Below the pieces are notes generated by a model. That model did no database searches. It saw only the letters and a program-made list of their open reading frames with translations, and was not told where the DNA came from. Both the position numbers and the translations under genes were made by a program. A stretch of 64,000 nt of DNA from Bacteroides sp. Lineage in GTDB: Bacteria; Bacteroidota; Bacteroidia; Bacteroidales; Muribaculaceae. The DNA lies in assembly GCA_014801485.1 (NCBI GenBank), contig JAAVEC010000019.1:2176-66175 (forward strand), written 5' to 3'. Every line of letters begins with the position of its first letter. Position 1 is the stretch's first letter. Of this stretch, positions 1-64,000 are shown piece by piece.

Positions 1-2
1 GC

Positions 3-1007
3 TTCAACATCGGCGACGCACGCACCAAGATCACCAAGTGGAACAACGCCAACGGCCTTATCTACTCCTACCTGCCCACCGAGAGCAACTACACTCCCGG
101 CCAGTACTTCGGCGATATCTGGGGCTTCGAGACCGACCGCTACTTCACTGAATCCGACTTCAACTTCGTGCCCAACGCCGATCCCTCCAAGCCCGGCAGC
201 TACGTTTATGCCGACGGTGTGCCCAGCCAGACTTTCCTTGAGAACGGCTCGTTCCACTACGGCCCCGGCGATATCAAGTTCAAGGACCTGAACGGCGACG
301 GCGTGATCAACATCGGCGACCCCGACATGAAGGACGAAAACGGCAATCCCATTCCCACCCGCACCCTCCGCAACCATGGCGACCTCAAGGTGATCGGCAA
401 CGCTCTGCCCCGCTATGAGTACTCGTTCCGCCTGGGCGGTGCATGGAAGGGCTTCGACCTCGACCTGTTCTTCCAGGGCGTGGGCAAGCGCAACATGTGG
501 GCCACCGGTTCTACCATCATCCCCATGTGTCAGAGCGCGCTCGGTACTTTCACCAACCAGCTCGGCAACTACAACATCGTTAAATACGACAGCGAGACCG
601 GCCGCATCACCGAATGCATCATCGACCAGAGCAATGAATATCCCCGTATGTACTCCGGCGCCGACGGCACAGGTACCGTGGGCAGCATAGGCCAGGGCCA
701 CTTCAACTTCTATCCCCAGAGCCGCTACCTGATGAACCTCGCCTACCTGCGCCTGAAGAACCTCACCGTGGGCTACACCCTTCCCGCCGACATCACCAAG
801 AAGGCTCTCGTGCAGAAGGCCCGCGTCTACTTCAGCGCCGACAACCTCTTCTTCCTCTACAACGGAGCAAGCAAGTATCAGCTCGACCCCGAGCAGACCA
901 GCTCTTCCAACGCCTCTACCCAGGGTGCCAACGGCGGCCAGGCTACCTACGGCCGCGTAACGCCCTACCAGCGTGTGCTCTCGTTCGGTCTTCAGGTTAC
1001 ATTCTAA
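3..1007 (+). CDS. susC: SusC/RagA TonB-dependent outer-membrane transporter, C-terminal part (5' truncated by window edge)
   Basis: Frame is open from position 3 (FNIGDARTKITKWNN...), upstream of the ORF-track start at 168. SusC motifs PGDIKFKDLNGDGVI, GNALPRYEYS, AYLRLKNLTVGYTLP and C-terminal SFGLQVTF; followed by SusD. Confidence 0.95.
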   Translation, partial: FNIGDARTKITKWNNANGLIYSYLPTESNYTPGQYFGDIWGFETDRYFTESDFNFVPNADPSKPGSYVYADGVPSQTFLENGSFHYGPGDIKFKDLNGDGVINIGDPDMKDENGNPIPTRTLRNHGDLKVIGNALPRYEYSFRLGGAWKGFDLDLFFQGVGKRNMWATGSTIIPMCQSALGTFTNQLGNYNIVKYDSETGRITECIIDQSNEYPRMYSGADGTGTVGSIGQGHFNFYPQSRYLMNLAYLRLKNLTVGYTLPADITKKALVQKARVYFSADNLFFLYNGASKYQLDPEQTSSSNASTQGANGGQATYGRVTPYQRVLSFGLQVTF

Positions 1008-1025
1008 ACTCTCACAACTGAACAC

Positions 1026-2747
1026 ATGAAAAAACAATATATTCTGGGTGCAATCGCCGTTGCCGCCGCCATGGGCTCCACGAGCTGTGACGACTTCATC
1101 AACGACAACCGCTTCCCTCTGTCGCAGCAGACAGTAAACAACACGTTCTGGAGCAACAAAGAGAACGTGCAGAACCAGATCAACTACTTCTACGAAGACT
1201 ACTCCGGCTATGGCAACGGCAGTGGCAGCGGCACCTTCTACTGGAGCTGGCTGAGCGACGACCAGAGCGGCCGCACGGCCTTCAAGGACTGGACCTTCAT
1301 CACCGTGCCTGCTTCGAGCGCATCGTGGTCGGCTCCCTACGTTGAGGTGCGCCGCGCCAACCTCGTGATCGCCGGCGTGGAAGGTTCGTCCCTCACCGAA
1401 AACGAAAAGGCCAACTACCTGGGCCAGGCCCGCCTGCACCGCGCACGTAGCTACACGGATCTGATCCACCGCTACAACGACGTGCCCCTGGTGGAGACCG
1501 CGCTCGATCCCTCCGACGAAGCAGCCCTCTTCGGCCCCCGCACTTCCCGCAACGAAGTGGCCGAGTTCATCCTCAAGGACTTTGACTTCGCAGCCGAGAA
1601 TATCGCCACCCAGAGCAGCAAGACCACCTTCTCGAAGGACCTGGCTCTGGCTCAGAAACTCGAATTCTGTCTCTTTGAAGGCTCCTGGGCCCGCTACCAC
1701 CAGAAGGACGAGACCCGCGCCAAGAAGTTCTTCGAGGAAGCCGTGAAGGCCGGCGAGGCTATCGCAGCCCGCTATCCCATCGGTGCCGACTACAGCGCCA
1801 ACTACCGCTCGGCCCGCACCGCCCTTGGCGACTACGCCGCCCTCTCGGCCAACAACGAGATGATCTTCATCAAGGAATACAATGAGGGCGTGTTCATGAA
1901 CTCCATCACCGACTATAGCAATGCCTCCGACGGCGTGGCCGGTATCACCAAGGACGCTTTCGAGAACTACCTCTTCCTCGACGGCCGTCCCGCAGCAAGC
2001 ACCACGCTGGATAAGACCGACCTGGGCGTGCCCACCGACAACGGTATCGACATCAGCAACCTCCTGGCCGTGCGCGACCAGCGCCTGGCTCAGACCACCT
2101 ATCCCGGCGTGTGCGCCCAGGGTATGAGCTGGAGCGCCAGCAACACCGTGGGCATGTGGTCCAGCACCGGTTATGGCGTGAGCAAGTTCAACAACCCCGC
2201 AATGCCCTCCAACGTCGTGAACGAAATCAACAAGGGCTACCTCTGCGCTCCCCTCTATTGGGGCGCCCGCCTCTACCTGGGCATCGCCGAGGCCAAGGCC
2301 GAGCTCGGCACCCTCAGCGACGCCGACGTGACCAAGTACATCAAGCCCCTCTGGGACCGCGCAGGCATCGACACCAGCGTGCTCAACAAGGCATGGCTCG
2401 AAAACCTCAACGACCCCAAGAACAACATGGGCGTGAGCAGCCTGCTCTGGGAAATCCGCCGCTGCCGCCGCTGCGAGCTCATCATGGACGACAACATCCG
2501 CTACTGGGACCTCGTGCGCTGGCACAAGCTCGACCTGCTCGACAGCTACCAGCACCCCGACATCCTGCTGGGTGCCAACGTGAGCAACGCTCCCGCTGAT
2601 TACGCTCCCGCCATTCCCCAGACCAACGGCTACGTGAACGGCACGTTCGGCCAGGGCCGCACATTCAACGAGAAGTACTATCTCTATCCCGTTCCCTCGG
2701 GCCAGATAGCTCTCAACCCGGCTCTCACCCAGAACCCCGGCTGGTAA
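1026..2747 (+). CDS. susD: SusD/RagB family glycan-binding lipoprotein
   Basis: Lipoprotein signal (…GSTSC), GQARLHRARSY helix, EIRRCRRCEL..RYWDLVRW and YLYPVP…LTQNPGW terminus. Confidence 0.95.
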   Translation: MKKQYILGAIAVAAAMGSTSCDDFINDNRFPLSQQTVNNTFWSNKENVQNQINYFYEDYSGYGNGSGSGTFYWSWLSDDQSGRTAFKDWTFITVPASSASWSAPYVEVRRANLVIAGVEGSSLTENEKANYLGQARLHRARSYTDLIHRYNDVPLVETALDPSDEAALFGPRTSRNEVAEFILKDFDFAAENIATQSSKTTFSKDLALAQKLEFCLFEGSWARYHQKDETRAKKFFEEAVKAGEAIAARYPIGADYSANYRSARTALGDYAALSANNEMIFIKEYNEGVFMNSITDYSNASDGVAGITKDAFENYLFLDGRPAASTTLDKTDLGVPTDNGIDISNLLAVRDQRLAQTTYPGVCAQGMSWSASNTVGMWSSTGYGVSKFNNPAMPSNVVNEINKGYLCAPLYWGARLYLGIAEAKAELGTLSDADVTKYIKPLWDRAGIDTSVLNKAWLENLNDPKNNMGVSSLLWEIRRCRRCELIMDDNIRYWDLVRWHKLDLLDSYQHPDILLGANVSNAPADYAPAIPQTNGYVNGTFGQGRTFNEKYYLYPVPSGQIALNPALTQNPGW

Positions 2748-2779
2748 TCGACACCTCTAATACTTAATATCCCCTCCAT

Positions 2780-2823
2780 GCAGGAGGTAGACGCCCCCGA
2801 GGCGTTTACCTCCTGCTTTTTTC
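2780..2823 (+). terminator. Rho-independent terminator after susD
   Basis: Stem gcaggaggtagacgcc / ggcgtttacctcctgc with a 5-nt loop, followed by a T run. Confidence 0.85.
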
Positions 2824-2958
2824 TTGGGGAGGAGAGGAAGGAAAATCCGGATATAAGATAGAAGTGAAAATAATTGAAAATATGTATATAAATATTAAAT
2901 ATCGGGTGTTTTGCACATTTTTATAGCTTTTGACGAGGATTTTTTGCTGTGGAAGTCT

Positions 2959-2966
2959 TACCTTTG
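2959..2966 (+). promoter_or_regulatory. Bacteroidetes sigma-A -7 element (TACCTTTG) for the peptidoglycan operon
   Basis: Matches TAnnTTTG in an AT-rich gap about 40 nt upstream of ATG 3005. Confidence 0.65.
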
Positions 2967-3004
2967 TAGGGTAGGGGCATATCATGTGTCTCTCGCAAGC
3001 TTTT

Positions 3005-5947
3005 ATGAAAAAAATATTAGTAGCTCTTTTTGCTCTCGGTGCCGTTGTTTCGGGCCGTGCAGCGCAGGCGGCTCCGGATAAGGCCGCAGTGGCTTCGGTC
3101 ATCAATGCTTATCTGCCCGGAAGTTCGGGTTTTGTGGTGAAAGTGGATAGCATCGACCTTGATGCTCGTGCCCGCAAGGCCACCGTATATTGCAACGAGG
3201 CGGCTTCGTATCTGTCGCTGGATGCGCTGCGCACGGCGGCTCTCACGGCTGAGGTGGGCAAGGCTCTGGGCGAAGATGCCAAGGGCTATAAGGTGGACGT
3301 GCGTGCCGCCGGCCACAGCCTCAACGATCTCGCCCGCTTTGCCTCGAAGGCTCCGGCTGCTCCGCGAGAGAAGCTCCCCTTCGTGGTGGACAAGAGCGCT
3401 CAGCCTGCCCCCAAGGGTCTTGACGGTGCCAATATTGCGCTGTGGCAGAGCCACGGCTGGTATTTCGAGCCCAAGCTCAACCGCTGGGAATGGCAGCGCG
3501 CGCGCATCTTCCAGACCGTGGAAGATCTCTACACGCAGAGCTACGTGATGCCCTTCCTGATGCCTATGCTGCGCAATGCCGGTGCCTACGTGATGAGTCC
3601 GCGCGAGCGCGACACAAATCTCACGGAGATTATCGTGGACAACGACGGCTCCTTCGCCCATCCCGGCTATAGCGACGATGCCGCCGCGTGGAGCGATGCC
3701 GGCGTGCCTGCCTTTGCATATCGCCGCGCCAAGCTGCGCAACGACGAGAATCCCTTCCGCGAGGGCACGGCCCGCAAGGCTACTACCGTGAAGCGTGCCG
3801 ACAAAGCCACCACCGCCCGCTGGAATGCCACTATCCCGACGGCCGATGACTATGCCGTGTACGTGAGCTACGCAGCCCTTCCCAATGCCACCACTGATGC
3901 CCGCTACACCGTGCTGGCAGCCGACGGCGAGCATGAATTCACCGTGAACCAGACCATGGGTGCCGGCACCTGGATCTATCTGGGCCACTTCCCACTGGAG
4001 GCCGGCGAGCAGACCGTGGTGGAGCTCTCCACTTTGGGCTCCAAGGCCGGACGCGCCATCAGCGCCGACGCCGTGAAGATAGGCGGCGGCATGGGCAACG
4101 TGGAGCGCATCGTGAAAGAACCGCTCGACAGCATCAACTACCGCTACGTGGGCAGCGGCTATCCTCGCTTCACCGAGGGCGCGCGCTACTTCCTGCAGTG
4201 GGCCGGAGCTCCCGACAGCGTGTACACGCCCAGCGGCAACGTGAACGACTACAACGACGACTACCGCAGCCGCGGCCTGTGGGTGAACTGGATGGCCGGC
4301 GGCTCGTCGATGCTTCCCGGCCGCGAAGGCCTGGGCGTGCCCATCGATCTGAGCTTTGCCTTCCACAGCGATGCCGGCACCACGCGTGACGACAGCATCA
4401 TCGGTACCCTGGGTATCTACAGCACTGCCAACGGCAAGCTGGGCAACGGCTCCACGGCCATGGCCTCGCGCGACTTCACCGACCTGGTGATGACCAACAT
4501 CGTGGATGATGTGCGCGCGCAATTCGAGCCCGCCTGGACCCGTCGCGGCATGTGGGACAAGAGCTACTTCGAGGCTCGCGTGCCCGCCGTGCCCGCAATG
4601 CTGCTGGAGCTGCTCTCGCACCAGAACTTCGCCGATATGAAATATGGCCTCGACCCCGAGTTCCGCTTCACCGTGAGCCGTGCTATATATAAAGGTATGC
4701 TTCAGTTCCTGGCCCACCGCGACGGACGCCCCTACGTGGTGCAGCCCCTTGCCCCCCGTGCGTTTGCCATCAGCACCACCGCCGAGGAAGGCCGGTATCG
4801 CCTCACCTGGGAGGCCACGCCCGACAGCCTTGAGGCCACGGCCATGCCGGCCTACTACCTGGTGCAGGAAACCATCAACAACAACGGCGCTTTCCGCACC
4901 ATCGCCAAGGTGACGGAGCCCGAATACGTATACGATGCCCCCGACTCGGCCATCCATTGCTTCCGCATCATTGCCGGTAACGACGGTGGTGTGAGCTTCC
5001 CCTCCGAGACCCTCGCGCTGCGCTACGACGAGAACGACGCGCAGCCCGTGCTGGTGGTGAACGGATTCACGCGCCTGAGCGCCCCCGACTGGTTTGACAG
5101 CGGCGAAATCGCCGGCTTCTACGACACTCGCGACCACGGCGTGCCCTATATCGAGGACATCAGCTTCATCGGCAGCCAGTTTGAATTCCGCCGCGACATC
5201 CCCTGGATGGACGACGACGCCGCAGGTTTCGGTGCTTCGCGTGCCGACTATGAGGACAAAGTGGTGGCCGGCAACACCTTCGACTATGTATATACCCACG
5301 GCGAAGCTATCTCGGCCGCCGGTCGCGGATTCATCAGCAGCAGCGTCGAGGCATTCTGCCGCAACGGCGCACAGCCCGGCCAGACCATAGACCTGATCCT
5401 GGGCAAGCAGAAGGAGACCGCCAAGGGCCGCGGCGTGTACGGCACCAAGTACAAGACCTTCCCGGCTGCCCTGCAGGAGCGCCTGCGCGAGGCCACGAAG
5501 GGCGGAAGCTCGGTGTTTGTGAGCGGCTCCTACGTGGCCACCGACCTCTGGGATAATCCCCACAGCAGCGCCGAAGTGGCCGAAGCCGACAAAGCCTTCG
5601 CCCGCGAAGTGCTGGGCTACAACTGGCGCGTGGGTCAGGCCACCGTCGAGGGCGGAGCCTATGAAGTGGACACCCGCTTCCCGGCCTTCACCGGCGGCAA
5701 CTACAGCTTTGCCCAGACGCTCAACAGCGACGTCTACGCCGTGGAGTCGCCCGACTCCTTCTTTGCCGCCGATCCCAAGCGCGGCTGCACCCTGATGCGC
5801 TACACCGAGAACAACCTCGTGGCCGGCATCGCCTTCCAGGGCGACGGCTACCGCACCGTGGTGCTGGGATTCCCCTTCGAGACCATCGACAGCATGGCTG
5901 CCCGTGAGGGTCTCATGAATCAGATTCTTAACTTCTTCAAGAAATAA
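3005..5947 (+). CDS. Secreted multidomain N-acetylmuramoyl-L-alanine amidase-like protein (Amidase_3 core, golvesin/Xly-like beta-sandwich, FN3); family often auto-annotated as xanthan lyase
   Basis: Signal peptide MKKILVALFALG; putative Zn ligands WQSHG…EDL, FAFHSDA and PAMLLE; inserted ARW…YAVYVSY…VNQ…GTWIYLGHF…ADAVKIG domain; FN3-like YRLTWEA…YYLV. Start chosen at the second Met. Confidence 0.75.
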   Translation: MKKILVALFALGAVVSGRAAQAAPDKAAVASVINAYLPGSSGFVVKVDSIDLDARARKATVYCNEAASYLSLDALRTAALTAEVGKALGEDAKGYKVDVRAAGHSLNDLARFASKAPAAPREKLPFVVDKSAQPAPKGLDGANIALWQSHGWYFEPKLNRWEWQRARIFQTVEDLYTQSYVMPFLMPMLRNAGAYVMSPRERDTNLTEIIVDNDGSFAHPGYSDDAAAWSDAGVPAFAYRRAKLRNDENPFREGTARKATTVKRADKATTARWNATIPTADDYAVYVSYAALPNATTDARYTVLAADGEHEFTVNQTMGAGTWIYLGHFPLEAGEQTVVELSTLGSKAGRAISADAVKIGGGMGNVERIVKEPLDSINYRYVGSGYPRFTEGARYFLQWAGAPDSVYTPSGNVNDYNDDYRSRGLWVNWMAGGSSMLPGREGLGVPIDLSFAFHSDAGTTRDDSIIGTLGIYSTANGKLGNGSTAMASRDFTDLVMTNIVDDVRAQFEPAWTRRGMWDKSYFEARVPAVPAMLLELLSHQNFADMKYGLDPEFRFTVSRAIYKGMLQFLAHRDGRPYVVQPLAPRAFAISTTAEEGRYRLTWEATPDSLEATAMPAYYLVQETINNNGAFRTIAKVTEPEYVYDAPDSAIHCFRIIAGNDGGVSFPSETLALRYDENDAQPVLVVNGFTRLSAPDWFDSGEIAGFYDTRDHGVPYIEDISFIGSQFEFRRDIPWMDDDAAGFGASRADYEDKVVAGNTFDYVYTHGEAISAAGRGFISSSVEAFCRNGAQPGQTIDLILGKQKETAKGRGVYGTKYKTFPAALQERLREATKGGSSVFVSGSYVATDLWDNPHSSAEVAEADKAFAREVLGYNWRVGQATVEGGAYEVDTRFPAFTGGNYSFAQTLNSDVYAVESPDSFFAADPKRGCTLMRYTENNLVAGIAFQGDGYRTVVLGFPFETIDSMAAREGLMNQILNFFKK

Positions 5948-5951
5948 TGCT

Positions 5952-7424
5952 ATGAAAGCAATCACCTGCTTCCTCCCCTATGCCGACGCAGCCCAGGTGC
6001 TGCCCACCATCGAGGCCCTCAAGGCCGAAAACGCCATCGCACGCATCTGCCTGCTCGCAGGCCCTGATGCCGACACCTCCGCCGTGCCCGCCGGCTGCGA
6101 CGTGGTGCCCGCCACCGATGGCCTCAACGCCTCCTCCACCATGCGCGCTATAGCCGAGGCCACCGACACGGAATTCATCCTCCTCTACACCAAATACAAC
6201 AAGCTCGTGCCCGGCTACCACGCCCTGGAGCGCCTGCTGCGCCTGGCCGCCGACAGCGGCGCCGGCATGCTCTATGCCGACAGCTATGCCGTGGATCCCG
6301 AGGGCAAGCGCACTGCGGCTCCCGTGATCGACTATCAGGAGGGTTCGCTGCGCGACGACTTCAACTTCGGCTCGCTCATGCTATTCTCGGCCGCAGTGTT
6401 CAAGCTGGCTGCCGCCGGCATCGACCGCGACTATAAGGCCGCCGGCCTCTACGACCTGCGCCTGCGCGTGAGCCGCATCGCCCCCATCGTGCACGTGAAT
6501 GAATATCTCTACACCGACGTGCAGCTCGACAACCGCCGCAGCGGCGAGAAAATCTTCGACTACGTGGACCCCAAGAACCGCGGCGTGCAGATTGAGATGG
6601 AGCAGGCATGCACAGAGCACCTCAAGGCCGTGGGCGGATACCTGGAGCCTGAGTTCGACAAAATCGAATTCGGCGCCGAGCAATTCCCCGTTGAGGCTAC
6701 GGTGGTAATCCCCGTGCGCAACCGCGTGCGCACCATCCGCGATGCCATCAACAGCGTGCTCTCGCAGAAGACCGATTTCCCCTTCAACCTCATCGTGGTC
6801 GACAATCACAGCACCGACGGCACCACCGAGGCCATCGACGAATTCACCGATCCCCGCGTGATCCACATCATCCCCGAGCGTGAAGACCTGGGCATAGGCG
6901 GCTGCTGGAACATGGCCGTGGACGATGCCCGATGCGGCAAATTCGCCGTCCAGCTCGACAGCGACGACGTCTACAGCGGCACCGACACTCTCCAGAAGAT
7001 CGTGAACGCCTTCTATGAGCAGAACTGCGGCATGGTGGTGGGCACCTATTGTCTCACCGACATTGACATGAACACCATTCCCCCCGGCATGATCGACCAC
7101 AAGGAATGGACCCCCGACAACGGCCGCAACAACGCCCTGCGCATCAACGGCCTGGGTGCACCGCGTGCATTCTACACGCCCATGCTGCGCGCCATCAAGG
7201 TGCCCAACACCAGCTACGGCGAAGACTATGCCCTGGGTCTGGCCTTCTCGCGCCACAACCAGATAGGCCGCATCTACGACGTGCTCTACTTCTGCCGCCG
7301 CTGGGAAGACAACAGCGATGCCGCCCTCGACATCAACAAGATGAACGCCAACAACCTCTACAAGGACCGCATCCGCACCTGGGAACTCCAGGCACGCAAG
7401 GCCCTGAACGCTCAGAAGAAATAA
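5952..7424 (+). CDS. GT2-family glycosyltransferase with an extra N-terminal GT-A-like domain
   Basis: C-terminal half has VVIPVRNR…VVDNHSTDGT…QLDSDD…GEDY; no signal peptide. Confidence 0.85.
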   Translation: MKAITCFLPYADAAQVLPTIEALKAENAIARICLLAGPDADTSAVPAGCDVVPATDGLNASSTMRAIAEATDTEFILLYTKYNKLVPGYHALERLLRLAADSGAGMLYADSYAVDPEGKRTAAPVIDYQEGSLRDDFNFGSLMLFSAAVFKLAAAGIDRDYKAAGLYDLRLRVSRIAPIVHVNEYLYTDVQLDNRRSGEKIFDYVDPKNRGVQIEMEQACTEHLKAVGGYLEPEFDKIEFGAEQFPVEATVVIPVRNRVRTIRDAINSVLSQKTDFPFNLIVVDNHSTDGTTEAIDEFTDPRVIHIIPEREDLGIGGCWNMAVDDARCGKFAVQLDSDDVYSGTDTLQKIVNAFYEQNCGMVVGTYCLTDIDMNTIPPGMIDHKEWTPDNGRNNALRINGLGAPRAFYTPMLRAIKVPNTSYGEDYALGLAFSRHNQIGRIYDVLYFCRRWEDNSDAALDINKMNANNLYKDRIRTWELQARKALNAQKK

Positions 7425-7425
7425 G

Positions 7426-8361
7426 ATGGCCGTAAATTCTGCTCAAATAGCCGATTTCCTTGCCGCCCAGTGCGCCGAGTGGCCCCTCGCGGCCCGCAAC
7501 TTCGGTGCCCTGGACGGCGTGGAAGTGCGCACCGTGGATATGCCCGGCTGGACGTTCAAGGTGCAGTTCAATCCCGCGCGCATCGTGAGCAGCGGCGCCA
7601 AGGTCGACGCCCGCTCGCTGGCCGAGCGCCCCTGCTTCCTATGCGATAAAAACCGCCCTGCCGAGCAGCGCGGAATAGAGTGGGGCGACTATACCATTCT
7701 GGTGAACCCCTTCCCCATCTTTCCGCGCCACCTCACCATCCCGGCCAACGACCACACGCCGCAGCGCATAGCCGGCCGCGTGGCCGACATGCTGCGCCTG
7801 GCCACGGAGCTGCAGGGCTACACCGTGTTCTACAACGGCCCGCGCTGCGGAGCCTCCGCTCCCGACCACATGCACTTCCAGGCCGGCAACAGCGATTTCC
7901 TCACCCTGGCCGAGGCCATCGACGGCGCAGAGCTGCGTCCCCTCGTGGTGGATGAGGATGGAGCCATGCTGGCCGTGGCCACGTCGTTGCCCCTGAACGT
8001 ATTCGTGATCGATGCACCCACGCCCGAAGCCGGCGCCGCACTCTTCGACCGCCTCTACGCAGCCATGCCCGTGCCCGAGGGCGAGGAAGAGCCCATGCTC
8101 AATCTCCTCGCCTACGCCACCGACGGCGAAGGCACGCGCCTGGTGGTGGTGCCCCGCAAGCGTCATCGCCCCAGCTTCTACGGCACCGAGGGCGAGGGCT
8201 GCATGCTCCTGAGCCCTGCCAGCGTGGATATGGGCGGAGCATTCATCACTCCCCGCCGCGAGGACTTCGACCGCATTGATGCCGAGGTGCTCACGCGCGT
8301 ATTCGACGAACTTTGTCTTTCCGACGACGAAATAAACAGCATAGCAGATAATGTGCAATAA
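7426..8361 (+). CDS. DUF4922 protein, HIT/GalT-like nucleotidyltransferase or phosphorylase
   Basis: QFNPARI, RPCFLC, LVNPFPIF and FYNGPRCGASAPDHMHFQ (HxHxQ motif). Confidence 0.8.
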   Translation: MAVNSAQIADFLAAQCAEWPLAARNFGALDGVEVRTVDMPGWTFKVQFNPARIVSSGAKVDARSLAERPCFLCDKNRPAEQRGIEWGDYTILVNPFPIFPRHLTIPANDHTPQRIAGRVADMLRLATELQGYTVFYNGPRCGASAPDHMHFQAGNSDFLTLAEAIDGAELRPLVVDEDGAMLAVATSLPLNVFVIDAPTPEAGAALFDRLYAAMPVPEGEEEPMLNLLAYATDGEGTRLVVVPRKRHRPSFYGTEGEGCMLLSPASVDMGGAFITPRREDFDRIDAEVLTRVFDELCLSDDEINSIADNVQ

Positions 8362-9637
8362 AGCTACAGAACGCCCCACGGTATCGGTGGGTATCATCAC
8401 AGCCCGGGCTGTGGATATAGTGTTTCACGGTGCCTTCTCAGCAAGCGACGGCAGCCGCGTGGAAGGTGCCATGCACTTCGAGGAACTTCCCGAAGCCATC
8501 GAATTCACTCCCTTGCAGCCCGATGCCCGCTTTGAGGTGAAAGACGTGGTTATAGGCGTGGACTTCCACTGGGAGCGCCGCGAGAATCAGGCCTTCGAGG
8601 GCAGCCTGCGGCTGAAGCCCTCGCAAGACGGTATTATAGTGATCAACGTGATCGACGTGGAGAGCTACCTGCGCAGCGTGATATCGTCGGAAATGAGCGC
8701 AACCTCCTCGCCTGCGCTTCTGCGTGCCCACGCAGTGATCTCGCGTAGCTGGCTGCTGGCCCAGATCGACAAAAACCGGCGCATATCCCAAGGCGACCAG
8801 AAGGCCTACGAAATGCTCGTGACCGATACAGAAATATGCACATGGCAGGACCGCGAAGACCACACGGAATTCGACGTGTGTGCCGACGACCATTGCCAGC
8901 GCTATCAGGGCGTGACGCGCCAGACCACTCCCGCCGTGGCCGAGGCCGTGGAAGCCACCTCCGGCATGGTGCTTCTCGACCCCGACACGCGCCTGCTGGC
9001 CGATGCCCGCTTCAGCAAGTGCTGCGGCGGCGTGTTTGAGCTCTTCGAGAATTGCTGGGAGCCCGTGCACCACAGCTATCTCACGGTGCGCAGCGACGCA
9101 CCGGATCCCCTGCTGTATCCCGACCTGCGTTACGAGCCCCGTGCGCGCGCCTGGATCGAGGCCTCGCCCGATGCTTTCTGCAACACCACCGACACCCGTG
9201 TGCTCTCGCAGGTGCTCAACAACTACGACCAGGAAACCACCGACTTCTACCGCTGGACCGTGCGCTACAGCGCCGAGGAGCTCACCGCCCTCGTGCTCAA
9301 GCGCACCGGCATCGACTTCGGCCTCATCACCGATATGGTGCCCGTGGAGCGCGGCACATCCGGCCGTATCGTGCGCCTGCGCATCGTGGGCACGCGTCGC
9401 ACCGTCACCCTGGGTAAAGAACTCACCATCCGCCACGCCCTCAGCACCAGCCATCTGCGCTCCTCGGCCTTCGTCGTAGACCGCGACGGCGACGACTTCG
9501 TGCTGCGCGGTGCCGGATGGGGCCACGGAGTGGGACTGTGCCAGATAGGCGCTGCCGTGATGGCCGACAAAGGCTACACCTGGCAGCAGATTCTGGCCCA
9601 CTACTTCCCCGGAGCTCTTATCGAGAAAAAGTATTAA
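8351..9637 (+). CDS. SpoIID/LytB-domain lytic transglycosylase-like protein
   Basis: ESYLRSVISSEM (catalytic Glu), ALLRAHAVISRS, CADDHCQRYQG and GAGWGHGVGLCQIGA…ILAHYFPG. Confidence 0.9.
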   Translation: MCNKATERPTVSVGIITARAVDIVFHGAFSASDGSRVEGAMHFEELPEAIEFTPLQPDARFEVKDVVIGVDFHWERRENQAFEGSLRLKPSQDGIIVINVIDVESYLRSVISSEMSATSSPALLRAHAVISRSWLLAQIDKNRRISQGDQKAYEMLVTDTEICTWQDREDHTEFDVCADDHCQRYQGVTRQTTPAVAEAVEATSGMVLLDPDTRLLADARFSKCCGGVFELFENCWEPVHHSYLTVRSDAPDPLLYPDLRYEPRARAWIEASPDAFCNTTDTRVLSQVLNNYDQETTDFYRWTVRYSAEELTALVLKRTGIDFGLITDMVPVERGTSGRIVRLRIVGTRRTVTLGKELTIRHALSTSHLRSSAFVVDRDGDDFVLRGAGWGHGVGLCQIGAAVMADKGYTWQQILAHYFPGALIEKKY

Positions 9638-9653
9638 TACCTTATAGAATATC

Positions 9654-11549
9654 ATGAACGCAAGTAAAAAAAGATCGCCCTGGGCATGGATTCCCACCCT
9701 GTACTTCGCGCAGGGACTGCCCTACGTGGCAGTGATGACCATCTCGGTGATCATGTATAAGCGCCTCGGTATCTCCAATACCGATATCGCGCTCTACACC
9801 GGATGGCTGTATCTCCCCTGGGTGATCAAGCCCTTCTGGAGCCCCTTCGTGGATATCATCCGCACCAAGCGCTGGTGGACCCTCACCATGCAGTGGATAA
9901 TAGCTTTCGCACTGGCCGGCATAGCATTCTCAATCCCCACGCCATTCTTCTTCCAGCTCACGCTGGCGATATTCTGGCTCGTGGGATTCACCTCGGCCAC
10001 GCACGATATCGCGGCCGACGGCTTCTATATGCTCGCCCTCACGGAGCATGAGCAGTCGCTCTACGTGGGTATCCGCTCCACGTTCTACCGCGTGAGCACC
10101 GTCGTGGGCCAGGGCCTGCTTGTGGTGCTCGCAGGCGCTATCGAGACCGGCACCGGCCTCGACGCCGTGAAGGTGGGCGTGGAAGTAGACCCCTATGTGG
10201 CCTGGGAGGCTCCCGTGATGGCCGATCTGGCCCTTCAGCAGCCTCAGGACGCAGCCGAGATGAACTTCTTCACCGGCGGCGATGTGGCCGCTGTGGCAGT
10301 GAAAGCGCCCGCCGAAGCCACCCTTGCCGACGGCACCACCGTGCCCTTCGGCACCTATGCCGCCGCAATGCGCGACTCGGTGCGCCGCAGCAACGAGCGC
10401 AACGGCTTCACCGCGGCAGCCGCTGCCGCCACCAATGCTCCCGCCGCAGCAGCCGCCGAGAGCGACGGCCCGGGCGCGTTCACCCGCTGGGTGGCAGCCA
10501 CCTTCGGCGAGCAGCGTGAGGCTTCCGGCGAGGCCGTGGCCAATACCTTTGCCATCCGTGGCGTGCGCCTCAACAAGAAGCCCGCGCCCGGCGAGACCGT
10601 GGTAGTGAACATGACCCACAACAGCGGCGACGCAGGCATCAAGCTCGTGGAAGGCGACCGCCTGGTGTTTGACGAAAACAACTGGGACCGCACCGCATGG
10701 CTCTACTACGATATCGACCACAAGATCAAGCAGCCCGTGAAGGCCGGCTTTGAAGGCGCCAGCGGCAATATCCCCATGGCGTGGCTCGTGGTCTTCGCCG
10801 TGCTTTCGGCCTTCTTCCTGGCCGTGGCCATGTACCACAGCTGGGCGCTTCCGCGCCCCGAGAGCGACCGACGCGATGCAGCCACCCGCACCGGTGCAGA
10901 TATATTCCGCGAATTCTTCGACACCTTCCGCAGCTTCTTCGCCAAGAAGCAGATATGGGTGGCCGTGGCCTTCATGCTTCTCTACCGCCTGCCCGAGGCG
11001 CAGCTGGTGAAGCTCATCAACCCCTTCCTGCTCGATCCCATCGACAAGGGAGGCCTGGGTCTCAGCACAGGCGAAGTGGGCTTCGTTTACGGCACCGTGG
11101 GAATCATAGGTCTCACCATCGGCGGTATCGTGGGTGGTATTGTGGCTGCCCGCGGCGGCCTCAAGAAGTGGCTCTGGCCCATGGCCTGGAGCATGTCGCT
11201 CACCTGCCTCACATTCGTCTACCTCAGCTATTGGCCCACCCATTCGCTCGTAACCATCAACATCTGCGTGTTTATCGAGCAGTTTGGCTACGGCTTCGGC
11301 TTCACTGCCTATATGCTCTATCTCATCTACTTCAGCGAGGGCGAGCACAAGACGGCCCACTATGCCATCTGCACGGGCTTCATGGCCCTGGGCATGATGC
11401 TGCCGGGCATGGCCGCCGGCTGGCTGCAGGAGACTATCGGCTACCGCCACTTCTTTGTGTGGACTATGATCTGCTGCGCAGCCACCATCGGTGTGTGTGC
11501 CTTCCTCAAGATCGACCCCAATTTCGGACGTAAAATAGAAAAAGAATAA
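9654..11549 (+). CDS. ampG: AmpG-family muropeptide MFS permease with a large extracytoplasmic insertion
   Basis: LYFAQGLP, LPWVIKPFWSPFVD and SATHDIAADG motifs; hydrophobic helices flank an about 200-aa soluble insert. Confidence 0.9.
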   Translation: MNASKKRSPWAWIPTLYFAQGLPYVAVMTISVIMYKRLGISNTDIALYTGWLYLPWVIKPFWSPFVDIIRTKRWWTLTMQWIIAFALAGIAFSIPTPFFFQLTLAIFWLVGFTSATHDIAADGFYMLALTEHEQSLYVGIRSTFYRVSTVVGQGLLVVLAGAIETGTGLDAVKVGVEVDPYVAWEAPVMADLALQQPQDAAEMNFFTGGDVAAVAVKAPAEATLADGTTVPFGTYAAAMRDSVRRSNERNGFTAAAAAATNAPAAAAAESDGPGAFTRWVAATFGEQREASGEAVANTFAIRGVRLNKKPAPGETVVVNMTHNSGDAGIKLVEGDRLVFDENNWDRTAWLYYDIDHKIKQPVKAGFEGASGNIPMAWLVVFAVLSAFFLAVAMYHSWALPRPESDRRDAATRTGADIFREFFDTFRSFFAKKQIWVAVAFMLLYRLPEAQLVKLINPFLLDPIDKGGLGLSTGEVGFVYGTVGIIGLTIGGIVGGIVAARGGLKKWLWPMAWSMSLTCLTFVYLSYWPTHSLVTINICVFIEQFGYGFGFTAYMLYLIYFSEGEHKTAHYAICTGFMALGMMLPGMAAGWLQETIGYRHFFVWTMICCAATIGVCAFLKIDPNFGRKIEKE

Positions 11550-12781
11550 TGAAAAAATCAATCATACTGGGCCTGGCTGCCGCCATGGCCCTCGGCGCCG
11601 CCGCGCAGGTGAAACCCGGCGTGGAAGTGCTGCGCGACCGCGGCTTCGACATCCTTCAGGGCAAGCGTGTGGGCCTTATCACCAATCCCTCCGGAGTAGA
11701 CAATAAGCTGCAGAGCACCATCGACATCCTGCACTCGGCTCCCGGCGTGGAGCTCAGGGCCCTCTATGGCCCGGAGCACGGCGTGCGCGGCGATGTTCAT
11801 GCCGGCGACCACGTGGACAACGCTGTGGATCCCGCCACGGGCGTGACCATGTTCTCCATCTACGGCAAGTACCGCAAGCCCACCCCCGAGATGCTCGACA
11901 GCATCGACGTGCTCGTCTACGACATCCAGGACAACGGCTGCCGCTCTTTCACTTTCATCTCCACCATGGGCCTGGCCATGGAGGCCTGTGCCGAACTGGG
12001 CAAGGACTTCGTGGTGCTCGACCGTCCCAATCCCGCCGGCGCCAATAAAATCGAGGGCTGCATCGTGGAAGACAGCTGCTTCTCCTTCGTGAGCCAGTTC
12101 CCCATTCCTTATCTCTATGGCCTCACCCCCGGCGAGCTCGCCACCTACCTGAACGAGGAAGGCCTGCTGCCCGACGGCCGCAAGGTGAACCTCACCGTGG
12201 TGCCCATGGAGGGCTACGACCGTAGCATGACCTTCGGCGACACCGGTATGCCCTGGGTGCTTCCCTCGCCCCATCAGCCCAATGCCGAGTCGGCTCTCTA
12301 CTATCCCGCCACTGGCATCCTGGGCGAGCTCTACTACGTCAATATCGGCGTGGGCTACACGCTGCCCTTCAAGCTCGTGGCCGCCGACTGGATTGATGCT
12401 GCCGAACTGAGCCGCCGCCTCAACGGTCTGGACATCCCCGGCGTGATGTTCCGCCCCATCCATATCAAGCCTTTCTACAGCACCGGCAAGGACCAGAACC
12501 TGCAGGGTGTGGAAATCTACGTGACCGATGCGCAGGCTGCCCCTCTCACGCTCATCCAGTTCTACGTGCTTCAGGAACTGGCCGATATGTATCCTGATCG
12601 TCGCGTGATGGATGCCGAGGATGCCGCCAAGCGCTTTGGAATGTTCGACAAGGTCGTGGGCAGCAAGAATATCCGCAGTCTTTTCACCCCGCGCCACCGC
12701 GTGGAGGATATGATCGACTACTGGAATAAGGACGTGGAGCCCTTCCGCGCCGCTTCGTCGAAGTATTATCTTTATAAGTAA
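11549..12781 (+). CDS. namZ: Exo-beta-N-acetylmuramidase NamZ (DUF1343/YbbC, GH171)
   Basis: Signal peptide; GKRVGLITNPSG, YGPEHGVRG, YDIQDNGCRSFTFISTM, VLDRPNP and WVLPSPH motifs. Confidence 0.92.
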   Translation: MKKSIILGLAAAMALGAAAQVKPGVEVLRDRGFDILQGKRVGLITNPSGVDNKLQSTIDILHSAPGVELRALYGPEHGVRGDVHAGDHVDNAVDPATGVTMFSIYGKYRKPTPEMLDSIDVLVYDIQDNGCRSFTFISTMGLAMEACAELGKDFVVLDRPNPAGANKIEGCIVEDSCFSFVSQFPIPYLYGLTPGELATYLNEEGLLPDGRKVNLTVVPMEGYDRSMTFGDTGMPWVLPSPHQPNAESALYYPATGILGELYYVNIGVGYTLPFKLVAADWIDAAELSRRLNGLDIPGVMFRPIHIKPFYSTGKDQNLQGVEIYVTDAQAAPLTLIQFYVLQELADMYPDRRVMDAEDAAKRFGMFDKVVGSKNIRSLFTPRHRVEDMIDYWNKDVEPFRAASSKYYLYK

Positions 12782-12792
12782 AGGAGGCGTCT

Positions 12793-15630
12793 ATGCCAGG
12801 AATAGACGGCCTGCACAAGCAATTTGCAAAAGCCCTTGAGGCGCTTGACCCGCGCCCCGAGGTGTATACCGATCGCCTGCGACGCCTCGCGTGGGGCACC
12901 GACGCCGGATTCTACCGCCTTGTGCCTCAGCTCGTGGTGCGTAGCTCCGGCGAGGAGCAGGTGAGCGCCATCCTGCACACGGCGTCGTCGATGGGTGTAC
13001 CCGTGACGTTCCGCGCCGCCGGCACCAGCCTCAGCGGCCAGGCTATCACCGACTCTGTGCTGCTCGTGGCCGGCAAGAACTGGGAGGGCTACACTATTGG
13101 TCCGGACGCTGCCACCATCACCCTGCAGCCGGGTATCGTGGGCGAGCGTGTGAACGAGATTCTCAAGCCCTACGGCCGCAAATTCGATCCCGATCCCGCC
13201 TCGAAGCGCTCTGCTATGGTGGGCGGTATCGTGGCCAATAACGCCTCGGGCATGAACTGCGGCACCCACGCCAATAGCGACAGTGTGCTCATCTCGGTCC
13301 GCATCGTGCTGGCCGACGGCACCGTGCTCGACACTGCAGATGAAGTGAGCCGCGCCGCGTTCCGTGCCTCACACGCCGCGCTTCTGGCCGAAATTGAGGC
13401 CATCCGCGACGAAATACGCGCCGATGCCGAACTGGCCGCACGCATCCGTCGCAAGTACAGCATCAAGAACGTGACGGGCCTGAACCTGCGCCCATTCATC
13501 ACCTACGACGACCCCTTCGATATCATCGCCCACTGCCTCGTGGGCAGCGAAGGCACGCTTGCTTTCCTCAGCTCCGTGACGATGAGCACCTCGCCCATCA
13601 AGCCCTGTGCCGCAAGCGCAATGCTCTACTTCGGCAGCATGCGCGAGGCAGCGGAAGCTGTGGTGGCGATGCGCAAGGGCGCTCCGGTCGACAGCTGCGA
13701 GCTCCTTGACGCCAAGTCGCTGGCCAGCGTGGGCACGCCCGGCGTGCATCCCGGCCTTACGGCTCTGCTGCTCGACACCAAGGCCGATACTCCCGAGGGC
13801 CTGCAGAGCAACATCGACCGAATCATGGAGGTGGTGAACGGCTTCAAGCTCGTGGGCGAAGCCCACTTCTCCACCGACCCGGCCGAAACCGCATCGTGGT
13901 GGAGCATGCGCAGCGGCGTATTCCCTGCCGTGGGAGGCACCCGCCCCATCGGCACCACCGTGCTCATCGAAGACGTTGCTTTCCATATCGACGACCTCCC
14001 GGCCGCCACCGTGGAGCTGGCCAAGCTCATCGAAGACTGCGGCTATGACGACGCCTGCATATATGGCCACGCACTGGAAGGCAACTTCCACTTCGTGATA
14101 TCCCAGAGCTTCGACACGCCTGCCCAGGTGGAGCGCTACCGCCGCCTGATGAAGGGCGTGGAGCAACTCGTGGTCGACCGCTACGACGGCTCGCTCAAGG
14201 CCGAGCACGGCACCGGCCGCAATATGGCACCCTTTGTCGAAAAAGAGTGGGGAGCCAAGGCCTTTGGATTCATGAAACGCCTGAAGGCGGCCATGGACCC
14301 GCAGGGCATCCTCAATCCGGGCGTGATTTTCAACGACGACCCCGAGTGCTTCATCAAGAATATCAAGCCGCTGCCGCGCGTGGACGAAACCGTGGACCGC
14401 TGTATAGAATGCGGTTTCTGCGAGGTCAATTGCGTGAGCTGCGGTCTCACCCTCTCGGCTCGCCAGCGCATTGTGTCGCAGCGCGAGATAGTGCGCCTCA
14501 AGGGACTCGACACCCCCGAAGGGGCAGCTGCGGCAGCCGAGCTGGAGCATGCATTCAAATACTACGGCGTCGATACCTGCGCCGGCGACGGCCTGTGCAG
14601 CACATCGTGCCCCATGCGCATCAACACCGGCGACCTCGTGCACAAGCTGCGCGAGCGTGCCTTGCCTCCGGGCTCGGCCGGCTACCGCATCGGTGTGTTT
14701 GCCGCGCGCCATCTGGGAGGCATCAGCAAGGGCTTGCGCGCCACGCTGGCCACGGCACGGATAGCCCACGACGTCTTGGGCGACAAAGCCACGGATGCCG
14801 TGGGTCGCGCTCTGCACAGCGTGGGATTCCCGCTCTGGACCTCGGCGCTGCCCGGCCCGTCGCATCCGTCCCGCGATAAGGCCGAAGCCGCCGCTCTGCA
14901 CCACGGTGTGCGCAAGGTTGTCTATTTCCCCTCGTGCCTCAACCGCGCTTTCGGTGCCACCCCGGAAGGCGGCAAGAAGGTGCCGGAGCTCATGGAGGTG
15001 ATATCGCGTCTCTGCGCCCGTGCAGGCTACGAAGTGGTGTTCCCGGCCGATATGAGCGGCCTGTGCTGCGGCCTCACGTGGGAAAGCAAGGGTATGCCGG
15101 CCGAGGCCGATGCCAAGCTCGCGCAGCTCGAAGAGGCCTTGTGGAAGGCTTCGGAGCAGGGCAAGTATCCTGTGCTCTGCGACCAGAGTCCCTGCCTGCA
15201 TCGCATGCGCGAGCACATCACGCGCATGAAGCTCTACGAGCCTGCCGAGTTTATCCACGATTTCCTGGCTCCGCATCTGGAGTTTGAGCCTGTGGATACA
15301 CCGGTGGCCGTGCACGTCACCTGCTCTACGCGCCGCATGGGCCTTGCCGACAAAATTATTTCGCTGGCACGCATGTGCTCGCGCAATGTCACGGTTCCTG
15401 CCGAGGTGGGCTGCTGCGGCTTTGCCGGCGACAAAGGCTTCACTTTCCCGGAACTCAACCGCTGGGGGTTGCGCAAGCTGCGCCCGGCCATCGAGGCTGC
15501 CGGAGTGAAGGAGGGCTATTCCAATTCGCGCACTTGCGAGATAGGCCTCACTTCCAACAGCGGCGTGCCCTACAAATCAATTGCTTACCTCGTGCTTTCG
15601 TGCACTACTCCAAAATCCGATAAAGAATGA
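12793..15630 (+). CDS. FAD- and Fe-S-dependent (quinone-linked) D-lactate dehydrogenase, Dld-II type
   Basis: FRAAGTSLSGQA (FAD_binding_4), GHALEGNFHF, LKAEHGTGRNMAPF, CIECGFCEVNC, CAGDGLCSTSCP and two CCG domains. Confidence 0.85.
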   Translation: MPGIDGLHKQFAKALEALDPRPEVYTDRLRRLAWGTDAGFYRLVPQLVVRSSGEEQVSAILHTASSMGVPVTFRAAGTSLSGQAITDSVLLVAGKNWEGYTIGPDAATITLQPGIVGERVNEILKPYGRKFDPDPASKRSAMVGGIVANNASGMNCGTHANSDSVLISVRIVLADGTVLDTADEVSRAAFRASHAALLAEIEAIRDEIRADAELAARIRRKYSIKNVTGLNLRPFITYDDPFDIIAHCLVGSEGTLAFLSSVTMSTSPIKPCAASAMLYFGSMREAAEAVVAMRKGAPVDSCELLDAKSLASVGTPGVHPGLTALLLDTKADTPEGLQSNIDRIMEVVNGFKLVGEAHFSTDPAETASWWSMRSGVFPAVGGTRPIGTTVLIEDVAFHIDDLPAATVELAKLIEDCGYDDACIYGHALEGNFHFVISQSFDTPAQVERYRRLMKGVEQLVVDRYDGSLKAEHGTGRNMAPFVEKEWGAKAFGFMKRLKAAMDPQGILNPGVIFNDDPECFIKNIKPLPRVDETVDRCIECGFCEVNCVSCGLTLSARQRIVSQREIVRLKGLDTPEGAAAAAELEHAFKYYGVDTCAGDGLCSTSCPMRINTGDLVHKLRERALPPGSAGYRIGVFAARHLGGISKGLRATLATARIAHDVLGDKATDAVGRALHSVGFPLWTSALPGPSHPSRDKAEAAALHHGVRKVVYFPSCLNRAFGATPEGGKKVPELMEVISRLCARAGYEVVFPADMSGLCCGLTWESKGMPAEADAKLAQLEEALWKASEQGKYPVLCDQSPCLHRMREHITRMKLYEPAEFIHDFLAPHLEFEPVDTPVAVHVTCSTRRMGLADKIISLARMCSRNVTVPAEVGCCGFAGDKGFTFPELNRWGLRKLRPAIEAAGVKEGYSNSRTCEIGLTSNSGVPYKSIAYLVLSCTTPKSDKE

Positions 15631-16793
15631 CTGCAAAATCAAGCGGCTCGCGCCTGCTCGCTCTCGATATCCTGCGTGGTATCACCATAGCAGGTATGAT
15701 TCTGGTGAATAACCCGGGATCGTGGGGCCACATCTATGCTCCTCTGCGCCACGCCGAGTGGCACGGCCTCACGCCCACCGACCTGGTGTTTCCCTTCTTC
15801 ATGTTCATCATGGGTGTGAGCACATATATGTCGCTGCGGAAGTACGACTTCAAGCTCTCGTGGCCGGCGTTCCGCAAGATAATCAAGCGCACCGTGCTGA
15901 TATTCTTCATCGGATGGGTGCTCACGTGGCTGGCAGGCACGCTGCGCCGCTGGAGCGGCGACTACAGCTTTGTCGAGGCCGCGTGGAACTTTGAAAACAT
16001 GCGCCTGCTGGGCGTGCTGCCGCGTCTTGCTATTTGTTATGGCGTGGGTGCCACTCTGGCACTCGCTCTGGGCCGCAAGGCTCTGGCATGGACAGTGGCC
16101 GGAATCCTGGTGGCCTACACCATCCTGATGCTTGGCTTCAACGGCCTTGTGTTCAGTGAGGATAATATCATTGGCGTGGTGGACCGCGCCGTGCTGGGAG
16201 TGAACCACATGTATGCCGAGACAATCGACGGCGTCACCATCAAGTTTGATCCCGAGGGCCTGCTCAGCACCATTCCGAGCATTGCCCACATGCTCATCGG
16301 CTTCCTGTGTGGCTCGATGCTCATGGCCGTGACCGACAACCGCGACCGCATCAACCGCCTCTTCATTCTGGGCACTATCCTCACCTTCGCCGGCCTTCTG
16401 CTCAGCTACGGTATGCCCATCAACAAGAAGATATGGAGCCCCACTTTCGTGCTCACCACCTGCGGCCTGGCTTCCAGCCTCCTGGGTCTGCTCATCTGGA
16501 TTATCGACATGCGAGGCCATCGCCGCTGGTGCCGCTTCTTCCAGGTGTTCGGCGTGAATCCGCTGTTTTTGTTCTGCCTCGGCTCGATCGGCGGCGTGAT
16601 TCTGAGCGTGGTGCGCTTCGGCTACGATGGCGGCACGATTTCCATCCACAACTGGTATTATCGCGTGGTGTGCATCGGCGTGGCCGGCGGAGACGCCGTG
16701 CTGGGCTCGCTGCTCTATGCCCTGAGCTATATTGCCCTGGTGTGGTTTTTCGGATATATTCTCTTTAAGAAAAAAATATATATTAAGATATGA
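15627..16793 (+). CDS. murT: HGSNAT/NagX-family membrane protein (MurT-like)
   Basis: RLLALDILRGITIAGMILVNNPG, HAEWHGLTPTDLVFPFF, DPEGLLST and PINKKIWSPTF; lies directly upstream of murK-murQ. Confidence 0.8.
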   Translation: MTAKSSGSRLLALDILRGITIAGMILVNNPGSWGHIYAPLRHAEWHGLTPTDLVFPFFMFIMGVSTYMSLRKYDFKLSWPAFRKIIKRTVLIFFIGWVLTWLAGTLRRWSGDYSFVEAAWNFENMRLLGVLPRLAICYGVGATLALALGRKALAWTVAGILVAYTILMLGFNGLVFSEDNIIGVVDRAVLGVNHMYAETIDGVTIKFDPEGLLSTIPSIAHMLIGFLCGSMLMAVTDNRDRINRLFILGTILTFAGLLLSYGMPINKKIWSPTFVLTTCGLASSLLGLLIWIIDMRGHRRWCRFFQVFGVNPLFLFCLGSIGGVILSVVRFGYDGGTISIHNWYYRVVCIGVAGGDAVLGSLLYALSYIALVWFFGYILFKKKIYIKI

Positions 16794-17632
16794 TACTGAT
16801 TGCAGACTGCGGAAGCACCAAGATAGACTGGTGTGTTGTCCGCCAAGGAAAGGTTGAGAAACAGGTATTCACCTGTGGCATGAACGCCGTGATGCTCACC
16901 GAAGACGAAATGCGCGAGCGCATCGCCGCCGAGCTTGTGCCCGAACTGGCCGACCGCGCCGCCTCCATCAAGGCCGTGTATTTCTACGGCGCCGGATGCA
17001 TATCGCCGGAGGTGTGCGGCAACGTAGAGCGCGCCATCCGTGCCAATATCCCCGCTGCCACGGTGGAAGTGCACACCGATCTGCTCGCCGCCGCCCGTGC
17101 CCTCTGCGGCCGCAAGCCCGGCATCGCCTGCATCCTGGGCACCGGCTCCAATTCATGCTTCTATGATGGCGAGGCGATTGCCCGCAACGTGTCGCCCCTG
17201 GGATATATTCTGGGCGATGAAGGCTCCGGCGCCGTGCTGGGCAAGCTCCTCGTGGGCGATGTGCTCAAGGGGCAGTTGCCTCAGGAGCTATGCGACAAGT
17301 TCCTGAAGAAGTACGACCTCACGCTGCTCGACATCATCCGCCGCGTCTATAAGGAACCGCAGGGCAACCGCTTCCTGGCCTCTCTCACACCCTTCCTCAT
17401 CGAAAATATCAAGGAACCTGCCATCCACGCTCTGGTGATGCGCTCGTTCGGCGCCTTCTTCACGCGCAACATCTCGCACTACGACGGCATGTGCGAGCCG
17501 GTGGTCAACTTCATCGGCTCCATCGCTTTCTACTATCGCGACGTGCTCGAAGAGGCAGCCCGCGAGTGTGGCTACACCGTGGGCACCGTGCTCAAGAGCC
17601 CCATGGAAGGTCTCATCAGTTTCCACTCCTAA
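16790..17632 (+). CDS. murK: MurNAc kinase (BadF/BadG sugar-kinase family)
   Basis: LIADCGSTK, FYGAGC, ILGTGSNS and GYILGDEGSG; adjacent to murQ. Confidence 0.85.
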   Translation: MILIADCGSTKIDWCVVRQGKVEKQVFTCGMNAVMLTEDEMRERIAAELVPELADRAASIKAVYFYGAGCISPEVCGNVERAIRANIPAATVEVHTDLLAAARALCGRKPGIACILGTGSNSCFYDGEAIARNVSPLGYILGDEGSGAVLGKLLVGDVLKGQLPQELCDKFLKKYDLTLLDIIRRVYKEPQGNRFLASLTPFLIENIKEPAIHALVMRSFGAFFTRNISHYDGMCEPVVNFIGSIAFYYRDVLEEAARECGYTVGTVLKSPMEGLISFHS

Positions 17633-17644
17633 TTCCACCACATC

Positions 17645-18466
17645 ATGGCATTCGTAAAGATTTCCGAACAACCCTCTCTCTACAACGACCTGGAGAAAAA
17701 AAGCATCAGCGAAATCCTCCACGACATAAACAACGAAGATAAGAAAGTGGCACTGGCCGTCGAGAAGGCCATCCCGCAGATCGAAAAGCTCGTAGAAGGC
17801 ATCGTAAGCCGCATGAAGCGCGGCGGACGCATATTCTACATGGGCGCCGGCACCTCCGGCCGCCTGGGCGTACTCGACGCTTCCGAGATTCCTCCCACCT
17901 TCGGCATGGACCCATCATGGGTGATCGGCCTCATCGCCGGCGGCGACACCGCCCTGCGCAATCCCGTGGAGAACGCCGAAGACGACACCAAGCAGGGATG
18001 GCTCGACCTGCAGCAGTTTGGCATCAACGACCGCGACACCGTGATTGGCATCGCAGCCTCCGGCACCACGCCCTACGTGATTGGCGCGCTTGAGGAATGC
18101 CGCCGCCACGGCATCCTCACGGCCGCAATCACATCCAACCCCGATGCTCCCATCAGCCACGCCGCCGATATTGCTATCGAGATGGTGGTGGGTCCGGAAT
18201 ACGTCACCGGCAGCTCGCGCATGAAGAGCGGCACAGGCCAGAAGATGATCTGCAACATGATCACCACCTCGGTGATGATCCAGATGGGCCGCGTGAAAGG
18301 CAACAAGATGGTGAACATGCAGCTGAGCAACGCCAAGCTCGTCGACCGCGGCACGCGCATGGTGGTGGAAGAGCTGGGCCTGCCCTACGACGAGGCCAAG
18401 CGCCTGCTGCTCATGCACGGCTCCGTAAAGAAAGCTGTCGACGCCTATCGCGAGGGTCATGAATAA
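17645..18466 (+). CDS. murQ: N-acetylmuramic acid 6-phosphate etherase
   Basis: GAGTSGRLGVLDASEIPPTFG, GIAASGTTPYV, GPEYVTGSSRMKSGT and NAKLVDRG. Confidence 0.97.
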   Translation: MAFVKISEQPSLYNDLEKKSISEILHDINNEDKKVALAVEKAIPQIEKLVEGIVSRMKRGGRIFYMGAGTSGRLGVLDASEIPPTFGMDPSWVIGLIAGGDTALRNPVENAEDDTKQGWLDLQQFGINDRDTVIGIAASGTTPYVIGALEECRRHGILTAAITSNPDAPISHAADIAIEMVVGPEYVTGSSRMKSGTGQKMICNMITTSVMIQMGRVKGNKMVNMQLSNAKLVDRGTRMVVEELGLPYDEAKRLLLMHGSVKKAVDAYREGHE

Positions 18467-19118
18467 GTATCTCTCTGCTGCAATCCTTGCCGTGGCAGCT
18501 ATGGTGGCGGCTCCTGAAGCCGAGGCCCACAACGAGCTCTGGGGCCAGCGCGCGTCGCTCTTTGAAATGCTGGGCACCGACAGCACCAGCATCGTTTTCC
18601 TGGGCAACAGCCTCACCCACGGCTGCGAATGGCACGAACTGCTTCAGAATCCGCGCGTGCTCAACCGTGGCATCAACGGCGATATCGTGCAAGGCCTGCG
18701 CGACCGTCTGCCATCCGTCACCGCAGGCAAGCCGGCCAAGATTTTCCTGCTGTGCGGCGTGAACGATATCAGCCACGACCTCACGGCCGACAGCATCGCC
18801 ACTGCCCTGGGCGAACTCATCGCCGAGATTCGCACCTCAACTCCCGAGACGCGCCTCTACGTGCAGTCGCTCCTGCCCATCAACAATTCCTTCGGCCGCT
18901 ATAAGGCCGTATTCGGTAAAGAGCAGACTATCCGCGATGTCAACGCGCTCCTTCGCCCCATTGTGGAGCAGGCCGGAGCCACTTGGGTCGACATTCACAC
19001 CCTCTTCGCCGATGAAGATGGCAACCTGCGGGCCGACCTCACCAACGACGGACTGCATCTCCTCGCCCCGGGCTACATCATCTGGCGCGACGCCATCAAG
19101 CCCTACGTGGACGAGTAA
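18459..19118 (+). CDS. Secreted SGNH/GDSL esterase (O-acetylesterase-like)
   Basis: Signal peptide; blocks FLGNSLT, NRGINGD, CGVND and DGLH; start overlaps the murQ stop. Confidence 0.88.
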   Translation: MNKYLSAAILAVAAMVAAPEAEAHNELWGQRASLFEMLGTDSTSIVFLGNSLTHGCEWHELLQNPRVLNRGINGDIVQGLRDRLPSVTAGKPAKIFLLCGVNDISHDLTADSIATALGELIAEIRTSTPETRLYVQSLLPINNSFGRYKAVFGKEQTIRDVNALLRPIVEQAGATWVDIHTLFADEDGNLRADLTNDGLHLLAPGYIIWRDAIKPYVDE

Positions 19119-19143
19119 GCCGCACAAGACTTATAAATCGTAT

Positions 19144-19191
19144 TAACAGCAGCAGGTCTTGCCCCTCGGGGCAAGACCTGCCTTGCTGTTA
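19144..19191 (+). terminator. Long hairpin terminator closing the operon
   Basis: Stem gcaggtcttgcccc / ggggcaagacctgc extended by taacagca / tgctgtta. Confidence 0.75.
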
Positions 19192-19430
19192 TCGCAATAA
19201 TCAAATTTCCTGATGCAAAATTACCACACAAAACCCACGACCGCAATACCCTAAACAAAGTATTTTGGTCGCCCTATAGCGCCGTCGCCATTCTCCACGC
19301 AGCGTATCCCCAGCCTCTCTAATCTTGCGGCGAGCTTCTTTTATCGTGGCACAGAAGCGAAATGTGGCAGCTTCTGCGGTATTCTCTGATAATTAATGTA
19401 CCTTTGTGTTCTTAATACTTAGGTCTGATT

Positions 19431-20210
19431 ATGTTAGGAGCAATTATAGGCGACATCGTGGGCTCGCCTTACGAATTCAACAACACCTCAAATCCTCGCT
19501 TTCCTCTCTTCGGAAAGGAAAGCGAATTCACCGACGACACCATCTGCACAATTGCAGTGGCTGATGCTCTCTTGACCGGGGAGAGCTTTGGCTCTGCTCT
19601 CCGGCGCTGGGGGCGCAAGTATCCCAACCCGAAGGGGGCCTATGGTGGGTCGTTCAATGCTTGGCTTCATGCCGTGAGCCCGATGCCCTACAACTCTTGG
19701 GGCAATGGAGCCGCCATGCGTGTGTCTCCTGTCGGTTGGGCTTTCAAGTCCGAAGCCGCGACGCTCCGCGCGGCCATCGCGTCGGCTGCTCCCACCCACA
19801 ACCATGTGGAGGGTCTTATCGGTGCTTCCGCAGTGGCTCGTGCCATCTATCTGCTTCGCACCACAGACAGCCCCTCGTTCCTCAATGGAGAGGTGGCAGC
19901 CCTTGTGGACGCTTCCTATGGCAAGGACTGGGCTAAGCACGTTCCTGCTCGCGGCGTCTTCGATGAGACGTGTCAGGGCTGTGTGCCCCTTGCGTTCCTC
20001 ATCTGCTCCGAGTCCGGTGGCTTTGAAGACGCCATTCGCCGGGCTGTCCTGTATGGTGGCGACTCTGACACTCTTGCTGCGATCGTAGGCTCGCTTGCCG
20101 AGGCTCGTTGGGGTATTCCGGAAGAAATCAAGGAGAAGTCTCTTGGATTGCTCCCTTCCGATATGCGTTCTGTTATCGATGAATTCTCTAACAAATTCGG
20201 CTATAAGTAG
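19431..20210 (+). CDS. ADP-ribosylglycohydrolase (DraG/ARH family)
   Basis: GAIIGDIVGSPYE, FTDDT, GNGAAMRVSP and GGDSDTLAAIVGSLAEA; TACCTTTG element just upstream. Confidence 0.93.
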   Translation: MLGAIIGDIVGSPYEFNNTSNPRFPLFGKESEFTDDTICTIAVADALLTGESFGSALRRWGRKYPNPKGAYGGSFNAWLHAVSPMPYNSWGNGAAMRVSPVGWAFKSEAATLRAAIASAAPTHNHVEGLIGASAVARAIYLLRTTDSPSFLNGEVAALVDASYGKDWAKHVPARGVFDETCQGCVPLAFLICSESGGFEDAIRRAVLYGGDSDTLAAIVGSLAEARWGIPEEIKEKSLGLLPSDMRSVIDEFSNKFGYK

Positions 20211-20321
20211 TAGCTTAGATAAATACTCAGCCGCGTTTCAAGCACGCCCGGATGCGTGAAATGTGACACTACGTTGCAGTACATGCCGGTGTCATCTCAA
20301 CCGCAATTGCCCGAAATGAAA

Positions 20322-20357
20322 AGAGGGGGAGCCCAGGCTCCTCCTCTCTCTGTTTTT
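20322..20357 (+). terminator. Terminator hairpin, possibly bidirectional
   Basis: Stem agagggggagcc / ggctcctcctct, flanked by an A run and a T run. Confidence 0.7.
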
Positions 20358-20470
20358 ATGGTTTGATTCGGTATAGATTATTCTCACTTTCCCCTTAGCT
20401 ACCGGCATTTATTTCCTACACCTCAGCGCGATGCATTTCATAATGGGGCGAGCTTCGGCCCGGGTGTAGG

Positions 20471-21742
20471 TCAGCTCCAGCGTTCGTTCTGGCGCTGGGC
20501 GAGAGTGTTTTCGGCGGGGTTGTCGCAGGGATGCCACAGCTTGGTGCCTCTAAGGGCGTCGGGGAGATACTGCTGCCGTACGAAGTTGCCCGGATAGTCG
20601 TGGGCGTAGAGATAGTTGTGGCCGTAGCCCATCTTCTTCATGAGCGTGGTGGGGGCATTGCGCAGGTGCAGTGGCACGGGCAGGTTGCCGCTCTTTTCCA
20701 CTTCGGCAAGGGCGGCGGCGATGCCCATGTAGGCCGAGTTGCTCTTTGCGCTCGTGGCCAGATACACAGTGCACTCGGCCAGCGGGATGCGGCCTTCGGG
20801 CATACCTATCTTCATCAGGGCGTCGAAAGTGGCGTTGGCCAGCAGCAGGGCATTGGGATTGGCGAGGCCTATGTCCTCGGCGGCGAGTATGATAAGGCGT
20901 CGGGCGATGAATTCGGGGTCTTCGCCGCCGGCTATCATTCGGGCGAGCCAGTAGAGGGCGGCATTAGGGTCGGAGCCGCGCACGCTCTTGATGAAAGCCG
21001 ATATTATATCGTAGTGCATCTCGCCCCCCTTGTCGTAGGCCTGCGGATTCTGCTGCAGGTTTTCCGTTACGGTTTTATCGTTGATCACCAGCGGGCGACC
21101 TGCCGGGGTGGCCTGATCGAGCAGTTCCAGGATGTTCAGGAGCTTGCGGGCATCGCCACCGGCAAAGCGGAAAAGAGCGGTGGTCTCGTCCACCTTGACG
21201 TCGCGACCTGATAGCACCTCGTCGTGGGCCAGCGTGTGGTCCAGCAGCTGCCGGAGCTCGTTCTCGTCGAGGGGTTTGAGGGTGTAGACCTGCGCGCGCG
21301 ACAGCAACGGACGTATCACTTCAAAGGAAGGATTCTCCGTGGTGGCGCCGATGAGCGTGACCACGCCTTTCTCCACGGCGCCCAGCAGGCTGTCTTGCTG
21401 GCTCTTGCTGAAGCGATGGATTTCGTCGATAAACAGGATAGGACGCCCCTTGGAGAACATGCTCTCGCTCTCGCGGCGGCACTGCTCGATCACCTCGCGC
21501 ACGTCTTTCACGCCCGATGTCACGGCCGAGAGCGTGTGGAACGTGCTTTCGGAGGCTTTGGCTATGATGCGGGCAAGCGTGGTCTTGCCCACTCCGGGAG
21601 GACCCCACAGGATGAATGAGGCGGGGCGCCCCGATTCGATCATGCGGCGAAGTACACCGTTGGGTCCCACGAGGTGGGTTTGTCCCACGTAGTCGTCGAG
21701 AGTGGAGGGGCGCATTCGTTCGGCCAATGGTGGTAGTGACAT
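20471..21742 (-). CDS. rarA: Replication-associated recombination protein A (AAA+ ATPase)
   Basis: PLAERMRP, GPPGVGKTT, FIDEIHRF, GATTENPSF and ISAFIKSVRGSD; start reassigned to MSLPPLAE. Confidence 0.95.
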   Translation of the reverse strand: MSLPPLAERMRPSTLDDYVGQTHLVGPNGVLRRMIESGRPASFILWGPPGVGKTTLARIIAKASESTFHTLSAVTSGVKDVREVIEQCRRESESMFSKGRPILFIDEIHRFSKSQQDSLLGAVEKGVVTLIGATTENPSFEVIRPLLSRAQVYTLKPLDENELRQLLDHTLAHDEVLSGRDVKVDETTALFRFAGGDARKLLNILELLDQATPAGRPLVINDKTVTENLQQNPQAYDKGGEMHYDIISAFIKSVRGSDPNAALYWLARMIAGGEDPEFIARRLIILAAEDIGLANPNALLLANATFDALMKIGMPEGRIPLAECTVYLATSAKSNSAYMGIAAALAEVEKSGNLPVPLHLRNAPTTLMKKMGYGHNYLYAHDYPGNFVRQQYLPDALRGTKLWHPCDNPAENTLAQRQNERWS

Positions 21743-21830
21743 AGCGTGCGGTGCTGGGTTGATTGTGATAATATATAATATAATAGGTGTACCGGTATTG
21801 CACCGGCACACCTATTTATGTGGATTCTGA

Positions 21831-23453
21831 TTATTCGCCCAGGAGGGTCTTGACGGCGTTCATCTTGTCGGCATATTCGGCAGCCTTATCCTTGTCGTGG
21901 GCCACGTTGCCGTAGTACACGTAGAGGAGCATGTAGGCTTCCTTGTAGAGTCCCAGCTGGTTGGCGCTGTTGGCAGCGTCCATGTTGGCGGGATCCTGGT
22001 CGAGGAGCTCGACCACCTTCAGGTAGGCATTCGCTGCCTGCTCGTCCATGGTGTTGCCTTCGTTGCGTGCCATGGAGAGACGGCCCAGGCGCTGATAGAG
22101 GGCAGCCTGAGGCTCGGCACCGGCGATGGCCTTGTTCACGTATTCGAGGCCGCGGTTGCCGCAGAGGGCGCGCTGCTCGTTGTTGTCGCCGGCGGTAGCG
22201 GCTGCGTTGAGGTAGCGGCCGGAGGCGGTGAAGTAGTCGTTGAGGCTGGGAGCTTCGAGCGTCTGGATATAGGCGTCGTAGGCCTCGGCGGCCTTCACGT
22301 AGTCCTTGTTGTTGGTGTAGACGCTGCTGAGCTGCTTGAGCAGTTCGCCGTTGTCGGGGAATTTCTTCACGGCGGTTTCATACTGTACCACAGCCAGCGA
22401 GTCCTGGCCGATACCGGTGAGGGCCTCGGCATACATCACGTAGTCGTTGGTGTTGATCAGGGGGTTGCCGTTGTTCTTGGCGAAGAAATCTGCGGCAGCC
22501 TTTGCGCCCTCGGCGTGGTTCTCCATCTTGATGAGGTCGATGAAGCGCATGCGCTGTGCCTGGAAATTGGTGGGATCCTGAGCGAGCACCTCATTGGCCA
22601 CGCGCAGCGAGTTGGGATAATCCTCACCCCAGTAGAGGAGCACAGAGTAGCGTGCCTTGTCTTCGGGGAAGTGGTTGGGGTTCTGGATATACTGGCCGTA
22701 GAGGTCGGAGGCCTTTTTCCAGTGGTTGCCGCGGAAGTACTTCTCGGCGAGCTCGCGCTGGGCCAGTGCGGAATTGGGGGTGCGGTTCAGCAGTTCCTCA
22801 AGCTTCTGGATGGCAAAGTTGGGGTTCACGTTGAAGTAGGCGTTGGCATATTTCACGTAGCCTTCGGGATTGTCTTCCTCGAAGGTGATGGCCTGCTCAT
22901 ACTTGCCTGCGGCGGTACCCCAGTCCTGCTGTGCGGTGGCCATGTCGCCCTCAAGGATGTAGATCGAGGGCTCCTGGTTCTTGGAATCCTTGTGGGCCTT
23001 GTCGAGCTGTTTCTGAATCAGTTCTGCGAAAGCCACGGGATCGGCGTTATAGTAGGCGCGGGCGATATCCACGGTGATTTCGCTGTTTTTCTTTGCCAGT
23101 TTCTGAGCGTTCTTGAACTGTGCTTCGGCAGCGGCTTTGTTGCCGGCCAGGAGGTCGAGCGCACCGAGGCCCACGTAGTTGTAGGGATTCTCGGCGTTGG
23201 CGGCCACGCCCTGGTCGAAATACTTCTTGGCAGCGGCCTTGTCGCCTTTGGCGAGCTCGGTCTGTCCCAGATAGTAGCATGCTGTGGCCTTGTCGGTGGA
23301 TGCGTCGTTCATGGTGCGCTCCAGGATGGTCTTGGCGTTGTCGTACTGGCCGGCCTTGTAGTATTCGATACCGTCCATGTAGCCTTGACTTTGTGCGCCT
23401 GCCGCCAGCGTGCCGGCGAGGAGCATAGAGAGGATAGCTTTGATTTTCATCAT
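21831..23453 (-). CDS. Periplasmic tetratricopeptide-repeat protein
   Basis: Signal peptide; repeated helical TPR patterns (YYLGQ…AKKYF…NPYNYVGLG). Confidence 0.85.
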   Translation of the reverse strand: MMKIKAILSMLLAGTLAAGAQSQGYMDGIEYYKAGQYDNAKTILERTMNDASTDKATACYYLGQTELAKGDKAAAKKYFDQGVAANAENPYNYVGLGALDLLAGNKAAAEAQFKNAQKLAKKNSEITVDIARAYYNADPVAFAELIQKQLDKAHKDSKNQEPSIYILEGDMATAQQDWGTAAGKYEQAITFEEDNPEGYVKYANAYFNVNPNFAIQKLEELLNRTPNSALAQRELAEKYFRGNHWKKASDLYGQYIQNPNHFPEDKARYSVLLYWGEDYPNSLRVANEVLAQDPTNFQAQRMRFIDLIKMENHAEGAKAAADFFAKNNGNPLINTNDYVMYAEALTGIGQDSLAVVQYETAVKKFPDNGELLKQLSSVYTNNKDYVKAAEAYDAYIQTLEAPSLNDYFTASGRYLNAAATAGDNNEQRALCGNRGLEYVNKAIAGAEPQAALYQRLGRLSMARNEGNTMDEQAANAYLKVVELLDQDPANMDAANSANQLGLYKEAYMLLYVYYGNVAHDKDKAAEYADKMNAVKTLLGE

Positions 23454-23504
23454 TAATGTGATATGATTTGTGTTGTATTATTCAGGTTCGGGAATTTCTT
23501 GTGA

Positions 23505-24494
23505 TCAGTCTTCGCCCAGCTGCACCACCTGGATGCGGGTGCGGGCGGGTAGAATACCGGTCTTCATGATGATTTTCTGGCCTGTCTCGCCTGTCACGAA
23601 GCTGTAGAAGCCGCTTGCGAGGCTGCCGCTCACGCCGGTGGTGACCATGTAGATCTGGCGGAATAGCGGATAGGTGCCGTCGAAGATGTTCTGCTGGTAG
23701 GGCTTGTAGGCCGTTACTTCATCGTTTCGGCGAATCTTCAGCACCTTGATATCGTCGCTCAGGGTGGCGCCCATCACGGGCTCATCGCTCAGCATCTGCA
23801 CGGCCAGGGAATCGGGACTGATGTCGGCTCCGGCCATGTCGGAGGTGATCCAGCTCACACCCAGCACGCCTATGGCGTTGCGGTTTTTCTTCACGGCGTC
23901 AAATACCTTGGGCACGCTGCCCTGAGCATAGACGTTGGGGCCCAGCTCGCCACCGTTGAGCAGCGAGTCGCGCATATAGCTCACGAGGCTTGAGCCTTTG
24001 TCGTCGAATATCACGGCTATTTCGCCCAGCTTGCTGGGCTCCAGGTCGTTCCATTGGCGGCTGCTGCCACTGAGGATGTCGGCCACTTCGCCCACGGTGA
24101 GCATTTCGATGGGGTTCTCCTTATTGACGATGAGAGCCACGGCGTCCACGGCAATCTTGGCGCTCTTCACCACCTTCTTCTTGCTGCGCAGCACGCGCTT
24201 CTCCTGATCGGTGAGGTCGCGGGCAATAACGATAGTCTTGGTGTTGAGGCTCATGAGCGAGTCAATGGCCACGCTCTGCGGCTCGTAGCGGGCCAGGATA
24301 TGGGCCTCGGGATACTGATACTCAAACACATCGATCTCCTGCTGGAGGATGTTCTGGAACGACGCATCACACACCATAGTGGTGGTGCCGGTGGTGGAGG
24401 AATTGGCCTTTTTTTCGTATTTCAAACACGAAACGGCGCCTGTGCTCATCACGAGAGCACAGGCGGCCATGAGTATGTTGCGGTAGAGTTTCAT
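23505..24494 (-). CDS. PstS-like (PBP_like) substrate-binding lipoprotein
   Basis: Lipobox AVSC; IAVDAVALIVNKENP, AIGVLGVSW and YPLFRQIY motifs. Confidence 0.85.
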   Translation of the reverse strand: MKLYRNILMAACALVMSTGAVSCLKYEKKANSSTTGTTTMVCDASFQNILQQEIDVFEYQYPEAHILARYEPQSVAIDSLMSLNTKTIVIARDLTDQEKRVLRSKKKVVKSAKIAVDAVALIVNKENPIEMLTVGEVADILSGSSRQWNDLEPSKLGEIAVIFDDKGSSLVSYMRDSLLNGGELGPNVYAQGSVPKVFDAVKKNRNAIGVLGVSWITSDMAGADISPDSLAVQMLSDEPVMGATLSDDIKVLKIRRNDEVTAYKPYQQNIFDGTYPLFRQIYMVTTGVSGSLASGFYSFVTGETGQKIIMKTGILPARTRIQVVQLGED

Positions 24495-24497
24495 GCG

Positions 24498-24761
24498 TCA
24501 ATAGCTTGTGTCAATGCCTTTTATCTGCCTGTAGGCTCGCCAGATGCCGTAGATCACGAGCATCACGCCCACGACGTAGCGGGTCCATGCCCAGTCGCCT
24601 GACCATCCGAAGTAGTTGATGAGCAGAAGCACGCCCATGCCCACGTAGACGATGATCATGATGATACCGAAGATGTTGCGCATCACGGCGGGGGTGCCGG
24701 TGCCGGAAGTGCGCTCGCGGGCGTTATCGTTTTCGCTGTTTTTGTAGTCGTATTCGTTCAT
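24498..24761 (-). CDS. Small two-helix membrane protein
   Basis: FGIIMIIVYVGMGVLLL…VGVMLVIYGIWRAYR; first gene of the operon, 3 nt before the PstS-like gene. Confidence 0.8.
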   Translation of the reverse strand: MNEYDYKNSENDNARERTSGTGTPAVMRNIFGIIMIIVYVGMGVLLLINYFGWSGDWAWTRYVVGVMLVIYGIWRAYRQIKGIDTSY

Positions 24762-25058
24762 AGTGCTTGAATTTTGATAGTTTAAAACGTGTATATTCTA
24801 AACATATCTCACGGGCATTTGGTTCGCTACGGCACGGAGTTTTTGTCCATGCCGTAAAGTTAGCTATAAAACGCGAGAAAACGGCGCTGCGACACAAAAA
24901 AACGCATTGCTTCCCCTCTTTTTTAATTATTTTTCACGCAAGAGCCGTCGCCGGCTCAGGCTTATCGCTGCTCGGCGCAGAAGATTACCTGCTAAGCAGG
25001 CACGGGTAATCGGCGGAGCGAGGAAGCAGTGGTAAATGGACGTCGTTCAAGAAACGCT

Positions 25059-26027
25059 CTATTCCAGGCGGCAGCCGGGGGCGAGGCGCGCCCCGCGCAG
25101 ATAGTCGGCGGCGTCCATGCGCTTGCGTCCGGCGGGTCGCACGCTCAGGATTTCAAGCACGCCGCCGTCGCCGCAGGCCACGGCCATTCGGCGCTCGTCC
25201 GGCAGCAGGGAGCCGGGTGGCAGGGTGCTGGTGTCGGTGGTGCGACGGGTGGCGAATATCATCATCTCGGTGTCTTTGCCATCGGTCTCGTGCAGCACGG
25301 TCCAGGCGGCAGGGTGGGGCGAGAGGCCGCGCACGTGGTTGTGGATAGCGGCTGCAGTGGCGGTCCAGTCTATGCGGCAGGTGTCTTTGAATATCTTGGG
25401 CGCGGGAGTGGGTTCCTCGCCCTGAAGCAAGCGGTCCTGCGGCACGGGTTCAAGGTCGCCGGCCACGATGTGGGCTATGGTGTCGAGGGTCACGTCGGCT
25501 CCCAGGTGCATCAGGCGGTCGTGCACGCTGCCGGCGTCTTCATCCGGCCCCACTTCGATGCGCTCCTGACGCAGGATGTCGCCGGTGTCGATTTCCTGCT
25601 TGAGGAAGAAGGTGGTGACACCGGTCTCGCTGTCGCCGTTCATCACGGCCCGGTTGATGGGGGCTGCTCCACGGTAGCGCGGCAGCAGCGAGGCGTGCAG
25701 GTTGAACGTGCCCAGCTCCGGCATGGCCCACACCACCTCCGGAAGCATCCTGAAGGCTATCACCACGAAGAGATTGGCGCGCAGCGAGCGAAGCTCCTCA
25801 ACGAACTCCGGCGCCTTGAGCTTCTCGGGCTGCATCAGGTGCAGCCCGTGCTCCACGGCATACTGCTTTACGGCCGATTGGATAAGCTTGTGGCCACGGC
25901 CGGCCACTTTGTCGGGCATGGTCACTACGCCCACCACGTTGTAGCCCTCATCCACGATGCGGCTGAGGCTTTCCACGGCAAATTCCGGGGTGCCGAGAAA
26001 TACTATGCGCAGGTCTTCCTTTTTCAT
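25059..26027 (-). CDS. fmt: Methionyl-tRNA formyltransferase
   Basis: IVFLGTPEFAV, NLHASLLPRYRGAAPIN and APKI motifs. Confidence 0.97.
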   Translation of the reverse strand: MKKEDLRIVFLGTPEFAVESLSRIVDEGYNVVGVVTMPDKVAGRGHKLIQSAVKQYAVEHGLHLMQPEKLKAPEFVEELRSLRANLFVVIAFRMLPEVVWAMPELGTFNLHASLLPRYRGAAPINRAVMNGDSETGVTTFFLKQEIDTGDILRQERIEVGPDEDAGSVHDRLMHLGADVTLDTIAHIVAGDLEPVPQDRLLQGEEPTPAPKIFKDTCRIDWTATAAAIHNHVRGLSPHPAAWTVLHETDGKDTEMMIFATRRTTDTSTLPPGSLLPDERRMAVACGDGGVLEILSVRPAGRKRMDAADYLRGARLAPGCRLE

Positions 26028-26746
26028 TCCTGAGTGTCGCTTGAGTTCATGTCGAAGGCTTTGATACCTATGGAGTTGTTGCTCACTTTGCCGGGGTTGC
26101 CGGTGTAGAATACCTTACCGCTGCCGGCGCCCAGAATGCGCAGGCGCTGCGTGGCGCAGCAGTCGATGGAGCCGGTGCCGGTGACGATGCACTTCACTTC
26201 CTTGGCTTCGAGATTGCCGGCTTCAATGCTTCCGGTGCCGATGTTGTTGAGCGACAGCGACGCTGCGCGTCCCGAGAGCACCAGGTGGCCGTTGCCGGTG
26301 GATATGCGTGCGCCCACGCTGCTGGCATATATGCCCTTGACGATGAGCTCGCCGTTGCCCACCACCACGGCACTGAATTTGGTGAGGGGGCCGTCGAGGA
26401 GCACGGTGAGTGTGCTGTCGCCGGAGTTTTCCACCTTGGCCAGGGCGGCCGAGCGCACGTGCACCGTGGGCAGCCCCGCAGGCGTACCATCCTCGTCGGT
26501 AGCGAGCTGCACCTTAAGGCGATTTTTGCCGCTCTCGAATATAAGCTTGTCGGCCATCTCGGGCGTGCATTCATAGGTGATGATGCCGGCGGAGTCGGTG
26601 CTGGTGTGGTACACCACGTTGATGCCGTCGGTCACCTGAAGGTTGGAGAAGTCTTCGAGTTTCAGCGAATACTGCTGAGTCTCGGCTGCCGCCGTGGCCG
26701 CGGTCAGGGCCATGAGGGCCGTAAACAGTAGGTTGCGCAGTTTCAT
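26024..26746 (-). CDS. DUF2807 (head GIN domain) beta-helix secreted protein
   Basis: Signal peptide; GxG repeats (GDS, GNG, GTG, GSGKVFYTGNP). Confidence 0.8.
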   Translation of the reverse strand: MKLRNLLFTALMALTAATAAAETQQYSLKLEDFSNLQVTDGINVVYHTSTDSAGIITYECTPEMADKLIFESGKNRLKVQLATDEDGTPAGLPTVHVRSAALAKVENSGDSTLTVLLDGPLTKFSAVVVGNGELIVKGIYASSVGARISTGNGHLVLSGRAASLSLNNIGTGSIEAGNLEAKEVKCIVTGTGSIDCCATQRLRILGAGSGKVFYTGNPGKVSNNSIGIKAFDMNSSDTQE

Positions 26747-26750
26747 AGGG

Positions 26751-27542
26751 TCAGATGTTGGATGCTTTGCCGCGGCCGTCGATGCGTCCGCTCACGGTTT
26801 TGATATTTGCGGTGGCGGTGTTGTAGCGTATCGCGCCGGAGCCCGATACGGATATGCTCAGCGAGCCCGAGCCGAGCTCGGTGGCGTTGAGCGAGCCGCT
26901 GCCGCGCAGTGCCAGCGACGACTTATCGGCGTGGCCGGCCACACTGGCGCGGCCGCTGCCGCACAGGGTACAGTTGAAGGCAGTAGCGTCGAGGGCGTCC
27001 ACTTTCATGGAGCCGCTGCCGGTGACGGATGTGCTCACGTTGCGCGCCTTCACGGCATCGAGCAGCATGGAGCCGCTGCCTGTGAGGCTGGCCGTGAGGT
27101 TGAGGCAATGAGGGGCCATCAGCTTCACACTGCCGCTGCCGGTCGCTACCACGGTGAGCTCAGTAGAGATGTTGACCCCCGTGGCCTTCACGCTGCCGCT
27201 GCCCGTGAGATTGATCTGGCGCAGGTCGCGCCCGCAGTACACCACCACGCTCTGCACCTCCGTGGCGTAGTTGAGGAGAGGACTTTCGGCCTTGTAGCTG
27301 ATGCTCAGCGTGCCGTCGGTGCACGTCACCGCCACGCCGGGCAGAGCCCGCTCCGAGGCATATATGTTGACGCGTCCGGCCGAGTCGGGGAACTGGCGCA
27401 GCTCCACGGGGAGCGAACCCACGACACTGAGCGCCGAGAACGTTCCGGCGCGCATCGAGCGCTCGGAGGCTGTGGCCGTCACGCACGAGGTGTGGGCGGC
27501 AAGGGCCAGAAAAGCTAATAACGATAGGAGTAGGGATTTCAT
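26751..27542 (-). CDS. DUF2807 (head GIN domain) beta-helix protein, probable lipoprotein
   Basis: True start MKSLLLSLL…TSC at 27542 overlaps the dusB stop (TAATG); about seven xGSGS repeats. Confidence 0.82.
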   Translation of the reverse strand: MKSLLLSLLAFLALAAHTSCVTATASERSMRAGTFSALSVVGSLPVELRQFPDSAGRVNIYASERALPGVAVTCTDGTLSISYKAESPLLNYATEVQSVVVYCGRDLRQINLTGSGSVKATGVNISTELTVVATGSGSVKLMAPHCLNLTASLTGSGSMLLDAVKARNVSTSVTGSGSMKVDALDATAFNCTLCGSGRASVAGHADKSSLALRGSGSLNATELGSGSLSISVSGSGAIRYNTATANIKTVSGRIDGRGKASNI

Positions 27543-28543
27543 TACTGTAGGGTAGGGAGTATGTTGAGTTCTATATTTTTCAGCACGTCTTCGAGCGCCT
27601 CCGGCGTGGGCGCCTGGAGCATGGCTATGCGGGTGGCGCGGAAGTCGGGAATGCCCTTGAACAGCGGCGACGCGGCCAGATGGCGCCTGATGTGCAGTAT
27701 TCCCCGGTAGCCGTCGATGCGCTCGATGCTCTCGGCTATCTGGCGGCGCAGCAGCCCCAGCTTTTCCACCGCGCTCAGGGCCGGCGGCAGCGGGTGGCCG
27801 GCATCGGCTGCCATGGCGCGGCGGATATCGCGAAACACCCAGGGAGCGCCTATCGACGCGCGGCCCACCATGATACCGTCCACGCCATAGCGGCGGAAGG
27901 CTTCCACGGCTTGCTCGCCGGTGGTGATGTCGCCGTTGCCTATCACGGGAATCGTGAGGCGCGGGTTTTCCTTCACGCGGGCGATCATTTCCCAGTCGGC
28001 CGTGCCGGTATACATCTGCGAGCGGGTGCGTCCGTGCACCGTGAGGGCTGCGATGCCGCAGTCCTGCAGTTGCTCGGCCAGGTCTACGATGATGCGCGAG
28101 TCGTGGTCCCAGCCCAGGCGCGTCTTCACCGTCACCGGCAGCTTCACGGCCTTGACCACGGCGCGTGTGATTTCGAGCATCTTGGGCACGTCGCGCAGCA
28201 TACCCGCACCCGCGCCCTTGCCGGCCACTTTCTTTACCGGGCAGCCGAAGTTGATGTCGATTATATCCGGAGCCGCTTCCTCCACGATACGGGCGGCCTC
28301 CACCATGGGTTCCACCTCCCGGCCATATATCTGGATAGCCGTGGGGCGCTCGGCCGGATGAATCTCCAGCTTGCGCGTGGTGGCTGCGATATTGCGGATG
28401 AGAGCGTCGGCCGATACGAATTCCGAGTAGGTCATGTCGGCACCCATTTCCTTGCATATCAGGCGGAATGATGCATCGGTGACGTCTTCCATCGGCGCCA
28501 GTGCCACGGGGCGCTCGCCCAGGTCGAGATTGCCTATTCGCAT
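27542..28543 (-). CDS. dusB: tRNA dihydrouridine synthase B
   Basis: LAPMEDVTD, DINFGCPVKKV, TVKTRLGWD, VHGRT and GNGDI; start reassigned to MRIGNL. Confidence 0.95.
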   Translation of the reverse strand: MRIGNLDLGERPVALAPMEDVTDASFRLICKEMGADMTYSEFVSADALIRNIAATTRKLEIHPAERPTAIQIYGREVEPMVEAARIVEEAAPDIIDINFGCPVKKVAGKGAGAGMLRDVPKMLEITRAVVKAVKLPVTVKTRLGWDHDSRIIVDLAEQLQDCGIAALTVHGRTRSQMYTGTADWEMIARVKENPRLTIPVIGNGDITTGEQAVEAFRRYGVDGIMVGRASIGAPWVFRDIRRAMAADAGHPLPPALSAVEKLGLLRRQIAESIERIDGYRGILHIRRHLAASPLFKGIPDFRATRIAMLQAPTPEALEDVLKNIELNILPTLQ

Positions 28544-29895
28544 AGCTCGCAGATGAGGGTTGCGGATGATGCGTCGGTCACGCGCACGCGCACGGTGTCG
28601 CCGGCGCGGAACGAGCCGCGCGGAAACACGCAGGTCTTGTTCTGGCCCGTGCGTCCCACCCACTGCGCCGTGCTGCGGCGGCTCACACCCTCCACCAGTA
28701 CGTCGAATTCGCGGCCTATGTCGCGGCGGTTGCTGGCGGCGCTCAGCTCGTTCTGCAGCGCTATCATGCGGTTGAGACGGTCGATTTTCACTTCTTCAGG
28801 CACGTTGTCGGGCATGGTGCGTGCCGCCAGCGTGCCGGGACGCTCGGAGTATTTGAACATGAAGGCCGAGTCGAAGCCCACGGTGCGCATCAGGTCGAGC
28901 GTCTGCTCGAAGTCGTCCTCGCTCTCGTCGTGAAATCCCGTGAAGAGGTCGGTGGTGATGGCGCAGTCGGGCATGGCGGCGCGTATGGCTTCGATACGGC
29001 CCAGATACCACTCGCGGGTGTACTTGCGGTTCATGGCCTTGAGCACGGCGTTGCTGCCGCTCTGCACCGGCAGATGCACGTGGCGGCAGATATTGGGATG
29101 CGCGGCCATCACGGCTATGGTGGCGTCGCTCATGTCCTTCGGGTGCGACGTGGTGTAGCGCACGCGCATGTCGGGAGCGCTCTCGGCCACCATGGCCAGC
29201 AGGCGGTCGAAGGTAATGGGCTCGCTGCCGTCGCCCTCGGGGCGATAGCAGTAGCTGTTGACGTTCTGGCCCAGCAGCGTCACCTCCTTGAAGCCGCGGC
29301 TGCGCAGGTCGGCCACCTCGCGCAGGATGCTCTCGGCAGGCCGTGAGCGTTCGCGGCCGCGCGTGTAGGGCACGATGCAGTAGGAGCAGAAATTGTTGCA
29401 TCCGCGCATGATGCTCACGAAGCCGCCCACGCGGGCAGCTCCCAGGCGCGCCGGCACCACGTCGCGATATGTCTCGGTGGTGCTCAGCTCCACGTTGATA
29501 GCCTTCTCGCCGGCCTCGGCGGCGGCAAAGAGCGCCGGCAGGTCCAGATAGGCGTCGGGGCCGGCCACGATATCCACGCCGTGGCGCTCGATGAGCTCGT
29601 GCTGCAGGCGCTCGGCCATGCAGCCGATCACGCCCACGATGAGGCGCCCGTGGCGCTTGCGGCGCATTGAGGCGAGATATTGCAGGCGCGCCACGATTTT
29701 CTGCTCGGCATTGTCGCGTATCGAGCAGGTGTTGAGCAGGATTGCGTCGGCATCAGCCACGTCGTCGGCCATCTCGTAGCCGGCCATCTGCATCACGGAG
29801 GCCACCACCTCCGTATCGGCCACGTTCATCTGGCAGCCGTAAGTTTCTATGAATAAGCGGCGCGGCATTGCACCGTTTGGAGCATTTTCTGTCAT
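28534..29895 (-). CDS. miaB: tRNA-2-methylthio-N6-dimethylallyladenosine synthase
   Basis: TYGCQMN, NTCSIRDNAE, radical-SAM GCNNFCSYC, HLPVQSGS and a TRAM domain. Confidence 0.97.
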   Translation of the reverse strand: MTENAPNGAMPRRLFIETYGCQMNVADTEVVASVMQMAGYEMADDVADADAILLNTCSIRDNAEQKIVARLQYLASMRRKRHGRLIVGVIGCMAERLQHELIERHGVDIVAGPDAYLDLPALFAAAEAGEKAINVELSTTETYRDVVPARLGAARVGGFVSIMRGCNNFCSYCIVPYTRGRERSRPAESILREVADLRSRGFKEVTLLGQNVNSYCYRPEGDGSEPITFDRLLAMVAESAPDMRVRYTTSHPKDMSDATIAVMAAHPNICRHVHLPVQSGSNAVLKAMNRKYTREWYLGRIEAIRAAMPDCAITTDLFTGFHDESEDDFEQTLDLMRTVGFDSAFMFKYSERPGTLAARTMPDNVPEEVKIDRLNRMIALQNELSAASNRRDIGREFDVLVEGVSRRSTAQWVGRTGQNKTCVFPRGSFRAGDTVRVRVTDASSATLICELCE

Positions 29896-29933
29896 TTATT
29901 GCCGAAATATTTGTGCTATTGCACAAGAATCAT

Positions 29934-29951
29934 TAATTTTGTGCAAAATTA
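29934..29951. promoter_or_regulatory. Two overlapping, oppositely oriented -7 elements (bidirectional promoter) between miaB and the CoA-transferase
   Basis: TAATTTTG-TG-CAAAATTA: a TAnnTTTG match on each strand forming a perfect inverted repeat. Confidence 0.6.
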
Positions 29952-30027
29952 CAAAAAAAGCGGCGCATGCACAAGAGATTAACATCCCCCGTGGCATGCC
30001 CACCTGAAAAATACGAACACATTCGCA

Positions 30028-31521
30028 ATGGCATTCAACAACATGACGGCTCAGGAAGCCGCCGAAATGATTAAGAATGGCGATACCATCGGCACCTCGG
30101 GCTTCACAGCCCCCGGCTCGCCCAAAGCCATTTCCCAAGCCCTGGCGCAAATTGCAGAAAATGAGCACGCCGAGGGTCGTGAGTTCAAGATCAACCTCTT
30201 TACTGGCGCTTCCACGAGCGACAAGGTGGATGGTATGCTCTCGCGTGCCAATGCCATCAACATGCGCGCTCCCTACCAGAACGTGCCCGACCTGCGCAAG
30301 CGCATCAACAGCCACGATACGCACTACTTCGACCGTCACCTCTCGGAGATGGCCCAGGAAATGCGCTACGGATTCTACGGCAAGATGGACTATGCCATCA
30401 TCGAGGCTGCCGATGTGACGCCCGACGGCGAAATCATCCTGGGTTGCGGCGTGGGCAACGTGGCCACCTATGCCACGCTGGCCGACAAAATCTTCATCGA
30501 GCTCAACCGGAAGCTGCCCCACAGCCTCCTGGGCATGCACGACGTGTACACGCCCCTGGATCCTCCCCGTCGTCGCGAAATACCCATCTACAGCCCCAGC
30601 GACCGCGCCGGCTCGCCCATCCTCAAGGTCGACCCCCGCAAGATTGTGGGCGTAGTCACCACCGACAGCTACGACGGCGTGAAGCCCTTCACGGCCGTCG
30701 ACGAGGTGAGCAAGCAGATAGGCGGCAACGTAGTGAGCTTCCTCGTGAGCGAATACGAGAGCGGACGCCTGCCCAAGGAGTTCCTGCCGCTGCAGAGCGG
30801 CGTGGGCAACGTGGCGAATGCCGTGCTCTACGACCTGGGCGAAAGCACCCGCCTGCCCAACTTCCAGATGTATACCGAGGTGATCCAGGATGCAGTGCTT
30901 GAGCTCCTCAAGAAAGGCAAGTGCACATTTGCCTCCACCTGCTCCATGACCTTCTCCGACCAGACCGAGGAAGAGCTCTTCCGCGACCTCAAATACTTCC
31001 ACGACAAAATCGTGCTCCGCCCCGCCGAGATAAGCAACAACCCCGAGGTGATACGCCGTCTGGGCGTCATCGCCATGAACACCGCCATTGAAGTCGACAT
31101 CTTCGGAGGCGTCAACTCCACCCATGTACTGGGCACACGCATGATGAACGGCATCGGTGGCAGCGGCGATTTCACCCGCAACGCCTTCCTGAGCATCTTC
31201 TCTTGCCCAAGCGTGTCGAAGGGCGGCGTGATCAGCAACATCGTGCCCATGGTGGCCCACCCGGACCACAGCGAGCACAGCGTAGACATCGTGGTGACCG
31301 ACCAGGGCATCGCCGACCTGCGCCACAAGGATCCCGTGCAGCGCGCCTACGAAATCATCAACAACTGCGCGCACCCCGACTATCGTCCCCTCCTGCTCGA
31401 CTACCTCAAGGCAGGCAAGGGCGGCCAGACTCCCCACACGCTCCGCGCCGCATTCGAGTTCCACAACGCCTTCTCCGAAACCGGCGACATGCGCAACGCC
31501 GACTTCAGCAAGTATCTCTGA
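30028..31521 (+). CDS. Succinate CoA-transferase (acetyl-CoA hydrolase/transferase family)
   Basis: SGFTAPGSPK, TGAST, LQSGVGNVANAV, YTEVIQD, EISNNPEVIRRLG and NGIGGSGDF. Confidence 0.93.
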   Translation: MAFNNMTAQEAAEMIKNGDTIGTSGFTAPGSPKAISQALAQIAENEHAEGREFKINLFTGASTSDKVDGMLSRANAINMRAPYQNVPDLRKRINSHDTHYFDRHLSEMAQEMRYGFYGKMDYAIIEAADVTPDGEIILGCGVGNVATYATLADKIFIELNRKLPHSLLGMHDVYTPLDPPRRREIPIYSPSDRAGSPILKVDPRKIVGVVTTDSYDGVKPFTAVDEVSKQIGGNVVSFLVSEYESGRLPKEFLPLQSGVGNVANAVLYDLGESTRLPNFQMYTEVIQDAVLELLKKGKCTFASTCSMTFSDQTEEELFRDLKYFHDKIVLRPAEISNNPEVIRRLGVIAMNTAIEVDIFGGVNSTHVLGTRMMNGIGGSGDFTRNAFLSIFSCPSVSKGGVISNIVPMVAHPDHSEHSVDIVVTDQGIADLRHKDPVQRAYEIINNCAHPDYRPLLLDYLKAGKGGQTPHTLRAAFEFHNAFSETGDMRNADFSKYL

Positions 31522-31544
31522 ACGATCAATTAGCTTCATAACGC

Positions 31545-31587
31545 CAATCGGCGCCAGGGTTTCTCTCTGGGCGCCGATTGTGTTTTT
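31545..31587 (+). terminator. Rho-independent terminator
   Basis: Stem caatcggcgcc / ggcgccgattg followed by tgttttt. Confidence 0.75.
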
Positions 31588-31669
31588 GCGTTGTTTAGTG
31601 CCGTTTTTCTTGCAATTCTACTGTGTTTTAAGTAGCTTTGCAGCTGCATATTTTATTATATTTACCATT

Positions 31670-32875
31670 ATGCGCCGGATAATCAACCATTTCACCGACG
31701 ACGACCTGTATAAGTTCACGATGTGCTGCGCCGTGATCGACAATTATCCGCGCACGCAGGTGCGCTACAGCTTCATCGACCGCGCCCATAGCGTCTATCC
31801 CCCCGGATTTGCCGAGGCCCTGCGCGAGCAGATCGCCATGCTTGAGAGCGTGGTGATCACGCAGGAAGAAATCGATTTCATGAAGCGCAAGTGCAGCTAT
31901 ATCCCCCACTGGTTCTACAGCTACCTGAAGGGCTTCCGCTACGACAGGCGCCGCGTGGCGGTGGAGCAGGATGCCGACGGGCACCTGAGCGTGGAGTTTG
32001 AAGGTCCTTGGGCCGAGACCATTCTGCTTGAGGTGAAGGTGCTGGCCATCATATCGGAGCTATATTATATAATGACCGGGGAAGCCGCGGGCTTTGATCT
32101 CGACCGCTGCGCGGCCACTGCAGTCGGGAAGGCCGAGCGGCTGCTGGCCGCCGGATGCGTCTACAGCGACATGGGCACGCGCCGCCGCGCCTCTTTTGCA
32201 GTGCAGGACGCCGTGGTGGGTGCGATGGCCGCCCGGGCCCGTGCGATACCGGATGCTCCCGGGCAATTCGTGGGCACGAGCAATGTGTATTTCGCAATGA
32301 AATACGACCTCACGCCCATAGGCACCATGGCCCACGAAATGGTGTGTGCCATCGCCGGCATGTATGGGCCGCTCATGGCCAACCATCTGGCGATGAAAGC
32401 CTGGAGCGGCACCTATCGCGGAGCGCTGGGCACGTTTCTCTACGACACCTATGGCTGGCGCATCTTCAGCCTCAACTTCTCGGAGGATTATGCCAATATG
32501 TTCAAGGGACTGCGCGTGGATAGCGGCGACAATATCGAGCAGCTCGACCTGATCGTCGGGAAATATCGCTCCCTGGGCATCGACCCGGCCACCAAGCAGG
32601 TGATATTCAGCAACGCGCTCGACGTAGACCGTGCCATTGAGCTGCAGCGCCTCGCCGCAGGGCGCTGCAGGCCGTCGTTCGGCATAGGCACGCATTTCAC
32701 CTGCGACCTCCCGGGCGTGCAGCCGCGCAATATCGTGATCAAGCTTGTGGATGTGAAGATCACCGAGTCGTGGCCGTTCTATTCATCCACGTGCAAGCTC
32801 AGCGAAGACCACGGCAAGTACACCGGCGATCCGGCCACCGTGCGCCGCTTCCTCGACACTCTTCACATCGGCTGA
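31670..32875 (+). CDS. pncB: Nicotinate phosphoribosyltransferase
   Basis: TDDDLYKFTM, DMGTRRR, GTSNV, IGTMAHE, GLRVDSGD and FGIGT; TAGCTTTG promoter at 31633; start reassigned. Confidence 0.95.
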   Translation: MRRIINHFTDDDLYKFTMCCAVIDNYPRTQVRYSFIDRAHSVYPPGFAEALREQIAMLESVVITQEEIDFMKRKCSYIPHWFYSYLKGFRYDRRRVAVEQDADGHLSVEFEGPWAETILLEVKVLAIISELYYIMTGEAAGFDLDRCAATAVGKAERLLAAGCVYSDMGTRRRASFAVQDAVVGAMAARARAIPDAPGQFVGTSNVYFAMKYDLTPIGTMAHEMVCAIAGMYGPLMANHLAMKAWSGTYRGALGTFLYDTYGWRIFSLNFSEDYANMFKGLRVDSGDNIEQLDLIVGKYRSLGIDPATKQVIFSNALDVDRAIELQRLAAGRCRPSFGIGTHFTCDLPGVQPRNIVIKLVDVKITESWPFYSSTCKLSEDHGKYTGDPATVRRFLDTLHIG

Positions 32876-33019
32876 GGCAAGGCGGGGACGGCTACAGCAG
32901 CTCCGATTCCTCAACGATGATTTCGGGGAGCTGGTCGTTGTAGAGCCCGAAGATAGTGCCGGCTATCGACAGCACGAGGCATAAGGCTATGAAAATCAGT
33001 ATGGCTTTGGTGGTGCGTT

Positions 33020-33394
33020 TCATTTTTTGTTCAGATATTGAGAGTACATTTCCGCCAGTTCCGCTGCAGTGATGTCGAGAAGCTGCAACTGCTTGAACAC
33101 TCGGTCGATGCCGCCATCGTCGATGAATTGGCGGCGGCGCTGCTCCTTCACCCTCCTGGCACCGTCGGGCGCCACGAAGAATCCCAGGCCGCGCTTGTTG
33201 TAGATCACGCCCAGCGACGAGAGATGATCGTAGGCGCGCATCACGGTGTTGACGTTCACCATCACGCTCGCGGCGTATTCGCGCACGGAGGGAATGCGCT
33301 CGTCGGGCCTCAGGCGCTGCATCACCACGTCGTCGGCGATGGCGTCGGCTATCTGCAGGTAAATTGCTTTGTTCGAGTCGTTGAATTCCATCAC
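33020..33394 (-). CDS. GntR-family (YtrA subfamily) transcriptional regulator
   Basis: AIYLQIAD…IPSVREYA…VNVNTVMRAY…KRGLGFFV with a short C-terminus. Confidence 0.93.
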   Translation of the reverse strand: MMEFNDSNKAIYLQIADAIADDVVMQRLRPDERIPSVREYAASVMVNVNTVMRAYDHLSSLGVIYNKRGLGFFVAPDGARRVKEQRRRQFIDDGGIDRVFKQLQLLDITAAELAEMYSQYLNKK

Positions 33395-34197
33395 ATGCGG
33401 TCGATTATCTCCTGTTCTTTGATGCGGAAGTAGGCCGTGATGAAGCAGAAGAGTGTGAGAATCACGATGCCGGCCATGTAGAAGCGGGGTAGCCAGGTGT
33501 TTAAATCAAGCGTGCCCGTTCCCACCCATGATGCATCGTGGAAGAATCCCACGGTGAAGCCCACAGCAAAGGCGAATATCATTTCTATCACGAAGCATGC
33601 GCCCACGGTCTTCAGGAAGGGATGGCGCGGGAAGAGCGTGCTGCCCAGCGCATACATGGCCTGAGACCCCAGGAAGCTCAGCACAAAAGTGTGGCCTATC
33701 TTATCAGTGATCACGCGGCAACCGCTGATGAAGCTCACGTGGGAGCACGACTCGGCGTTCATGAAAATTGATAGAAGCCACTGACGCACCGCATCGCTGA
33801 TCTCCCAGCACAGGATGGTGACCGCGGCTACGCCTATGATGCTGATGGTGAAGCGCGAGGCGTATTTCTCAAGAGTAGAGGCCGGCGACATTATCTCGTT
33901 GAGACGCTCGCCCGGTGTGGCCCAGCCGGAGAGAAACAGCGAAGCGCCCAGCGTGGTGAACAACGACACTTCAAACCAGCACACAAACGACAGCGCTATC
34001 TTCTGGGCCAGCAGATAGTTCAAGTGGCCGTCCTTATAGGCCACCAAAGTGGCTAAATAGCCCACGAACAGCTCCGAGAGAATCATCACGCCCAGCATGG
34101 CGGCCACGCGCATGAGCCAGCCGTTGCGCTGCATTATGAAGTCGCGGCGCAGCACGGCTGCGAAGCGCGAGGGATCGAATATCTGAGATGTGTTCAT
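33391..34197 (-). CDS. ABC-2-type permease-like membrane protein
   Basis: Multiple transmembrane helices and a PASTLEKY motif; lies between the ATPase and GntR genes with 4-nt overlaps. Confidence 0.75.
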   Translation of the reverse strand: MNTSQIFDPSRFAAVLRRDFIMQRNGWLMRVAAMLGVMILSELFVGYLATLVAYKDGHLNYLLAQKIALSFVCWFEVSLFTTLGASLFLSGWATPGERLNEIMSPASTLEKYASRFTISIIGVAAVTILCWEISDAVRQWLLSIFMNAESCSHVSFISGCRVITDKIGHTFVLSFLGSQAMYALGSTLFPRHPFLKTVGACFVIEMIFAFAVGFTVGFFHDASWVGTGTLDLNTWLPRFYMAGIVILTLFCFITAYFRIKEQEIIDRM

Positions 34198-35042
34198 TGT
34201 TCCGGAAATAAGCGTTTTATGGTTTCGGGTTGCTGAGAAGCCAGTTCAAAGAGGCTTTCGAGGTTGATTTCGGTGTCGTAGCTGCCGTCGTTGGGCAGCA
34301 CGGCCGAAATGCCGCCTATGGCAGGCTGGGCGTAGAGAGCCCGCGAGGCCACCTCGGGGTCGGTGGTGTGCACGAAGGCCAGGCGCGCTGCTATGGCTGC
34401 GGTGGAGGCGTTGAGCAGCACGCTCTCCGGCGAGATTATCAGCACGTGGTCGAGCAGTGTTTCCACGTCGCGCACCTGATGGGTGGAGATGATTATGGTA
34501 CGCTCGTCGGTCATGTTGGCGGCCACGAATCGCCTGAATGCCATCTTGCCGGGGATGTCGAGGCCGTTGGTGGGCTCGTCCATGAGCACCAGCGGCGTGT
34601 TGCAGGCCAGGGCGAAGCTCATATACACCTTCTTGCGCTGGCCCATCGAAAGGCTCGTGAGCTTATAGGGCATTTCGGGATCGATCTCAAAGGTGGTAAG
34701 GTGGCGCTGCATGTCGTCCATGGAGAAGCGCGGATAGAGTGGTGCGTTGATTTCCACGAAGCGCTTCAGGGTGATAGGCGGCAGCGTGAGTTCCTCGGGC
34801 ACGATCATTATGGATTGCAGAGTGTGGGGCAGGCGGCTGCGCGTGGGAGTGCCGTCGAGCTTCACGCAGCCGTGGTCGGGAGTGAGCAGGCCGGCTATGA
34901 GATAGAGCAGCGTGCTCTTGCCCACACCGTTACGGCCCAGTAGCCCGTAGGTGCCACCGGGGATGATTTCCAGCGAGAGATTGTTGATGGTGTCGCGGTT
35001 GCGACCCGGATAACGAAACGAAAGATTGTCGATTTCAAGCAT
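34194..35042 (-). CDS. ABC transporter ATP-binding protein (YtrB-like)
   Basis: GRNGVGKST, LSMGQRKK, LMDEPTNGLD and ISTH; start reassigned to MLEIDNL. Confidence 0.93.
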   Translation of the reverse strand: MLEIDNLSFRYPGRNRDTINNLSLEIIPGGTYGLLGRNGVGKSTLLYLIAGLLTPDHGCVKLDGTPTRSRLPHTLQSIMIVPEELTLPPITLKRFVEINAPLYPRFSMDDMQRHLTTFEIDPEMPYKLTSLSMGQRKKVYMSFALACNTPLVLMDEPTNGLDIPGKMAFRRFVAANMTDERTIIISTHQVRDVETLLDHVLIISPESVLLNASTAAIAARLAFVHTTDPEVASRALYAQPAIGGISAVLPNDGSYDTEINLESLFELASQQPETIKRLFPEQ

Positions 35043-35152
35043 AGTCACAGTAGGCATATTATCAGCAGCAGCACGCTCAGCAAGGCCGTGAGAAACCCCG
35101 ATGAAGCGATAGCGGTGAGTGTGATGGCTGCGGTCAGCATAATTTGATGTAT

Positions 35153-35185
35153 AGTGTAATAGTGTGGTATGACACTGCAAAGGTA
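35153..35185 (-). promoter_or_regulatory. Promoter (TACCTTTG) with an adjacent palindromic GntR/YtrA-type operator
   Basis: AGTGTAATA-N6-TATGACACT (8/9 inverted match, 35153-35176) immediately downstream of the minus-strand -7 element. Confidence 0.7.
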
Positions 35186-35438
35186 TGACACCTTTTTTAA
35201 TTCTCCAAATATTTTCTCAACTTTTTTCGTCCCGCAGGTGTTTTAAGCACTGATACCATCGACTTCACGCGCTTAACATATATTATATGAACGTCGTTGA
35301 GCCATCCCGGGCATGCAGGCGTTATATAGTAAAAGTGATGAAAAAGCATAGCTGCCGCCCGGCGGCAGCGGTTCCCCCTACGTGCCGAGTAGTGATACTG
35401 GGTATTTAGGCTCTCATAAATAAATAGTTGAAACGTGG

Positions 35439-35468
35439 AGAGGAGAGGCAAGCGATTGCCCCTCCTCT
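35439..35468 (-). terminator. Hairpin terminator downstream of the GH operon
   Basis: Stem agaggagaggcaa / ttgcccctcctct. Confidence 0.6.
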
Positions 35469-35515
35469 TTTCATTTTGCTATATTTCAGTGATTTGAAGC
35501 CCTAAGGCGACTGTT

Positions 35516-37765
35516 TCAGTCGTGCCAGGTGAACGATTCCTTGATAGTGAGGGGCAGGCGCGAGGTGATGGCGTCGGATGCGGTGCCCACGAGGATTTCA
35601 AATTTGCCGGGCTCGATGGTCCAGAGCTTGGTGGCCGGGTCGTAGTAGGCAAAGGCTTCTTTCGGAAGATTCAGGCTCAGGGTGGTGGTGGCGCCGGGAG
35701 CGAGTTGCACCTTGCCGAATGCTTTCAGCTCCTTGTAGGGGCGGTCGAGGCTGCTCTTGACGTCGCGCACGTAGACCTGCACCACTTCCGAGCCGCTGCG
35801 GCTGCCGGTATTGGTCACGGGCACGTCCACGGTCACTCCCGAGGCTTCCGTGAACCGGCCGTCGCCGGCGAGCTGCGCTTTGCCCAGGTCGAAGGTGGTG
35901 TAGGAGAGGCCGTGGCCGAAGGCGAAGTTCACGCGCGAAGGCTTGAGACGGTCGGTGTGGCGGTAGCCCACGCCGAGTCCTTCCTTATACCGTACGTCGC
36001 CGTTCACGCCGGGATACATTTCCGCATCGGCCGTGGCGTGGGGAGCATAGTCGGTGAGTTCCTTGGCAAACGTGAACGGCAGCTTGCCCGAGGGATTGAC
36101 GTCGCCGAATATCACGTCGGCAATGGCATTGCCGGCTTCGGAGCCTATGTACCATCCCTGCACCACTGCGGGCACCGCGTCGAGCCAGGGCATGGAATAG
36201 GCGTTGCCGGTGAGGTTCACCACCACGGTGCGGGGATTGGCGGCGGCGAGAGCTTCAATCACTGCGTCCTGATTGTAGGGGAGCGAGAAGGAAGTGCGGT
36301 CGGTCGACTCGGCGTCCTGATGGTCCGACTTGTTGAGGCCGCCCACAAACACCACCATATCGGCCTCGCGCGCGGCCTTTACGGCGTCGGCGATGAGTTG
36401 CTCGGCGCTGCGCTCGTCGTTGAGGTCCTGGCCGGTGGTGACACCGTTGTATTCGCCGGTGACGTCGCCCACGTAGCCGCGCTCGTAGGCCACGTCTATG
36501 CCGCGGCCGGCAGCCAGGGCACGGATGCCGTCGAGGGGGAGCACCTCGCGCTGCACCTTTAGCGACGACGAGCCGCCGCCCACGGTCATCATCTTGATGG
36601 CGTTCTCGCCCACCACGAGCAGCTTCTTCACATCGGCCGGCACGGGCAGCAGGCCGCCATCGTTCTTGAGCAGCACTATGCCCTCGCCGCCTATCTTGCG
36701 GGCAGCGGCGTAGTGCTCGTCGCTGTTGAGCGAGCCGTAGGGGCGATTGCGGTTCATTTCGGTGCGCATTATCAGGCGCAGCACGCGGGCGGCCTTGTCG
36801 TTGAGGTCGCTCTCGGGCAGCCGGCCTTCGAGGATCAGCTTCTCGTAGGGCTTGGCCAGGAAATAATCGTCGTAGGCATTACTGGCGCCCCAGTTGAGGC
36901 CGTTGGTCCATGAGCCGAATTCCATGTCGAGGCCGTTGCGGGCCACCTTATCGGTGTTGTGCACGGCGCCCCAGTCGCTTATGGCCACGCCATCGAAGCC
37001 CCAGTCGCCCTTGAGGATGTCGAGCAGCAGCACGGAATTCTCGCATGCATGGTCGCCGTCGTATTTATTATAGCCGGGCATTATCGACCACGCACCACCC
37101 TCGGTGACGGCCGCCTTGAATCCCGGCAGATAGATTTCGTGGAGCGTGCGGTCGTCCACGAGCACATTCACGTGGTCGCGGTCCACTTCCTGATTATTGA
37201 GCGCGTAGTGCTTCACGCAGGCGGCCACGCCGTTGAGCTGCACGCCCTGCACGTAGGGCACCACCATGCGCGACGTGAGGTAGGGGTCTTCGCCCATATA
37301 CTCGAAGTTGCGGCCGTTCAGGGGCGTGCGGTAGATGTTGACGCCCGGTCCCAGCAGCACATTCTTGTTGCGGTAGCGCGCCTCCTCGCCTATGGAGCGT
37401 CCGTAGAGGGCGGCCATCTCGGGATTCCAGGTGGCGGCCAGGCAGGTGAGGGCAGGGAAAGCCACGCACGAGTCGTTTGTGGCGCCGGCCTGGTCCCATT
37501 CGTCCCAGAGCACGTCGGGGCGGATGCCGTGGGGGCCGTCGGTGCACCATATTCCGGGTATTCCCAGGCGCTGCACTCCCGGCGAGCTGAATTTGCTCTG
37601 GGCGTGAATAATACCTATTTTCTCGGCAAGGGTCATGCGCGAGAGGGCATCCTGCACGCGTGCTTCCAGCGGCTGAGAGTCGTCGAGATACACCGGCGTG
37701 GCGGCTTGCATGACTGCCGCCGAGCATAGCAGGGCGGCGGCCGTAATCTTGGATAATGCGGTCAT
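35516..37765 (-). CDS. GH3 beta-glucosidase (periplasmic)
   Basis: Signal peptide; TDGPHG, RNFEYMGEDP, VKHY, ISDWG nucleophile motif, PSGKLPFTF and a C-terminal FN3-like domain. Confidence 0.95.
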   Translation of the reverse strand: MTALSKITAAALLCSAAVMQAATPVYLDDSQPLEARVQDALSRMTLAEKIGIIHAQSKFSSPGVQRLGIPGIWCTDGPHGIRPDVLWDEWDQAGATNDSCVAFPALTCLAATWNPEMAALYGRSIGEEARYRNKNVLLGPGVNIYRTPLNGRNFEYMGEDPYLTSRMVVPYVQGVQLNGVAACVKHYALNNQEVDRDHVNVLVDDRTLHEIYLPGFKAAVTEGGAWSIMPGYNKYDGDHACENSVLLLDILKGDWGFDGVAISDWGAVHNTDKVARNGLDMEFGSWTNGLNWGASNAYDDYFLAKPYEKLILEGRLPESDLNDKAARVLRLIMRTEMNRNRPYGSLNSDEHYAAARKIGGEGIVLLKNDGGLLPVPADVKKLLVVGENAIKMMTVGGGSSSLKVQREVLPLDGIRALAAGRGIDVAYERGYVGDVTGEYNGVTTGQDLNDERSAEQLIADAVKAAREADMVVFVGGLNKSDHQDAESTDRTSFSLPYNQDAVIEALAAANPRTVVVNLTGNAYSMPWLDAVPAVVQGWYIGSEAGNAIADVIFGDVNPSGKLPFTFAKELTDYAPHATADAEMYPGVNGDVRYKEGLGVGYRHTDRLKPSRVNFAFGHGLSYTTFDLGKAQLAGDGRFTEASGVTVDVPVTNTGSRSGSEVVQVYVRDVKSSLDRPYKELKAFGKVQLAPGATTTLSLNLPKEAFAYYDPATKLWTIEPGKFEILVGTASDAITSRLPLTIKESFTWHD

Positions 37766-39033
37766 TATTTGTTCAGTTCAATGGCGTTGATATAATTGTG
37801 GTGGCGCAGCATATTGGCTGCCTTGGCGTTGTGCACGTATTCGCGCAGCAGGCGCCGGCCCTCCTCGGGCGAGCACAGCTTGCGGGCCTCGCGGATTTCG
37901 GAGTAGGAGCCGCGGGGCGCCTCCACGAAGGCCACGAGATTCTGCCAGCCTTCGGGCTCGGCCACTCCGGTCATGGAGCTGTCGTTGATTTTCTTGTAGG
38001 GCCAGAAGGTGTAGCCTATGTTGTGATCACGCATCACGTGCACGAAGTTGTTCATCCACTCGTCGCTGTTGTGGCCTATCTCTCCCATATACATGGGCAG
38101 CCCTGTGGAGTCGCGGAAGGCGATGTAGCTGTCGATTGCCTCGGCCGTGGGCTCGCCGCCGTAGCGGTGGCAGGTATACATGATGTTGTTGTCAAACTCC
38201 CAGTCCGTGAAGTTGCCGAAGTAGCTGTTCCACTGCGGGCCGCCCAGCAGCACTATATGGTTGGGGTCGTGACGGCGGATTTCGGCCGTGGCGAGCTTGT
38301 AGAGGGGTTCCAGGGCAGCGTTGAGCGAGTCCCGCTCCTCGCCTTCCCAGTAGGTGGCCACGGGTTCGTTGGCCAGCTCGTAGCCCAGAATCACGTCTTC
38401 ATCGGCATAGTGTGCGGCGATGCGCCCCCAGATGTCGGCAAACTGTCGCTGTGCCGTGCTGTCGGTCATGAGCCAGGGATACCCGTAGCTGTCGTCGATA
38501 TTGTCGCCGGTCTGTCCACCGGGGCAGTCGTGCATGTCGAGGATCAGGCGTATGTTGTTTCGTCCGGCCCATGCCACGCAGCTGTCGATGCGCGCAAATC
38601 CCTCGTCGGGATTGTTGGTGCCCATGTAGTCTTCGGAGGTGAAAAGCTTGTAGTGGAAGGGCACGCGCACGGTGTTGGCGCCCGTCGAGGCGATGAAGTC
38701 AAAGTCTTCGGCCGTGATGTAGTTGTCTTTGAAGTCCTGCCAGAATTCTGCAGCGGCAGTGGGGCCCACCAGCTCGCAGAGGGCTTCGTTGATCATGCGC
38801 GGGGAATTGACGCGGCGGAAGCCAAACATGTAGCCCTCCGGATTGAGCCAGTTGCCCAGGTTGGTGCCTTTGATGTAGAATTTCTCGCCCTTGGAGTTTA
38901 CGATGTCGTGGCCTTCCACGCGCAGGAAGTCGGGCCCGGAAGCTGAGGCCTCCCCGGTCTTGTCGTGGCACGAGGCCACGGCAAGGAGGGCGCCGGTAAA
39001 TAAAGAAAGTCTTAGAAAGCGGGTAATCATCAT
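37765..39033 (-). CDS. GH5 endo-beta-glucanase lipoprotein (possibly subfamily 46)
   Basis: Lipobox VASC; GNWLNPEGYM, VRVPF, YELANEP (acid/base), MGEIG (nucleophile) and FWPYKK. Confidence 0.9.
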   Translation of the reverse strand: MMITRFLRLSLFTGALLAVASCHDKTGEASASGPDFLRVEGHDIVNSKGEKFYIKGTNLGNWLNPEGYMFGFRRVNSPRMINEALCELVGPTAAAEFWQDFKDNYITAEDFDFIASTGANTVRVPFHYKLFTSEDYMGTNNPDEGFARIDSCVAWAGRNNIRLILDMHDCPGGQTGDNIDDSYGYPWLMTDSTAQRQFADIWGRIAAHYADEDVILGYELANEPVATYWEGEERDSLNAALEPLYKLATAEIRRHDPNHIVLLGGPQWNSYFGNFTDWEFDNNIMYTCHRYGGEPTAEAIDSYIAFRDSTGLPMYMGEIGHNSDEWMNNFVHVMRDHNIGYTFWPYKKINDSSMTGVAEPEGWQNLVAFVEAPRGSYSEIREARKLCSPEEGRRLLREYVHNAKAANMLRHHNYINAIELNK

Positions 39034-39034
39034 A

Positions 39035-41380
39035 TCAGAGAATGTTAGGGGTGGTCCACACCTTGGTGGCTGTGCATGCGGCCTTGGTCTTGCAGCCGCC
39101 TATGGTAAATTCAAATTCGCCTTTTTCGAGGGTCCAGCGGCCGTCGTAGCCCACGAATGCCAGGGCCGATGCCGGGATGGTGAACTCCACCTTGCGGCTT
39201 TCGCCGGGCTTGAGGTTGATTTTCTCGAAGCCGCGCACGCGCAGCACGTCGGGGGTGATCGAAGCCACCAGGTCGGAGCTGTAGAGTATCACGGGTTCCA
39301 TGCCCTCGGCAGCGCCGGTGTTGCGCACCTCCACAGATATGGTGATGTCGTCGTCGGCGGTGAATTCGGTCTTGTCCACGGCGATGCCGCTGTATTCAAA
39401 TGTGGTATAGCTCATGCCGAAGCCGAAGGGCCACTGCACGTCGATATCGGCCGAGTAGTTGTAGGCTCCGCTCATGGTGGCCACGGTCTCGCAGGGCTTG
39501 TGGTCGTAGGTGGCGAGGGCGTTGATCCAGCGGGGGTAGGTGTAGGGGAGCTTGGCGCTGAAGTTGCGCTTGCCCGATAGGAGCAGGGCCAGGGCGTCGC
39601 CGCCGTAGTTGCCCGGCAGCAGCACGTCCACCACGGCGGCTGCCAGCGGCTCGATCTCGCGGATGATGCGCGGGCGGCCTTCGTTGAGCACCAGCACTAT
39701 GGGCTTGCCGGTCTTGGCCAGGGCCTTCACGAGCTCGGTCTGATTCGCCGAGAGGTGCAGGTCGTTGGTGTTGCCGGGGGTCTCGCAGTAGGAGTTCTCG
39801 CCTATGCAGGCCACGATCACGTCGGCATTGCGGGCGGCGGCCACGGCGCGGTCTATGCGCAGGTTCTGCTCGGCCTCCCAGCGGCCATAGTCGGCCACGT
39901 AGTCCATGCCCTGCTCCAGCACCACGTTGGCGGCGCCGTATTCATCGCGGAGCGCCTCATAGATGGTGTTGTAGCCTTCGTGATACACGGGCTCGTCGGT
40001 GCCCTGCCACGTGTAGGACCATCCGCCGTTGAGCGAGCGCATGGAATTGGCGTTCGGTCCGGTCACGAGGATGCGCATGCCGTGGGCAATGGGCAGCACG
40101 GCGCCCTCGTTCTTGAGCAGGATTTCGCTCTGCACGGCCAGTTCGAGCGCCTTCTCGGCGTGCTGCTCGCTGCCGAAGAGCGGATATTGGGCGGGATTGG
40201 TGGCCGGAGTCTCGAAGAGGCCCAGGCGCAGCTTGAAGCGCAGGATGCGCTTCACGGCGTCGTCCACGCGTGCCTGCGCCACCTTGCCCTCCTGCACGAG
40301 TTCCTTGAGCAGGGTGCAGAATTCCACGTCGTAGGGCGTCATCGACATATCCACGCCGGCATTCACGGCCAGCATGATGGCTTCCTTATAATCGGCGGCA
40401 ATCTTGTCGCGGCGCCAGAGATTGTGGATATCGGCCCAGTCGGTCACGATCATGCCGTCCCAGTCGAGTTCTTCCTTGAGCCACACCGTGAGCATCTCAT
40501 AATTGGCGTGGAAGGGCATGCCGTTGTTCACGCCCGAGTTCACCATCACGGAGAGGGCTCCGGCGCGGATTGCCTCCTTGAAGGGATGGAAATACTTCTC
40601 GCGCAGGTCCACGGGATTGATCGAGGCGGGCGTGCGGTCTTTGCCCGTCACGGGGTTGCCGTAGGCCATATAGTGCTTGAGGCAGGCTCCCACATTTTGC
40701 GGGCCCACGTGGTTGGGGTCGTCGCCCTGATAGCCCTTGACCATGGCCACGGCCATCTCGCCGTTGATGTAAGGGTCTTCGCCGAAGCTCTCCCAGATGC
40801 GGCTCCACACGGGATTGCGGCCCAGGTCCATCACGGGATTATATACCCAGGGGATGGAGGCGGCGCGGCTCTCGTAGGCGCAGATTGCCGCACCGTCGCG
40901 CACGAGGTCGCGGTTGAAAGATGCAGCCATGTTGATTTCCTGCGGGAAGAGCGTGCCGCCTGTGGTGTAGGTGGTGCCGTGATTCTGGTCCACGCCGTAG
41001 ATATCGGGCACACCTATATATTTCATCGAAGCTTCCTGGATACCGCTCACGAGGCGATACCACGTATCGAGGTCCTGAGCGTGGCCTTGTGCGGTGTTCA
41101 GGATCGACCCCACGCGATAGGTGTTGAAAATGGTATCGAGCTTGGCCGGGTCAAGCACCACGCTTCCGTCGGAGAGGCTGTCGGCACACACGAGGTCGAC
41201 CACCACTTCACACATCTGGCCCACCTTGTCGTCGAGCGACATTCCGGAGAGAATCTTCTCCACGCGGGCTTCTATTTCTTTGTCGACGGGAATAGCCGGG
41301 CCGGCATTGCCGGAGCCGCCGTCGTGCCCACACCCTGCAAGCAGGGCGGCAGATGCAAGAGCTGTGAGTATTTTTCGCAT
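39035..41380 (-). CDS. GH3 beta-glucosidase (BglX-like lipoprotein)
   Basis: Lipobox LAGC; WSRIWESFGEDP, LKHY, IVTDWADI and PFGFGMSYT; start reassigned to MRKILT. Confidence 0.95.
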   Translation of the reverse strand: MRKILTALASAALLAGCGHDGGSGNAGPAIPVDKEIEARVEKILSGMSLDDKVGQMCEVVVDLVCADSLSDGSVVLDPAKLDTIFNTYRVGSILNTAQGHAQDLDTWYRLVSGIQEASMKYIGVPDIYGVDQNHGTTYTTGGTLFPQEINMAASFNRDLVRDGAAICAYESRAASIPWVYNPVMDLGRNPVWSRIWESFGEDPYINGEMAVAMVKGYQGDDPNHVGPQNVGACLKHYMAYGNPVTGKDRTPASINPVDLREKYFHPFKEAIRAGALSVMVNSGVNNGMPFHANYEMLTVWLKEELDWDGMIVTDWADIHNLWRRDKIAADYKEAIMLAVNAGVDMSMTPYDVEFCTLLKELVQEGKVAQARVDDAVKRILRFKLRLGLFETPATNPAQYPLFGSEQHAEKALELAVQSEILLKNEGAVLPIAHGMRILVTGPNANSMRSLNGGWSYTWQGTDEPVYHEGYNTIYEALRDEYGAANVVLEQGMDYVADYGRWEAEQNLRIDRAVAAARNADVIVACIGENSYCETPGNTNDLHLSANQTELVKALAKTGKPIVLVLNEGRPRIIREIEPLAAAVVDVLLPGNYGGDALALLLSGKRNFSAKLPYTYPRWINALATYDHKPCETVATMSGAYNYSADIDVQWPFGFGMSYTTFEYSGIAVDKTEFTADDDITISVEVRNTGAAEGMEPVILYSSDLVASITPDVLRVRGFEKINLKPGESRKVEFTIPASALAFVGYDGRWTLEKGEFEFTIGGCKTKAACTATKVWTTPNIL

Positions 41381-41661
41381 AATGATATAGAGATTTTGGT
41401 TTGTGGCGTAGTTCATGGCCGGCGGAAGAATGCCGTTTTGCACATCAAAAATAGTAATTATATATAAATAATGCCCGCGCAGGTATTAATAAGGTAAATA
41501 TGGCTCCCGGTTGCACGCCGCAATGCGCTGATTATTAGCTGTCGGTGTTTTTGGCGGCCCGAAAATAAGTAAATTTGCGGCATGCCGTAGAGGTTGAAAT
41601 TTTGACATATTATTATTAATTATTATCTTTGCTCCGCTCACCAGCACACGCAAGTACTACC

Positions 41662-43311
41662 ATGACTGCATCTGCCCTCCGCTCCCTATGCCTGCTCTGC
41701 GCCCTCTGGGCGTGCGCAGCCGTGCACGCCGCTTCGCCGCAGGTGGAGGCAATACTCGCACGCCTCGACTCGGTGCTTGCAGCCCACGACGAGCTCGTGG
41801 AGAAAAAAGAAATGCGCATCGACCACATGCGCCACGCGTTCAACTCCGCCCCAAGCGACGCCGAGCGCCTTGCCATGAGCCGCCGCCTCTACGACGAATA
41901 CACGGTGTACGATTCCGATTCGGCCCTGCTATATGCCCTCACCACCATCCGGCTGATGGAGCGCACCGCCCCGGGCGACTACGACGACCTGGCCGCATGG
42001 CGCCTCAACGAAGCGTTCATCTACACCGTGCAGGGACGCTTCGAGGATGCCCTGGCGGTGCTCAACGCCATAGACACCTCGCGCCTGTCGGCCGAAGTGA
42101 AGGCGAGATACTTCTACACCGCGTCGTATGCCCATTCGATGTACTCCATGTACCTCCACGACAACCACGAGCAGTGGAGAGACCACCTGGCCAAGGCCAA
42201 CGCCTATCGGGATTCCATCTGCACGCCGGGCCTGCCCCGGTCTGAGGAATGGATGTGGGTGCCCCTGTCGATGGCCACCGATAAGGAGCATAAAGACATC
42301 TCCGGGCTGGACGTCTCGGCCATCAGGCAGAGCGTCGACAATGCCACCGAGCCCACGCGCCTCAATGCCATTAACTCCTACTGGCTGGCCCGATACTACG
42401 AAGTGGCCGAAGAACCCGACTCCCTCATATATTATATGGCCAGGGCTGCTATTTTCGACGCTCAGATAGTGAACCGCGAGATAGCCGCCTTGCACGAGCT
42501 GGCTACACATCTCTTTGATCGCGGCGACCTCAACCGCGCCTATAACTATCTGCTCTACGACGTCAGGCAGGCCAACCTCTACCACAACCGCTACCGCATT
42601 GTGGCACTCTCGAATATCCTCCCCGAGGTGCGCGATGCTTATCGTGCCGAAATCGAGAAACGCGACCGCAGGCTGTCGGCCTTCGTGTGGGTGCTGGCGG
42701 CGCTTTCAATAGTGCTGGCCGTGATGATTCTTGTGATAGTGATAGAATTCAGGCGCCTCAGAAACACCCGCAATCTCCTGAAGATTGCAAACGACGAACT
42801 CAGCGCCTCGATCGCCCAGCGCGACAAAGCCATCGACAGCCTGGAGCAGTCAAACGCATCGTTGTCGGATGCCAATAAGCAGAAGCTGGGCATCCTCGCG
42901 TACACTTTCAAGCTCACCACCCAGTATATCAACGCCCTTGAAGACTACCGCAAGAAACTCCTCAAGCGCTATCGCGCCCGGCAGATCGACGAGCTGGGCG
43001 TGCTGCTCAACAATCCCGATCTGATCAAGGAGCAGTATCAGGAGTTCTACGAGAGCTTCGACAGGATGGTGCTCTCGATCTTCCCGGATTTCGTGGAAGA
43101 ATATAATGCCGCCGCTGCCGCCCCCGACCGCGTCTCGGCCGCCGCGATAGCCCGGACCCGTACACTCAACACACGCCTGCGCATCCATGCACTGCGCCGG
43201 CTGGGCGTGACGAAGAGCGCCGACATCGCCGCCATGCTCAACGTGTCGATCCGCACCGTCTACAACAACCGCAGCAACGCCGCAGGCACTCCCGAAGAAC
43301 CGGAGAACTAA
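41662..43311 (+). CDS. SusR-like (DUF6377) transmembrane transcriptional regulator
   Basis: Signal peptide, helical periplasmic domain, one TM helix, coiled coil, FYESFDRMVLSIFPDFVEEYN and C-terminal HTH RIHALRRLGV…IAAMLNVSIRTVYNNR. Confidence 0.88.
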   Translation: MTASALRSLCLLCALWACAAVHAASPQVEAILARLDSVLAAHDELVEKKEMRIDHMRHAFNSAPSDAERLAMSRRLYDEYTVYDSDSALLYALTTIRLMERTAPGDYDDLAAWRLNEAFIYTVQGRFEDALAVLNAIDTSRLSAEVKARYFYTASYAHSMYSMYLHDNHEQWRDHLAKANAYRDSICTPGLPRSEEWMWVPLSMATDKEHKDISGLDVSAIRQSVDNATEPTRLNAINSYWLARYYEVAEEPDSLIYYMARAAIFDAQIVNREIAALHELATHLFDRGDLNRAYNYLLYDVRQANLYHNRYRIVALSNILPEVRDAYRAEIEKRDRRLSAFVWVLAALSIVLAVMILVIVIEFRRLRNTRNLLKIANDELSASIAQRDKAIDSLEQSNASLSDANKQKLGILAYTFKLTTQYINALEDYRKKLLKRYRARQIDELGVLLNNPDLIKEQYQEFYESFDRMVLSIFPDFVEEYNAAAAAPDRVSAAAIARTRTLNTRLRIHALRRLGVTKSADIAAMLNVSIRTVYNNRSNAAGTPEEPEN

Positions 43312-43349
43312 GGCGCCGGTGGCGCCGCGATTTACTGAGTTGTAGAGGG

Positions 43350-43374
43350 TAATATATTGATTTCCAATAGATTA
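43350..43374. promoter_or_regulatory. Palindrome upstream of the susC promoter, candidate regulator site
   Basis: TAATATATTG-N5-CAATAGATTA (9/10 inverted match) about 55 nt upstream of TAATTTTG at 43431. Confidence 0.45.
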
Positions 43375-43524
43375 GCTCTGCTGAATTTTACTTTATTTGT
43401 ACCGCGCTTAAAATGCTTTGGCGCATTGGTTAATTTTGCATAATCCGAAGAAGGCCCAAGAGCTTTCGGAGGCTATTTATTACAGAAACTCATAAATCTA
43501 ATATTAACCAACAAATCCAGTAGC

Positions 43525-46500
43525 ATGGAAAAACGCAAACATCATGTGATTGAACGGCTTCTGTCGTTCGTTGCTATGTTCTGGTTTGCCGGATTGTGCG
43601 CGTTTGCACAGAATATCACGACAACCGGAACGGTGACAGATGAGGAAGGTGAGCCGCTGATCGGTGTATCGGTGCTCGTCCAAGGTTCCACTCACGGTAT
43701 CACGACCGACCTCGACGGCCATTATACCATTACGACAGCTCAAGGCTCGAAACTCGTATTTTCGTATGTGGGCTCGCAGACACAGACCCACGACGCCGTG
43801 AACGGCGTGCTCGACATCACACTCCTGCCGCAGTCTAATATGCTCGACCAGGTGGTGGTTGTGGGCTACGGCGTGCAGCGCAAGAGCGACGTCACCGGCG
43901 CCATCTCGAAAGTGGACGGTACCTCCCTCGAAAACCTCACCGTGAACAATCCCACGGCAGCCCTTGCCGGCAAGACCTCGGGCGTGCAGGTTGTGAGCAC
44001 CTCCGGTGCCCCCGGATCAAGCCCCACGATCCGCGTGCGCGGCTACTCATCCAACTCCGACATGGCTCCCCTCTACGTGGTGGACGGCATCCGCCTCTCC
44101 GATATCTCAGGTATCGACCCCAGCCAGATCGAGTCGATTGAAGTGCTCAAGGACGGTGCGTCGGCAGCCATCTACGGCGCGCAGGCAGGTAATGGTGTGG
44201 TTCTCATCACCACCAAGGGCGCCGACCGCAACAACAGCGGCTCCATACGCTACGACTTCCAGTACGTGAACGAGACCGTGGGCCATCGTCCGGCCATGCT
44301 CAACGCGCAGGAATACATGACATATATGGTAGAGGCCGGAGCACTCGCCCAGGATGCCTTCGTGGCCGGCGGCTGGAACGGCAAGACCGATACCGACTGG
44401 TTCGACGTGGCATTCGGCAGCGGCAGCCAGTTCAAACACACCGTCACCTTCGAAGGCGCGAGCGACAAGGGCTCGCTGCTCGCTTCCGTGGCTTATCTCA
44501 CCAACGACGGCCCCGTGCGCGGCAACTCCGACTACTACAAGCGCCTTTCCGGCAATATCAACGCCGACTACCAGATCAAACCCTGGTTCAAGGTGGGTAC
44601 CACCGCCATTCTCGAACGCTGGCAGACACGCACCGTATCCGCGTCCGACGGCTGGGGTGCCATGCTCACATCCGTCTATGCCCTCGACCCCCTCACTCCC
44701 AACACCGTGAGCCCCGCAGATGTGGCCGGCTACGCCAATATGATGGCCCACCAGAGTGAACTCCTCACCAACGCCAACGGCGATTACTACGGCATATCGG
44801 CCTTCTACACAGGCGAAAACGTTCATCCCATGATTATGCGCGACCGCCAGACCGACAAGAACTCCGGCTTCAACGTCACCGGCTCGGCCTACGCCATATT
44901 CAACCCCTGGAAACCCCTCAGCATCACGTCGCGCTTCGGCTATCGCCTTTCGTCGAGCCACAACTCGCACTACGAAGTTCCTTACTTCGGCTCCGTGCAG
45001 GCCACCAGCCCTAACCTCTCCATCAACGCCGCCAACGGCACAGGCGTTTACTATCAGTGGGAAAACTTCGCCAACTACAGCCAGACCTTCAATGAAGTGC
45101 ATGCCGTTTCGGCCATGGCCGGTCTGTCGTTCCAGAAAGACGTGTACAGCAGCACCTACGGCGCTGCCAACCAGGATGGCGACGTGCCCGCTATTCCCGT
45201 GAACAATCCCGAGCTATGGGGCTATCTCGACTATGCCAACGCCGGTGCAGCCAAGGGCGTGGGCGGCGGCGAGAGCGTGAGCACGCAGTACTCGTGGTTT
45301 GGCCGCGTGGGCTACACCTACGACAACAAGTACATGGTGCAGGCCTCCCTGCGCGGCGACGCCTATGATAATTCCAAGCTCCCCCTCACCAACCGCTGGG
45401 GCTACTTCCCCTCCGTGAGCGCCGGCTGGACCATCAGCCAGGAAGACTTCATGGGATGGAGCCGTCCCGCAATGGATTTCCTGAAAATCCGCTTCTCGTG
45501 GGGTAAGAACGGCTCGGTTGCTCCCCTGGGCGGCTACTCCTACGGTTCCATCATCGGCCCGTTCGACGCAGGCAACTACGGCTGGGGCCAGTGGGGCAAC
45601 GCCGTATGGACCTGGGACACCACCCAGAGCGGCAGCTACAAGTGGTACAACGGCAACGGTCCCACCACCATGGGCAATAACGAACTCTCATGGGAGACCA
45701 TGACGCAGTGGGACCTCGGCTTCGACGCCCGCTTCTTCAACAACCGCCTGTCTGTGGGCTTCGACTATTTCCACAAGACCACCGACGGCCTGCTCGTGAG
45801 CGGCGTGGTGCCCACCCTCTCCCTCGGCGGCGTCACCTCGCCCATCAATGCAGGCGGCGTGCTCAACGAGGGCGTGGAGCTTGATCTGGGTTGGCAGGAT
45901 CGCGTGGGCGACTTCCGCTACAGCGTATCGGCCAACGTATCGACCCTGCGCAACAAGGTGACGAAGCTCCATCCCACCGTACCCATCATCAACGGTACGT
46001 CGTTCTCCAACATCGTTGTCACCCGCTTTGAGGTGGGCGAAAAGGTATGGCACTTCTACGGCTACGACTACGCCGGCGTCGACAGCGAGACCGGCCGCGC
46101 GCTCTACTGGGTGGAACGCGACGGACAGCGCGTGACCACCGACGCTCCCGAAGAAAGCGACAAGACCAACATCGGCGACGCTATCCCCGACGTGACTCTG
46201 GGTCTCAATATCAGTCTTGCCTACAAGGGCTTTGATTTCAACCTCAACGGTTCGGGCCAGTTCGGCAACCAGATGTACATGTGTATCCAGCGTCAGGACC
46301 GTCTCACGTCGAACCGCATGAAGGACGTGTTCTACACCGACCGCTGGACCGAAAGCAACCGCAACGGCTCAATTCCCTCCGCCATCGCCATCAACCAGGG
46401 CACCGATGCCGAGCGCTATCTGTTCTCCTCGGCAATGGTCACCGACGCATCCTTCTTCAAGATCCGCCAGATTCAGCTGGGCTACACCATCCCGAAGGCA

Positions 46501-46686
46501 ATCACCCGCAAGGCATTCGTGGAGAACTTCCGCGCGTATGTGTCGCTCGACGATTTCTTCACCTTCACCAAGTACAAAGGCCTCGATCCCGAAGTATCGG
46601 CCGGTACGGGCCCCAGCCAGGGTCTCGACCTGGGCGGATATCCCGTGACCCGCAAGCTGAGCGTAGGTTTCAACGTAACGTTCTAA
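43525..46686 (+). CDS. susC: SusC/RagA TonB-dependent transporter
   Basis: GEPLIGVSV, VVVGYG, IEVLKDGASAAIYGAQAGNGVVLITTK and C-terminal GFNVTF. Confidence 0.97.
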   Translation: MEKRKHHVIERLLSFVAMFWFAGLCAFAQNITTTGTVTDEEGEPLIGVSVLVQGSTHGITTDLDGHYTITTAQGSKLVFSYVGSQTQTHDAVNGVLDITLLPQSNMLDQVVVVGYGVQRKSDVTGAISKVDGTSLENLTVNNPTAALAGKTSGVQVVSTSGAPGSSPTIRVRGYSSNSDMAPLYVVDGIRLSDISGIDPSQIESIEVLKDGASAAIYGAQAGNGVVLITTKGADRNNSGSIRYDFQYVNETVGHRPAMLNAQEYMTYMVEAGALAQDAFVAGGWNGKTDTDWFDVAFGSGSQFKHTVTFEGASDKGSLLASVAYLTNDGPVRGNSDYYKRLSGNINADYQIKPWFKVGTTAILERWQTRTVSASDGWGAMLTSVYALDPLTPNTVSPADVAGYANMMAHQSELLTNANGDYYGISAFYTGENVHPMIMRDRQTDKNSGFNVTGSAYAIFNPWKPLSITSRFGYRLSSSHNSHYEVPYFGSVQATSPNLSINAANGTGVYYQWENFANYSQTFNEVHAVSAMAGLSFQKDVYSSTYGAANQDGDVPAIPVNNPELWGYLDYANAGAAKGVGGGESVSTQYSWFGRVGYTYDNKYMVQASLRGDAYDNSKLPLTNRWGYFPSVSAGWTISQEDFMGWSRPAMDFLKIRFSWGKNGSVAPLGGYSYGSIIGPFDAGNYGWGQWGNAVWTWDTTQSGSYKWYNGNGPTTMGNNELSWETMTQWDLGFDARFFNNRLSVGFDYFHKTTDGLLVSGVVPTLSLGGVTSPINAGGVLNEGVELDLGWQDRVGDFRYSVSANVSTLRNKVTKLHPTVPIINGTSFSNIVVTRFEVGEKVWHFYGYDYAGVDSETGRALYWVERDGQRVTTDAPEESDKTNIGDAIPDVTLGLNISLAYKGFDFNLNGSGQFGNQMYMCIQRQDRLTSNRMKDVFYTDRWTESNRNGSIPSAIAINQGTDAERYLFSSAMVTDASFFKIRQIQLGYTIPKAITRKAFVENFRAYVSLDDFFTFTKYKGLDPEVSAGTGPSQGLDLGGYPVTRKLSVGFNVTF

Positions 46687-46705
46687 ATTCAAACAGAATT
46701 TCGCA

Positions 46706-48319
46706 ATGAAAAAATCAATATATTCAATGCTTCTGGCCGCCGGCCTGGGCATGTGTGCGGTTAGTTGCACCGACGAGCTCGACGTTCCTCAGAAAGGCGT
46801 GTACGAAACCGACAAATACTACTCTACCGACGATGAGGCCCTGAGTGCGCTCGCTCTCTCGATGTCGTACATCAACAACATGGCCTTCGAGATAATCCAG
46901 TCCATCAACTGTCTCAGCGACGACGTGTGGCCCGGCGGCTCAAACGCCGGCGACCAGCCCGGCCTGCACCAGTTCTCGGGATTCTACATCTCCACCGAGA
47001 ACGATAAGGTGAAAAACATCTACTCCTTCTGCTACCGCCTTATCTACTTCTCCAACGTGCTCATCGAGAACGTGGAAGGTAAGCCCGACGCCACTCCCGT
47101 GATGAAGCAGTGCGTGGCCGAGGCCTACTTCCTCCGCGGCTGGGCCGAGTTCTATCTGGGCGTGTTCTGGGGCAATCCCCCCATCGTGGATCATGTGCTT
47201 CAGCCCGATGAATACAACAGCGTGTACAACTCCGAGGACGGAGCCATGCTCGATCAGGCTGCGAGCGATTTCCGCCATGCCATAGAGTCGAACGCCCTGC
47301 CCGTGAAGGCAGCCCTCGGCGACAGGACCAATCTCGCCCACTGCACACTGGCAGCCGCACAGGGCTATCTGGGCAAGGTTTATCTCTTCCAGAAAAAGTA
47401 TAAGGAAGCAGCCGAGACTCTCGACCTCATCATCGACAGCAAGAAATACGACCTCTACCGCGGCGACTATGCCGATGTAATCAAGGCTCCGTCGAACTGG
47501 AGCGACGAAGGCATCTTCGAAATCAACTGTCCTCCCGGCCAGACCGATGCCACAGCGCCCCAGCTTATGAGCTACGTCTACCAGTATCAGGGATGGCGCG
47601 AAGATTTCTTCGATTTCACCAATCTTGCCGCCGAATTCCAGGCCAACTTCAACACCACCGGCTACGGCTTCTTCAACCCCACCGGCAAGCTGGCGGAAGC
47701 CCTCATCAAGAGCGACGGCAAGGACGGCTACCGCACTACGTCTGTGGTGAAAGACCAGAACTTCGTGGAGAATGTGATGGGCGTAGCCAAGAAAGCTAAC
47801 GCACCCGCCCACGGCCACGGCCTCTATTGCGGCTGGAAGAACCGCTTCGAGTGGTCCGACGTGGCCATGAACTGGGGCGGATGGTCGCCTTTCCCCGCCA
47901 CCAACTTCCGCTACATGCGCTATGCCGAGGTTCTGCTCAGCGCCGCCGAAGCCCACTTCATGAACAATAAGCCCGATAAGGCTCTCGACTACGTGAACGA
48001 AGTGCGCCGCCGCGCTCAGGCCGCCGAGTACACTTCCATCGACATGGACAAGATCAAGCTTGAGCGCCAGGTGGAACTGTGCATGGAAGGCCAGCGCTTT
48101 ATGGACCTCGTGCGCTGGGGCGATGCAGCTACCGTGCTCGCCACCCAGGGCCAGAACATCGAGAAACTCGATATCGATGCCTCAGGCAAATGGATTCTCG
48201 TGCCCGACGACGCATCCAGCCCCTCCTATGGCTTCAAGGCCGGCCGCAACGAGCTTCTTCCTTACCCCAAGGAGGAAATCGATCAGAACCCCAACATAAT
48301 TCAGAATCCCGGCTATTGA
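46706..48319 (+). CDS. susD: SusD/RagB family lipoprotein
   Basis: Lipobox AVSC; AEAYFLRG, RYAEVLL, ERQVELCMEGQRFMDLVRWG and QNPGY. Confidence 0.96.
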   Translation: MKKSIYSMLLAAGLGMCAVSCTDELDVPQKGVYETDKYYSTDDEALSALALSMSYINNMAFEIIQSINCLSDDVWPGGSNAGDQPGLHQFSGFYISTENDKVKNIYSFCYRLIYFSNVLIENVEGKPDATPVMKQCVAEAYFLRGWAEFYLGVFWGNPPIVDHVLQPDEYNSVYNSEDGAMLDQAASDFRHAIESNALPVKAALGDRTNLAHCTLAAAQGYLGKVYLFQKKYKEAAETLDLIIDSKKYDLYRGDYADVIKAPSNWSDEGIFEINCPPGQTDATAPQLMSYVYQYQGWREDFFDFTNLAAEFQANFNTTGYGFFNPTGKLAEALIKSDGKDGYRTTSVVKDQNFVENVMGVAKKANAPAHGHGLYCGWKNRFEWSDVAMNWGGWSPFPATNFRYMRYAEVLLSAAEAHFMNNKPDKALDYVNEVRRRAQAAEYTSIDMDKIKLERQVELCMEGQRFMDLVRWGDAATVLATQGQNIEKLDIDASGKWILVPDDASSPSYGFKAGRNELLPYPKEEIDQNPNIIQNPGY

Positions 48320-48359
48320 TTGAAGGTTAAATATTTGTTTAGGTAAAAAAGACAATTCG

Positions 48360-48399
48360 TCCGGGACCGTGCTGCTGTGCGGTCCCGGATTTTATTTTT
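48360..48399 (+). terminator. Rho-independent terminator after susD
   Basis: Stem tccgggaccgt / gcggtcccgga followed by ttttattttt. Confidence 0.8.
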
Positions 48400-48454
48400 A
48401 CAACAATCGGGCCTGTCCTAAGATTCCGAAAATCACACCCTGATGATAAGCAAA

Positions 48455-48500
48455 AAAGAGAAGAACGGCAGTGCGGGCCCGCACTGCCGTTCTTCTCTTT
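48455..48500. repeat. Perfect 46-bp palindrome, probable terminator of the TA operon
   Basis: aaagagaagaacggcagtgcggg followed directly by its exact reverse complement, with no spacer. Confidence 0.85.
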
Positions 48501-48593
48501 ACCTGCAAGGACTACTCTTCAGTTTTTTGGAGAAATCGGGCTTGTATGGTCCCGTATATTAAAAAACTGAATATAGTCAAACGACTATCACCT

Positions 48594-48869
48594 TTACCCG
48601 AATAACTCGGAATGACTGCCAACTCTAATAAGTTTTATTAAATGCTTGGTCTCATCAATCCATATCAAAAGGAAGTCACCTTCGATATGACATTCCATAT
48701 ATCCTGCGTAATCACCATGCAGCATGTGGGCTCTGTATTTCTCCGGAATAGTCGCGCCCGTGCGTAAATAATTGTCAATGAAGTAGTACAACTCCATTAA
48801 CTTCTTAGGATTGTTGGCAAACTTCTTTAAGTCCTTCTTGAATTGTTTGCCACTCTTAATTTCTTTCAT
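48594..48869 (-). CDS. yafQ: YafQ-family type II toxin (ribosome-dependent mRNA interferase)
   Basis: QFKKDLKK, YRAHMLHGDY..YMECHIEGDFLLIW and RVGSHSELF. Confidence 0.95.
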   Translation of the reverse strand: MKEIKSGKQFKKDLKKFANNPKKLMELYYFIDNYLRTGATIPEKYRAHMLHGDYAGYMECHIEGDFLLIWIDETKHLIKLIRVGSHSELFG

Positions 48870-49120
48870 TTCAAATCAAGAGATTTCAGAAATGACTCGT
48901 AACTATCCATACTGACAGTGGTGAGATTATCTTCATCCTCAGCCTCCTTCATGGCGGCCACAGTTGTTGCATTGGGAGTATTATAAACTACATCCATCAA
49001 AATAGTTTCAACATAATTGTTGAGGCTGCGATTATCTCGGGCGGCTAATTGCTTCAAACGTTCCAGGAGTTCTTCGCGCAGACGGAACATGGCAGATTTT
49101 CTAATTATTGCTGCTTCCAT
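48866..49120 (-). CDS. Antitoxin with an N-terminal Arc/HicB-like ribbon-helix-helix and a DinJ-like C-terminus
   Basis: MFRLREELLERLKQLAARDNRSLNNYVE and PNATTVAAMKEA; ATGA overlap with the toxin; TATCTTTG at 49140-49147. Confidence 0.88.
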   Translation of the reverse strand: MEAAIIRKSAMFRLREELLERLKQLAARDNRSLNNYVETILMDVVYNTPNATTVAAMKEAEDEDNLTTVSMDSYESFLKSLDLK

Positions 49121-49207
49121 AGTGCTATCATTTATATTGCAAAGATATATCACTTTTATTTCACAAACAAATATCTCGGAAAAAAATATTAAACCAAGAT
49201 GACCTTG

Positions 49208-51091
49208 TTATTTTTGCGGTGGCACGGCGGTGATGCCGTCGAGGCGCAGGCGGCCGTCGGCTATGAGGCGGCGCAGGGCTTCGGCTGCGGCCGGGGCGCA
49301 GGCAGGCCACCGTCGGGATATATCGCTGATGCGCAGGCCTCCCGGAGCGCTTGCAGCTTCCATTATTTGCTCAGGCAGCTCGGCAGGCACGTGCTCGGCA
49401 GCCTCCCGGCACACGTCGCAGCTTCCGCACGGAGCGGTGTCGGGCTGCCCGAAGTAGTCGAGCATGATGCGCACGCGGCATTCGGCCGTGGTGGTGGCGA
49501 AGTGTATCATGGATTCCACGCGTTCCTCGGCCTTGAGGCGGCGCAGGTCGTAGACCTCGCGCGGCATCACTATCTGCTCGCGCGGCACGCGCCGGTAGTG
49601 GAAATACACGTAGGGTGTGAGGCGTCGCGGGATGTAGTGGAGCACGTGCATGCGCGAGAGCAGCAGCATCTGCTCGTAGAAGACCGAGGCGCTCACGCCG
49701 GCTGTCATGGCCAGGCGATGCTCGTCGATGGGCACATAGTCGGCGAAGATGCCGCCGTAGGTGCGCAGCAGGGCCATGAGCACGCGCTCCGTCACGGGTT
49801 CCAGTTTCAGGCCATAGAATTCGTCGCGCCTCACCGTGGCCACCACCCGTGCCTGCATGGCGGCATCGTCGTTGTATTCTATATAGCCGGCACGCGATAG
49901 CAGATGGAGGGCACTGCGGGTGGGGCGCTCGGGCAGGCCGCGCGAGGCGCAGAACGCCGCGGGGTCGAGGTCGTAGACCTGCTCATAACCGTCGCCCATG
50001 CCGATGTCGAGATGCACACACAGCTCGTCGTAGACGCGGCCAATGAATTCCTTTGGCGGAAATTCCTCGGCCACGCGCCTGCGCAGCGTGGCCGTATCGC
50101 TGGGCGCCAGGAGTATCACGGCGAAGGATGGCAGGCCGTCGCGCCCGGCACGCCCGGCTTCCTGATAGTATTCCTCAAGGGTGGAGGGGAGATCGAAGTG
50201 CACCACAAGGCGCACGTCGGGCTTGTCGATACCCATTCCGAAGGCATTCGTGGCCACTATCACCCGCGTGCGTCCCTCTCGCCACGCGTCCTGGCGCTCG
50301 CTCTTGAGCTGCGGGTCGAGGCCGGCATGGTAGTAGTCGGCCTCGATGCCCTCGTGGCGGAGCATGGCGGCGAGCTCCACGCAGCGGCGGCGCGAGCGCA
50401 CGTAGACGATGGCCGTGCCTTGCGTGCGCTCCAGCACGTGGAGCAGCTGGTGGTCTTTGTGGGGTGTGCGCCGCACGATGAAGCTGATGTTGCTGCGGGC
50501 AAAGCTCAGGCTGTGGACGTGGGGCACGCGCATCCGCAGCTTGTCGGCGATGTCGGCCACCACCTCCGGCGTGGCCGAAGCCGTGAGGGCCAGCACGGGT
50601 GCTTCCGGAAAGAGCTCGCGCACCTGCGCTATGTGCAGGTACGACGGCCGGAAGTCGTAGCCCCACTGCGATATGCAATGGGCCTCGTCCACCACGATGA
50701 GGCTCACGTCCCAGCCTCGAAGCTCTTCCAGGAATGGCTTGCGACGCAGCTTCTCAGGCGCCAGATACACTATCTTGGCGCGCCCCAGGCGTGCGCGGTC
50801 GGTGGCGTAGCGGGCCTCGCGGCGCGTGAGGCCTGAGTGCAGGCACGCCGCGGGAATGCCGCGCGCGGCCAGGTTGTCCACCTGGTCTTTCATGAGCGAA
50901 ATCAGGGGCGTGACCACTATAGTGACGCCCGGCAGCATGAGCGCCGGCACCTGGAAGGTGATGCTCTTGCCGCCGCCCGTGGGCAGCAGGCCTATGGTGT
51001 CGTGGCCGCCCAGCACGGAGTCTACTATCTCGCGCTGGCGCGGACGGAAGCTGTCGTAGCCCCAGTATCGTGCGAGGGTGGAGAGAGGCAT
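49208..51091 (-). CDS. recQ: RecQ-family ATP-dependent DNA helicase
   Basis: PTGGGKS, VDEAHCISQWGYDFRP, ATNAFGMGIDKPDVR, QEAGRAGRDG and Zn-binding C…CGSCDVC. Confidence 0.95.
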   Translation of the reverse strand: MPLSTLARYWGYDSFRPRQREIVDSVLGGHDTIGLLPTGGGKSITFQVPALMLPGVTIVVTPLISLMKDQVDNLAARGIPAACLHSGLTRREARYATDRARLGRAKIVYLAPEKLRRKPFLEELRGWDVSLIVVDEAHCISQWGYDFRPSYLHIAQVRELFPEAPVLALTASATPEVVADIADKLRMRVPHVHSLSFARSNISFIVRRTPHKDHQLLHVLERTQGTAIVYVRSRRRCVELAAMLRHEGIEADYYHAGLDPQLKSERQDAWREGRTRVIVATNAFGMGIDKPDVRLVVHFDLPSTLEEYYQEAGRAGRDGLPSFAVILLAPSDTATLRRRVAEEFPPKEFIGRVYDELCVHLDIGMGDGYEQVYDLDPAAFCASRGLPERPTRSALHLLSRAGYIEYNDDAAMQARVVATVRRDEFYGLKLEPVTERVLMALLRTYGGIFADYVPIDEHRLAMTAGVSASVFYEQMLLLSRMHVLHYIPRRLTPYVYFHYRRVPREQIVMPREVYDLRRLKAEERVESMIHFATTTAECRVRIMLDYFGQPDTAPCGSCDVCREAAEHVPAELPEQIMEAASAPGGLRISDISRRWPACAPAAAEALRRLIADGRLRLDGITAVPPQK

Positions 51092-52821
51092 TACACCTGG
51101 GTGTGGATCTGCTTCACGAGCAGCTGCAGCGACGAGGTGGCGTTGCGGTGCTTGTTTTCCTCGATGGTGTAGCAGATGTTGAACGGCTGGCCGGAGTGGA
51201 TGTGCTTGAAATAGGGAGCCATGTTGAAGGCGATGGCGTTGATCACCTTGCCGCTGGTATCGTCCACGAGCTCCAGCTTGATGTGCTCCAGGTTTTTGCC
51301 CACGAGCTTGCTGGTGCCGAAGTCTTTCACGCGCATGGTGCAGAAGGTGGGCTTCTGGTTGCCGGGGCCGAATGGGTTGAAGAGCCGCAGTGTCGACACG
51401 AATTCCGGCGTGATCTGCGAGAAGTTGATGATGGCGTCGATATTCACCTGCGGCGTCATCTGCTCGGGCAGGATGTTGGCGGCCACGTATTCCTCGAAGC
51501 GGCGCGAGAATTCGTCGATATTCTCCACCTTCATGGAGAGGCCCACGGCATAGGCGTGGCCGCCGAAGTTCTCAAGCAGGTCGCGCGTGGAGTCCACGGC
51601 CTTGTAGACATCGAATCCCTGCACCGAGCGCGACGATCCGGTGGCCAGGCCGTTGGCCAGCGTCAGCACCACGGCGGGCTTGTAGTAGAGCTCCGTGAGG
51701 CGTGAGGCCACGATGCCTATGATGCCTTTGTGCCAGTGCTTGTTGTAGATCACGATCGATTTCTTGGGCGAGTACATCTCGCCGCGCTCCTTGAGGATGG
51801 CGTTGGCCTCCTCGGTCACCTGCTTGTCCAGCTCCTTGCGGTCTTTGTTGTACTGGTCGATGGCCACGGCCAGCTCGGCGGCGTCCTTGGCGTTGCGCGC
51901 CACGAGCAGCTCCACGGCCTCGCGGCCGCTCTGCATCCGGCCCGATGCGTTGATGCGCGGGCCTATCTTGAAGATAACGTCGCTGATGGTAATTTCCTTG
52001 CCGCCCAGGCCGCAGGTGCGGATTATGGCGCGCAAGCCCATGTTGGGATTGCTGTTGAGACGCTTGAGGCCGGCATAGGCCATCACGCGGTTTTCGTCTA
52101 CCATGGGCACTATATCGGCCGCGATGCTCACGGCCACGAGGTCGAGCATGGCTTCGAGCTCGGCCGTGCCTATGCCGTTGCTGATGCTGAAGGCCTGCAT
52201 GAACTTATATCCCACGCCGCAGCCGCTCAGGTGGGGGCAAGGGTAGGTGGAGCCTTCGAGCTTGGGGTTGAGGATGGCCACGGCCGGCGGCAGCTCGTCG
52301 TCGGGCACGTGGTGGTCGCATATTATGAAGTCGATGCCCAGAGATGCTGCATAGGCTATCTCGTCGTTGGCCTTGATGCCGCAGTCGAGGATGATGATCA
52401 GCTTCACGCCCTGCTCCGCGGCAATGTCGATGGTGCGGCGCGATATGCCGTAGCCCTCGTCGTAGCGCGTGGGGATGTAGTAGTCGATTTCAGAGTAGTA
52501 GTTCTGCAGGTAGCGGTACACGAGCGCCACGGCCGTGGTGCCGTCCACGTCGTAGTCGCCGTAGACCATGATGCGCTCCTTGGCGCCCATGGCACGGTTG
52601 AGGCGGTCTACGGCCTTGTCCATGTCGGGCATGAGGAAGGGATCGTGCAGGTCGCGCAGCGAGGGGTGGAAGAATTTTTCGGCCTCGGCCACGGAGCGTA
52701 TGCCGCGCTGCACCAGCAGCTCGCTCACGGGCGACACCGCCGCGAAGCGACGCGCCAGCTCTGCTTCGAGTTTCTGCTCCTCGGTGGTGAGGGGGAGGTA
52801 GTTCCACTTGCTTATAGTCAT
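51091..52821 (-). CDS. recJ: Single-stranded-DNA exonuclease RecJ
   Basis: YGDYDVDG, LDCG, CDHH, GPRINASGR and GGHAYAVG; start reassigned to MTISKW. Confidence 0.96.
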   Translation of the reverse strand: MTISKWNYLPLTTEEQKLEAELARRFAAVSPVSELLVQRGIRSVAEAEKFFHPSLRDLHDPFLMPDMDKAVDRLNRAMGAKERIMVYGDYDVDGTTAVALVYRYLQNYYSEIDYYIPTRYDEGYGISRRTIDIAAEQGVKLIIILDCGIKANDEIAYAASLGIDFIICDHHVPDDELPPAVAILNPKLEGSTYPCPHLSGCGVGYKFMQAFSISNGIGTAELEAMLDLVAVSIAADIVPMVDENRVMAYAGLKRLNSNPNMGLRAIIRTCGLGGKEITISDVIFKIGPRINASGRMQSGREAVELLVARNAKDAAELAVAIDQYNKDRKELDKQVTEEANAILKERGEMYSPKKSIVIYNKHWHKGIIGIVASRLTELYYKPAVVLTLANGLATGSSRSVQGFDVYKAVDSTRDLLENFGGHAYAVGLSMKVENIDEFSRRFEEYVAANILPEQMTPQVNIDAIINFSQITPEFVSTLRLFNPFGPGNQKPTFCTMRVKDFGTSKLVGKNLEHIKLELVDDTSGKVINAIAFNMAPYFKHIHSGQPFNICYTIEENKHRNATSSLQLLVKQIHTQV

Positions 52822-52834
52822 ATACGATATATCC

Positions 52835-53404
52835 TTAGAAATGAATACCCAGCCCCACGCTCGCATAGTGCAGATGGGGCAGGAAATGAGTGTCGCCGTC
52901 GCCGTATTCCACGTTGCCGCGGTGCAGATAGGAGTAGCCCAGGGTCATGAACGAGGCGAATCGCTTGCCGGTGGCCAGGTTGATGCCCAGGCCGCCATAG
53001 GCGTAGAGGCCAGAGCGGTGCACGCCGCCGGGGAAGGTGTTGTTGGCCACGCCCACGCGTGTGTCCATAAACAGCAGGCGGCGCCGCGACGAGCTGAAGT
53101 CCGTGCGAAACATCATGAACACCGGATACGTGCGGCACGAATTGGATGCCATCACTTGCGCTCCGGCGCCCACGCCCAGCATCTTTATCCACTTGTAGCG
53201 CAGGCCCACACCGCCCGATAGGTCGATAGACGACATGTTCTGGCCGCTCATGTCGATGCTTCCGCCCACCTGCACACCCCAGCTGAAGGTGCACTTGGCC
53301 AGCAACTCGGCCACGGATTGCTGAGCGGCCTGCCCCTGTGCCGCCGCACGGAGGGGCAGCAGCACCGCCGCGGCTATTGTCAGGATGGCCACGAGGCGTT
53401 TCAT
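52835..53404 (-). CDS. Small outer-membrane beta-barrel-like protein
   Basis: Signal peptide MKRLVAIL…; alternating beta-strand pattern; C-terminal VGLGIHF; start overlaps the prmA stop. Confidence 0.7.
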   Translation of the reverse strand: MKRLVAILTIAAAVLLPLRAAAQGQAAQQSVAELLAKCTFSWGVQVGGSIDMSGQNMSSIDLSGGVGLRYKWIKMLGVGAGAQVMASNSCRTYPVFMMFRTDFSSSRRRLLFMDTRVGVANNTFPGGVHRSGLYAYGGLGINLATGKRFASFMTLGYSYLHRGNVEYGDGDTHFLPHLHYASVGLGIHF

Positions 53405-54255
53405 AAGGCGGCGGGTTTGCACAGTTCCACGCATGCCCAGTCGTCGCGCGAGCTGCGCTTCACGGGTTGCAGCCCGGCCTCGCGGGCGGCTTTCTCCACC
53501 ATGTCGCAGTCGGCCGTGTAGAAGCCGCTCAGAAGCAGGGTGGCTCCCGGGCGCATGGCCGCGGCATATCGGACTACGTCGGCCAGGATTACGTTGCGGT
53601 TGATATTGGCCACCACCACGTGGGCCGGAGCCAGAGCTTCGAGCAGGGCGGCGTCACCGCGCAGCATGGCTATCTCGGGGTGGCCGTTGAGGCGGATATT
53701 CTCGCAGGCATTCTCCCAGGCGAAGCTGTCGATTTCTATTCCCGTCACCGGCACGGCGCCGCGCATGGCCGCCAGAATGGCAAGGATGCCGGTGCCTGTG
53801 CCCACGTCGATGAGCGAGCGGCCTTCCAGCTCCTTGTCGAGCAGGCTCGTGAGAATGAGGGACGTGGTGGCGTGGTGGCCGGTGCCGAAGGCCATCTTGG
53901 GGTCGATCACGATATCGAATTCGGCGGCGGGCACATCCGTGTGGAAACTGCTGTGGACCACGCAACGCTCGCCCACCACGATGGGCTTGAAGTAGTTGCG
54001 TTCCCACTCGGCGTTCCAGTCGCGGCCTTCCACAAACGTGGCGGCGGCAGTGACCACGGCATCAAACGGAAAATCCTCCAGCACGGCGCGCACGGCGTCG
54101 TCGCTATAGGCAGCGGCCGGCACGTAAGCCGTGAGGCCGCTCTCGTCCGGCACGAAACTCTCGTAGCCGGCGTCGCCCAGCATATAGGCAAGCACATCAG
54201 TGGCGTCGGCGGAGCAGGGCTCTACGTCGAGGCGCAAGGCGTAATAGTCGTTCAT
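53401..54255 (-). CDS. prmA: Ribosomal protein L11 methyltransferase
   Basis: DWNAEWE, IDPKMAFGTGHHATT, DVGTGTGILAI, ANINRN and LSGFY. Confidence 0.96.
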   Translation of the reverse strand: MNDYYALRLDVEPCSADATDVLAYMLGDAGYESFVPDESGLTAYVPAAAYSDDAVRAVLEDFPFDAVVTAAATFVEGRDWNAEWERNYFKPIVVGERCVVHSSFHTDVPAAEFDIVIDPKMAFGTGHHATTSLILTSLLDKELEGRSLIDVGTGTGILAILAAMRGAVPVTGIEIDSFAWENACENIRLNGHPEIAMLRGDAALLEALAPAHVVVANINRNVILADVVRYAAAMRPGATLLLSGFYTADCDMVEKAAREAGLQPVKRSSRDDWACVELCKPAAL

Positions 54256-54462
54256 GCCACAAAGATACGCAAAAAAAACGACTTTTCAGCGGCATTATTG
54301 CAGCAGCTTATTTATAAAAAATTGCGCAGAGCCGCAGAGATAATTAAAGAGTTGTATTTCAATATAGTACGAACGCTTTTTAAAGCGTCCCCCCCCCCGG
54401 GTGGATGTAATTACGGCTGCGGCCACCCGCCCTGCGTCAACGGCTGTAACTTCATCGGCTTT

Positions 54463-54729
54463 CTACTTGCCGCGGATAGTGCGCACGAGGCCCAGCACGC
54501 GCTTGCCCAGCTGCCAGGCCATTATGGCCGAATTGGCGTAGCCGATGGTCGAGAATACGTCGCGCATGGTGCGCCAGCTGCGGGTCACGGGATTGCCCGT
54601 GCGCAGCTCGCTCCACTGGCGTGCGAGCTTGATGCGCTCGGCTGCCACCTGCGCGGTGTTGCGGGCGCGCATGTAGCGCATTTCGTCCAGGGTGTAGCCC
54701 TGCCAGGGTTTATTGGTCGTGGGTGTCAT
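54463..54729 (-). CDS. Hypothetical protein downstream of the holin-like gene
   Basis: Overlaps the upstream gene; codon usage fits the genome; WQGYTLDEMRYMR pattern. Confidence 0.65.
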   Translation of the reverse strand: MTPTTNKPWQGYTLDEMRYMRARNTAQVAAERIKLARQWSELRTGNPVTRSWRTMRDVFSTIGYANSAIMAWQLGKRVLGLVRTIRGK

Positions 54730-55114
54730 TGGGCTGAGGATTGGGTTTAACGGCAGGAGCGTCGGGGTCGTCGAGTATCAGGCGGCTCACGAGCCGTGCG
54801 ATGGGGTCGGTGATGAGCCGGCGCCGCATGGCCACCACCACGATGAGCAGCAGGGCATAGAAACCGGCCACGATGAAGTAGGCGCCATGGGGCGTGAGGC
54901 TGGCCAGAAGGCGCGCGGCGCCTATGCTCACGAATAGGAGCACGGCCGTGACCAGGATTGTGGCTATACCTCCCAGGGCTATGGCCGACATCAGCAGCGT
55001 GAGCCTCTCGGCTGCCGACAGACGTACATTGTCGAGCGTGCCGCGGGCTATGCCCCATAGGGTTGCAAGCACTTGGCGCACTGATGCTTCGCTTTCGGTG
55101 TATTTGTCGCTCAT
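54710..55114 (-). CDS. YqjE/holin-X-like (phage holin family) membrane protein
   Basis: RLSAAERLT followed by two TM helices and RRRLITDPI; context next to YtxH genes. Confidence 0.75.
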   Translation of the reverse strand: MSDKYTESEASVRQVLATLWGIARGTLDNVRLSAAERLTLLMSAIALGGIATILVTAVLLFVSIGAARLLASLTPHGAYFIVAGFYALLLIVVVAMRRRLITDPIARLVSRLILDDPDAPAVKPNPQPNDTHDQ

Positions 55115-55254
55115 GTGATGAGGTTTTTAGAGGGGCGGATAGGTGATAAAAGTAAGGGCAGCCGCCGAGTGAATCGGTCGGCTGCCCGGCTTGCGGTTGT
55201 ATCCGGGGGGGGGATGCAACCGGCGGAGAGAGAGAATGAGAAAAAATTGTGCGT

Positions 55255-55401
55255 TCAGTTCCCGGCTGGCGGGTAAAGGCCCCGACGCCTCAGGGCCTCC
55301 TTTATCTTTGTGCGCACCACCCAGCCGGGGGCAGTGGTGAAGAAGGCCACCACAGCGGCGCCCGCTATGGCGCCTGCGGCGAATGTGCGCTTTCTGTTCA
55401 T
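55255..55401 (-). CDS. Unannotated 48-aa YtxH-like small protein
   Basis: MNRKRTFAAGAIAGAAVVAFFTTAPGWVVRTKIKEALRRRGLYPPAGN*; its ATG overlaps the stop of the upstream ytxH gene (ATGA). Below the ORF-track length cutoff. Confidence 0.7.
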   Translation of the reverse strand: MNRKRTFAAGAIAGAAVVAFFTTAPGWVVRTKIKEALRRRGLYPPAGN

Positions 55402-55601
55402 TTCTTTACGGATTCGATTTCAGCTGCAATCTGCTCTGCAATTTCTTCGGCGGTGCCGTTCTTGAACGGGCAGTATTCATCGATGATTTTCTTGATGTCG
55501 CGACGGGTGCGCTTGCCCGACTGGGGAGCGAGAAGAAGAGCTGTGGCTGCGCCTGCAAGGGCTGCGCCTGCAACGGCGAGGATTACGCTGGTAGTTTTCA
55601 T
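55398..55601 (-). CDS. YtxH-domain protein
   Basis: GAALAGAATALLLAPQSGKRTRRDIK YtxH signature. Confidence 0.88.
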   Translation of the reverse strand: MKTTSVILAVAGAALAGAATALLLAPQSGKRTRRDIKKIIDEYCPFKNGTAEEIAEQIAAEIESVKK

Positions 55602-55679
55602 AATCGAGGAGTTTTTATTGTTTTTATTTGTTTTTCGATTTGTTTACTATCATAACACGATCCGGGCCGTTTTTGTTCA

Positions 55680-57206
55680 CTACCGGTTGAAATCGATTGC
55701 GTAGAAGGCCTGCTTGCCGCTCTCGGGATAGAATCCTGAGATAAACATCACGCGCTCGCGGGCGTCGGCCTGCAGCACGCGTCGGGCCAGAGCCTTGATT
55801 TCGTCGGGCGACGACACGCGCGCCTGGTTGATGGCCAGGATCACGAAGCCGGGACGCACGCCCTGGGCTGCGAAGGGGCCGTCGGAGTCTACGCTTTCCA
55901 CCTGCACGCCGGCCGATATCTGGAGCTTCTGCAGCTGTTCGCGGTCAAGGGCTTTGAAGGTGGCGCCTATCTTGTCGGGGCTGAGCTCGCGCACGGTGGC
56001 GGTGGTGCCCTGGGCATTGCGCAGCACGGCGGTGGTGGTGAGGTGCTTGCCGTCGCGCAGGTAGCTGATGGTCACGCGGTCGCCGGGGCTGAACTTGGTG
56101 ATGGCTTCCTGCATCTGGGCCGTGGAGAGGGTGGGCAGGCTCTCGATAGCGGTGATGATATCGCCGCTCTGCAGGCCGGCCTCGCGGGCGGCCGAGCGGT
56201 CTTCAACGCTGTCTACGTAGATGCCGGCGGTGGCACCCTTGATGCCTTTCTCGGCCACAAACTCGGGCGAGAGCTCCACGAAGCGGATGCCCAGGAGGGC
56301 ACGCTGCACGGTGCCGTACTGCTTGAGATCGGCCACCACTTTCTGCACTATCGACGTGGGGATGGCAAAGGAGCAGCCGGCGTAGCTGCCGGTCTGAGAG
56401 TAAATCGCGGTGTTGATACCCACGAGCTCACCGCGCAGATTCACGAGCGCACCGCCGGAGTTGCCGCTGTTCACGGCGGCGTCGGTCTGGATATAGCTCT
56501 CGATTCCGCCGGTGGCTGCCGTGCGGGTGCTCGACGATATATTGCGCGCCTTGGCGCTCACTATGCCGCTGGTCACGGTGGACGTGAATCCGAAGGGATT
56601 GCCCACGGCCAGCACCCATTCGCCCACGTGGAGGTGCTCGGAATTGCCCATCGGAATCACGTGCAGGTCGTCGGGAGCCTCGATTTTGAGCAGGGCGATG
56701 TCGGTGGTGGGATCGGCACCCACCACGGTGGCGTCGAAGTTGCGGTTGTCGTTGAGGGTCACTTCGAGGTGGTCGGCGTTGGCGATCACGTGGTTGTTGG
56801 TCACGATATATCCGTCGGCGCTGATGATCACGCCGGAGCCCAGGCCTATCTGGCGCTGCTTGGGCTGCTCCTGCTGCTGTGGCTGCTCGGGCACGCGCTG
56901 GCGACCGGGACCGCCGAAGAAGAATTCAAGGAAGGGGTCGGAGAAGGGATCGGCATAGCCCTGGCCGCGGCCGCGTCCGTAGCTCTGCTGCTGGGGAGTG
57001 GCGTAGCTCTTGACGCTCACCACGCCGTTCACGGTCTGCTCGGAGGCGCTGATGAAGTCGGCCTGCGAGATGGTTGCCGCGGGTGCCTGGATGGTTATCG
57101 ACTCTGAGGCGGCTGCCGCGGAAGGTGCAGTGTCGGGAGCGGGCTGGCCGCAAGCCTGGAGCGACATGGTCAGCGCGCATGAAGCAGAAATGATGAATGC
57201 TTTCAT
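55680..57206 (-). CDS. degP: HtrA/DegP (Do family) serine protease with two PDZ domains
   Basis: GSGVII..DGYIVTNNHV, TDIAL, IQTDAAVNSGNSGGAL and PDZ domains; TATATTTG at 57260-57267. Confidence 0.95.
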   Translation of the reverse strand: MKAFIISASCALTMSLQACGQPAPDTAPSAAAASESITIQAPAATISQADFISASEQTVNGVVSVKSYATPQQQSYGRGRGQGYADPFSDPFLEFFFGGPGRQRVPEQPQQQEQPKQRQIGLGSGVIISADGYIVTNNHVIANADHLEVTLNDNRNFDATVVGADPTTDIALLKIEAPDDLHVIPMGNSEHLHVGEWVLAVGNPFGFTSTVTSGIVSAKARNISSSTRTAATGGIESYIQTDAAVNSGNSGGALVNLRGELVGINTAIYSQTGSYAGCSFAIPTSIVQKVVADLKQYGTVQRALLGIRFVELSPEFVAEKGIKGATAGIYVDSVEDRSAAREAGLQSGDIITAIESLPTLSTAQMQEAITKFSPGDRVTISYLRDGKHLTTTAVLRNAQGTTATVRELSPDKIGATFKALDREQLQKLQISAGVQVESVDSDGPFAAQGVRPGFVILAINQARVSSPDEIKALARRVLQADARERVMFISGFYPESGKQAFYAIDFNR

Positions 57207-57433
57207 AGTCTTATATTATAGTTGTGTTAATGATTGTTCAATTTAATAGACTCAGTGCACAAATATAATCCTAAAAACTATTGATTAATCGCTCGTTATG
57301 ATATTTTTGCTAAAATTGGCGCTGTTTACGGAATGTTATAAAAACGTGTGTTAAAATGCATAATTATTGTTAACCGGCAAATGTTGGCGTTTGTTAATTT
57401 GCCTTTTACCGGCGCGTTGAGTATCTTTGCAAA

Positions 57434-58234
57434 GTGAAAAACCGCCTGCTCATATTATTTATGGCACTGCTGGCCCTGGCATCCCTCCCGGCCTGCCACT
57501 CCCATCGCACTGTGGCCCGTGGCGGCCACGGACGCGTAGCGCCCGCGCGGCCCGCGTCGCGGCCGGTGGAGCTGCCATCGCATCCGGTAGTCACCGGCAG
57601 CGGTGCCGATAGCAACGACGCCGAGGTGGTGAGCCGCCTCATCGAGGGAGCCCGCTCCTGGCTGGGCACCCCCTACCGCTATGGAGGCACCGATCGCGAT
57701 GGCGTGGACTGCTCGGGATTCGTGCAGCGCCTCTTTGCCGATATCGCCGCAGTGTCGCTGCCCCGCAATTCGCGCAAGCAGGCCGAGGATTGCCGTCCCG
57801 TGGCTCGGGAAGGGTTGCAACCGGGCGACCTGGTGTTTTTCAACGGTTCGCGCGTGGGAGGCGATATCGGCCATGTGGGGCTCTACGTGGGCGACCAGCG
57901 CATGATCCACGCTTCCACCAGCCGTGGCGTGATCGTGAGCGACATCAATGCCGATTACTATGCCTGCCGCTATTGCGGCGGCGGTAGAGTGGCCGCAATC
58001 ACCTATGGTGCGCGTGGCCGCAAGCCCAAGGGCGCCAAGGCCGCTCCACAGCCCGTCCAGCCCGAGCTGCCTGCTCCCGTGATGATTCCCGCCCCAGAGC
58101 CTTCCGCCCCTGTGGCGGCTGCGCCCGCATCCGTCACGGTAGTGCCCCATGCCATCAGTGCCCGTGTCGACAGCGCTTTCGCGATCCTGCGCATGACCGA
58201 GCCCGACACCATCTGCTCCGACTGGATGGATTAG
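57434..58234 (+). CDS. NlpC/P60 (C40) peptidoglycan endopeptidase lipoprotein
   Basis: Lipobox LPAC; WLGTPYRYGG..GVDCSG, PGDLVFF, HVGLY and IHAS. Confidence 0.92.
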   Translation: MKNRLLILFMALLALASLPACHSHRTVARGGHGRVAPARPASRPVELPSHPVVTGSGADSNDAEVVSRLIEGARSWLGTPYRYGGTDRDGVDCSGFVQRLFADIAAVSLPRNSRKQAEDCRPVAREGLQPGDLVFFNGSRVGGDIGHVGLYVGDQRMIHASTSRGVIVSDINADYYACRYCGGGRVAAITYGARGRKPKGAKAAPQPVQPELPAPVMIPAPEPSAPVAAAPASVTVVPHAISARVDSAFAILRMTEPDTICSDWMD

Positions 58235-58297
58235 GCCCCACAAAAGCCCGTAAGCTACGTAGGGCCAATAATCTCTATACCTCCCCCCGTTTTGTAA

Positions 58298-59269
58298 TCA
58301 GAAAGGCTTGCGGTATTTATCGTCGGCAGAATCGTCGAGGATGCTCAGGTACGATGCGTAGCGCGATTGGGCGATGCGACCTTCTTCTATGGCGGCTCGC
58401 ACGGCGCAGCCGGGCTCGTGCACGTGGGTGCAGTTGCCGAAGCGGCAGTCGCGGCCGATGGCAAACATTTCGGGGAAGTAATGGCTCACGTCGGCCTTGT
58501 CGAAGTCGACCGTGCCGAAGCCGCGCACTCCCGGGGTGTCGATTATGCACCCCTCGGGGTCGCCCGGCAGATGAAAGAGCTCCGAGAAGGTGGTGGTGTG
58601 CATTCCCTGGTCGTGCACGGCCGAAATTTCGGCCGTGCGCTGCTCGATACCGGGGATGAGATCGTTCACGAGCGTGCTTTTCCCCACGCCAGAGTTACCG
58701 CTGAAGAGGCTCACCTTGCCGCGCAGCAGCTCGCGCAACTCGTCCAGGCCCTCGCCGGTGCGCGCCGATACGCACACCACGTCGTAGCCGATGCTTCGGT
58801 AGAGATACACCACGGCCTGGAGCAGCTCACGGTCTTCGGGCTCCGTGAGCAGGTCGGTCTTGTTGATGCAGAGCACCGCGTGCACGCGGTAGGCCTCGGC
58901 CGTGGCCAGGAAGCGGTCTATGAAGTTGGTGCTGGTGGTGGGGTGGGCCAGTGAGGCCACGAGCACGGCCTGATCTACGTTGGCAGCTATGATGTGGCTC
59001 TGCTTGCTCAGATTGATGGAGCGCCGCACGATATAGTTGCGGCGGTCGAGCACATCTATAATATAAGCAGTGCCGTCGGGCCCGGGCGCCCCCACGCTCA
59101 CCATGTCGCCCACGGCCACAGGATTGGTGGTGCGCAGGCCTTTGATGCGGAAGTTGCCTTTCACCTTGCAGTTGATTTCGTGGCCGGGAGCGGTCTCCAC
59201 CACGTAGTGGGCGCCGGTGTTGCGCACCACGCGGCCGGTCAGGGGGTAAGTGTGCTGTGTGTCAGTCAT
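58298..59269 (-). CDS. rsgA: Ribosome small subunit-dependent GTPase A
   Basis: NKTD, GNSGVGKSTL, HTTT, DTPG and Zn finger CRFGNCTHVHEPGC. Confidence 0.96.
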   Translation of the reverse strand: MTDTQHTYPLTGRVVRNTGAHYVVETAPGHEINCKVKGNFRIKGLRTTNPVAVGDMVSVGAPGPDGTAYIIDVLDRRNYIVRRSINLSKQSHIIAANVDQAVLVASLAHPTTSTNFIDRFLATAEAYRVHAVLCINKTDLLTEPEDRELLQAVVYLYRSIGYDVVCVSARTGEGLDELRELLRGKVSLFSGNSGVGKSTLVNDLIPGIEQRTAEISAVHDQGMHTTTFSELFHLPGDPEGCIIDTPGVRGFGTVDFDKADVSHYFPEMFAIGRDCRFGNCTHVHEPGCAVRAAIEEGRIAQSRYASYLSILDDSADDKYRKPF

Positions 59270-59948
59270 GTTTGTGGTCGCATCCGTCCACCCAGTGACG
59301 GGTGGAGGTGCATTGATGGAGGGTTTTGTCTACTATCCAGTGGTGGGTGGCCATTTGGTCGATTGTGTTCATTTCGTGGCTCACGAGCAGAATCGTGGCC
59401 CTGTTGCGCAGCCCCTCAAGGATATCATAGAGCCTCGCCTCGAAGTGCTTGTCGAGATAGCTCAGGGGCTCGTCCATCACTATGAGCGACGGGCGCGACA
59501 CCAGGGCGCGGGCCAGAAGCGTGCGCTGCAGCTGCCCGCCGGAGAGGCGTCCTATGGGGCGCGAGGCGTAGGCGGCCATGTCTACGAGCTCAAGATACTC
59601 TTCCACCCGCGCTGCATCGCTGCACTTGCTGCCGGTCGACCGTCCCAGCAGGCCCGTGGCCACCACTTCACTCACGGTGATGGGAAAGTGGGAGTCCACG
59701 CTGTTTTTTTGCGGCAGATAGCCGATGGCAGGCGTGCATCCGCCGCAATAGTCCACGCTGCCGGAGGTGGGACGCAGCAGCCCCAGAACGATGCGCAGCA
59801 GCGTGGTCTTGCCGCCGCCGTTGGGGCCGGTGATGGCCACGAAATCGCCGTGGCGCACGGCTGCACTCACGTGGCGGAGCACCTCGCGGCCGTCGTAGGT
59901 CATGCCCACGTCGCGGAGCGTTATCAGATTATTGTCGTGAGATTTCAT
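59262..59948 (-). CDS. znuC: Metal (Zn) ABC transporter ATP-binding protein
   Basis: GPNGGGKTT, GYLPQK, LSGGQLQR and DEP; His/Cys-rich tail. Confidence 0.88.
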   Translation of the reverse strand: MKSHDNNLITLRDVGMTYDGREVLRHVSAAVRHGDFVAITGPNGGGKTTLLRIVLGLLRPTSGSVDYCGGCTPAIGYLPQKNSVDSHFPITVSEVVATGLLGRSTGSKCSDAARVEEYLELVDMAAYASRPIGRLSGGQLQRTLLARALVSRPSLIVMDEPLSYLDKHFEARLYDILEGLRNRATILLVSHEMNTIDQMATHHWIVDKTLHQCTSTRHWVDGCDHKHD

Positions 59949-60813
59949 CTGCTATATATAATACTTGGGCCGCAATATCTGAGGCCATGGGGTCTATCTC
60001 GGCCGTGCGCACTCCCGAGCCGCGCGTCACGCTCATGGCCTGTCGCGGGTCGAGGCCGCGCTGCACCAGAAACACCCGCGCACCGCTGGCTGCTGCCGTG
60101 TTGATAGCCTCGGCTATGCCCGAGGCCGAGAAGTCTTTGCCCTCGGCGCCCAGCGCCACTTGCTGCAGGCCGTAGTCGCGTGCAAAGTAGCTCAGCGATG
60201 GATGCCACAGCATGAAGGCCCTGGAAGGAGCCTCAGCCAGGCGCGCGGCCGCTGTGCTGTCGGCCGCCGCCAGCGAGCGGTCGAGCGAATCGAGGCGCGC
60301 GGCATAGAGTGGTGCGCCCTCGGGGTCGAGCTGCATCAGCTTTGCAGCCATGGCCCGCGCCATGGCCCGCGCGGAGCGGATCGAGGTCCACACGTGCGGG
60401 TCGGGCAACCCGTGGTCGTGACTGTGGCCCTCGTGATGCACGTGGCCGCAATGATCGTGGGTGCCGTAGACGGGTTCCACCACGTCGGCCATGCTCACTA
60501 CGGCATCGCCCCCGCGGCCCTGGGTCAGCTTCTGCTCGAATGGCAATCCGCCGGCCACGAAGAGCGCCTCGGCGTGATCCACGGCCATGCGGCTGCTCAT
60601 GGATGGCTCAAAACTCTCGGGGTCGCCCCCGCGGTCCATCACTGTGGTGATTTCAAAGCGGTCGGCGGCCAGAGGGGCGAGCAATCCGCGCAGGGGCTCG
60701 ATGCTCACGGCCAGGCGTCGCGCGCCTTCGGCATCGCTACGGCCGCTTGAACTGCAACCGGCCACCGCCACCAGGCACGCCGCAAATATTGTATTTCGGA
60801 TAATTCTTAACAT
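59929..60813 (-). CDS. znuA: Metal (Zn) ABC transporter substrate-binding lipoprotein
   Basis: Lipobox VAGC; DPESFEP, His-rich loop HDHCGHVHHEGHSHDHG, DPHVWTS and HPSLSYFARDYGL; start set to ATG 60813. Confidence 0.9.
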   Translation of the reverse strand: MLRIIRNTIFAACLVAVAGCSSSGRSDAEGARRLAVSIEPLRGLLAPLAADRFEITTVMDRGGDPESFEPSMSSRMAVDHAEALFVAGGLPFEQKLTQGRGGDAVVSMADVVEPVYGTHDHCGHVHHEGHSHDHGLPDPHVWTSIRSARAMARAMAAKLMQLDPEGAPLYAARLDSLDRSLAAADSTAAARLAEAPSRAFMLWHPSLSYFARDYGLQQVALGAEGKDFSASGIAEAINTAAASGARVFLVQRGLDPRQAMSVTRGSGVRTAEIDPMASDIAAQVLYIADEISRQ

Positions 60814-60888
60814 TGCCACAAATTTACAAATAAATTTTGGCTCAGCGCCGCAAATGCGCTATCTTTGCACCGTAAAATCCACAGATAA

Positions 60889-61854
60889 ATGAAACTGTCG
60901 AAAGAAACTTTCTGGCGCACGTCGCGCGACTATTTTTTCATTACGCTTGGCATGGCTATATATGCCTTTGGTTTCACGGCATTTATATTGCCCGAAAAAG
61001 TGGTAATAGGCGGCCTGGCCGGTCTCGGCACTATCATTTATTTCAAGACGGGTATACCGGTGGCCGTATCGCAGTATGTGATCAACCTCATCCTGCTGGC
61101 CGTGGCATATAAGGTTGTGGGCAAGCGCTTCGTGATCGGCACCATCTACGGAGCCACGATGATATCGGTGTGGGTGGGCCTGTTTCAGCCGCTTTTCGCC
61201 AGCGGATTCACCAACGAGCCCTTTATGAACATCGTGATTGGAGGCACGCTCTGCGGCCTGGGCATAGGCATGACATTCGTCCACAACGGCAGCAGCGGAG
61301 GCACGGATATCGTGGCGGCCATGGTGTCTAAGCATTCCAATGTGAGCATCGGCCGCATGATGCTATATACCGATGTGTGCATCATATCATCGAGCTATTT
61401 CCTCTTTCATCAGGTAGATAAGATAGTATATGGCTTCGTGGTGCTTTTCCTCGTGAGCAATATGGCCGACCTGGTGATCAACACCAACCGCCAGGCCGTG
61501 CAGTTCACGATCTTCTCGCGCCACTGGCGCGAGATAGCCACGGCAATCAATAACGACGCGCGCCGCGGATGCACCGTGCTCACAGGCATGGGATGGTACA
61601 GCAAGCAGGAAGTGAAAGTGCTTCTGGTGATGTGCCGCAAGATCGAATCCGTCACCATCTTCCGCATCGTCAAGAGCATCGACAAAGACGCCTTTATCAC
61701 CCAGGCCAACGTCAACGGCGTCTACGGCCAGGGCTTCGACGAGGTCAAGGTGAAGATGAAGCCCGAGCCCCACCGCGAATTTCCGCCCCGCACCCCCGCC
61801 CCCGGAGCCTCCGGCGAAGCCGCGCCCACCCCTGATCCGGGCTCCCTCGCGTGA
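60889..61854 (+). CDS. YitT-family membrane protein (DUF161/DUF2179)
   Basis: GGLAGLG, GSSGGTDIVA, RGCTVLTGMGWYS and IDKDAFI. Confidence 0.92.
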   Translation: MKLSKETFWRTSRDYFFITLGMAIYAFGFTAFILPEKVVIGGLAGLGTIIYFKTGIPVAVSQYVINLILLAVAYKVVGKRFVIGTIYGATMISVWVGLFQPLFASGFTNEPFMNIVIGGTLCGLGIGMTFVHNGSSGGTDIVAAMVSKHSNVSIGRMMLYTDVCIISSSYFLFHQVDKIVYGFVVLFLVSNMADLVINTNRQAVQFTIFSRHWREIATAINNDARRGCTVLTGMGWYSKQEVKVLLVMCRKIESVTIFRIVKSIDKDAFITQANVNGVYGQGFDEVKVKMKPEPHREFPPRTPAPGASGEAAPTPDPGSLA

Positions 61855-61859
61855 CATAA

Positions 61860-61900
61860 TTAAGGCTTTAAGGCCTTTAACGCCCTTAAGCTCTTAAAAA
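61860..61900. repeat. Degenerate 8-9 bp tandem repeat (TTAAGGC-like, about 5 units)
   Basis: ttaaggct ttaaggcct ttaacgccc ttaagctc ttaaaaa. Confidence 0.6.
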
Positions 61901-61911
61901 AACATATCATT

Positions 61912-61946
61912 AAAGAAGCAGCGCGGCCCCGTTCGGGGTCGCGCTG
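61912..61946 (-). terminator. Terminator hairpin, probably the native gdhA terminator
   Basis: Stem cagcgcggcccc / ggggtcgcgctg followed on the minus strand by cttcttt; about 20 nt past the gdhA-remnant stop. Confidence 0.75.
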
Positions 61947-61967
61947 TTTAGGGAATGGGGGAGGCGA

Positions 61968-62009
61968 TTAGCACACGCCCTGGCCCATCATGGCATCAGC
62001 CACCTTCCG
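61968..62009 (-). pseudogene. gdhA: Orphan 3' end of glutamate dehydrogenase; probable attachment-site repeat
   Basis: Minus strand reads (R)KVADAMMGQGVC*, the characteristic GdhA C-terminus, with no upstream gdhA sequence. Confidence 0.85.
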
Positions 62010-62011
62010 CC

Positions 62012-63187
62012 TTAATGATTTAATAATCTGCGTAGTTCAGAGATGTGTGCGTTGGAAATGCTGTGAGTAAGGCTGATTGATTTGCCTTTGTTGGATACAA
62101 TCAGGCGGTTGAAAGCAACGAGATCGGTGTAAACATCGCCTAAAATTATCCGCCATACCCTACGAAGCGATTCGGATGGTATAACAAACCGTACTTCAGG
62201 GTTGTTGTGAGTGATGAACCGAACTAATTGGCGCAGAAAATAATGCGACGGCAACATTCCGGCAGCAAGTGGCTCAACTCCGATGCTCGGGTAGGGGTTG
62301 GCGTTGATTACGGCAATCTTATTATAGAAATCCTGATTGGTAGCAATATCAAGTTTGAATGCTAAACGGCGAAATTCAGTCAGCCAGAAGCGATAAGTCG
62401 GAGAGTTATACAAATCCATATATGAAATATGTAGCTGTTGATCAACGCTATACGTTTGATCGTAAAATAAGTAATAGCTGAGTTCTATCCATTTGTCGAC
62501 GCAAATCTGCACACCTTCGGCACAACGTGGATCGCGGCGGAGCATAACGTTCTGGATGCGACTGATGAAGTCGTCGTATCTCGTTTCGTTACCCAGAACA
62601 ATTACTTTTGCCCGCGTTGGACCACCGTACCAAGGCTCGGGGTATATATATGATGGATAGCACCTCGTTTGTGTCGCTTGTGTAAGATTGAATTTTCTTA
62701 TAATCTCGCCGTCGCCCGGAAACATTATCCAGTGGCCGTTAGAGTACAATTCATAAGCTTGTTCTTCTTCTTCAAGAGCTGTTTTCCAGCCATTCATAGC
62801 ATCCAATTCGCTAAAACGAATAAACCTCGGATCCTTGGCGAGATATGCTTTGCTTCTGTCTCCGGCAGGAAGACGGAATACCCTCATGAGATCCTCTGAT
62901 AAAATCTCGATATCTGTCTCAACTGAATTATTGCGGTTTAGTATTAAGTATTTTGAATCATCAACGTTATTGACTCGTGCAAGCATTTGCCACAGAGCAC
63001 GCCGGATAGAAAAATCAGATACGTGTGCGTAATTCTTTCTTATATAAGATACGTCGTCCTTTATGTCATGGCCATGCCAGATGGCATAGCCGATATCAAG
63101 AAGTTTTCTTTCAAGCGGATAGGTCTTATATTCATCGCATCCGCTGTCGAAGTAGGTTCGTGGAGTCATATAGAGCCCGTCTACCAT
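62012..63187 (-). CDS. Hypothetical protein: unknown ~130-aa N-terminal domain plus a divergent uracil-DNA-glycosylase-superfamily-like domain
   Basis: 391-aa ORF 2 nt after the WYL stop; from Met131: MNGW…FPGD..IIRKFN…PEPWYG..AKVIVLGNE…FW…IAVINANPYPS…LPSHYF. Confidence 0.7.
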   Translation of the reverse strand: MVDGLYMTPRTYFDSGCDEYKTYPLERKLLDIGYAIWHGHDIKDDVSYIRKNYAHVSDFSIRRALWQMLARVNNVDDSKYLILNRNNSVETDIEILSEDLMRVFRLPAGDRSKAYLAKDPRFIRFSELDAMNGWKTALEEEEQAYELYSNGHWIMFPGDGEIIRKFNLTQATQTRCYPSYIYPEPWYGGPTRAKVIVLGNETRYDDFISRIQNVMLRRDPRCAEGVQICVDKWIELSYYLFYDQTYSVDQQLHISYMDLYNSPTYRFWLTEFRRLAFKLDIATNQDFYNKIAVINANPYPSIGVEPLAAGMLPSHYFLRQLVRFITHNNPEVRFVIPSESLRRVWRIILGDVYTDLVAFNRLIVSNKGKSISLTHSISNAHISELRRLLNH

Positions 63188-63189
63188 AT

Positions 63190-63999
63190 TTATTTGTTAT
63201 AAAGGTTTGACATTTCTGTTATTTTAGCAGAAATTTTATCGCGAAGCGACTGGGGCGCAAGTACTTCCACTTTCGCTCCATGCGACAATAATTCCATTAT
63301 GAAGTCGTAGGTGGGGCAGAGTCTGAGCCCGAATGTGATTGTTTTATCGTTCTGCTCGATTATCGTTTGCGAAGTATGTAACGGGCGTGAAATAAAATAA
63401 TTAGCCTGCTCACGCTCGACTTTCAGTTTGACATTTTCGACTTGAACAGAGTTTTCTCTGATAATTCCGTAGGCATCAGCAAACAAATCGTCAACGTCAA
63501 TCTGAGACGGTGAAATCTTTTCTCCCTTTTCAATGCTTATTATGCGATCAAGAGGAAAACTGTAGCTTGTTTTATTTTCCAATTCAGCTATCAGGTACCA
63601 GCGGCAACGGAACTGTTTGACTGCGATGGGCTTAACGGTATAACATGTTTCTCGCCTACGGTCGTAGTTATGCCGATAGCGCAGTTTGAGTCCGCGACCT
63701 TCGGCCAACGCATCAGTTATGGTAAAAAGCATCGACGAATCTTCTCCACTTTGCTCAGTACGTATGAATCTCCTCATCGACGGGTTGGCGTGAACGCGGT
63801 TGAAGAGCAATGCACCGTTAAGCAATTCCAATGTTGCTCTCGAATAATCAAGATTCGCCTCACTATCAATATAGTAAGTATTATTTCTGCGGTCGCATTC
63901 GATAGATATGTTGAACATCTCCTCCACTGCTTTTCGATGATTCTCGAAAGTCTTGTGGGGCAAAGGTTCTCCTGGCTTATTGATTCGGGTATGAGTCCA
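63190..63999 (-). CDS. WYL-domain transcriptional regulator (HTH-WYL-WCX), 5' truncated by the window edge
   Basis: Frame open to the window end (WTHTRINKPGEPLPHKTFENHRKAVEEMF); KPIAVKQFRCRWYLIA, FPLDRI, PLHTSQ and LLSHGAKVEVLAPQSLR. Confidence 0.95.
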   Translation of the reverse strand, partial: WTHTRINKPGEPLPHKTFENHRKAVEEMFNISIECDRRNNTYYIDSEANLDYSRATLELLNGALLFNRVHANPSMRRFIRTEQSGEDSSMLFTITDALAEGRGLKLRYRHNYDRRRETCYTVKPIAVKQFRCRWYLIAELENKTSYSFPLDRIISIEKGEKISPSQIDVDDLFADAYGIIRENSVQVENVKLKVEREQANYFISRPLHTSQTIIEQNDKTITFGLRLCPTYDFIMELLSHGAKVEVLAPQSLRDKISAKITEMSNLYNK

Positions 64000-64000
64000 A

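Follow-up and report, generated by a model that had tools for sequence, protein, structure and literature searches.

Operon layout and transcription signals

The window, by which we mean the whole 64,000-nt stretch of DNA that was analysed, stems from a gut Muribaculaceae bacterium and carries at 12793..15630 (forward strand) an open reading frame for a dehydrogenase of 945 aa. The gene sits within an 11-gene unit (2984-19118, forward strand), the features of which are given below; Tanf numbers refer to corresponding positions in the operon of Tannerella forsythia.

2780..2816, + strand: strong hairpin (16-bp stem, T-run) terminating the SusC/SusD unit that lies upstream; upstream operon boundary
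2959..2966, + strand: Bacteroidetes-type -7 promoter box TACCTTTG, 18 nt ahead of the start codon (ATG at 2984) and itself preceded by an AT-rich stretch
2984..5947, + strand: first operon gene, 987 aa, Golvesin_C domain; Tanf_08345 ("xanthan lyase") position
5952..7424, + strand: family-2 glycosyltransferase; Tanf_08350 position
7426..8361, + strand: DUF4922 protein; Tanf_08355 position
8351..9637, + strand: SpoIID/LytB-domain protein; Tanf_08360 (lytB) position
9654..11549, + strand: AmpG-family muropeptide MFS permease, 631 aa (TIGR00901 8.5e-48, below cut-off)
11549..12781, + strand: NamZ exo-beta-N-acetylmuramidase (NamZ_N 1.3e-78, NamZ_C 1e-36)
12793..15630, + strand: predicted Dld-II-type dehydrogenase, 945 aa, named from its Pfam domains
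15627..16793, + strand: membrane protein at the MurT position, DUF5009 / NagX-like, placed by colinearity with the T. forsythia operon
16790..17632, + strand: MurK-type MurNAc kinase (PDB 8oqw/8ow9, E ~1e-95)
17645..18466, + strand: MurQ MurNAc-6-phosphate etherase (TIGR00274 306.2 bits, cut-off 302; NF003915 372.7 bits, cut-off 168)
18459..19118, + strand: SGNH/GDSL esterase, final gene of the unit
19152..19181, + strand: hairpin terminator (13-bp stem) closing the operon

The first-pass annotation had placed the dehydrogenase gene between namZ and murT, and the reading-frame coordinates confirm this: an 11-nt gap (12782-12792) follows the NamZ frame, and the frame at the MurT position overlaps the dehydrogenase by 4 nt. 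Intergenic distances throughout the unit range from -11 to +16 nt. No strong terminator was seen inside 2984-19118, and strong hairpins stand at both ends. The promoter search used the TAnnTTTG box of Bacteroidetes and led to the box listed above; in T. forsythia the transcription start precedes the first operon gene by 17 bp (PMC5388701). A scan with a sigma-70 promoter model, which is unsuited to Bacteroidetes, gave 8 candidates against 5.3 expected in shuffled sequences, i.e. no excess, and was discarded. From these sequence signals we infer that the dehydrogenase is co-transcribed with the MurNAc operon.

The predicted dehydrogenase

The translated protein matches FAD_binding_4 (3.6e-31) and FAD-oxidase_C (1.4e-45), both above their gathering scores, as well as Fer4_8 (1.5e-7; 32.3 bits against a cut-off of 27), Fer4_17 (7.8e-6) and CCG (8.2e-6; 26.3 bits against 20.6). 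This domain set is the published Dld-II architecture, PF01565 + PF02913 + PF13183 + CCG (PMC4481167), and the initial call of a Dld-II-type FAD/4Fe-4S/CCG enzyme holds. The cysteines of a 4Fe-4S dicluster are found in a CxxCxxCxxxC motif at 537-547 (537/540/543/547) and at C596/C602/C606-P, and the motifs of two CCG domains (PF02754), at 758-760 and 874-876, are flanked by conserved cysteines. All seven dicluster cysteines and the CCG-domain cysteines 715/758/759/801/844/862/874/875/915 recur in 97% or more of the 126 relatives compared. Neither a transmembrane helix nor a signal peptide was predicted for the dehydrogenase, and the protein is taken to be cytoplasmic and probably membrane-peripheral. 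The reading frame is undamaged, and a dN/dS of 0.08 against the closest relative indicates purifying selection; a second copy was not found in the genome. In sum, the protein is predicted to be a D-lactate-acting enzyme of the Dld-II type with FAD, two [4Fe-4S] clusters and two CCG domains.

The AlphaFold model of the dehydrogenase (pLDDT 90) is matched best, over the N-terminal 515 residues, by the D-lactate-bound form of mouse LDHD (TM 0.89). Porcellio D-LDH is also among the best structural matches, LctD and D2HGDH rank below, and sequence searches ranked the relatives in the same way. A PDB sequence search with the C-terminal half (residues 520-945) returned no match. Neighbours in the ESM Atlas include clusters of the same architecture that are automatically named "D-lactate dehydrogenase (cytochrome)", which serves as a lead only. 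Residues R373, H426, H433, E471 and H472 are the equivalents of the catalytic and metal-binding residues Arg347, His398, His405, Glu442 and His443 of LDHD and do not vary among 126 sequences. The side-chain pocket, formed by F377, I392 and V435 together with a small residue at position 390, is small and hydrophobic and does not have the polar T/N/K of D2HGDH. Position 390, the counterpart of LDHD-Ala363, is V, C, A or S and never the Tyr that GlcD has there.

Conservation of the gene and its neighbourhood

A position unique to this strain, named at the outset as a finding that would speak against a functional link, is not what we see: the position is conserved in Muribaculaceae, Bacteroidaceae and other Bacteroidales families. 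Among 101 Muribaculaceae genomes the orthologue and murQ are both present in 53 and both absent from 46; one genome has the orthologue without murQ (cut by a contig edge) and one has murQ alone. In 47 of the 53 genomes with both, they share a strand and are separated by 2.0-3.3 kb. The arrangement NamZ-DLD-MurT-MurK-MurQ was found in 67 of 80 named loci, with median estimated gaps of ~20 nt, and its carriers include Bacteroides intestinalis, B. muris, B. propionicigenes and Mediterranea massiliensis. Orthologues of 42-57% identity adjoin NamZ, AmpG, GT2, MurT, MurK or MurQ in differing, partly divergent arrangements, and such peptidoglycan-salvage neighbours recur in several arrangements in three clades of the orthologue tree. 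In this tree E. coli YdiJ serves as outgroup and is the one characterised enzyme.

Co-occurrence with murQ had been proposed earlier as a check. It is seen within Muribaculaceae and also within Bacteroidales (301 genomes), where murQ is present in 28 of 33 genomes with the dehydrogenase and in 38 of 268 without it, counts that were drawn from related genomes and are not independent samples. Phylum-wide murQ is nearly ubiquitous (282/401 genomes), so that co-occurrence at this level is uninformative. Outside Bacteroidales the two genes lie less than 6 kb apart in one genome only (G791).

Not all orthologues share this neighbourhood. In 29 of 127 classed orthologue loci there is no peptidoglycan gene nearby, and a Pfam tally of the neighbours of 20 orthologues unlinked to murQ did not single out any recurring family; the proximity of murQ-unlinked orthologues to peptidoglycan genes emerged only in a targeted search for the peptidoglycan genes of the operon. 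Three Bacteroides MAGs carry clusters of the order NamZ-like-GT2-DUF4922-SpoIID-MFS-DLD-MurK-like without MurT or MurQ, and murQ was not found in the genomes of these MAGs, which may be incomplete; the dehydrogenase is thus kept where its proposed source of D-lactate was not detected, which counts against the MurQ link. In the tree this MurQ-less variant nests within operon-type Bacteroidaceae. An orthologue of 46% identity from a murQ-less genus lies 5 nt downstream of an LctP lactate permease gene. LctP occurs in only 2 of the 101 Muribaculaceae genomes, neither of which has the operon form of the dehydrogenase, and its absence from the operon-type Muribaculaceae sampled points to an internal source of D-lactate.

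Proposed role, alternatives and known systems

In MurNAc catabolism NamZ, import, MurK and MurQ act in this order, and MurQ, the MurNAc-6-phosphate etherase, releases D-lactate. The most plausible reading of our data, which we regard as likely, is that the cytoplasmic Dld-II-type enzyme oxidises this D-lactate to pyruvate and passes the electrons probably to menaquinone, both substrate and acceptor being inferred. The enzyme would be an NAD-independent D-lactate dehydrogenase of the Dld-II or Fe-S D-iLDH type. In the proposed scheme NamZ would free MurNAc, MurT or AmpG would import it, MurK would phosphorylate it and MurQ would release D-lactate, which the dehydrogenase, as a product of the transcript that also encodes MurQ, would turn into pyruvate. 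Hydride would be transferred to FAD at the metal-assisted, LDHD-like active site. From FAD the electrons would cross the two [4Fe-4S] clusters and the CCG domains, with menaquinone as the most likely recipient, which would hand them on to fumarate reductase or cytochrome bd. Since the host belongs to the anaerobic gut Bacteroidales, menaquinone feeding one of these two is the likely acceptor, and genes for FrdA/SdhA (872 bits) and CydA are present in the genome. All carbon of MurNAc, plus the reducing power of the lactyl group, would be captured in this way. In engineered C. glutamicum growing on MurNAc via MurQ lactate accumulates, and an extra dld is the remedy proposed by the authors of that study.

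Several other scenarios have to be weighed against this reading. A general dehydrogenase for D-lactate or small D-2-hydroxyacids, serving exogenous or methylglyoxal-derived D-lactate and located in the operon for convenience of co-regulation without a dedicated link to MurQ, is in our judgement unlikely. It would agree with the orthologues that are solitary or stand beside unrelated genes in many Bacteroidales (the 29 loci above), with the LctP-paired orthologue in genomes without murQ, with the three MAGs that retain the gene in its cluster, and with the several small hydrophobic D-2-hydroxyacids accepted by LDHD-type pockets (PMC10589216). It is at odds with the Muribaculaceae orthologue, which was never found without murQ except for the one gene cut by a contig edge, with the lack of LctP in all sampled operon-type Muribaculaceae and with the repeated proximity to peptidoglycan-salvage genes in three clades. 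We see very little probability in another substrate for the same architecture, be it glycolate (a GlcD-GlcF-like fusion), D-2-hydroxyglutarate (YdiJ-like) or D-malate. The top NCBIfam matches are indeed the GlcD, YdiJ and GlpC models and E. coli YdiJ shares the domain order, but the scores stay far below the cut-offs (GlcD, TIGR00387: 172.3 against 567.9 bits; YdiJ, NF049975: 137.7 against 1350 bits, N-terminal half only) and the pocket resembles neither that of D2HGDH nor, without its Tyr, that of GlcD. Peptidoglycan breakdown is not known to produce either glycolate or 2-hydroxyglutarate.

Stereospecificity within the Dld-II family is non-uniform, as the Dld-II-type enzyme Cj1585c of C. jejuni was reported to be an L-iLDH (a dehydrogenase for L-lactate), and HP1222 of H. 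pylori contributes to L-lactate oxidation (PMC4117512). That the present enzyme likewise oxidises L-lactate, and hence leaves the product of MurQ untouched, is nevertheless the least probable of the scenarios considered, because its active-site geometry and residues are those of the strictly D-specific LDHD and the operon makes no substrate for an L-specific enzyme. Only slightly more credit can be given to a direct oxidation of the lactyl C2 of MurNAc or MurNAc-6P, where the hemiketal formed would fall apart into pyruvate and GlcNAc(-6P) and the enzyme would act as an oxidative alternative or back-up to MurQ. This would suit the clusters in which the gene accompanies AmpG and a MurK-like kinase, without MurT or MurQ, in genomes that yielded no murQ. 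Ethers are substrates of other flavoenzymes of the VAO family, and AGPS is among the structural matches. The small LDHD-like pocket and the catalytic His and metal site, however, imply a free 2-hydroxyl, most genomes keep both murQ and the dehydrogenase, and the pairing with LctP suggests free lactate.

Our literature searches found no paper that connects the murQ/MurNAc clusters of Bacteroidales with a D-lactate dehydrogenase, and we regard the arrangement as a logical variant of the known MurNAc operon of which we found no published description. MurNAc catabolism has so far been described down to GlcNAc-6P and D-lactate, and what becomes of the D-lactate has been assigned to housekeeping enzymes encoded elsewhere. 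In a large share of gut Bacteroidales, among them many Muribaculaceae and a number of Bacteroides species, a predicted D-lactate oxidiser is instead built into the operon, which argues that bacterial cell wall may be food and an electron source beyond recycling. The arrangement is relevant to gut cross-feeding and to how peptidoglycan fragments and D-lactate are turned over there, and it gives a functional context to the widespread Bacteroidales "FAD-binding and (Fe-S)-binding domain-containing protein". A much bolder view, to which we assign a very low probability, would make the lactyl group of MurNAc a deliberate respiratory donor that couples foraging on foreign walls to menaquinone-dependent fumarate or low-oxygen respiration, perhaps with oxidative cleavage of the lactyl ether in MurQ-less lineages, i.e. 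an as yet undescribed conversion of MurNAc to GlcNAc and pyruvate that needs no etherase.

The closest known counterpart of the whole unit is the peptidoglycan-scavenging T. forsythia operon Tanf_08345-08385 (PMC5388701, PMC5790795, PMC10465942), with which it shares the order "xanthan lyase"-like protein, GT2, DUF4922, LytB/SpoIID, AmpG, NamZ, MurT, MurK, MurQ. The T. forsythia operon was shown to be one transcript that starts near the first gene, and in it NamZ (Tanf_08370) is followed directly by MurT (Tanf_08375) without a dehydrogenase between them (PMC5388701). The first-pass annotation, to which the gene was not known from the characterised murTKQ cluster, was right in this respect. In a Tannerella-type genome (locus L137) no dehydrogenase gene separates NamZ from MurT either, and in the present unit the dehydrogenase is the sole gene inserted within the colinear GT2-DUF4922-LytB-AmpG-NamZ-MurT-MurK-MurQ set. 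Tannerella-type operons function without the gene, which counts against the D-lactate/MurQ reading. Further differences are the SGNH esterase at the end of the present unit and the SusC/SusD pair upstream of it.

At the level of the active site, mammalian mitochondrial LDHD (PDB 8jdc-8jdy; PMC10589216) has identical metal-binding and catalytic residues and the same kind of hydrophobic pocket; unlike the dehydrogenase it has no Fe-S/CCG extension and uses another electron acceptor, and identity is only ~22%. E. coli YdiJ, a D-2-hydroxyglutarate dehydrogenase, and the glycolate oxidase GlcDEF have FAD, Fe-S and CCG parts in common with the dehydrogenase, fused in YdiJ and split in GlcD/GlcF, but YdiJ and GlcD differ in that their NCBIfam cut-offs are not reached and their pocket residues deviate, and YdiJ identity is just 24% and confined to the N-terminal half. 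Shewanella oneidensis SO1521, the D-iLDH of Pseudomonas putida and H. pylori HP1222 (PMC4117512) are likened to the dehydrogenase by their architecture. Enzymes of this Dld-II or Fe-S D-iLDH type share with it a single chain of ~930-950 aa with FAD_binding_4, FAD-oxidase_C, the 4Fe-4S dicluster and two CCG domains, and they are NAD-independent, as is predicted for the dehydrogenase. SO1521 is said to have been described as Dld-II by Pinchuk in 2009, and quinone is reportedly the acceptor of the multidomain D-iLDH of P. putida, going by the title of a 2017 paper by Jiang. Known Dld-II members belong to lactate-utilisation loci with a lactate permease or LldR-type regulators, unlike the dehydrogenase described here, which is part of a cell-wall sugar operon.

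The dehydrogenase gene and its operon

The first-pass annotation placed a Dld-II-type FAD/4Fe-4S/CCG enzyme inside the MurNAc operon. ORF calling confirms the gene (12793-15630, + strand, 945 aa), which begins 11 nt after the stop of namZ and whose stop overlaps the start of the following gene, in the murT position, by 4 nt. A Pfam search recovered FAD_binding_4, FAD-oxidase_C, the 4Fe-4S dicluster (Fer4_8/Fer4_17) and CCG, i.e. the set by which Dld-II is defined in the literature (PMC4481167); the assignment to Dld-II is made by domain content. The NCBIfam matches (GlcD, YdiJ and GlpC models) are all sub-threshold. The gene is single-copy in its source genome (a 1.93-Mb Muribaculaceae MAG, 72% complete), and a dN/dS of 0.08 indicates that it is evolving under purifying selection.

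The operon comprises eleven genes on the + strand (2984-19118) with junctions of -11 to +16 nt:

2780-2816, hairpin with 16-bp stem and T-run, closing the preceding SusD gene
18 nt 5' of the first operon ATG, Bacteroidetes -7 box TACCTTTG
from 2984, +, gene 1, Golvesin_C protein
+, gene 2, GT2
+, gene 3, DUF4922
+, gene 4, SpoIID/LytB
+, gene 5, AmpG
11549-12781, +, gene 6, NamZ
12793-15630, +, gene 7, dehydrogenase (DLD)
15627-16793, +, gene 8, DUF5009/NagX-like membrane protein in the MurT position
+, gene 9, MurK-type kinase (PDB 8oqw/8ow9, E about 1e-95)
+, gene 10, MurQ, scoring above the equivalog cut-off
to 19118, +, gene 11, SGNH esterase
19152-19181, hairpin with 13-bp stem, 3' of the last gene

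No hairpin comparable to those at the boundaries was found between 2984 and 19118. A SusD-family gene (1026-2747) lies directly upstream, and the open frame before it is probably the end of SusC; given the strong terminator in between, this outer-membrane uptake pair adjoins the operon but is probably transcribed separately. The 11-nt spacer 5' of the dehydrogenase start (12782-12792, AGGAGGCGTCT) contains an AGGAGG that resembles a Shine-Dalgarno site, an uncommon feature in Bacteroidetes.

Except for the dehydrogenase, the gene order is identical to that of the Tannerella forsythia operon Tanf_08345-08385, which is one transcript by RT-PCR (PMC5388701). There NamZ (Tanf_08370, 'ybbC') is followed directly by MurT (PMC5388701), in agreement with the earlier remark that the gene is not known from the characterised murTKQ cluster. 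NamZ also abuts MurT in the dehydrogenase-free form seen in two compared genomes (loci L137, a 3.40-Mb single contig, and L141).

Co-occurrence with murQ

Searching 101 Muribaculaceae genomes with the dehydrogenase and MurQ returned both genes in 53 and neither in 46, three of the latter having a 36-38% paralogue. The dehydrogenase occurs without murQ in one genome (81% complete, the gene cut by a contig edge) and murQ without the dehydrogenase in another (G054), where MurK-MurQ stands alone with the other operon genes absent within 8 kb (locus L135). In 47 genomes the two genes share one contig and strand at a distance of 2.0-3.3 kb, the room needed for MurT and MurK; in the remaining six two-gene genomes they lie on separate contigs, several at contig ends. 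The order NamZ-DLD-MurT-MurK-MurQ recurs in 67 of the best 80 named loci from reference genomes (including Bacteroides intestinalis, B. muris, B. propionicigenes, Mediterranea massiliensis and Sodaliphilus), with estimated median gaps of about 20 nt on both sides of DLD. The position is thus not peculiar to this strain. In a sample of 301 Bacteroidales genomes, 33 have a DLD orthologue; murQ is present in 28 of these 33 versus 38 of the 268 others. The figures for both samples are counts from related, non-independent genomes, given without a statistical test.

Dehydrogenase identity to four 'same genus' reference genomes (G011, G042, G070, G094) is only 64-67%, compared with 85-93% for MurQ; it reaches 92% and 78% for MAG contigs L013 and L014. 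G+C in this part of the window is about 60-64%, and the window, L013 and L014 sequences share one long tree branch. Together this suggests a compositional shift or else a broad genus.

Substrate and proposed fate of D-lactate

Five lines of evidence point to D-lactate as the substrate. In sequence and fold alike, the N-terminal half most resembles D-lactate dehydrogenases. Mouse LDHD with bound D-lactate is the best match (TM 0.89, model pLDDT 90), followed by crustacean D-LDH and then by LctD and D2HGDH. LDHD residues Arg347, His398, His405, Glu442 and His443, which bind metal, carboxylate and 2-hydroxyl (PMC10589216), correspond to R373, H426, H433, E471 and H472, invariant in 126 relatives. 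The side-chain pocket (F377/I392/V435 and a small residue at 390) is small and hydrophobic. It differs from that of D2HGDH, which has T/N/K, and contains no counterpart of the Tyr by which GlcD is limited to glycolate; E. coli YdiJ is only 24% identical over the N-terminal half. A 46% identical orthologue follows the lactate permease LctP after a 5-nt gap in a two-gene unit (L103:5953-10492, L131), and murQ was not found in the genus having this unit. D-lactate is the sole 2-hydroxy acid from peptidoglycan breakdown, via MurQ (Jaeger 2005, as cited by others). Since LctP was found in only 2 of the 101 Muribaculaceae, neither with the operon-form dehydrogenase, operon-form genomes have the enzyme without its usual importer, which fits an internal D-lactate source. 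A limit on this reading is that stereospecificity in the Dld-II family is not uniform, Cj1585c being reported as L-specific (PMC4117512).

The enzyme has no predicted transmembrane helix or signal peptide and would therefore share a compartment with MurQ and the D-lactate that MurQ releases. Because every cysteine in the two [4Fe-4S] sites and in the two CCG domains is conserved, electrons would pass from FAD through the Fe-S centres to an external acceptor, which for a homologous P. putida enzyme is quinone, to judge from the title of that study. Menaquinol so formed would have sinks: cytochrome bd and a flavoprotein of fumarate reductase/succinate dehydrogenase (872 bits) are both encoded in the source genome. 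A physiological precedent supports this scheme: Corynebacterium glutamicum engineered for MurNAc growth via MurQ accumulates lactate, and its authors suggest more Dld as the cure (PMC6165865).

Rearranged loci and known systems

Distant orthologues (42-57% identity) often adjoin peptidoglycan-salvage genes in layouts differing from that of the window:

NamZ-DLD
DLD divergent from NamZ-GT2-DUF4922-SpoIID-AmpG
SpoIID-AmpG-X-MR/MLE-DLD
DLD-MurT
DLD divergent from MurK-MurQ
AmpG-DLD-MurK-MurQ

In a tree of 70 sequences the full-operon forms are one clade (99% support), and peptidoglycan-adjacent forms occur in two deeper clades also. Such proximity, surviving rearrangement, is good evidence for a functional link. 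At L107:5980-14698 (genome G368) SpoIID, AmpG, a 508-aa protein, an MR/MLE-family enzyme and DLD are encoded on the same strand, and murQ is 12 kb away. The MR/MLE enzyme is a possible L-Ala-D/L-Glu epimerase, and a further tie of the dehydrogenase, to genes for stem-peptide salvage, is likewise possible. In Coprobacter secundus the DLD gene stands alone 3' of an MFS transporter, murQ being elsewhere in the genome.

A variant cluster in Bacteroides/Mediterranea MAGs (L083:1905-11760, L070, L077, L080) reads NamZ-like (32-34% identity)-GT2-DUF4922-SpoIID-short MFS-DLD-MurK-like, and MurT and MurQ are absent from it. Three of the four genomes, all Bacteroides MAGs, yielded no murQ elsewhere; the fourth has it on another contig. 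The cluster shows DLD kept where the proposed D-lactate source is undetected, which counts against a MurQ-linked reading; it looks derived, since its DLD is nested among operon-type Bacteroidaceae in the tree. Capture of D-lactate from MurQ, as first proposed, is supported by the likeness to LDHD in predicted fold and active site and by the conserved operon position.

A literature search did not find the combination of this dehydrogenase with a MurNAc operon in the searchable literature. The enzyme type is known and so is the operon; their combination is absent from the one operon that has been characterised. The arrangement extends MurNAc catabolism in a way that is sensible, widely conserved and easy to test, and is not a new kind of system.
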